The position numbers were made by a program, and so were the translations under genes. Of a stretch of 31,504 nucleotides of DNA, positions 1-31,504 are shown in pieces. The stretch is taken from the IMG/VR virus record IMGVR_UViG_3300008255_000325, positions 1 through 31,504 of that record; one strand, written 5' to 3'. Position 1 is the stretch's first letter. Each line of letters opens with the position of its first letter. The notes beneath the pieces were generated by a model that saw only the letters and a list, made by a program, of their open reading frames with translations, ran no database searches and was not told the origin of the DNA. The stretch comes from a virus (lineage: Duplodnaviria > Caudoviricetes).

Positions 1-668
1 CCCAAGGAACTGATCGTCATAGCTCCTGCTACATCAACCAGACCGGTTGGGGCGCTCGTTCCAATCCCCATCTGTCCGCTGGCATCAATCACAACTGCTG
101 TTGTGTCGGTGTAAGTCCCGTCATCATTGAATCTGGCGGTGAATCCTGAAGCGGCATTAGTGACATTGAGAACAGTTCCTGTGCCTGCGGTTCCAGTGGC
201 TCCGACTTTTAAGACGTTTCCTGTGTTGCCTGTGTTGGCTCCGGTCAATTCGATCTGCGCTAAATCTCCTGTTAATCCCGTCGCTGAAGAAGCGACATTG
301 ATCGCGTCTCCGGTTGTGAGAGAGTTAGCGGTATATGTCAGGCCGATTCCTGTTGTGCCGGTGAATGATTGACTCCAAGTATTGGTGGTTTGGTTGAGAA
401 TCAAAGCGGCGTCTAAATCGAGAGTGTCTTCGAAGTCGATGAAGTCGAGAATATCGCTTGATGAAATTGTAACTGTAAGAATTCCATTTGATAATGTGCA
501 GTCAACGCCAGCTCCAACACAATCAAGAACACGATATCTACCAAGTCGAGTTCCTTCATTATCAGCTAAAGGAGCATTGCTGATTGAAACAGGCTGCGCA
601 AAACACGGAATGGCTGATAAAAATAAAATTAACCAACCAAAATACGATACGCGGAATTTGTAACCCAT
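1..668 (-). CDS. Tail fibre/spike-like protein with N-terminal signal peptide (partial, runs off the left edge)
   Basis: Not in the ORF track; translated by hand from ATG 668: MGYKFRVSYFGWLILFLSAIPCFA|QPVSIS...; T/G/S-rich beta-type sequence with the fibre-type motif GQMGIGTSAP; AAGGA upstream. Confidence 0.7.
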   Translation of the reverse strand, partial: MGYKFRVSYFGWLILFLSAIPCFAQPVSISNAPLADNEGTRLGRYRVLDCVGAGVDCTLSNGILTVTISSSDILDFIDFEDTLDLDAALILNQTTNTWSQSFTGTTGIGLTYTANSLTTGDAINVASSATGLTGDLAQIELTGANTGNTGNVLKVGATGTAGTGTVLNVTNAASGFTARFNDDGTYTDTTAVVIDASGQMGIGTSAPTGLVDVAGAMTISSL

Positions 669-940
669 GTGAGTTTTATCCTTCGGATATTAAGTCCATT
701 AAGTTGAACCATTTCTCCAGCCTTAATAGTATGTTGATCTCCGTAATCGTTTTGATCGTTATTGTAAATTTGCACAATAATGTCCCCATTTCCATCATTT
801 ATAAAATATCCGGCATTAGCTGGCTTATTGCTCAAATCGTCCCTAACTTCAAGGACGCGTGGACTATCACCTGTTACGAAAGACGTATCTTCATAGGCTT
901 TAGTTTTTGTGGTTGTAAATTGAATTGTTCGAGATGGCAT
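629..940 (-). CDS. Hypothetical small beta-rich virion-associated protein
   Basis: 103 aa ORF with AAGGAGA RBS, collinear with the structural operon. Confidence 0.7.
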   Translation of the reverse strand: MPSRTIQFTTTKTKAYEDTSFVTGDSPRVLEVRDDLSNKPANAGYFINDGNGDIIVQIYNNDQNDYGDQHTIKAGEMVQLNGLNIRRIKLTWVTNSAYRILVG

Positions 941-949
941 TGATTCTCC

Positions 950-977
950 TTGAAAAACTTAAATTATGTGATATATT
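950..977 (+). promoter_or_regulatory. Sigma70-like promoter, antisense to the structural operon
   Basis: TTGAAA-16 nt-TATATT with TGn extended -10; same architecture as 21219-21246 and 23335-23362. Confidence 0.5.
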
Positions 978-983
978 TTAGAC

Positions 984-1058
984 ATGGATGCTATATTTTA
1001 TCTGATTGGCGGATTTCTTTTGCTATTTTCTGAAGATATAGCAAACCTTATCGTTTAA
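984..1058 (+). CDS. 24-aa hydrophobic micropeptide, probably leaderless
   Basis: MDAIFYLIGGFLLLFSEDIANLIV; ATG lies 7 nt after the predicted -10; fills the gap between two minus-strand genes. Confidence 0.45.
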   Translation: MDAIFYLIGGFLLLFSEDIANLIV

Positions 1059-2766
1059 GATATTTGATACCTTGTAATATTCCTAATCCTAAAGCTGTAT
1101 ATCCAGCTGTTCTTCCAATATTTTCTACCAATTTTCTTTTCTTTTCTTTATCCTGCAAAAGCAACCTAATTTTATTTTCTCGAAAGCCAAGACGTTTTAA
1201 ACGGTCAGTTAATTCTTTATTAATTGCCGCTTCTTTTTGGATGGCTGTATCTCTGATAGACTTCAATGTCGGAGAAACATTTTCTTTAGTTCGGATTAAT
1301 TCTTCTCCCTTAATTTTGGCTTTAGATGTAAAATTTCCGACACCGGGGAAACTCTCAGAGCCTTTTTCTAATTCTGAAATAAACCTTTCCTCGCCAGCCT
1401 CAGTCTTTTTAAGCCCAAAACGTTTTACTAAATTGGTTCCCATCTTGGTATCAAATTCACCCTTACGAGGTTTAAAAATTTGATTTGCTTTTTTCATATT
1501 CTGAATAACAGGAGCATAACTTTTTTGTAATTCAGCAAATTTTGGAACACGTTTAGCAATAAGATTTCCAAAATTTTTATCTAAAATGGCCGCCGCGATA
1601 TCTTCTTGCGTTAATCTTTGATTTCCAGATTTAGCTCCGGCGGTCATAGACGCGCGAACAGCTTTTATATCTTCGTGAAGTTTCCTAAAGTCAATCGCCT
1701 CATCAGACTTATCAATAATATTTCCTGCTTCGTCTATAATTTGAGAAGCATATTTTTTCTTTAGTAACTCTATAATCTCTCTTGGTTGACCTTCAGTAAT
1801 AAATGATTCATTAAGCTCATTTAATGTTTGACCGATAATCTCGTCAGCCTCACTTCTTGTAATATCTTGTCCACTTTTTGTCAAATCATCAGCAACTTGA
1901 TCTCTGATTTCCCCATATTTTTTAGAATTGTCTTTAAAATATTTAATTAACTTAGGCTGAACATCCGCCGAAGTCGTTTCAGAAATCTCATTCATTTGTT
2001 CATCAAGAATTTTTATATCATTTTTAAATCTTTCTTTAGTTGTATTCAAAATTTCATCAGATTCAGTTTTTGCTTGTGAAATCTGCTCTCCGTAAAGTTC
2101 TCTTACATCCTTTTTTTGTTTTGACAATTCTTGTAAAGGCTGAAGCCTTGTTGATTTCTGCTTTAATTTTCTAACCCCACGCATAATTTTTGAAGCACCC
2201 GTCGCGACTGCTCCAACGCCAGCCCCTAAAACACCACCAGCCAACGCTTGTCCCGCTTGTTTTTGAGGAAGTTCAGAAATTTTAGCATCTGAATTCATTA
2301 CCTGCGTAGCTCCATAACTCGCCCCTTCAGCCGCGCCCCTTATTAATCTTTTACCTAAAGTTTTTCCAGCAATCATTTTTCCTATTCTGCCAGCTACTGC
2401 GGTAGAGCCGCCGCCAAACATTCCAGCGGCACTTGATAATCCAGTCATCTGTGAATCTTCTGGAATATAAGATTTTCCTGTAACTTTTTTTGAAATCAAA
2501 TCAGGCAAGCCAAATAAATAAGAATTAACCATCGGTTCTGTGGCCATATCTAAACCTTTAGAAACAACTCCTAAAGGACTAGCCTCACTCTCGGTAATTC
2601 TTTGCTCACGCTTTGCTTTGTCTAAAGCGGTAAAGGCTTCTTCAGGGGAAGAAAAAGGATTTTGAGGGGACTGTTCGGTTTCTCTTCTTTTTTCAAAGCC
2701 TATGATCTGTTCCGTGGTAAAACCAGATGATCTAGCTTTTTGAAATTGTTCTTTAGTAAGAGGCAT
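1048..2766 (-). CDS. Putative internal virion/DNA ejection protein (large)
   Basis: 572 aa, helical, with G/A-rich hydrophobic segments (GQALAGGVLGAGVGAVATGA); last of three coupled genes after the GNAT gene, as in podovirus ejectosome clusters. Confidence 0.65.
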   Translation of the reverse strand: MPLTKEQFQKARSSGFTTEQIIGFEKRRETEQSPQNPFSSPEEAFTALDKAKREQRITESEASPLGVVSKGLDMATEPMVNSYLFGLPDLISKKVTGKSYIPEDSQMTGLSSAAGMFGGGSTAVAGRIGKMIAGKTLGKRLIRGAAEGASYGATQVMNSDAKISELPQKQAGQALAGGVLGAGVGAVATGASKIMRGVRKLKQKSTRLQPLQELSKQKKDVRELYGEQISQAKTESDEILNTTKERFKNDIKILDEQMNEISETTSADVQPKLIKYFKDNSKKYGEIRDQVADDLTKSGQDITRSEADEIIGQTLNELNESFITEGQPREIIELLKKKYASQIIDEAGNIIDKSDEAIDFRKLHEDIKAVRASMTAGAKSGNQRLTQEDIAAAILDKNFGNLIAKRVPKFAELQKSYAPVIQNMKKANQIFKPRKGEFDTKMGTNLVKRFGLKKTEAGEERFISELEKGSESFPGVGNFTSKAKIKGEELIRTKENVSPTLKSIRDTAIQKEAAINKELTDRLKRLGFRENKIRLLLQDKEKKRKLVENIGRTAGYTALGLGILQGIKYLKR

Positions 2767-3719
2767 TATTGTCCTATAGATTGTAAATAGGCGTTATATT
2801 CATCATCTTGTGATTGCCCTTGAGACTGCTCCATTCCGCCATCCCGAGGGTCTTCCCCAAAGCTCTTGAAATAACCATCTATCTTGCCTTCATTTTCAGC
2901 ATCAAGAATCTTTTTATATCTGTCAAATGCTGACTTTATACGTGAGATTGAAATAAGATCATCGTTAGCCGCTGACTTCTTGAATTCCTCCATTTCTTTA
3001 TCTGAAATCGCGCCTTTTGTTTTCATGGATTGCAAAAGTGTAGTGTCGGTTAAAATCGACTTTACTCTTTGCCAATCGCCTAGAATTTGATTATTCGGGT
3101 CAAAATTTTTCATCCATTCGATCTTTATTTTACCACCTAAACCAGTGGGTAAATTATTCAATAAAGGCATAGCTTCTTCAATAAATTTTAGATTCGCGTT
3201 ATTTACGGAATAACTTTCAGAAAATTCAATTTGCTTTTTCTTTTTATAGTTTCTCTCCGTAGCCGTCATCTTTGGTTCTTGAGAGATTTGTTCATAATCT
3301 CTACCGAAAGACGTTATCTTGTTAGGCTGCGCGGGCGTTAGTCCGGCTTGTTGAACAATGCCCCTGCCAAGATCTGATTTTGGACTAACTGTCATGGTAT
3401 CCGGAGACATAGCTTCGCCTATAGCTCCTACTGGAGTATTTTGCAATGGCCGAATCTTACCCTCAATCTGACCTTTTAAAAGTTCTTGTTCTGTTTGATT
3501 TTTATTTTTAAGATCTTCTAATGAACTCTGTTGTTTTAATTCAAAATCGCTTCTCATTGAAAGTTCTTTAAACAAATTCTTTAATTGGATTTCTTCGTCT
3601 TTGCGTTTTTGCTCCTCTGCCCGACGACGTTCAAAACTCGCATTAACCTGATTTAAAACAGTTGCCCACGGATTAACAGTAGTATCATAGCCTGATTTAT
3701 AACCTTTTAAATAAGCCAT
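2766..3719 (-). CDS. Putative internal virion/DNA ejection protein (middle)
   Basis: 317 aa, coiled N-terminus, C-terminal KGAISDKE motif often seen in ejection proteins; 1-nt stop/start overlaps on both sides. Confidence 0.6.
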   Translation of the reverse strand: MAYLKGYKSGYDTTVNPWATVLNQVNASFERRRAEEQKRKDEEIQLKNLFKELSMRSDFELKQQSSLEDLKNKNQTEQELLKGQIEGKIRPLQNTPVGAIGEAMSPDTMTVSPKSDLGRGIVQQAGLTPAQPNKITSFGRDYEQISQEPKMTATERNYKKKKQIEFSESYSVNNANLKFIEEAMPLLNNLPTGLGGKIKIEWMKNFDPNNQILGDWQRVKSILTDTTLLQSMKTKGAISDKEMEEFKKSAANDDLISISRIKSAFDRYKKILDAENEGKIDGYFKSFGEDPRDGGMEQSQGQSQDDEYNAYLQSIGQ

Positions 3720-4774
3720 TATCGTCTCCTTATGCTATCGTACTGATCGAGAAGTTCAGCTCCTGATATATCTCTTAATCCTGAAAGAGAATTATAATCT
3801 TCCCCACGCAGAGATGTTAAATCAGTAGTAGTTGTTGACGGCACAGAAGGATTAAATCCACCGGATATTAAATTTCCTCCAATTTGACCTAAAGATTTTA
3901 AGCCTTGAGCTTGCATTGCCGCACCTGCGCCAGCTCTTTGCCCAAATACATCCGTTGTGGTATCAAACGCCCTTGCCGCGCCAGCTTCACCTATGGCGGC
4001 ACCACTAAGAGCGGCTCCTGTTGTTCTTCCTTTAGCTCCTGCTACATTATTTTGCTCACCTGATAAAAATGACTGCAACTCCGCTCTAGCTCTTTCTTTC
4101 TCTGATAAAGTTCTCTCTGCAAACGTACCTGATTCAGCTCTTTGATTACCACCTAAAGTCAAATACGCATTAGCCAAAGAATTTCTTTGAGCAATACGCT
4201 GTTGAGCCGCTTTAACAGCCAGATCAACATTAGCCCGTCCAAGTTGTTCAAAGCGTATACCGCCTTCAGGTTGACCACCAAATACGCCTCTGCGATTGGC
4301 CTCTACATTAACCGCTTGCCTCGCAAGTTCCAATTCCGGCGCGAGCATAGCATAAGGATCATCGCTTAGAGCCTCTTGACCAATCTCGCGATTCAATTCA
4401 CCTTCACTCGCAAATAATTCTTCTCCAGATAACCCTTGACGACTTTTGAGTTGATTAATGAGGTCTTTGTTAAGAGAGCTTTCTTCGCCGATTAACTCTT
4501 CCCCGGTTAATCCGGCTCTGCGTTCATATTCAACTTGACGCCTCTTAGAAAGCTCATAATTCTCTTTTTCACGAGCTTGTTCTTCAGGAGTCAATGTCCC
4601 AAATTTTTCTTCAATTCGCAGTTGCTCTTCTCTGGCTCTTGCGGCTTCCGCTTCAGCGGCAGAGAGCGCAGCTTGTTGTCCTTTCTTAGCCGCTTTAGCC
4701 CCCATAGAAGATGATGCCAAAGCCGCCCCGCCTGCGATCGCACTTCCGGCAATAATAGCTGTTGTAATAGCCAT
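3719..4774 (-). CDS. Putative DNA ejection/pilot protein (P22 gp7 / T7 gp14 position)
   Basis: A/G-rich N-terminus MAITTAIIAGSAIAGGAALASSSMGAKAAKK followed by Q/A/E-rich helices. Confidence 0.7.
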   Translation of the reverse strand: MAITTAIIAGSAIAGGAALASSSMGAKAAKKGQQAALSAAEAEAARAREEQLRIEEKFGTLTPEEQAREKENYELSKRRQVEYERRAGLTGEELIGEESSLNKDLINQLKSRQGLSGEELFASEGELNREIGQEALSDDPYAMLAPELELARQAVNVEANRRGVFGGQPEGGIRFEQLGRANVDLAVKAAQQRIAQRNSLANAYLTLGGNQRAESGTFAERTLSEKERARAELQSFLSGEQNNVAGAKGRTTGAALSGAAIGEAGAARAFDTTTDVFGQRAGAGAAMQAQGLKSLGQIGGNLISGGFNPSVPSTTTTDLTSLRGEDYNSLSGLRDISGAELLDQYDSIRRR

Positions 4775-4775
4775 A

Positions 4776-5255
4776 TTAAATTCCTTTTATAAAATGGGTT
4801 TCCATTGATCGAAATCCGCTTTTTGTATAAAAATCATTCATTTTATTTGCGTTTAAATTCCGCATTGAAACCATAGAAAGTAAACTCGCTCCTCTTGCCT
4901 TGCATTCATCCTTAAATGCTTTTATTAAACGTACTCCAATCGTTCCATGACGAAATTCTTTATTAACATACCACATCGATTCTTGAGCAATAATCTGATT
5001 CTTGTTAAATATTGACCTGCATGCCACCCCACCGATACAGCCAATAATTTTTTCATCCAATTCAGCTACTATCCCAATATTTGGATTCAAAAAAGTCATT
5101 AAAGTTTCTTCCAAAGTCTTGTCATCTAAAGTTATTCCGTAATGCTTCAAACTTTCATTATAAAAAGAAACAATTAGAATTTTGACTTGTGCTAAATCTT
5201 CAAGAACAAAATTTCTTATGTTTGTAACTTTATTATCTTCCAATGCACTTATCAT
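4776..5255 (-). CDS. GNAT-family acetyltransferase
   Basis: WYVNKEFRHGTIGVRLI acetyl-CoA binding motif A and C-terminal FYTKSGF. Confidence 0.85.
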   Translation of the reverse strand: MISALEDNKVTNIRNFVLEDLAQVKILIVSFYNESLKHYGITLDDKTLEETLMTFLNPNIGIVAELDEKIIGCIGGVACRSIFNKNQIIAQESMWYVNKEFRHGTIGVRLIKAFKDECKARGASLLSMVSMRNLNANKMNDFYTKSGFRSMETHFIKGI

Positions 5256-5776
5256 TTTTTTACCAAAAACAAGACTTGAACAAGTCTAGGTTCTCCGTCT
5301 ATTTCAAAATTCTCTATCAAAGCTCTCGAATGATATAACGCCGCAGGAAAGACAATGATTCTATTTTTTCTCATACGAACAATAACTGATTCTTTAAATT
5401 GGCTTGAATCTGAACAATCCTCTATATCCTCAGCTTTTAGCTTTTTAGTTGCTGTTCTCTCGTAAAAAATAGTCCCTTCATTGTCGGGATATTTATTATT
5501 GAGATAAAACAAAACTGTATAATCTCCCATGTCAATATCAGAATGAATGTAATTTGGTTCTTTCTGATTGAGCGGAGATTTTCTGATAAAGTTAAGAAGA
5601 ACCTTATGTCCCGGACATAACGCTTCCGAAATTCTGGCTAACGGATTATTAGCATCTTCGATTAAATGTATATTTTTAAACACTCCTGCCGGAGTTGGGA
5701 TATCGCTATATTCCAAATTTAAAGCATTTTTAGAATATAAAAAAAAACTATCTAAAACATCATCAAAGATTTGCAT
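5252..5776 (-). CDS. 2OG-Fe(II) oxygenase-like protein (DUF6445-like)
   Basis: HxD (HSD), YLN, GTxFY, NRxxxF..YHSR and distal R (RLVQV): facial triad plus 2-oxoglutarate-binding Arg. Confidence 0.8.
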   Translation of the reverse strand: MQIFDDVLDSFFLYSKNALNLEYSDIPTPAGVFKNIHLIEDANNPLARISEALCPGHKVLLNFIRKSPLNQKEPNYIHSDIDMGDYTVLFYLNNKYPDNEGTIFYERTATKKLKAEDIEDCSDSSQFKESVIVRMRKNRIIVFPAALYHSRALIENFEIDGEPRLVQVLFLVKK

Positions 5777-6102
5777 TAATTATCTTTCTTTACATTCCCA
5801 TCCGCATCAAATTTACCCTTAATCTTTAAATTCTTAACCGCTGTTTCACGTATTTCTTCTTGAATCAATTTCTCTTTTTCAGATTCTTTTTGAGCTAATG
5901 CTTTATTTTTTTCTTTCACGGCTAAGCGTTCTTGTGTAATGTCTACAAGATTTCCAAGACCAGATTCTTTTCTTATTTCTTCAACATCCATAACACCACT
6001 AAGGTCAACAATTTCTTTATTTTCAACAGAATCAAAATAAATCTTGTTTTCAGCAAAGGCTGGACTACAAAACAACATAAATAACAAAACTAGTCTTTTC
6101 AT
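5776..6102 (-). CDS. Small tail-module protein with signal peptide and C-terminal coiled coil
   Basis: MKRLVLLFMLFCSPAFA|EN; AGGAGA RBS; follows a fibre-like gene. Confidence 0.7.
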   Translation of the reverse strand: MKRLVLLFMLFCSPAFAENKIYFDSVENKEIVDLSGVMDVEEIRKESGLGNLVDITQERLAVKEKNKALAQKESEKEKLIQEEIRETAVKNLKIKGKFDADGNVKKDN

Positions 6103-6112
6103 ATTTATCTCC

Positions 6113-7054
6113 TTACTTATACGCGATATACATAACTGTTGCCGTTCCTGCGCTTGGAGTTCCAGATTTTGTCCAAGTTAAAGTAAAGCTATTTGATGAT
6201 GTAGCTGAAACAACAGCCGTTTGCGCCTGTGTTCCTGATTCATAAACGGCAATAGAAATTGCCATAGAAATATTTGTTGTTGTTTCTAACAATATACACA
6301 TATGGTTCGTTCCATCATCCATGCCCCAGCTTGTAAAACTATTAATTGCCGCGCCTTGTTTGGTTGCAAAAAATACTAACGCTTTTGGAGTAAATCCTAT
6401 TCCAGTATATTCAACCGCCGCAGTTGTCGCGGTCATATCACGATCTAAAGTTCCAACTTTATAGCTCGTTGGGTCAGCCCAAGTTGTATCTCCTCTCCAA
6501 AATGTTGACGCTGAAGCAGAAGTCCCAGAATTAAGATTTGTTACAGGAAGATTTTCTGTGACTTCGGAAGAAAGGCTTACAGTTTGACCCAAAAGGCTTA
6601 CCTCTCCTGCTGAATTTGGAAAAGTAACGATTCTATCAACTGTTGGGTCAGTAACAACAAACTGTGTTTGAAAAGCATCATCAGTAGAACCTTCAAAGAG
6701 AATGCCTTGACCACTTAAAGATACAGAAGATGCCACACCATCGGTTGATAAAACCCAAATATCACTTGTATCGTTATATCGAATGAAAGGCTTACTTGCG
6801 TCTGCATTATTAGCAGTAATTGTTTTATTTCCAGCCGCCGCGTCACCCACAGCTAATGTATTTGATGTCTGGTCGATGTCATTATGATCGTGATTGTTAA
6901 ATGTTGTTGTGACCGTATTATTACGGGTATTCTCATCGGATGCTGAAATGACTGTTCCATCAACGGCGGCAGGACTTACTGATAAAGTGCTCGACGGAAC
7001 AGCAAAAGCTAAACTTGGAATGAGTAAAAATACTAAAAGCAATAGTCTTTTCAT
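6113..7054 (-). CDS. Tail fibre-like protein with signal peptide
   Basis: Start moved to ATG 7054 (AGGAGA RBS): [18 protein letters not shown]|VP; S/T-rich; fibre-type motifs [19 protein letters not shown] and TGIGFTPKA. Confidence 0.75.
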
Positions 7055-7067
7055 ATGTCTCCTAAAA

Positions 7068-7367
7068 TCAAGGGGTGTTTGTAAGTTGGACGCCATGCCA
7101 AACATTGGAACTGTTTGTGTTTATCTCTAAGTAATGATTTCCGCCTGTCTGCAAAAGAAGCATATCTCCCTTTTTTCCTCGACGAGACCCGTCAGGATTT
7201 GTCGTCGTTACAGGAAGCCTGTGAAAATTTTCATAAATACTTCTTAAATAATGCTGTAACTCCGGCGGTTGATTACTTAAGGGCGGCGGTGAAGGAATAT
7301 TATCAGCCATTACGCCGAAACTTAATGTCAAAACAAATCCTAAAATTATTCCTGATATTAGTTTCAT
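7068..7367 (-). CDS. Small tail protein with signal peptide
   Basis: [21 protein letters not shown]|DN; ATGA-coupled to the nozzle gene. Confidence 0.7.
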
Positions 7368-8920
7368 ATACGGTCAGAATTTTCTATAAAAATTTGAAAT
7401 CCCTTAACTTCAATGGCCTGTGTTGTGTTACTAAATTCAATCTGAAAGAAATCCCCTTCTTTATTAACTTCAATGCGTCCTGTGATTAAATTCTGATCTC
7501 CGTAAAAATCAGTTCCATAAATTGCTGTTCCCCATAAAGAACTATCTCCCGCTAAATTTATAGTTTCTATCGTCCCCGTTCCTTCAAAATCTTTTCTTGT
7601 TTCAACAGTTAAATTATAATTCCCTTTTTGATTAGCAAAGACCCGAAGAAGTTTCCAATCTTTCGTTGGAGAGGCTTCTGGAAACCTGAAATACTTAGTT
7701 GTATAATTTGTCGAAATCGAAGTCCCAGCATCATCTGTTCCTGAAGGATATTTGTAAACAAACCCCGAATAGTCTCCAAAGACGATCATTTCCTCGCCGG
7801 TGCCGTTATCCGCAACAGCCATAGCATTAGCCGTAATCCCGACAAATTTAGTCCAAGCTAAGTGAAATGTATCAAAGAGCAAAATTCTGTCGTGTGTGCT
7901 AGAACCTGTATTTGAAAAAGATAGGTAGTAATCTTTGTCAAAAACGACACTTGAACAATATTGAAATCTTGAAGAACTCGCGCTATCAAGCGTTCCTTCA
8001 ACTTTTGTTGAAATCAATTTTAAATTAACCGCTCCGTCATAAAGGTAAACATCACCTTGAGAGGTTGTAAGAATGAAGTCATTTCCTGAAAGACTTACAG
8101 CATTCGGTGACGTTACCCCATAATTTGAGATCATTCTTTGAAGCTGGAATGTATCCTTATCGTCCCCTGTCAGTCTCCAGATAGAATTGTCTTTAAAAAT
8201 GTAAAGAGCGTCAAATCCCGGGACTATTGCCCTTATAATCGATCCGTCATTTGTCTCAATACTTACATTTCCACTAAGGCCTGTCGTCCAGTTATCAATA
8301 TCTCCAACATCAGAAAAATATAAGGTAGATCGCGCGGTAGAACTTCCAGCCGCAAAAGCCATGTTCTTATGAAAAGCTACAAGGGTGGCGCTAGGCGGTG
8401 AACCTCCCAAAGCGGCGGCGTTTCCTGTTCCTGTCCATTTATAAGGAGCGGTAGTTGAAATCCCGTCTTCAATGAGTAATTCATCTTCACCAACCGCGAA
8501 AGTCGCTAAATTATTCTGTCCGGCAGAGAAAATAAGAGCGCCCGTGATATCATCCCAAGTCCCATCGGGGCCACTTCCGCTGTAATCCATCTTTCTTATC
8601 TTGTCATCATCAAAGACCCCGACAAGGAACTTATCCCCATCCGCTTGGGCATAATACTTCAGTCCTGTCGTTACAACCGAAGCCCCAAGAGTTGAAGAAT
8701 TAAGTTTCGCGAAACCTTCTCTTGTTTTCCAATTTCCAGAAGTCGTAAAGACGACATTCTGAAGATCAGCGGCCTCATTATCTTCAATGGCAATCGGAGA
8801 GAATGAATCGTTAAGTCCTCCGACATTATTGAAAAAATCCTGTTTAAGCCATCGAATTTCAGCAAATGCAGGTTGAGCTATTAGAAAGAACGCCAAAGCT
8901 AAATTTAAAATATTTTTCAT
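7364..8920 (-). CDS. Tail nozzle / DNA stabilisation protein (P22 gp10 / T7 gp12-like beta-propeller) with signal peptide
   Basis: 518 aa; GGLN..SP..I..NEA..LQNV..G..KTREG N-terminal pattern and beta-rich repeats (LYFSD, LYIFKDNSIW) typical of podovirus nozzles; directly after the adaptor; begins MKNILNLALAFFLIAQPAFA|EI. Confidence 0.75.
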   Translation of the reverse strand: MKNILNLALAFFLIAQPAFAEIRWLKQDFFNNVGGLNDSFSPIAIEDNEAADLQNVVFTTSGNWKTREGFAKLNSSTLGASVVTTGLKYYAQADGDKFLVGVFDDDKIRKMDYSGSGPDGTWDDITGALIFSAGQNNLATFAVGEDELLIEDGISTTAPYKWTGTGNAAALGGSPPSATLVAFHKNMAFAAGSSTARSTLYFSDVGDIDNWTTGLSGNVSIETNDGSIIRAIVPGFDALYIFKDNSIWRLTGDDKDTFQLQRMISNYGVTSPNAVSLSGNDFILTTSQGDVYLYDGAVNLKLISTKVEGTLDSASSSRFQYCSSVVFDKDYYLSFSNTGSSTHDRILLFDTFHLAWTKFVGITANAMAVADNGTGEEMIVFGDYSGFVYKYPSGTDDAGTSISTNYTTKYFRFPEASPTKDWKLLRVFANQKGNYNLTVETRKDFEGTGTIETINLAGDSSLWGTAIYGTDFYGDQNLITGRIEVNKEGDFFQIEFSNTTQAIEVKGFQIFIENSDRI

Positions 8921-10032
8921 CGTGATATAGGAAACCCGTATTTAGATGGTAAAGACGCTGTTAAATCGTCTCGATTAACGTCATCTTGAGAAATCCTTCG
9001 ATAAACCCTATTAGTCGAAGGGTTACTGATTCTTTTCCACATATTTTCTTTTTGTTTCTCAAATAAAGCGTCTTGAATCAAAGATTCAGCTTTATCTTTT
9101 GTAGCCCAAGCCCAAATGAGACCAGCGGTAATAAGAATATGATGATACTTTTCAGGAAGGTCTGGAATGTCTTCATCATTGATGAGAGGAAATGGAACTC
9201 TTTGATACTTAAAATAAATATTTTCTATCGCGTCAGGAATGTTAAATAACTGAATTATATAGTTATCTAAAGATATCGAATAAGTTGAAGCTGAAAATGT
9301 CGCTGATATCTTTTCATAAATCGTAATCTGAGTATCACTATCAACGGTCTTGACGGTATAAACCACTGTCCCTACGGTAATCCGACTTCCTTTAGTAAGC
9401 CCTTCAACACCGGTCCATACTGTGCTGGAACCTGTAATGACCGAAAGATTCACTGTTCCTGAGACTGTTCCTGTTGAATAGGTATCAAGTTTCGTTCCGA
9501 CCAATATGCTGAATTTTGGACTTCCTTGCGCGTTAGGTGTTGGTTCATACATGTCAAAAGCTGAATTTTCAAGATCAACGATTGCTTGACTATTTTCTAT
9601 CTGTCGAAGAACCTTATAAACATCCAAATCAGCAGGAAGGCGGTATTCATCTTTAAAAATAGAATAAGTCGCGCCGGAAGCGGTTGTTCCTTGAAACACA
9701 GCTTCAAGAGTTATTTCCGTCGCGCTGACATAAGCCGCTATTCGATAATAAGCATTCTGACTTGCCGCTCTGAATTTTCTTCCGACCATAGCGGCCGTAA
9801 AAGTCGTCGAACTTCCTATAACAGTCTTTGAGTTGTTTGTAACCGTAACTGTCCCTGTCTCATAAGGAGCGACAGTTGTAATATATCCATCCGTCATCAA
9901 ATAAGGCAAGTCTTTGTCAGTCAAACGATCAAGACCCATCTGAATAGCGTCTTTAATCAAAGCGTCTTGACTTGTTACAAGAGAAATCGCTTCGACACGA
10001 GTTAAAATTGTTGAGAATTGAAGTCTAGCCAT
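8917..10032 (-). CDS. Head-to-tail adaptor (tail tubular protein A-like) with two inserted beta domains
   Basis: Helical N-terminus, YRLPAD, C-terminal DEDIPDLPEKYHHIL..G; two internal repeats GTVTVTNNSKTVIGSSTTF / GTVSGTVNLSVITGSSTVW; no signal peptide. Confidence 0.7.
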   Translation of the reverse strand: MARLQFSTILTRVEAISLVTSQDALIKDAIQMGLDRLTDKDLPYLMTDGYITTVAPYETGTVTVTNNSKTVIGSSTTFTAAMVGRKFRAASQNAYYRIAAYVSATEITLEAVFQGTTASGATYSIFKDEYRLPADLDVYKVLRQIENSQAIVDLENSAFDMYEPTPNAQGSPKFSILVGTKLDTYSTGTVSGTVNLSVITGSSTVWTGVEGLTKGSRITVGTVVYTVKTVDSDTQITIYEKISATFSASTYSISLDNYIIQLFNIPDAIENIYFKYQRVPFPLINDEDIPDLPEKYHHILITAGLIWAWATKDKAESLIQDALFEKQKENMWKRISNPSTNRVYRRISQDDVNRDDLTASLPSKYGFPISR

Positions 10033-10612
10033 TGACCGTCTCTATTGGCGTGTTTAATGCTTTTTCACGATCTTTTAAAGATGCTTCTCTCGCGTCCAAA
10101 GCAACTCTCGCTGATTCAAGCTCTTTTTCAGTAGCTAAAATAGATTCTTTTTTTGAACTCAAGAACTCAAGGAACTTTTCAACTTCTTCCGCTGACTTAG
10201 TCTCAGCTTCTTTTAAAGAAATTTCTCTTAATTCAAAACTCTTTTCAATTTCTGAAAATTTTTGTTGAGTTAAAGTTTTGTAATCTTCAAACAATTCTTG
10301 CTCTTCAACAAGTTTCTTTCTTTCAGAATCAACATTTTCAAGACATATTTTAATAGCACTCAATCTTTCTTCATATCCAAGAATGCTTTTCTGAATCTCA
10401 ATAACTTCATTTCTCTTTGATTCAAGAATTTTAAATTCTGCATTAATTTTATCCAAAGATTCTTGTTCTTTGAACGCGATACGCTTATCAGCTTCAATCT
10501 CTTTTTGTTTTAAAGTGTTCTCCAATTCTTCATTCTCTTTAAGAAGAGCATCTTTGCGGCGTTCAACTTCTTTCAAAGAATCTTTCAAAAGATCATCAAT
10601 GGTCGTAGACAT
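10025..10612 (-). CDS. Coiled-coil protein, unknown function
   Basis: 195 aa, E/K/L-rich heptads over the whole length; AGGAGA RBS. Confidence 0.75.
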   Translation of the reverse strand: MSTTIDDLLKDSLKEVERRKDALLKENEELENTLKQKEIEADKRIAFKEQESLDKINAEFKILESKRNEVIEIQKSILGYEERLSAIKICLENVDSERKKLVEEQELFEDYKTLTQQKFSEIEKSFELREISLKEAETKSAEEVEKFLEFLSSKKESILATEKELESARVALDAREASLKDREKALNTPIETVNG

Positions 10613-10622
10613 TTTTTTCTCC

Positions 10623-11231
10623 TTATGCTGTAATTAATTCATTTTTAGATATTTCCCAATCTTTCTTTTCTTTAATCAAAGACCCTCGCGCTTGGTCAAG
10701 ATCAATCAATGCTTTCTTCAAAGATTTTTCTCTTCCATAAATCTCATTTTCTTTAGCTTTCAATTCATCCTTCACAAATTTTGATTCCTCAATGATTCTT
10801 TTAGCTTCGTCGAGGTCTTTAAGAACATTAATTTTATAATTATTGAATGAATTTCTTTCTTCATTGATCTTTTTACGACGATCTTCCAAATCAAGTAATT
10901 GCTGTTCTCGTCGATGTAATATATTTTCACGATCAGAAATAGCAACTTCACGTTGTTCAATGGCGTATTCTCTTGAAACTAAAGAATCCATCTTCCGATT
11001 AATCTTTCTTTCATCTAAAATTTCCACTTTTTTATTTTTAAGCTCATCAAGTTTCCTTTGAGCCTCTTTACGAATATCTTCTTCACGCGCTTGAACTTCA
11101 AAATTTGAACGCTTGATGACTAATTCATCAATTTGTTTTTTAATGTTATTTCTTACATCCTTTAGCATTGTGATATCTTCCTTAACTTCTTTAACTTCTT
11201 TTTTATGTTCTTCATCCCTTTGGTCACTCAT
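10623..11231 (-). CDS. Coiled-coil protein, unknown function
   Basis: 202 aa, E/K/R-rich heptads; AGGAG RBS. Confidence 0.75.
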   Translation of the reverse strand: MSDQRDEEHKKEVKEVKEDITMLKDVRNNIKKQIDELVIKRSNFEVQAREEDIRKEAQRKLDELKNKKVEILDERKINRKMDSLVSREYAIEQREVAISDRENILHRREQQLLDLEDRRKKINEERNSFNNYKINVLKDLDEAKRIIEESKFVKDELKAKENEIYGREKSLKKALIDLDQARGSLIKEKKDWEISKNELITA

Positions 11232-12375
11232 GAATTGCTCCTTTTGTTTGCGATAAAATCCCCGCTGTATAGATAACCGCGATCAAAGCCAGCGGCGCGA
11301 TTCTCAAAGGAAAAGACCCTAAACACAAAACCAGAAAAGAGATAAGACCCGCGATGTATCCAATTAATAAAATATTATTTTCACTAACAAAAATTCTTTT
11401 AAACAAATCCACTACAAACAACACAAATATGGAAAATCCAACAATTCCAATATCAAAAAGAATTTGCAAATATTCGTTATGAGCAAAAAATGTTACTGTA
11501 TTTCCCGGCTTAAACTGGAACATCTCAAAAGACCCTAACCCATGACCGAAAAACGGAGCTTCTAAAAATTTGTTCCAAGTAATCTTCCAAAGCTCTACAC
11601 GTCCTGTTAAAGAAAAAAATTCAGGATTATAGAAGGCATAAAATATTCCTCCCGTGATAAAAATTAAAATTAAAAGAATCAATTTAACCCAGCTTCGATT
11701 CATTAAAAGATAAACAACAAGTCCAGTCCCAAAAGATGCCAACGCCATAGTCTTGTCCAAAAGAATCAAAGCGATTAAAATCGCGACATAAAAAAACTTG
11801 TATCTTAAATCTTTAAAAATCAAACACATTGGAGCGCATAAAGCCAAAAAACCGGATGTTAAAAAAACTGATCCAAAAAATGACACCATTTGAAGTTTTC
11901 TGTCAAAATGACCATTTACATACAGAATCTTCTCATTTTTGAATATCTGATCGATTGAAAAATATTGAAATATCGAATACAAGGCAAAAATCCCGCCAAG
12001 CCACGCGATGACTTTTCCTGTATCAACCCAATCTTTTGTTGAGGCACATTCATAGAGTAACTTTATAATCAAAATTCCACATAAGACACTGACTGTCGGC
12101 CTGAAATTCCAAAAATTCCAAATAACTTTTCCATTGGCCGTTATGAAAGAGCTGTAAAAAAAATATACAAAACCCAAAGCAATATAAAAAAGCCCTGTTG
12201 CTAAAAATGGATTTCGAAGTGAAAAAAAACTCTGACAACAAAAACTATAAGAAAAAAGCGACAACGCTCCCAAAACAAAAACAGCTTCTTTAATCGCCAA
12301 GAAAGAATCATTAGCCGCGAAAGGCCAAAATATGACTGATGAAATAACTAAAAATGTGTTTAAAATTATGAACAT
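11224..12375 (-). CDS. O-antigen ligase / O-oligosaccharyltransferase-like (WaaL/Wzy_C family) polytopic membrane protein
   Basis: Roughly 10-12 hydrophobic segments; family motifs GRVELW, PFFGHGLGSF and AHNEYLQILFDIGIVG, including the conserved Arg and His. Confidence 0.85.
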   Translation of the reverse strand: MFIILNTFLVISSVIFWPFAANDSFLAIKEAVFVLGALSLFSYSFCCQSFFSLRNPFLATGLFYIALGFVYFFYSSFITANGKVIWNFWNFRPTVSVLCGILIIKLLYECASTKDWVDTGKVIAWLGGIFALYSIFQYFSIDQIFKNEKILYVNGHFDRKLQMVSFFGSVFLTSGFLALCAPMCLIFKDLRYKFFYVAILIALILLDKTMALASFGTGLVVYLLMNRSWVKLILLILIFITGGIFYAFYNPEFFSLTGRVELWKITWNKFLEAPFFGHGLGSFEMFQFKPGNTVTFFAHNEYLQILFDIGIVGFSIFVLFVVDLFKRIFVSENNILLIGYIAGLISFLVLCLGSFPLRIAPLALIAVIYTAGILSQTKGAIHE

Positions 12376-12407
12376 AAAAAAGGGGAGAGGTTTTACCCTC
12401 TCCCTTT
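12376..12407 (-). terminator. Intrinsic terminator after the capsid/decoration genes
   Basis: Minus strand GGGAGAGG-GTAAAA-CCTCTCCC-CTTTTTT; the U-tract abuts the ATG of the ligase-like gene. Confidence 0.8.
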
Positions 12408-12415
12408 AGCTTTCA

Positions 12416-12946
12416 TCAGTCAGCACCAGTTGGATTAACCCAGATATACAACTTACCGCTATCTGTTCCATCCCCTGCTTCAAGGGCAACACCTAAGTTA
12501 GTGCCGCCTCCGCAGAGACCTTTTCCATTAACAGTTCCTCCGCCAGCGCCAACAGTCGTAGAACCAACGGCCGTATTAATCGACACAGCATCACCGGAAT
12601 CAGCGCATTGCGTATCGATCGCGCCTTTAGTAACCACAACAACAGGCGTTTGATCTAACGAAGTCAATGACTTAACTACACCAACAACCAAAACGCTGTC
12701 AGCGGAGCTTGTCAAAGTGACATAAGAACCAAGCGTGGATGCCGCTTCAACGCCAGTTCCGGCTGTATCCAAGATAACAACCTGTCCGGCAGACATAGTT
12801 TCACCGGAGTTGTTAAAAAACACAGCGGTTTCTTGACTCATAGCGAAGTTTCCTCCATCGCCTCCGCTTGTTCCCATCGAGAAGGCCGCATTGCCAACAA
12901 AGACACTTGCCAACAACAGAGCGGCAATCAAAAATAACTTTTTCAT
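12416..12946 (-). CDS. Capsid decoration/cement-like protein with signal peptide
   Basis: Immediately after the major capsid gene; NNSGETMSAGQVV, VVGVV, VVTKG and LGVALEA match the beta-tulip/DUF2190-like cement pattern; start at ATG 12946 after GGAGGG: MKKLFLIAALLLASVFVGNAAFS. Confidence 0.65.
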   Translation of the reverse strand: MKKLFLIAALLLASVFVGNAAFSMGTSGGDGGNFAMSQETAVFFNNSGETMSAGQVVILDTAGTGVEAASTLGSYVTLTSSADSVLVVGVVKSLTSLDQTPVVVVTKGAIDTQCADSGDAVSINTAVGSTTVGAGGGTVNGKGLCGGGTNLGVALEAGDGTDSGKLYIWVNPTGAD

Positions 12947-12960
12947 TTTACCCTCCATTA

Positions 12961-13962
12961 TTAGTAGGTATCCGCGTTTTGCAATAGACCGCCGCGAGCC
13001 AGATTCTTGTTAATCAAATTTCCAGCCCAGAAGATAAACGCGACCAAATCATCTTTGTCGTTAGACTTGATGAAATCGCTGATTTCCGCGTCCCGACCTT
13101 CACGGACGTAAAGCTGGACATAATCTGAATTAAACAAATAACCTGTATTAGCGGGAACGCCGTCATCATGGAATAAATTAGCCCCATACCAGCGAATGTT
13201 AGGAAATCCCGCGTCCAACATTGCTTTGCTTCCCGCGCCAACATCCGCTAAAGGCATATTGGTTTGGAAGGTCGTGGTTAATTCACGGTTAAAGTTGTCC
13301 CATGTTGACCCATTGACGACAAAGATATCAGGAGTCTCATCAGCGCGAGAACATTGACGATAGAGCGTTCTCATGCGAATCAAGCCGTTTGTGTCGAACG
13401 CGCTTGATACGTTTGCTAATTGATGACGCCATGCCGTAGTTGTCGCGCGGTTAAGAAGTCCGACTGAACCTGTGGTTGTAGATGTTGAAAAATGCGTCTG
13501 CAACCCGGTAATCTTTCCTGTATCTGTATCAGCTCCATCAGAGAAAATACCGATAGATGAACCACCGATAGCATCTCTCATGGAGATTTCAGCCGCTTGG
13601 ATGAACATTTCCAAAAGATCAGGCGCGGCATCATCGCCTGTCCTGATCATATCTAATCCAGAAACTTGCACCGGACATTGCAACTGCTTCCAGTCATAAA
13701 TCGCACTGGTTGCGGGGTCAGCCCGAACAGGCGTAATTGCGTCAAGATCGGTATAACCTTCAGTCGTGGGAAGCTCTTTCAAGATATTGAATCTTAAATG
13801 AGGACTGCCCCCGACTTTCTTGATCGCGCCTTTTTCCTTCAAACAATAAAGAAGCGCTGTTCTGGAGGAGATATTGTCGAACAAATAAGGCTCAATCGCC
13901 TCATCGCGCATGATCGTAAAAATACGATTATACACTCTTGTGAGTGACAAATTTCCAGCCAT
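12961..13962 (-). CDS. Major capsid protein (HK97 fold)
   Basis: 333 aa after the scaffold gene; strong GGAGGT RBS; motifs DNI..LL..L, YDWKQ, ITGL and AGFPNI. Confidence 0.85.
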   Translation of the reverse strand: MAGNLSLTRVYNRIFTIMRDEAIEPYLFDNISSRTALLYCLKEKGAIKKVGGSPHLRFNILKELPTTEGYTDLDAITPVRADPATSAIYDWKQLQCPVQVSGLDMIRTGDDAAPDLLEMFIQAAEISMRDAIGGSSIGIFSDGADTDTGKITGLQTHFSTSTTTGSVGLLNRATTTAWRHQLANVSSAFDTNGLIRMRTLYRQCSRADETPDIFVVNGSTWDNFNRELTTTFQTNMPLADVGAGSKAMLDAGFPNIRWYGANLFHDDGVPANTGYLFNSDYVQLYVREGRDAEISDFIKSNDKDDLVAFIFWAGNLINKNLARGGLLQNADTY

Positions 13963-13975
13963 TTAAAACCTCCGC

Positions 13976-14818
13976 TTAATTGAACCTGCCAGCGGATTTC
14001 AAGTTTCCTATAAATCCACGCCAGTTGACGCGACCTTTATTATCTCTGGGAACATCGACTTTCGTGGTCATTGAACTTCCGTTTGGCAAGCTTCCGTTTT
14101 TTTTGAATTCGATTTCTTTCTTTTTCTTTTCTTCCGCGCGTTTCAAAATGGCGTCTTCAATCTCATTTTCTTCAGCGAAGTGATAGAGAATTTTCTTGAC
14201 TTTCTGATTCGGGAATTTAAGGGCTGAAACCTTGATGTCCTCTCTATACTTACCCACCAAGTCTTTTCCAAATTCCTTCTCAAGAGAATCAAGTTCAACT
14301 TCAACATTTTTGGCATGATTTGAATTGGAAGAATTCTCAATCCTGTTAATCTTTTCTTCCAATTCTCTGATCTTGCCTTTTAATGCCGGAGTATCAGTTT
14401 CCTCTGCCACAATTTGACGCATTTCCTTTAACTGCTCACGCACATCGGAATCAGTAGCGTTTTCAATGAGCTTATCGAGCCTTTTCATACTTTTATCGAT
14501 ATTAACGCCAGAGTTTGTCTTCCCGGCGCGAAAATCGTTAATAACCGCGATCACGGCCTTTTCCATCGCCGGATTGCCTTTGAGTTCATTCTGAATTTCT
14601 AAAAGAGCTGAAAGAGCCTTTCTATCGGTCTCTATTTTCTTTTTTTCTTCAGAAAGAATCTCTGTCTTTGCCCGATAACCACCATCGTAAAACTTGACCT
14701 TATCTGTTACTTTCGCGATAACTTCATCGCGAATCGCTTCAGGAACATCGCTGAAATCTATATCAGCGATTAAAGCGTTTAACTTAGCCCCTGACTTATC
14801 ATCTTTCCCGGTTGTCAT
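13976..14818 (-). CDS. Putative capsid scaffolding protein
   Basis: 280 aa, charged and helical, directly upstream of the capsid gene; YRAKTE.L pattern. Confidence 0.7.
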   Translation of the reverse strand: MTTGKDDKSGAKLNALIADIDFSDVPEAIRDEVIAKVTDKVKFYDGGYRAKTEILSEEKKKIETDRKALSALLEIQNELKGNPAMEKAVIAVINDFRAGKTNSGVNIDKSMKRLDKLIENATDSDVREQLKEMRQIVAEETDTPALKGKIRELEEKINRIENSSNSNHAKNVEVELDSLEKEFGKDLVGKYREDIKVSALKFPNQKVKKILYHFAEENEIEDAILKRAEEKKKKEIEFKKNGSLPNGSSMTTKVDVPRDNKGRVNWRGFIGNLKSAGRFN

Positions 14819-14846
14819 TTGTGACCTGACCTTTTTAGTTGTAAGT

Positions 14847-14926
14847 TTGGCTTTAAACCAACCTTGTTTTTAAAGCCAACAAAAAAGAGGCCACCTGCTG
14901 TGCACAGATGACCTCTGAAATGTTGG
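14847..14926 (-). promoter_or_regulatory. Structured leader / terminator-like RNA upstream of the scaffold gene (motif copy 1)
   Basis: CCAACA/TGTTGG outer stem, 12-bp inner stem, palindromic apex CTGTGCACAG, U6; competing 11-bp hairpin 14847-14879. Confidence 0.65.
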
Positions 14927-14963
14927 ATGAAACTTTCCTTCAGTTAGCTAGACCGAAAGAAAA

Positions 14964-15101
14964 TTATTTCTTTTTTCGATTATACGGTGTCACGTTCTCA
15001 AGAGTTTGCGTCGGCCCCTTGATGATGGAACTCGCGACCTGCTTTAATCCGCCGCTTCGGCTAGATTGTGTCGGATGCATCACTTTGTCTTTACCTGCCA
15101 T
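14964..15101 (-). CDS. 45-aa basic hypothetical protein
   Basis: Below the track cutoff; AAGGAGA RBS; MAGKDKVMHPTQSSRSGGLKQVASSIIKGPTQTLENVTPYNRKKK. Confidence 0.6.
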   Translation of the reverse strand: MAGKDKVMHPTQSSRSGGLKQVASSIIKGPTQTLENVTPYNRKKK

Positions 15102-15519
15102 TTGAATTCTCCTTGTTATTTTTTTTTGTTATGGCTTGAATAGCCCCTTTAAGGTGTTGATTAATACCTTCTTCATACAATCTTTTTTGAATCTTATTGA
15201 CGATTTCTTTTCTTTTATTCGTAACTTTATAACTTTCCCGCGTGCTTGGTTTTACTGAAAGGCATTCTTTGACGGTCGCGTCAGCGAAACCATGTTGTTT
15301 AAGAAGTCTTTTGTATTGAGCTTTTCCATAAATATGAACAGGTTTGCCAAAATTTCTCGTTGTAAAGTTATAATCTCTTGTTTCATTCGTTATTTGCGGA
15401 TTACTACAAAGAAGTTTTACAGCCTTCTTCCCGCAGCAAAAAACTTCATTTCTTCTTTCATAAGGCCTGTGTTCTTCAAATTCTTTTTTACAAACTTTAC
15501 AAAAATATTCATAAATCAT
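15091..15519 (-). CDS. FmdB-like zinc-ribbon protein
   Basis: MIYEYFCKVCKKEFE...FCCGKKAVKLL matches the YEYxCxxC..FE..C.G pattern; basic C-terminus. Confidence 0.7.
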   Translation of the reverse strand: MIYEYFCKVCKKEFEEHRPYERRNEVFCCGKKAVKLLCSNPQITNETRDYNFTTRNFGKPVHIYGKAQYKRLLKQHGFADATVKECLSVKPSTRESYKVTNKRKEIVNKIQKRLYEEGINQHLKGAIQAITKKNNKENSNGR

Positions 15520-15839
15520 TTAAGTCTCGCCCAGGCGGAGCCTCCGACATGAAGTAAAATTCCTTCTTGTTTCAAGTCCCGCAAAATCTCTCTAAATATT
15601 TTTTTATCTTCAGGTTTGAAATCGCCATCCATAAAGTCCCTGAAACTCCCCCGCGTATGGTTAGGTTCAGAAACTTTAGACATATTGAATTTATGTTCAA
15701 TCTCCGGCGAAATTTCATTGATATGCTCAATCAAACTTTCACGAAGGAAATCTTTTCGGCTTAACTCTTTTGAATCATTGTTTACGATTTCTTGAGTTTC
15801 TACATTAATTTTTCTTGGTCTTCCTCTGCCTCTAGACAC
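15516..15839 (-). CDS. Hypothetical protein with AT-hook-like N-terminus
   Basis: RGRGRPRK at the N-terminus; overlaps both neighbours. Confidence 0.6.
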   Translation of the reverse strand: MSRGRGRPRKINVETQEIVNNDSKELSRKDFLRESLIEHINEISPEIEHKFNMSKVSEPNHTRGSFRDFMDGDFKPEDKKIFREILRDLKQEGILLHVGGSAWARLK

Positions 15840-17871
15840 GTCGTCCTCCTGAATTTTGTCCTGTTCCTTTTTGACTTGTCACTTGACCTAAAAAATCTGA
15901 CATATCAGGAACACCGCCTCTGTTGATTTCAGGCGTGGTTGATTGCTTCGGGACTTTACTGTCTCCCTGTTGCGGAAAAGCCTTTGGATTCTTGCGTTGC
16001 ATACTTTCCATATGAGCGTTAATGTGCTCGTCTATTTGAGGCGTAAGAGCAAGTCCCGGGACTGAATACGCCTGTGAATGAACTTGAAGATGAAGCATAT
16101 CGTTCTCATTAGGACCAACGACTTGAGGAATGCCTTGTAAAAGATATTCATTTTCCTTTTGAGCCGCCGCTATTTCTTCATCGTCATATTTGATAATGGC
16201 GTTATCGATATCCTTAAAGTCATATTTTTTAAGAAGTTGAACTAAAATAACGTCATCTTTGAGCCTATTCGGAAATGTCGCTTTGATGACAGATACCAAA
16301 TCGGTCCATTGTTTACGCTCAACGGCCAAGTCTTTAGGCGGTTGAGTAGAACCCGCGTCAATCTCAAAATAAAGATCATTGTCGATGATCTTGTTAGCAA
16401 CAGCTTTATCTTGTGGAAAATCCGGCCACATTTCAGGAGAAACTTCTTCGCCCAAAATTTCTGAAATTTGATTTCTGCTCTTAAACTGCCAAAGCATCCC
16501 GGCCATAAAACGCGCGATACTGACGACAAAATCTTCAATGATGTCGATTCTCTCGCTTTGACGAATCAAAGCTCCGGCGCGAATGTTCTCGCTTTCAGTC
16601 GCGGTGTCAACTCCCCGAACGCTTCCTAAAAGCTGTTGATAACCGGAGACACGCATCAAATCGTCAAGGATAATATTTCTCAAGCTGTAAAAATCATTAG
16701 GAAGCGCGGGAGGCGTAAAAGACTTAAGTGATTCTTCAGAGAGACTTTCAAGTTCAACAATATCCAAGTCATGCGCGTTTTGAATATTTGTGACTTCCGT
16801 CGGTGATATCACTCCCTTTTTAACCGCCATAAAAGTCCCCGCGCGCTTGCGGTGCTTATTCATAGCGGATGATATGTAAGAAAGTTCCTTCAACTGCGGA
16901 AGCATGGGGACTATGTCAGAAAGTGGATAAGAATTAGCCTTCTCGTCTGTTTGCGGAATTTCATTGAATATTAATGGGAATGTTGGAAATCCGTCAGAAA
17001 GAAAAGGCCAATCCTTTTCCATCAATGTTTCTTTAACAAAATTCTTGACAACCGTAAAGACTTCTTGTCCACGACGGTCAAAAACATGATAGAGCGTTAC
17101 ATCGACAAGCTCAGGGTCTATTTCATTAAAATTCATTCCTCGCGGAGGATGACTTTTATTCATCCTGTAATCCGCGGAGCGGGCTTTGTTTTTGTTCATT
17201 GAAGAAGATGGAGAAATCTCATACTTGGCATTTCCATACATCGGATTATTCAGAAGATCTTCAAGAGACATTTTCTGTTTGATAATCAGATAAGGACATT
17301 CTCGAATATCGTGATAGCCGTCAGGCCATAAGACATTCCACGTCGATAAAAAGTTAGCGAATATATCATCTTCTTTTATTGTTTCATCTAAAATCCCTCG
17401 CTCGACTTCAAGTTTTTCAGGCTTATTGCTTTTAAGCTCAGGGAATTCTTCTTCAATAGATTTTTTCAGTTCATTTTTTTCAGTTAAAATCGTATAACCC
17501 AAATGAATGAATCCCGGAGGCTGTAAAATGCCGTCGATTAAAGTCTTCTTAATCTTGGCCTTCATCTGAAGTCTTCGCCAATAAACGTTTAAAGCGCGTT
17601 CCATCGTCTCAGAAAAAGCTTGTCGTGTCGCGACCTTAGTCCTTGTAAAAATATAAGGGTCTTTAGCGTAAACGGCTCCGACCATGATCTTGACGTATTC
17701 ATAGACAAAATTCACGTCAGACATTTCAGTATTATCGTTTGTAGGTTTTCCAAGGAAAGATGACGTGTAAAGCGAAATCGCCTGATGACGCTCTTTGGTG
17801 TGCTCACTCTGGAGAGCTTCACAGCGATCGATTCGATTAAGCCATTTTTGAATTTCTTGAGATGATTTCAT
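15832..17871 (-). CDS. Portal protein (P22-like)
   Basis: About 680 aa after the terminase; TATE motif, FEIDAGST, C-terminal HLQVH..H region; start ATG 17871 (alternative TTG 17886). Confidence 0.85.
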   Translation of the reverse strand: MKSSQEIQKWLNRIDRCEALQSEHTKERHQAISLYTSSFLGKPTNDNTEMSDVNFVYEYVKIMVGAVYAKDPYIFTRTKVATRQAFSETMERALNVYWRRLQMKAKIKKTLIDGILQPPGFIHLGYTILTEKNELKKSIEEEFPELKSNKPEKLEVERGILDETIKEDDIFANFLSTWNVLWPDGYHDIRECPYLIIKQKMSLEDLLNNPMYGNAKYEISPSSSMNKNKARSADYRMNKSHPPRGMNFNEIDPELVDVTLYHVFDRRGQEVFTVVKNFVKETLMEKDWPFLSDGFPTFPLIFNEIPQTDEKANSYPLSDIVPMLPQLKELSYISSAMNKHRKRAGTFMAVKKGVISPTEVTNIQNAHDLDIVELESLSEESLKSFTPPALPNDFYSLRNIILDDLMRVSGYQQLLGSVRGVDTATESENIRAGALIRQSERIDIIEDFVVSIARFMAGMLWQFKSRNQISEILGEEVSPEMWPDFPQDKAVANKIIDNDLYFEIDAGSTQPPKDLAVERKQWTDLVSVIKATFPNRLKDDVILVQLLKKYDFKDIDNAIIKYDDEEIAAAQKENEYLLQGIPQVVGPNENDMLHLQVHSQAYSVPGLALTPQIDEHINAHMESMQRKNPKAFPQQGDSKVPKQSTTPEINRGGVPDMSDFLGQVTSQKGTGQNSGGRRV

Positions 17872-17880
17872 ATTTTTAGA

Positions 17881-17961
17881 CGACAAAAAAAGACGTCCCC
17901 GCTCGCGCGCGAGGACGTCTTTAAATTGTCGATTGATACTTACCTGTCGGCCAACAGGTAA
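17881..17961 (-). promoter_or_regulatory. Structured leader / terminator-like RNA upstream of the portal gene (motif copy 2)
   Basis: CGACAA/TTGTCG outer stem, 12-bp inner stem, palindromic apex CTCGCGCGCGAG, U7; preceded by hairpin 17940-17961. Confidence 0.65.
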
Positions 17962-18026
17962 AATTTTGAACTTATGTAAAGTTTTTATTATCTATATCTT
18001 AAATAGAAACATTTGCAAGATAAATA

Positions 18027-18308
18027 TCAATTTTCTTCAAAATCGCTCAGATCAAGTCCATAAGGATGCCAAACAAACTTTCCATCCATTTTAATAAGAT
18101 AAGTCTCCGCCGGATAATTCATCTTTGGTAAATTCCGTCCTCTCGACCAAAACCAATACTGATATCCATTAAGCGGCGCGTTATCTTTAGAGCAAATTTC
18201 TATATCTCCGCTGTATGCCTTATGACACTTGGGACAGTAAATTTTTTCTTTTACAGAACATCCTGAAAATAATATTAAACAGAAGATGGCACAGATAATC
18301 TTTCCCAC
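18027..18308 (-). CDS. Putative lipoprotein with zinc-ribbon-like Cys motif
   Basis: MGKIICAIFCLILFSG|C lipobox-like signal, then CPKC..CSKD; AAGGAGA RBS. Confidence 0.65.
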   Translation of the reverse strand: MGKIICAIFCLILFSGCSVKEKIYCPKCHKAYSGDIEICSKDNAPLNGYQYWFWSRGRNLPKMNYPAETYLIKMDGKFVWHPYGLDLSDFEEN

Positions 18309-19966
18309 GGATTTCTCCTTGATAATCTTCTTCGGTTTTCCATATCGGCAATGACCTCGCCATATGTCAATTTTTTATTCTCTATCAGCTCAGTAGAAGG
18401 GAGTTTTTTCTTGATTGTATCAATACGTTCTATAAAAGTCATGGCATCTATCAAATCGTCATGCTCACCGAAAGGAAATTTAAGAATTTCATATTCCATA
18501 TTTTCCGTCAAATCATAGTTTTTTCCGTCAAAGAAGCCGTGATTGACGATTCTCCCTTTAGCAGGCCAGAACCACTCATGGTTATCATATTGAGGCATTA
18601 GAGAGCGAACGCGATCTTCTTTCGCGCTTTGATGGCTCTTGATCTCAACAAGATCAAAGAAAAGCCTCTCTTGACGTCTTTTTTCCTCAAGATAAACACA
18701 GTCGGTTTCCTGAAAACCTATGGCTTCCCATCCACAACCCTTGATTTTCCATTTCTTTGCCAGTTCTATGGCCATATCAACTCTTTGTTTAGGGTTGAGC
18801 CTGTCTCTTATGCCATCTACGATAAATTTTAAAGTATCTCCTTTTTGATTCTTAACGATACCGATAATAAGAATTGCCGTGTAATCAGAGTGTTTCTTTT
18901 TGGCGGATGCCGGGTCGCAAAGCATGTAGTAATTGAGCTCAAGGGCGAGTTTATCCCAATATTGGATCATCCCTTGATTAAACTGCATACGGGAAGGGTC
19001 ATTAGGGTTTAACTCCATTTGGCAGTTGTAGACCCACGGCTGGATACTCTCTTTAATTTTTTGAATATCTAAAAGATCAAATCTCTCGGGGTGAGTCGGA
19101 ACTCCGTTAGTCGTCAAAGGAATCTTGATAACCTTCATCCCGGGTTCGTTTATTTTTTTATGGTAAAGATCGGCAAAGCTGTATCTGGTTCCTGAATAAT
19201 CCTGAATCTTGTATTTGGAATCCGCGAAGTGTCCCACATTGAACCTGTCGTCATAATCGGATGTCTTTTTGATCTGCTCTTCGGTATTGATTGAATCTTC
19301 AGTCACCATGTCATCTTTTTTGGCGATATCCCAGTGCTTACCTGTAATTTCAGTCCCTACCCCTATAGCTTCGATATTTTCTTCACTTCTGGCAATGTCA
19401 GTCTTGTTGGCAAGGCTAAAGCCGCTCAAATTTCCCCATTCCTTGCCCTGTGGGACGCACTCAGGAAAGAGCCTTCCGACTTCAGTACTTCTGAAATAGT
19501 TTTTAATCGTCATTAAGTTGTCCGAAGAATTGTCTTGTTTATTATGTAAAAGGCAAATACGAATATTCGGGAAGTTAAGAAGAAGCTGAAGACTATGAAC
19601 TTTTGTGACGATTGTGGATTTGAAAAAAGCGCGGTAACAAAGATAGATTCTCTGCCTTGCTAACTCATCAGGGCTATCGACAGCCTCATTGATTGAAAGC
19701 ATCCCTTCACTGGCGGGATGTATCCCACAGCGGACAATTTCAAAATTCTGGAGACTGACCTCATCACAGAAAGGTTCAAAGATCGAAGGAAGGTCTTTAA
19801 TTTTATGGTTTCCAGTTAAAGCGCAGAGGTAAAAAAGATCATTACGGCAAAGCCAGCGTTTCTTGTCAATAAGTAATTGAAAAGCTACCCGGTCATTACT
19901 GGCGGAACGGATAGCTTCATTGAATCTCTTTACTCTTTTATTGATTGATTCTCTAATTTTTAACAT
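18275..19966 (-). CDS. terL: Terminase large subunit
   Basis: Deviant Walker A YRAFFKST, Walker B region GKHWDIAKKDDMV, coupling motif GTRY, RNase H-like nuclease CDPA ... HDDLIDA. Confidence 0.93.
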   Translation of the reverse strand: MLKIRESINKRVKRFNEAIRSASNDRVAFQLLIDKKRWLCRNDLFYLCALTGNHKIKDLPSIFEPFCDEVSLQNFEIVRCGIHPASEGMLSINEAVDSPDELARQRIYLCYRAFFKSTIVTKVHSLQLLLNFPNIRICLLHNKQDNSSDNLMTIKNYFRSTEVGRLFPECVPQGKEWGNLSGFSLANKTDIARSEENIEAIGVGTEITGKHWDIAKKDDMVTEDSINTEEQIKKTSDYDDRFNVGHFADSKYKIQDYSGTRYSFADLYHKKINEPGMKVIKIPLTTNGVPTHPERFDLLDIQKIKESIQPWVYNCQMELNPNDPSRMQFNQGMIQYWDKLALELNYYMLCDPASAKKKHSDYTAILIIGIVKNQKGDTLKFIVDGIRDRLNPKQRVDMAIELAKKWKIKGCGWEAIGFQETDCVYLEEKRRQERLFFDLVEIKSHQSAKEDRVRSLMPQYDNHEWFWPAKGRIVNHGFFDGKNYDLTENMEYEILKFPFGEHDDLIDAMTFIERIDTIKKKLPSTELIENKKLTYGEVIADMENRRRLSRRNPWERLSVPSSV

Positions 19967-20016
19967 GGCTGTCGCCAGCTAGGGGCGGAGGTTAAAAAAG
20001 ATTCAAACTAAATCTT

Positions 20017-20235
20017 TCATACTTTTATCCCGCAAACATCAATCTTATACCTGTTAATTTCAATCCTTGCCACACTAGAGGGATGAATGATTACTAATCT
20101 ATCATCTTCACACTTAAAAACCCAGCCTATCGCTATGGGGCCGGATTCTACGTATTCTAAATGCTCTACAGAGCCATTTCTATGAGTAATGTCAGCGTAG
20201 CCTATGACTTGTTTTGTAAGACGACCGTTTTCCAT
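20017..20235 (-). CDS. Hypothetical protein
   Basis: 72 aa ORF in operon direction. Confidence 0.55.
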   Translation of the reverse strand: MENGRLTKQVIGYADITHRNGSVEHLEYVESGPIAIGWVFKCEDDRLVIIHPSSVARIEINRYKIDVCGIKV

Positions 20236-20307
20236 TATGTTTCACTCAACAAGTTTTTCTCGACTTAATTTCATTTTTTTTATATAAAATTTTTTAGAAT
20301 CTTGTCT

Positions 20308-20451
20308 TTATGGTTCTTTAGTTTTCATTTCCTGTAATTTTTTTATAAGAGAAATAACTCCATATTCATTTTTAACAAAATCATCGCCCATTCGTAACTC
20401 GTCATCTGTTAATGGATACTTTTTAAGTAATCTTAAAACTTTATTTTTCAT
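20308..20451 (-). CDS. 47-aa hypothetical protein
   Basis: Translated by hand: MKNKVLRLLKKYPLTDDELRMGDDFVKNEYGVISLIKKLQEMKTKEP; weak RBS. Confidence 0.35.
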   Translation of the reverse strand: MKNKVLRLLKKYPLTDDELRMGDDFVKNEYGVISLIKKLQEMKTKEP

Positions 20452-20651
20452 AGAATTTTGTAGAGTTAGTGGAATGGAGAGGAGATAACCATACCCATCC
20501 CCTATAGTGAACTCCGTTACCCTTAGACAACCCTGTCAATCCATTATATCAAACTATAATGTAATCAATACAATACAACTATCTCAATAATTCTACGTTA
20601 ATTTTATCTTTCCTTCTTCACTCTTCCCTATATATGGGGGGGTTCTCTTCT

Positions 20652-20924
20652 CTATATAAGGGGTTCGCTGGATTGCTCTATTGCTAACACTTTGCTTCTG
20701 ATATTCTCCAATTCAATTTTATCTGTGTCATTGAGTGATATTCCGCCAATAACAACAATTTGATTTTTTTCCTGAGGAATTGATCTTTCAACAAGGCGTA
20801 AACTTATTTCTTGTTTTTTCTCCTCGGGAACATCTCTGGATCTCATCATCCGTTGTATCGTTTGCCATGCTAAATTTAAAACGTCATCCCTGAGTGCTAC
20901 CTCTCTCGATGTTAATCGTCCCAT
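20652..20924 (-). CDS. Candidate terminase small subunit
   Basis: First gene of the packaging arm; small helical protein with a C-terminal beta-like segment; positional inference only. Confidence 0.45.
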   Translation of the reverse strand: MGRLTSREVALRDDVLNLAWQTIQRMMRSRDVPEEKKQEISLRLVERSIPQEKNQIVVIGGISLNDTDKIELENIRSKVLAIEQSSEPLI

Positions 20925-21218
20925 ATTTCTCTAATATGTAGTTCTAATTATTTATTAAGCGTCGATCAAAAAAATGTCCGCTCACCGTGTAATATCATAT
21001 TAACCTAGCTGTAATGTATATATTTTTATACACTATTCCAAAAAAGTCAACACTTATTATTTGCTGTAATCGCTTTCTTAAGATTTTCTTCATAATCCAC
21101 ACATATGCACGGATAAAATATTGCCCCAGGATGCCCAACAGTGCCCCTAATATTGCCGGGTAGGGGTAAAGTATGGGTCCAATATCACACAATAACGCAA
21201 TATATTATATAATAATCA

Positions 21219-21246
21219 TTGACAACGTAATATAATATGATATATT
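21219..21246 (+). promoter_or_regulatory. Early sigma70-like promoter
   Basis: TTGACA-16 nt-TATATT with TGn extension in an AT-rich divergent intergenic region. Confidence 0.7.
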
Positions 21247-21294
21247 ATTAACAGATCAGAGACAATCACGTCGCTGATAACAGGAGATGACCAA

Positions 21295-22110
21295 ATGAAA
21301 ATTATATTAATTGACGACGGTTACAAAACCTACCACGCGATAAAATATTTCCCGTGGACGGGGGAAACCTGCGAAACGCCCTGGGGAATCGCCGCGTATA
21401 CCGGCACTGCGGAACGAAATATTAAACCCTCGACGGGACGAATCGGCGGTTGGTTCGGAACGCCTAACGGGCGAACGTGGAGCCAAATTTTTCCGATTGA
21501 AATTTCACAACACAAAAATCCGGATTACGATATAAACGCGCAGGACGTGTATGCGGTTAACGAAAAATTCGGCGGCGGATACGTATCGTACGGACGGCAC
21601 GATTTTGGCCCATACCGTCCGTGTCCGTTTGGGGATCTGCTGGAACGCAGAATTTCAAATTGTGAGGCCGATTTTACCGGATGTTTGCCGGATTCTGTTT
21701 CTAAAAAAATAGTTGTTGACGGAACCGTATTTTGTTTTGATTTGATCGTCGGCTGGGCGGATATTTTTAGCGGCGGAAAATTCACATACAAAAAAACTGA
21801 ATCAGAAATCGGCAGACGGGACGAATTGGAAATTCCAGGGTGTATTTTGTTCAAATTTGGCTGGAATTATAAAAATCGCAGAAATAGCATTTTTGAAATT
21901 CGGCGTGAACAAATATTTTTAAATGAAAATCTTTTCGCGCAGCGGATTATTCCAAAACGCTGTGTTGAGGAAAAAATAAACTACGAAATCTGTGAAAATT
22001 GTGAAACTGAATTTGAATCGCATGGAAATAAAATTTGTAAAATTTGTGAATTGATAGGGCGCGATCCTGACGGCAATAAAACTATCTGGTCTGTCGGAGG
22101 TGAACGGTGA
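21295..22110 (+). CDS. Hypothetical early protein with C-terminal CxxC-CxxC finger
   Basis: 271 aa; ACAGGAG RBS; CENC...CKIC. Confidence 0.75.
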   Translation: MKIILIDDGYKTYHAIKYFPWTGETCETPWGIAAYTGTAERNIKPSTGRIGGWFGTPNGRTWSQIFPIEISQHKNPDYDINAQDVYAVNEKFGGGYVSYGRHDFGPYRPCPFGDLLERRISNCEADFTGCLPDSVSKKIVVDGTVFCFDLIVGWADIFSGGKFTYKKTESEIGRRDELEIPGCILFKFGWNYKNRRNSIFEIRREQIFLNENLFAQRIIPKRCVEEKINYEICENCETEFESHGNKICKICELIGRDPDGNKTIWSVGGER

Positions 22111-22113
22111 ACA

Positions 22114-22230
22114 ATGCATCAATTCGCGTCCCTGATGATCGGCCACGCGCGTAATTGGCTGACCGAAAATCAGAGGATAACAGGAGGACGAAATGATAAT
22201 CATGGAAAATACAAAACAACAGATCAATAA
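22114..22230 (+). CDS. 38-aa micropeptide (paralog A)
   Basis: GGAGGTGA RBS; MHQFASLMIGHARNWL...; codon-level similarity to 22996-23100. Confidence 0.5.
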   Translation: MHQFASLMIGHARNWLTENQRITGGRNDNHGKYKTTDQ

Positions 22231-22621
22231 ATCGCGCGACGTAGCCGACATCATGGCAATAATTTACCGCGACAGATTGCCGGAGGATCAGGGACGCGAA
22301 TTCGTCTATACCGTCGGCCTCGACAGCAAAAACCGAATCATCTACATCAACCTCGACGCGATGGGAACGGTCAATTTCGCGGTACCGATCGTGCGGGAAA
22401 TTATGCGGATGGCCATTTTGCGCGACGTCACCGCGTTGATTGCCGTGCATAACCATCCGTCCGGCGATGTCCGGCCCAGCAGCGATGACCGGATGTTCAC
22501 CAAGCGCCTGCGGGAGGCCGGGGACATTTTGCAGATCAAAATCCTCGATCATGTCATAATTCCGACGGGCGAGGAAAACGGGGAAATTTATTCGTTTCGA
22601 GAATCGGAAAACTGGAGTTAA
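22193..22621 (+). CDS. radC: RadC-family JAB domain protein (stand-alone)
   Basis: E..., HNHPSGD..PS..D and LDHVII motifs. Confidence 0.92.
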   Translation: MIIMENTKQQINKSRDVADIMAIIYRDRLPEDQGREFVYTVGLDSKNRIIYINLDAMGTVNFAVPIVREIMRMAILRDVTALIAVHNHPSGDVRPSSDDRMFTKRLREAGDILQIKILDHVIIPTGEENGEIYSFRESENWS

Positions 22622-22655
22622 ACCGCGCCTCACGGCGCTTAACAGGAGGACCAAA

Positions 22656-23003
22656 ATGGAAAAAATGGACAAACAAATCTCAAAAGACATACGAGGGGCA
22701 ATTGTAACAATCGACATCACTAGCAGTCCAACGGACATAATGTTGCGGATATGTATCAATCTTAATAAGCTAGATCAGATGTTACCTGACCATAGTCCGC
22801 ATGGACTGATACACTACATCAACTTGCCGCAATATGAGACGGGGCAATCTTATTGGTGGGAGCGTATATATCGCACAGTCAACGTTAAGACAGGATCACA
22901 AGCACAACGTGTAATCAATAATGCTTACACTAAGATTGATGATGCAATAGCGCTAGCGCTCTTACAACGAGATAGCAGATTAGTTGAGGTGGCTAATGTC
23001 TAA
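22656..23003 (+). CDS. Hypothetical protein
   Basis: 115 aa; ACAGGAGG RBS. Confidence 0.7.
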   Translation: MEKMDKQISKDIRGAIVTIDITSSPTDIMLRICINLNKLDQMLPDHSPHGLIHYINLPQYETGQSYWWERIYRTVNVKTGSQAQRVINNAYTKIDDAIALALLQRDSRLVEVANV

Positions 23004-23100
23004 TCTTAACGCATCCCTGATCATCGGTCACGCACAGGACTGGTTGCGCGGCAAAATATCCGCCGGGGAGATCAACGTCCCCCGGCTGGAATGTAGTTAA
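22996..23100 (+). CDS. 34-aa micropeptide (paralog B)
   Basis: GAGGTGG RBS; MSNLNASLIIGHAQDWLRGKISAGEINVPRLECS. Confidence 0.55.
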   Translation: MSNLNASLIIGHAQDWLRGKISAGEINVPRLECS

Positions 23101-23141
23101 GGTTATTTTTAAAATAAATTAACCAAAAAGGAGCGTTTAAA

Positions 23142-23327
23142 ATGACCAGAGAAAACACAGTATCCGCCGGCGAAATATCCGTCGACGCGAAAGAAAAACT
23201 CAAACAAATTGCCTACGAATCGCGAATGAGCCAACGTGAGATATTGGAGAATTTTATCAAAAACGTCAAAATCGTGCCGTCGCGCCCGAACGTTAAATTG
23301 GAGGAAATATCCGTTGAAATAAAATAA
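23142..23327 (+). CDS. Ribbon-helix-helix-like DNA-binding protein
   Basis: ISVDAKEKLKQIAYESRMSQREILENFI fits the CopG/Arc pattern; AAGGAG RBS. Confidence 0.65.
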   Translation: MTRENTVSAGEISVDAKEKLKQIAYESRMSQREILENFIKNVKIVPSRPNVKLEEISVEIK

Positions 23328-23334
23328 AAAAAAC

Positions 23335-23362
23335 TTGATTTTTAAAAATGTTTTGATATCAT
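23335..23362 (+). promoter_or_regulatory. Promoter for the replication operon
   Basis: TTGATT-16 nt-TATCAT with TGn extension, A-tract upstream. Confidence 0.6.
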
Positions 23363-23369
23363 TCAAAAC

Positions 23370-23503
23370 ATGAGAAGCGGAAAGAGAATCGGAATTTCAA
23401 TTAAAGCGACGGGAAAATAATCTCCCGTCGCTTTTATTTTGCTCAAACCTCTTGACACCGCTTCTCAGCGCAGGGAATAAAATCTCTGGTCAATGTTTGA
23501 GCA
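23370..23503 (+). promoter_or_regulatory. Attenuator-like leader with 16-aa uORF and terminator hairpin
   Basis: uORF 23370-23420; 12-bp hairpin 23403-23434 followed by TATTTT; stems 23371-80/23458-67 and 23440-48/23495-503. Confidence 0.65.
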
Positions 23504-23530
23504 TTTTTGTTTTTTGTTTTTGGAGTAAAA

Positions 23531-24262
23531 ATGAAAGAGACCTATTACTTTCTCCACGATTACCACGCTCGCCACGATTTCAAAATTGAAAAATTATTGA
23601 TGGAAAAAGGTTTGGAGGGCATCGGCGCTTATTGGTGTATTGTGGAAATGCTTTACGAAAATAATGGATATTTGGAGTTTGATTACGATGGCATTGCGAT
23701 GGCATTGCGAACAAATAAACCACTTATAAACGACCTGATCGAAAAATATAAGCTTTTTGAAAATGACGGAACTAAAATATGGTCAAACAGTGTTTTAAGG
23801 CGATTAGAAGAAAGACGGTTAAAATCAGAAAAGGCAAGGACTTCCGCAAATAATCGATGGAATAAAAATGCGAACGCAATGCGAACGCAATGCGATGGCA
23901 ATGCTATAAAGGAAAGGAAAGGAAAGGAAAAGAAAGTAAATATAAAAGCTTATGTGGACTTTGAAAAGTCCACCATGACCAGTTGGAATTCATTTTGTGA
24001 TAAATTTCCAATTCTTTCAAATATTCAAGAAATTTCAGATAAACGCCGACTAAAGCTTAAAAAACGTTTTGAAACAAAATCATTCCAAGATTTTCAAACA
24101 ATTCTCGCGGCAATTGAAAAGCAACAATTCCTTTTGGGTAAAAACGATCGAGGTTGGAAAATTTCTTTTGATTGGTTGATTGAGAACGACACTAACTATC
24201 TCAAGGTTTTGGAAAATAAATATATTCAAACTGTTGAAAATAAATCCAGGAGATTGGTCTGA
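23531..24262 (+). CDS. Replication initiator (DUF4373 / Lin1244-like N-terminal domain)
   Basis: YFLHD..A..D.KI..L....G..G.G.YW.IVE.LY; C-terminal GWKISFDWLI; GGAG RBS; coupled to the helicase gene. Confidence 0.85.
   Translation: MKETYYFLHDYHARHDFKIEKLLMEKGLEGIGAYWCIVEMLYENNGYLEFDYDGIAMALRTNKPLINDLIEKYKLFENDGTKIWSNSVLRRLEERRLKSEKARTSANNRWNKNANAMRTQCDGNAIKERKGKEKKVNIKAYVDFEKSTMTSWNSFCDKFPILSNIQEISDKRRLKLKKRFETKSFQDFQTILAAIEKQQFLLGKNDRGWKISFDWLIENDTNYLKVLENKYIQTVENKSRRLV
23686..23940. repeat. Iteron-like repeats; probable replication origin inside the initiator gene
   Basis: 11-bp units CGATGGCATTG x2 (23686-23707), CGAACGCAATG x2 plus CGATGGCAATG (23871-23903), then a (GGAAA)4 purine tract. 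Confidence 0.7.
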
Positions 24263-25338
24263 TGGAATTTCAAACATGGGGAGAGTTGGCTCCCAAAGAA
24301 AGGGCGGAAAGAGAAAATATAAAAACAGGCGATCTTTGTACTTTCGGGATAAGCGTCTTAGATCACGCTTTAAAATGTATTTTACCGCATGATCTTATTG
24401 TTATCGGAGGTGATAGCGGGACCGGGAAATCAACGCTTAGCCTTTCCATTGCGAGCCACAACGCGAAAAACGGAAAACAAGTGGCTGTGTTTTATCTTGA
24501 AGGCGGGCACAATGAGGCTATCCGTCGAATGAAATGGAGAATGATTTGCGATGAGTATTATAAAAACAAACCAGCATACGGTTATATCGACATGGATTAT
24601 TTGTTATGGAGCGTTAATGATCCTTCACTCGCGTCTTTGAAACCAGTTGAAAATTCTGTTGATAAAAATCTTAACGCTCTTTTCCGTGATAATCTTTCAA
24701 TCTATAACATTACACCTTCTCGCGGTGATGATAAAAATATCGTCGGATATAAAAAAATATATGAAAGCCTTGTTAATTTCTTTGACGGAACGGAATTCGG
24801 CAAAATAAAATTCAACCTTGATTTACTTATTATTGACCATTTGCATTATTTTGATTTCGAAGACGGAACACGGGCAACGGAGGCTGAAAAAATTTCCAAA
24901 GCCATACGTTCGTGTAAGGAAATTTCTGATATTCACGAAATCCCCGTGATTCTGGTTAGTCATTTACGCAAAAAAACAAAAGAAAGAGGGTTGCCTGATC
25001 AGGAAGATTTTCACGGCTCAAGCAACATTCCGAAAATAGCCACGGAAGCGATTATATTATCACCTTGTTACAGTCTGCAGGACAACGTAAACTTTCAATA
25101 TCCGACGTTTTTCAGATTTGTTAAAAGCCGGCGCGGCCTGAAATCAAATTACGCGGCACTAATAAATTTTGATTTAACCGCCAACGAATACGCAAAAGAT
25201 TATAAAATTTACCCAATATCAAATGATGGGTTCGCCGCGGATAAGGAACTTGAGTGGTATAAATGTCCTAAATGGGCGAAAAGAGCGAATGATGCCGGAT
25301 GGAAAACAGAAGGAGATATAAATGAAGATCGCATTTGA
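24262..25338 (+). CDS. dnaB: DnaB-like (SF4) replicative helicase
   Basis: Walker A GGDSGTGKS, YLE, LLIIDHLH, VILVSHLRK, GSSNI, KSRRG. Confidence 0.88.
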   Translation: MEFQTWGELAPKERAERENIKTGDLCTFGISVLDHALKCILPHDLIVIGGDSGTGKSTLSLSIASHNAKNGKQVAVFYLEGGHNEAIRRMKWRMICDEYYKNKPAYGYIDMDYLLWSVNDPSLASLKPVENSVDKNLNALFRDNLSIYNITPSRGDDKNIVGYKKIYESLVNFFDGTEFGKIKFNLDLLIIDHLHYFDFEDGTRATEAEKISKAIRSCKEISDIHEIPVILVSHLRKKTKERGLPDQEDFHGSSNIPKIATEAIILSPCYSLQDNVNFQYPTFFRFVKSRRGLKSNYAALINFDLTANEYAKDYKIYPISNDGFAADKELEWYKCPKWAKRANDAGWKTEGDINEDRI

Positions 25339-25552
25339 AGACTTTTCAAAATTTCAAAAAGTGTTATTGGAAAGAACGGAAGACAATCAGGCAACCGTAA
25401 ATCTTAAAGAATATCTTGACGAAATAATCGACTGCAGTGGAAATAGATGGAAAAAATATTACTCGATAAAAAAAATTCTTGGTTGTTGCGTGCTTGATTT
25501 CGTTCAATACCACAGATGGATTGATTATGTGACCGAAAGGCTGGATATTTGA
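25322..25552 (+). CDS. Hypothetical protein
   Basis: 76 aa; AAGGAGA RBS. Confidence 0.65.
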   Translation: MKIAFEDFSKFQKVLLERTEDNQATVNLKEYLDEIIDCSGNRWKKYYSIKKILGCCVLDFVQYHRWIDYVTERLDI

Positions 25553-25664
25553 GTGGACAAAAAAACTTGGCAGAAAAAACACGACATGACGGACGCGGAT
25601 ATGGCGATGCTGACGGAAATTTTGCGGTTCTTTAACGGCAAAATAATAAATGTGAAATAAGTTC

Positions 25665-25693
25665 TTGACAAAATTAGTGTGTGAGTGTATGCT
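25665..25693 (+). promoter_or_regulatory. Sigma70-like promoter
   Basis: TTGACA-17 nt-TATGCT. Confidence 0.7.
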
Positions 25694-25723
25694 TTTTTTA
25701 CCACCCAAAAAAAAGGAAATAAA

Positions 25724-25858
25724 ATGTTTACAAAACCTCAATGTCCCGACTGTGGTAGTTATCAGTCACTATTTTTAAAAAGAAAAAACAAATGCCAATG
25801 CCGCTATTGTGGCCGTGAGTACGAGTCGCCAAACAAGATCAAAAAACCAAAAAAATGA
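25724..25858 (+). CDS. 44-aa zinc-ribbon protein
   Basis: Below the track cutoff; AAGGA RBS; CPDCGS...CRYCG, basic tail. Confidence 0.7.
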   Translation: MFTKPQCPDCGSYQSLFLKRKNKCQCRYCGREYESPNKIKKPKK

Positions 25859-25863
25859 CCTTA

Positions 25864-25915
25864 TTCCCGCCCCTCTTTTGGTCAAGAGCCTGTGGCGGTA
25901 ACGCTAGGGCGGGAA
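25864..25915 (+). ncRNA. Three-way-junction structured RNA element (unknown class)
   Basis: P1 TTCCCGCCC/GGGCGGGAA, P2 CTCTT/AAGAG, P3 TGGCG-GTAA-CGCTA with GNRA loop. Confidence 0.45.
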
Positions 25916-25932
25916 ACTAACAGGAGTAGACC

Positions 25933-26487
25933 ATGTCACTCACTCACCAAACAAAGCCCATCAACGATTTTTACGACAATTTTAAGCGTATGTCCGGCTC
26001 CCCCATAATAAAATCAGTTCAAAATAACGCTAAATGTTTGTTAACAAACATTTTATGTTATGCCGCCATTATAATCCCATGTGCTATTCTGGCTCTGTGG
26101 CTCAAAAGCTGCGACCCTGATTCAACGCCGATTTTCTCCGGTTTATTTATTTCGGAGGCGGACGCGGCGGAAATTTCTGAACAGGAGGCAATAGGTTGCA
26201 TTCTTGGGGAAGCCAGGGGCGAGGGCTATCAGGGCATGTTAGCTGTAGCCGAAGCCATGCGTAACAGAGGCCGGATTAAAGGTGTTGATGGCTGTTTTTA
26301 CATCCCTGTAGAGCGTGATCCCGTTCTACAGGCGCATAAGGCGTGGAAAGAATCCAAAAATAGCAACATAACAAACGGCGCGGATCACTGGCATGCGGAT
26401 TATATCAATCCGTGGTGGGCAAAATATGGCATCAAAACAGCCAAAATCGGAAAACATATTTTCTATAAGAAAGTTGTTAGGAAGTAG
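25933..26487 (+). CDS. SleB/Hydrolase_2-family cell wall hydrolase with N-terminal hydrophobic segment
   Basis: EARGE..GMLAVA...NR and TNGADHWH...P.W...KIGKHIFY. Confidence 0.85.
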   Translation: MSLTHQTKPINDFYDNFKRMSGSPIIKSVQNNAKCLLTNILCYAAIIIPCAILALWLKSCDPDSTPIFSGLFISEADAAEISEQEAIGCILGEARGEGYQGMLAVAEAMRNRGRIKGVDGCFYIPVERDPVLQAHKAWKESKNSNITNGADHWHADYINPWWAKYGIKTAKIGKHIFYKKVVRK

Positions 26488-26601
26488 CCAAGCATCTTTT
26501 TGGGATAAAAATCGATTCTAGGGGCATTTCTGTTGAATCTAGAGCCATAATTTTGGGGGTATCCTAAGTTTTACTGAATTTGACAATAAAACGGTGAAAA
26601 A

Positions 26602-26781
26602 ATGACCTACCTACCTGACAAAACCGAAGACTACATAACAAACGACTATCTCAACCGCGGAGACCCGAAATTTATCGAGTGCTATAAGTGTAAAACAACG
26701 GTTTTATTTGAGGAATCTCATCCTGTCCTTGAAGGGATGCCGGAAGCGCTTTGTGAGGAGTGCTACAACCAGAAAGGTTAA
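26602..26781 (+). CDS. 59-aa CxxC-CxxC protein
   Basis: Translated by hand; CYKC...CEEC; stop 2 nt before the next ATG. Confidence 0.6.
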   Translation: MTYLPDKTEDYITNDYLNRGDPKFIECYKCKTTVLFEESHPVLEGMPEALCEECYNQKG

Positions 26782-26783
26782 AA

Positions 26784-27500
26784 ATGAAAATACTTAGGCT
26801 CACAGCAAAAGATTTTAAAAAATCAAAATCGTATTGGTCTGATTATGTTGGCCCAGAAATACCAAAAGATTTTGATGGATCAGTCGAAATTGAAGGAAAA
26901 ATTGGATGTGTACGGTTTGAATTTTTGTACGTTAAAGGCCACATCCTCGTGGAAGCCGGATCGGGAATCGAAGCCAGAGAGGGAATCGGAGCCGGATGGG
27001 GAATCGAATCCGGAGAGGGAATCGAAGCCGGATGGGGAATCGAAGCCGGATCGGGAATCAAAGCTGGATCGGGAATCAAAGCCGGATCGGGAATCAAAGC
27101 TGGATCGGGAATCAAAGCCGGAGAGGGAATCAAAGCCGGAGAGGAAATCGAATCCGGATGGGGAATCGAAGCCGGATCGGGAATCAAAGCTGGATCGGGA
27201 ATCGAAGCCGGATCGGGAATCAAAGCTGGATCGGGAATCAAAGCCGGAGAGGGAATCAAAGCCGGAGAGGAAATCGAATCCGGATGGGGAATCAAAGCCG
27301 GAGAGGGAATCGAAGCCGGATGGGGAATCGAAGCCGGACTTTGTATTCGTTGCAAATGGATATCTACGAAATTAAGAATCTTTGTTGGATTATGTATTTG
27401 GAAAATACCAACTAAAGAAGACAGTCAGCTTGTTTGTGAAAAATTAAAATCAGGTGAGTTGGCGTTTGGCGAATTAGTTATTTTAAATGAAAAAAGATAA
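26784..27500 (+). CDS. Hexapeptide-repeat (GI[KE]AG[SEW]) protein, likely beta-solenoid
   Basis: Start at ATG 26784 after AAAGGT; 21 tandem hexapeptides between unique N- and C-terminal caps. Confidence 0.8.
   Translation: MKILRLTAKDFKKSKSYWSDYVGPEIPKDFDGSVEIEGKIGCVRFEFLYVKGHILVEAGSGIEAREGIGAGWGIESGEGIEAGWGIEAGSGIKAGSGIKAGSGIKAGSGIKAGEGIKAGEEIESGWGIEAGSGIKAGSGIEAGSGIKAGSGIKAGEGIKAGEEIESGWGIKAGEGIEAGWGIEAGLCIRCKWISTKLRIFVGLCIWKIPTKEDSQLVCEKLKSGELAFGELVILNEKR
26964..27341 (+). repeat. 18-bp coding tandem repeat x21 with a 126-bp higher-order duplication
   Basis: Unit GGAATC(G/A)AAGC(C/T)GGA(TCG/GAG/TGG); 27036-27161 is nearly identical to 27162-27287. Confidence 0.95.
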
Positions 27501-27675
27501 ATAATTCTAACGTGGGGGGAATCATGACAAAAGAAAGACGCCAAAAGAGAATTGAAATATTTATGAAGCAAGTCATTAAATTTGGTGAGTTAGCTAAAGA
27601 AGATCAAAAATATATCCCAATGCTTGAAAGATATGAACGGGCTTTAGAGAAGGCGTAAGGGACGCGGGTGATGGC

Positions 27676-27888
27676 ATGAATAAAACTTTACTCGATGCCA
27701 TAGCGGAAGTGGAAACGGAAACGGTTCTGCTGGACAGAATCGAAAGTATAGAAGCGCAAATGATAATCGTTAACGAACTGAAAACGAAAAAACATGAAGA
27801 AATTTTGTTGCTGGACATTCGGATGTTTGAACTTCACAGAAAAATGGAAGAAATATATAAAAAATTGTTAAGGATAAAAAATTGTTAA
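27676..27888 (+). CDS. Hypothetical helical protein
   Basis: 70 aa ORF; GGTGA RBS. Confidence 0.6.
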   Translation: MNKTLLDAIAEVETETVLLDRIESIEAQMIIVNELKTKKHEEILLLDIRMFELHRKMEEIYKKLLRIKNC

Positions 27889-27892
27889 GGAT
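27859..27892. repeat. Perfect 17-bp tandem duplication
   Basis: AAAAAATTGTTAAGGAT x2. Confidence 0.9.
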
Positions 27893-27982
27893 AAAAAATG
27901 AATAATATGGATGAATGCGTTGACGCCATCAAGGTTATTTTGGCAAGTTTGAAGGAACGCCAAAACATAAAAGGAGTGAGTT

Positions 27983-29185
27983 ATGAATAACGGAACGAAC
28001 ACAACAGCTAAAAGGTTTGAAGTTGAAGACCAAAATACAATGAGCATGGAAGATGTTAAGAAATATTTTTGTCCAGAGGCTTCGGAAAAAGAGTTGTATA
28101 TGTTTTTGAATATTTGTAAGAGCTTTCAACTTAACCCTTTTAAGAGAGAAGTTTATCTTGTCAAATATGGCAAAGCTCCGGCAACGATTCTCGTCGGATA
28201 CGAAACATACTTGAAACGCGCGGAACGTTCCGGAAAATATAACGGAATGAAGGCATGGACAACGGGGGAGGCAAAAGATTTTACATTAAAAGGACATGTT
28301 GAAGTCTATCGCAAGGATTGGGAAAAGCCGTTATCACATGAAGTTGACTACGATGAGTATGTCGCTATGAATAGCGAAGGAAAACCGACACGTTTTTGGG
28401 CGCAGAAGCCAAAGACAATGATTAAGAAAGTTGCTATTTCTCAAGCATTCAGGTTCGCGTTTCCCGACGAATTCGCGGGGATGCCGTATACAGCTGATGA
28501 AATCAACACCTTGCCGGAAGCGCAGTATCAAACGATCACAGCAAGAGATGAATCTGTTGAGACAAATAACAAAGGACAAGGCATTGACAAGGCAGGCCAG
28601 AGAATCAAAGTTATCGATGGAATCCGTTATCCACACGTCACAGACATTATTTGTCCAGATGGAAAGCCTATCCCAAATATCACAGAACACGCTTATTTCG
28701 GAACGCTTCTCGACGGAGCTTTCAAAAATTGGATGGATAACGGAAATTTTATTCCGAAAGAAGAGGTTGTAGATCAGGCGAATATCGGGAATTTATGGCC
28801 TGAAATTTACAAGGCCATGAGCGATAGAATTGAAAAATGGAACTTTGATAAGACGTTTGATTTTAAAGGACATTCAAAATCAATCGTCAGTAAAGAACAT
28901 GTTTACTGCGGCGAGCTTGATGTTTACGGTTACATAAACGTTGACGGCAAGAAATTAAAAACAGTCTTTGACATTAAAAAAACAAAATCCTTGAAAGGAA
29001 AAGTTCTCGAAGAATACAAAATGCAGATTGCCGCTTACGCAAAGGCATTTGATAACGACATTGAAGCCGGGTGCATTTTATCACCTTTCAACGAACCTGT
29101 GATTATTTCAAAAGAAGAATTAGACAAGTCTTTTAATGGCTTTCTTGAACTTCGAAAAACTTACAAAGAAAGATTCGGCTTCTAA
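27983..29185 (+). CDS. bet: RecT/Bet single-strand annealing protein fused to a PD-(D/E)XK nuclease domain
   Basis: N-half: LNPFKREVYLVKY, W..KP.TMIKKVA..QA.R.AFP..F.G.Y..DE; C-half: YPHVT.I, G.LD, DIKK, Q.AAY. Confidence 0.85.
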   Translation: MNNGTNTTAKRFEVEDQNTMSMEDVKKYFCPEASEKELYMFLNICKSFQLNPFKREVYLVKYGKAPATILVGYETYLKRAERSGKYNGMKAWTTGEAKDFTLKGHVEVYRKDWEKPLSHEVDYDEYVAMNSEGKPTRFWAQKPKTMIKKVAISQAFRFAFPDEFAGMPYTADEINTLPEAQYQTITARDESVETNNKGQGIDKAGQRIKVIDGIRYPHVTDIICPDGKPIPNITEHAYFGTLLDGAFKNWMDNGNFIPKEEVVDQANIGNLWPEIYKAMSDRIEKWNFDKTFDFKGHSKSIVSKEHVYCGELDVYGYINVDGKKLKTVFDIKKTKSLKGKVLEEYKMQIAAYAKAFDNDIEAGCILSPFNEPVIISKEELDKSFNGFLELRKTYKERFGF

Positions 29186-29580
29186 TGCAAAAAACTTTCC
29201 TTTGTTTAAACAAAAACAAAAACATCATCCCGACAGACGTTAAGGAATTTGACGCTTGGCTGGATAAAATGCCGGAGAAATTATCCGTATCGGTCGGGCC
29301 TTTTAAAAATCAAAGATCAATACAGCAAAATAAAGCATATTTTAAGTTAGCGGTTGAGATCATCGCCGATTCTTTGGGTTATGAAAAAGATGAAATACAT
29401 TCAGCTCTCGCTGAGACTTTTCTTGGCTTTGAAGAAAAAAATGTTAATGGCGTAAATATCAGAAAAAGAATATCAACAGCGGATTTAAAGACGGATGAAT
29501 TTTCTAAATACTTTCAACGAATACAAATATGGGCTTCAGGAATGAATATTATTATTCCAGACCCTGAAAAGGTAAACTAA
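29185..29580 (+). CDS. NinB/Orf-like recombination accessory protein
   Basis: RS.QQN..Y, ST..L...EFS.Y...I..W, IPDP. Confidence 0.7.
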   Translation: MQKTFLCLNKNKNIIPTDVKEFDAWLDKMPEKLSVSVGPFKNQRSIQQNKAYFKLAVEIIADSLGYEKDEIHSALAETFLGFEEKNVNGVNIRKRISTADLKTDEFSKYFQRIQIWASGMNIIIPDPEKVN

Positions 29581-29593
29581 AAAGGAGAGATAA

Positions 29594-29965
29594 ATGGCAA
29601 AGTTATCAGCAGGGTTTAAGAAAAGGGAATTGATTCCGGAAGGTTCATACAATTTTATGATTGAAGAAGAACCGAAAGAAGTTACCCTCAAGAAGAAAAC
29701 CGGAGAAGAATTTCATATGATCGAGTTTAAACTTCGTGACATTGAAAAAAATCAAAATTTTACAAAAGGATTCTTTCCCAACTCTGTCGGTGATTTGCTT
29801 CTGGCTCTTGGAGTCAGCATTGATGAAGACAAAAATTTCGAGACAACCGATTGTGTAGGAAAGTATTTCAAATGTGATGTTAAACATATTTACCTGAACA
29901 ACGGAAATCAGACCGACAATTTTATTAATCTTCAGCCGTCAAAAGAAACAGTTTGGGATAGTTGA
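29594..29965 (+). CDS. Putative phage ssDNA-binding protein (DUF669-like)
   Basis: LIPEG.Y...I N-terminal pattern, VGK...V.H, aromatic/acidic tail; located in the recombination cluster. Confidence 0.55.
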   Translation: MAKLSAGFKKRELIPEGSYNFMIEEEPKEVTLKKKTGEEFHMIEFKLRDIEKNQNFTKGFFPNSVGDLLLALGVSIDEDKNFETTDCVGKYFKCDVKHIYLNNGNQTDNFINLQPSKETVWDS

Positions 29966-29974
29966 AAAAACTTT

Positions 29975-30056
29975 CAGCCTTTCGGCAAATGGCCGATAAA
30001 GTCCATGTAAGTGGTGACATAAGGAGCGGGGATACCCGCTCGAAGGCTGTTTTTTT
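29975..30056 (+). ncRNA. 75-nt multibranch (cloverleaf-like) RNA followed by a U7 tract
   Basis: Closing stem CAGCCTT/AAGGCTG; hairpins TCGGC/GCCGA, ATGT/ACAT, GAGCGGG/CCCGCTC. Confidence 0.5.
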
Positions 30057-30083
30057 AGGGTGTGGCGTTTATGGGGCAGAACA

Positions 30084-30413
30084 ATGTTCAAAAAACATAA
30101 ATACGGCGCGAAGAAAACAAAATGTCATAGCGATCATTGCCATCCGAGTATGTTGGAGGCTAGGCATTGTGACCGTTTGAGACTTTTAAAAATTAGCAAA
30201 TACATAAAAGACTACGAATGTCAAAAAATATTTGAACTCCATGTTAACGGAATTTTAATAGCCAAACACAAACCGGATTTTCTGGTCACTTATAACGACG
30301 GCAGTCAAGAAATAAACGAAACCAAAGGCGTAGAAACAAGGGACTTTAAAATTATAAAGAAACTCTTTAAAGCTATTTATCCGGAAATTAAATATCGAGT
30401 AGTGAAGGGATGA
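30084..30413 (+). CDS. DUF1064-family PD-(D/E)XK nuclease-like protein
   Basis: HKYGAKKT, S..EA, DF.V, E.KG..T..F..K.KLF. Confidence 0.85.
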   Translation: MFKKHKYGAKKTKCHSDHCHPSMLEARHCDRLRLLKISKYIKDYECQKIFELHVNGILIAKHKPDFLVTYNDGSQEINETKGVETRDFKIIKKLFKAIYPEIKYRVVKG

Positions 30414-30556
30414 AAAAGAAAAAACGATTATCCGAACTTGAGCAATTATCGTCATTCGTTACAACATGTATTTCTTGCGCTGAAGAACATTCAAAAGATA
30501 AAAATGATTACCTTCAACACGCTATCAAATTGATTCAAAGACACATGGATAAGTAA
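30410..30556 (+). CDS. 48-aa hypothetical protein
   Basis: ATGA overlap upstream, TAATG overlap downstream. Confidence 0.5.
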   Translation: MKKKKRLSELEQLSSFVTTCISCAEEHSKDKNDYLQHAIKLIQRHMDK

Positions 30557-30723
30557 TGACTAAAATCGGAATCACAAAAGGCTGGAAGAAAATCGGAAAG
30601 TATCTGTTAAACAATTTTGCTTTTCGACCAGCGGAGACAGAGAATGAGAGGGAATACAGACTTTATAAAAGTTCATTAAACTTGGCCAAACGAAAACGAA
30701 CCATGAGGATATATGCCAAATGA
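30556..30723 (+). CDS. 55-aa basic hypothetical protein
   Basis: Coupled by TAATG and ATGA overlaps. Confidence 0.5.
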   Translation: MTKIGITKGWKKIGKYLLNNFAFRPAETENEREYRLYKSSLNLAKRKRTMRIYAK

Positions 30724-30923
30724 AAATAGCGCGCATAATTTATCTTAAAAAAAATGGTGAATTTTCAGTAACTGCACAAAAAATTTTTATTGATTTTAGT
30801 AAATCAAAGTTGATTTCAATTTATACCGATAATATTGGAAATCGTATCATCGGTCGCTACGGCACCAACAAATCTACTCTTAAAAAACTTCTCAAGACAG
30901 CAATAGAAAAAAAAGGATGGTAA
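30720..30923 (+). CDS. Hypothetical protein
   Basis: 67 aa ORF, ATGA-coupled. Confidence 0.55.
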   Translation: MKIARIIYLKKNGEFSVTAQKIFIDFSKSKLISIYTDNIGNRIIGRYGTNKSTLKKLLKTAIEKKGW

Positions 30924-31058
30924 TGTTGCATACCAATACCGCCGGAAATTTTTGAAAGAATTATATGGAATGTGCAAAATGTCATGGGGTAGAATTTAAC
31001 GACATAAGAAACTCGTCTCCGCCATGTCTTCATGGCTCCGGCTTGAAGGGAAGGAAGG

Positions 31059-31274
31059 ATGATGAAAGGAAAAAAAGAAAGTTATCAGATGGGAAAGCAA
31101 CCTTGTAATAATTTTCAGGTTTCTCAAGATGGAGTGTTTGGCGACTTAGTCCCACACGACTGTTACGAGTGTGGTCAAACTGTTGCTTTCTGTAAAAATT
31201 GTTTTAGAGATCATCATTTTAATGGGTATGAATTTTGTAACCTCAACAAAGAAAAGAAAAGGGATGAAGGATGA
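31059..31274 (+). CDS. Cys/His-rich hypothetical protein
   Basis: HDCYECG..FCKNC..DHH; purine-rich RBS. Confidence 0.6.
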   Translation: MMKGKKESYQMGKQPCNNFQVSQDGVFGDLVPHDCYECGQTVAFCKNCFRDHHFNGYEFCNLNKEKKRDEG

Positions 31275-31371
31275 TTACAGTTATTGTTCATAGATCAGTC
31301 GGAAACGAATCTGTAGGCTCAATGTGGCATGAAACATATACCGCTCAAACTTTTAACAAGAGAGGGTAGAG

Positions 31372-31504
31372 ATGAATACTTATATAATTAAAAAAAATTC
31401 TGAATTTGTTGTAGACAGAGAGGATTATTATTTATTAACTCGAAATAGATGGGATGGCAATTTAGAGATAAAACTTGATAAACCTGTGATCGTCAAGGGC
31501 GACC
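31372..31504 (+). CDS. Partial CDS, possibly related to the N-terminal cap of the hexapeptide-repeat protein
   Basis: MNTYIIKKNSEF...WDGNLEIKLDKPVIVKGD resembles FDGSVEIE...LYVKGH of 26784-27500; truncated by the window edge. Confidence 0.45.
   Translation, partial: MNTYIIKKNSEFVVDREDYYLLTRNRWDGNLEIKLDKPVIVKGD

Follow-up and report, generated by a model that had tools for sequence, protein, structure and literature searches.

The tail nozzle fold is common to the phages Pa223 (9nwi), Vibrio VP1 (8zkk), P22 (gp4/gp10/gp26, 8eap), Sf6, SU10 and T7 (gp11/gp12). The tail parts of the model podophages are produced and joined in the cytoplasm, unlike the leader-bearing parts described below, and tailed phages are taken to complete assembly there before lysis. 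The podophage nozzle is a hexamer attached beneath the adaptor ring, and the P22 gp26 needle, a trimeric coiled coil, plugs it. The beta-tulip fold occurs in lambda gpD, TW1 gp56, XM1, Pam3, HFTV1 and the base of phi29 gp8.5, and the genes of beta-tulip cements, which sit on the capsid as trimers, follow the major capsid gene. Phage proteins that pass through Sec with cleaved leaders include the pIII/pVIII coats of filamentous phages and the Sec-exported endolysins of tailed phages; however, filamentous phages extrude ssDNA without lysis and their coats stay anchored in the membrane, while endolysins are not virion parts.

Export signals on outer virion parts of tailed phages were not found described in the literature searched, supplements and most subscription journals lying outside the search, and the word “signal” is absent from a review of decoration proteins (PMC7602432). 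The cultured Cellulophaga phage phi18:3 (Pachyviridae), of a lineage unrelated to the phage described here, has three proteins, gp085–gp087, annotated in its record as structural by MS/MS, all with hydrophobic leaders, two of which pass our strict heuristic; its remaining MS-annotated structural proteins lack a leader, among them the capsid-like gp104 and gp114, which is of nozzle size.

The whole stretch of DNA analysed (the window, 31,504 nt, completeness 78%) comes from an uncultured P22/SU10-like short-tailed phage. It has the SU10 type of adaptor, its order of adaptor, nozzle, small protein, fibre and ejection genes is that of cultured podophages, and its cement gene follows the capsid gene as in the phages named above. 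Tail and cement proteins without export signals, the mark of canonical cytoplasmic assembly, are not what is found in this phage family. The features of the window are the following.

18275..19966, (-): terminase large subunit, no signal (phrog_38, E 3e-58; family signals 0/10)
18027..18308, (-): small exported-type CxxC protein between terminase and portal, with a lipobox-like leader LFSG/C (from sequence)
15832..17871, (-): portal, label inferred from size, position and synteny, no signal (0/21); no match in family searches
13976..14818, (-): scaffold-like protein, label inferred, preceding the capsid gene, no signal (0/23)
12961..13962, (-): major capsid protein, no signal (phrog_9953, E 4e-37; signals 0/31)
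12416..12946, (-): beta-tulip capsid cement/decoration protein by predicted fold and homologs, signal 12946-12878, Cys114/Cys145
12383..12404, (-): hairpin resembling a terminator, following the capsid and cement genes, from a consensus scan only
11224..12375, (-): Wzy_C membrane protein, O-antigen ligase/O-oligosaccharyltransferase-like, Arg259 and His299 (PF04932, E 8e-17; motifs)
10623..11231, (-): conserved coiled-coil protein, no signal (own family 0/18)
10025..10612, (-): second coiled-coil protein, no signal (from sequence)
8917..10032, (-): SU10-type head-tail adaptor carrying two inserted domains that resemble fibre N-termini, no signal (PF24175 above cut-off, E 3e-8; phrog_1980; signals 0/44)
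7364..8920, (-): tail nozzle by predicted fold, Foldseek and homologs, signal 8920-8861
7068..7367, (-): small conserved post-nozzle protein, signal 7367-7305 (alignment; signals 32/34)
6113..7054, (-): tail fibre-like protein, signal 7054-7001 (signals 32/40; weak tail-protein matches)
5776..6102, (-): small post-fibre protein, likely fibre assembly chaperone (positional counterpart), signal 6102-6052
4776..5776, (-): oxygenase-like protein and GNAT acetyltransferase, no signal (family searches)
1048..4774, (-): three proteins resembling ejection (internal virion) proteins, no signal (2766: phrog_342, E 2e-6; the other labels go by position)
629..940, (-): small protein without signal, its gene immediately preceding that of the second fibre (position)
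3..668, (-): second fibre-like protein, truncated where the contig ends, with signal 668-597 and Cys50/Cys57 (weak match to phrog_18345 tail fibre, E 0.004)
25933..26487, (+): cell-wall hydrolase with N-terminal hydrophobic anchor among early genes (PF07486; sequence)

A promoter scan of the window did no better than chance level.

An earlier note on this DNA had held that six virion-module genes begin with Sec/SPase I-type leaders and that portal, scaffold, major capsid, adaptor and terminase have none, and both statements hold when checked against the sequence. The leaders comprise 23 residues in the cement (12946, AAFS/M; the slash marks the cleavage site), 20 in the nozzle (8920, PAFA/E), 21 in the post-nozzle protein (7367, GVMA/D), 18 in the fibre (7054, LAFA/V), 17 in the post-fibre protein (6102, PAFA/E) and 24 in the second fibre (668, PCFA/Q). 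Each has a basic n-region, a hydrophobic h-region and small residues at -3 and -1, as called by our own n/h/c-region heuristic rather than SignalP, which passes 69 of 19,590 random internal 50-mers of the window virion proteins, a chance rate of 0.35%. The five head and packaging proteins fail it, as do the two coiled-coil and the three ejection-like proteins. Shine-Dalgarno (SD) motifs stand at the starts of 12946, 7054, 6102 and 668, and the starts of 8920 and 7367 overlap the preceding stop as ATGA. A start-calling artefact was rejected, since the primary starts have an SD motif or stop coupling in 44/48 nozzle genes and in 29/29, 28/32 and 32/32 genes of the other signal families; so were lipoprotein and Tat leaders, with a lipobox-like motif in 1/150 and a Tat motif in 0/150 members of the four signal families. 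The leaders make Sec export and SPase I cleavage of these parts likely.

The division between signal-bearing and signal-less proteins is kept by relatives, as counted per family across 83 loci. Signals are present in 48/65 nozzles, where 13 misses are fragments or miscalled starts, and in 29/30 cements, 32/34 members of the 7367 family and 32/40 fibres, as opposed to 0/44 adaptors, 0/31 capsids, 0/21 portals, 0/23 scaffolds and 0/27 ejection proteins (0/8 in a further ejection-like family). Homologs of the CxxC protein pass the heuristic in 7/10 cases. The split had been placed at the adaptor/nozzle boundary. The adaptor is indeed signal-less and the nozzle signal-bearing; however, the division does not fall only there, because the signal-bearing cement would sit on the capsid shell and because small genes without a signal are interspersed among the signal-bearing ones.

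Searching the PDB by sequence was unproductive, whether with the nozzle profile, with two control nozzles or with the cement profile, and predicted folds were needed. The predicted model of the 12946 product (pLDDT 90.8) has the beta-tulip fold of capsid cement, in agreement with its earlier designation as decoration-like. Its best match (VIA) is HFTV1 8qsy_JI (Z 13.0, rmsd 2.2, 113 aligned), followed by capsid proteins of FCWL1, Sf11, Pam3, XM1 and TW1 (Z 8-11); 13 chains have Z of at least 8, and many capsid decoration rows rank above unrelated ones. PF09956 is found in 3/14 family members. Compared with known beta-tulip cements, this family adds a leader of cleavable type (117/120 homologs) and two Cys residues that co-vary.

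The 8920 product, also designated correctly as nozzle, is predicted (pLDDT 90.9) to adopt the beta-propeller nozzle fold of podophages, of the P22 gp10/T7 gp12 type. Foldseek aligns the model with Pa223 (E 2.7e-26, TM 0.77) and P22 gp10 (E 1.4e-19, TM 0.64), and among the matches listed ranks 1-32 are all phage tail or portal-tail entries. The gene directly follows the adaptor within the portal-capsid-terminase module. A signal is present in 103/120 homologs. The residue at -1 is small in 95/98 and that at -3 in 90/98, and sequence conservation sets in immediately past the cleavage site. In most signal-less nozzles the start lies only a few residues ahead of this same motif, and the homologs in HMO-2011, RHph_N3_19 and MaAM05 lack a leader, unlike the nozzle of the window. 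Among 116 wider nozzles signals appear and disappear; the signal-less ones are nested within signal-bearing branches, so that the nozzle fold does not depend on export. A single clade of signal-bearing nozzles is rejected (AU p 3e-10, from only 5,000 replicates and a FastTree constrained search, with 2 fragment rows left out and 2 labels assigned manually).

The 7367 product has no convincing family match; its position fits a needle/plug of the P22 gp26 type and by that position it is a candidate plug or short needle. The 7054 fibre shows partial tblastn matches to phage tail proteins, with atlas leads below 0.9, and a profile of the fibre N-terminus gave no significant match to control phages. 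Positional counterparts of 6102 carry signals, and one of them (locus L016) matches phrog_8746, tail fibre assembly (E 0.0017). Positional counterparts of the second fibre carry leaders as well, and a small signal-less gene precedes that fibre in 5/12 loci examined.

Cysteine pairs had been said to suit an oxidising compartment, and both pairs are present in the sequence: Cys114/145 of the cement and Cys50/57 (DCVGAGVDC) of the second fibre. In the cement the two residues co-occur in 48/54 sequences, with 12 joint changes versus 9 and 11 single ones, which is compatible with folding in an oxidising space. Variable Cys columns with partners are seen in each of the four signal families but not in adaptor, capsid or portal; the comparison with terminase is confounded, having 9 rows, many truncated. 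As a general mark of exported nozzles Cys enrichment fails: among the 116 wider nozzles neither number nor parity differs (mean 3.4 in signal-bearing, 3.8 in signal-less), the window nozzle has one mature Cys only, and of the nozzle pairs tested on the tree 2/3 arose once and are uninformative.

The Wzy_C protein, whose conserved gene the earlier note passed over, resembles WaaL and PglL-TfpO in its domain, its multi-pass membrane topology and the Arg and His in the expected motifs, but it is phage-encoded and lies inside the head-tail operon. Over 30 aligned rows, some of them duplicates, Arg is present in 29 and His in 26, and we take these to be the catalytic residues. PglL has specific extra domains, Wzy_C_2 and PglL_A; Pfam finds only Wzy_C at E up to 0.01, and no PglL-specific Pfam domain or NCBIfam family matched. 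The gene directly follows the cement in 22/25 distinct intervals, much as tfpO adjoins the pilin gene, the cement being likewise a signal-bearing protein. It is missing from the cement-adaptor interval in 3/25 loci, in one of which it has moved (it is absent there in L019 and L033), and a signal-less gene of 190-320 aa occupies the 11231 position in 25/25. That the Wzy_C protein O-glycosylates cement or fibres has a little under an even chance. The Ser+Thr fraction of the exported families (0.16-0.24) overlaps that of adaptor (0.19) and capsid (0.16) and thus lends no support to glycosylation sites.

The conserved Sec-type leaders on the outer parts suggest that these are exported and matured in the periplasm. 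We consider it reasonably probable that nozzle, post-nozzle protein, fibres, likely chaperone and cement take this route and join DNA-filled, adaptor-capped heads at a break of the inner membrane. The parts would be exported by Sec, lose their leaders to SPase I and fold in the periplasm, with disulfides optional, where the Wzy_C protein might O-glycosylate cement or fibres. Holin action would then break the inner membrane, heads and outer parts would mix inside the outer-membrane sac, and the nozzle and other parts would join the heads only at lysis. P22 heads without the plug are reported to lose DNA even before lysis (PMC3741392), and a nozzle added late would therefore need a cap to hold DNA in the filled heads; that the 11231 coiled-coil protein is this temporary cytoplasmic cap is speculative. 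A diderm host would fit the muralytic enzymes with signals (SLT, DPBB_1) and the outer-membrane barrel that relatives encode. Holin candidates in relatives are guesses among small membrane ORFs that have no family match, and there are none in the 78% complete window.

DNA retention would be solved if the exported parts pre-assembled on the outer side of the inner membrane, with filled heads docking there, at the Wzy_C or coiled-coil proteins, and crossing locally by breach or budding before general lysis. Such docking agrees with the fixed place of a multi-pass membrane gene and of coiled-coil genes between cement and adaptor, and the absence of the Wzy_C His in 4/30 rows allows a non-enzymatic role. 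We regard it as unlikely: the conserved cleavage sites leave no anchor on the nozzle, Wzy_C is not in the interval in the two loci named above, cement must reach the entire capsid surface, and no translocation machine is seen in two complete genomes.

An unusual host cell plan, in which the signals would direct parts to a membrane-enclosed space inside the cell that is also the site of head maturation, is brought to mind by the sole genome-bin match (GTDB genomes), labelled Planctomycetota. That contig, however, is phage-like to both ends and has no host genes there, a close nozzle match occurs in only 1/301 genomes of the phylum (two more are weak and partial), and signal-less heads would still have to cross a membrane, which makes the explanation improbable. 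Equally little probability attaches to leaders that fall short of full export, with ordinary cytoplasmic assembly of proteins trimmed at the membrane or translated from internal starts. SPase I cleaves at the outer side of the membrane, and the cement Cys pairing fits an oxidising space, although the Cys content of the wide nozzle set and its nested signal-less branches agree with such a scheme. The window cement has Met24 just past its cleavage site and an SD-backed ATG at codon 36; Met24, however, is not conserved, and internal starts with an SD motif are uncommon (2/48 nozzle, 4/29 cement, 1/32 fibre and 8/32 7367-family genes). That the signal-bearing genes build a secreted structure separate from the virion is very improbable, for although some fibres carry LamG or lectin domains, as secreted adhesins do, the nozzle and cement folds are virion folds, the adaptor-nozzle-fibre order is that of cultured podophages, and two records with terminal repeats hold one nozzle match each.

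The preferred reading, late joining of exported outer parts to filled heads, can be extended tentatively, with a chance well under even, to a two-compartment virion. Its nozzle, plug, fibres and cement would leave the cytoplasm together with a chaperone of their own and receive, in the periplasm, host lipid-linked glycans from a phage-encoded O-oligosaccharyltransferase. At lysis they would snap onto heads closed by a temporary cap, and the result would be a glycan-coated virion, made by a route gained or lost repeatedly among podophage nozzles. The trait is widespread, being found in 33 to 36 of the 116 deep nozzle representatives, on several branches. If the nozzle, which is the DNA gate, and the cement are exported, completion of the virion would be tied to membrane rupture, filled heads would need other means of DNA retention, and periplasmic chemistry, such as disulfides and lipid-linked glycosylation, would be open to virion proteins. 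All the parts are known folds; the assembly route would, if shown, be categorically new.

The window is an entire linear IMG/VR record, 31,504 bases long, with an estimated completeness of 78%. Its minus strand carries the terminase, portal-like, scaffold-like, major capsid and cement genes, a Wzy_C membrane protein and two coiled-coil proteins, then an SU10-type adaptor, the nozzle, three small or fibre genes, an oxygenase-like gene, a GNAT gene, three ejection-like genes and a fibre cut short by the contig end. The plus strand holds replication and recombination genes.

Further features of the window
4776-5776 (-), GNAT acetyltransferase (8 homologs, without signal) and oxygenase-like gene, flanked by the tail genes with predicted export and by the ejection genes
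8917-10032 (-), adaptor; two inserted domains resemble a tail-fibre N-terminus (phrog_1980; F2-pyocin side fibre, E 1.7e-6)
18027-18308 (-), small CxxC protein, predicted to be exported, between terminase and portal; lipobox in the window copy, mostly a plain signal in homologs (7/10 pass the leader heuristic)
22193-22621 (+), JAB-domain gene, RadC-like, among early genes
26784-27500 (+), protein with long six-residue repeats of the G-I-K/E-A-G-S/E/W type; several open frames across the region

Leaders (predicted Sec/SPase I-type signal peptides) were called by a heuristic requiring an uncharged 8-residue window with mean hydropathy of at least 2.3 that follows a net positively charged stretch, plus an AxA-like site. 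All six leaders claimed by the earlier note, on genes named by their start coordinates (cement 12946, nozzle 8920, 7367, 7054, 6102 and 668), were found at those starts, and these were the only minus-strand genes checked that passed, in agreement with its claim that head core, adaptor and terminase have none. None of 19 plus-strand early genes passed, and the chance rate was 69/19,590 random internal 50-mers. An SD motif precedes four of the six starts, and the other two overlap the upstream stop; internal SD-backed starts are rare in the signal-bearing families, which argues against true starts downstream of the leaders.

The product of 8920 (model pLDDT 90.9) does fold as a nozzle: the Foldseek rows listed among ranks 1-32 are all phage tail or portal-tail entries, including Pa223 (E 2.7e-26, TM 0.77), P22 gp10 (E 1.4e-19), VP1, Sf6, SU10 and T7 gp12. 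The proposed decoration protein 12946 (model pLDDT 90.8) has the beta-tulip capsid decoration fold (best Z 13.0, rmsd 2.2, 113 residues), and its gene has the capsid gene on one side and a hairpin resembling a terminator on the other. The adaptor passes PF24175. For 7054 and 668, described as fibre-like, the leaders stand, while the fibre labels are weaker than the nozzle and cement identities. The protein 6102 is likely a co-exported fibre chaperone, because the gene after the fibre in one relative (L016) matches a tail fibre assembly family (E 0.0017) and the small genes after the fibre carry signals wherever they are present in relatives. The 7367 family search gave no convincing match; the position of the gene is that of the plug gene in P22.

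The heuristic passes 103/120 nozzle homologs (best 120 of 222), the 17 misses being 8 fragments and 9 plain hydrophobic leaders that fail narrowly, and 117/120 cement homologs (best 120 of 234). In a survey of 83 loci and 752 distinct proteins (ORFs 60 bases or less from the locus start excluded), the split expected in homologous phages is kept, with signals in 48/65 nozzles, 29/30 cement proteins, 32/34 members of the 7367 family and 32/40 fibres, and in 0/44 adaptors, 0/31 capsid, 0/21 portal, 0/23 scaffold, 0/10 terminase and 0/27 first ejection-like proteins. By eye, the 17 nozzle misses here comprise 13 fragments or miscalled starts and 4 near misses. In an alignment of 98 nozzles, position -1 holds A/S/G/C in 95 and position -3 A/S/V/C in 90; the leaders are otherwise variable, and conservation begins at Trp +4. 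In five control loci, whose nozzles are distant, 1/63 genes received a signal call. Each of the two terminal-repeat records has a single nozzle match, and the virion must therefore use the signal-bearing nozzle. The export-signal split is a real, conserved and surprising feature.

Several relatives depart from the common arrangement (L numbers denote loci, G numbers genomes). In MW202554 (L024), leaders are found on a cement-sized protein (3003-3497) and a fibre (7539-8564) and none on the nozzle, possibly an intermediate state. In L054:3102-8826 the fibre and lysis-like block has been relocated and now separates the coiled-coil gene from the adaptor; its small signal-less partner gene still precedes the fibre. 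The terminase-position ORF of G004 (L097:12432-15095) has 887 residues vs ~560 in relatives and possibly contains an intein. In the ORF lists of six loci, the major capsid gene is either split or has an additional endonuclease-like ORF ahead of it, which suggests introns or homing endonucleases in several relatives.

Split or endonuclease-preceded capsid regions (ORF lists)
L003:4164-5972
L006:4761-5981
L012:4327-5495
L022:4258-6016
L050:1300-2916
L066:4370-5987

A nozzle profile search returned 13,951 representatives, from which the best 150 plus members of the window clade, full-length only, gave a set of 116. Signals are borne by 33 (strict) or 36 (loose) of these, and the nozzle tree needs 11 changes of the trait vs 31 with shuffled labels. 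A single clade holding all signal-bearing nozzles was rejected (AU p 3e-10, from only 5,000 replicates with a FastTree constrained search, 2 fragment rows dropped and 2 labels set by hand). Most signal-less nozzles begin a few residues ahead of the shared motif, where cleavage would put the mature end. Since the single clade is rejected and these starts coincide with the would-be mature end, the nozzle leader is an add-on with several gains or losses.

The suggestion that Cys pairs suit an oxidising compartment held in part. The cement pair 114/145 co-occurs in 48/54 cases among 115 rows, with 12 joint changes on the tree vs 9 and 11 single ones, and the nozzle pair 178/190 behaves similarly (6 joint changes); two further nozzle pairs have a single origin each and carry little information. 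Variable Cys columns have partners in the four signal families and none in adaptor, capsid and portal, which have few such columns. Disulfides are thus likely in cement, where Cys co-varies, but would be optional elsewhere, as Cys number and parity show no difference between members with and without a signal in the 116-nozzle set.

The Wzy_C gene (11224-12375 (-) in the window) directly follows cement in 22/25 distinct intervals; those of L019 and L033 lack it. It has moved between adaptor and nozzle in L070:2844-3986, and G006 has a second copy downstream of the fibre genes (L095:14173-15276). The window protein retains Arg259 and His299, as do 29/30 (Arg) and 26/30 (His) rows. Wzy_C-family enzymes work at the periplasmic face of the membrane, which would supply a reason for export; receptor modification or a structural role is possible instead.

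The gene content of the window and its relatives is consistent with a lytic phage infecting a diderm bacterium. The window encodes an anchored cell-wall hydrolase, two complete relatives signal-bearing SLT or DPBB_1 enzymes, and one complete relative a signal-bearing outer-membrane barrel. Small holin-like and lipoprotein ORFs gave no family matches. Muralytic enzymes of differing families, all of them bearing either a signal or a hydrophobic anchor, sit among early or accessory genes and not in a lysis cassette.

Muralytic enzymes
Window 25933-26487
L095:8519-9097
L092:15061-15480
L097:9929-10291

In the proposed mechanism, the leader-bearing virion parts would be exported from the cytoplasm, mature in the periplasm and join the heads once the inner membrane ruptures. 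Export by itself is highly probable, and the whole route is moderately favoured. The phi18:3 record labels gp085-087 as structural proteins detected by MS, and these proteins bear leaders, as do the outer virion parts of the window. The main gap in the two-compartment mechanism is DNA retention in the heads; according to a passage of PMC3741392, P22 heads without the plug lose their DNA, even before lysis. A candidate cap, by position alone, is the conserved coiled-coil gene at 10623-11231, which lies ahead of the adaptor and has no signal.

The literature searched contained no account of nozzle or cement proteins being exported. Export and late joining, if shown, would constitute a new kind of assembly route for podophages.
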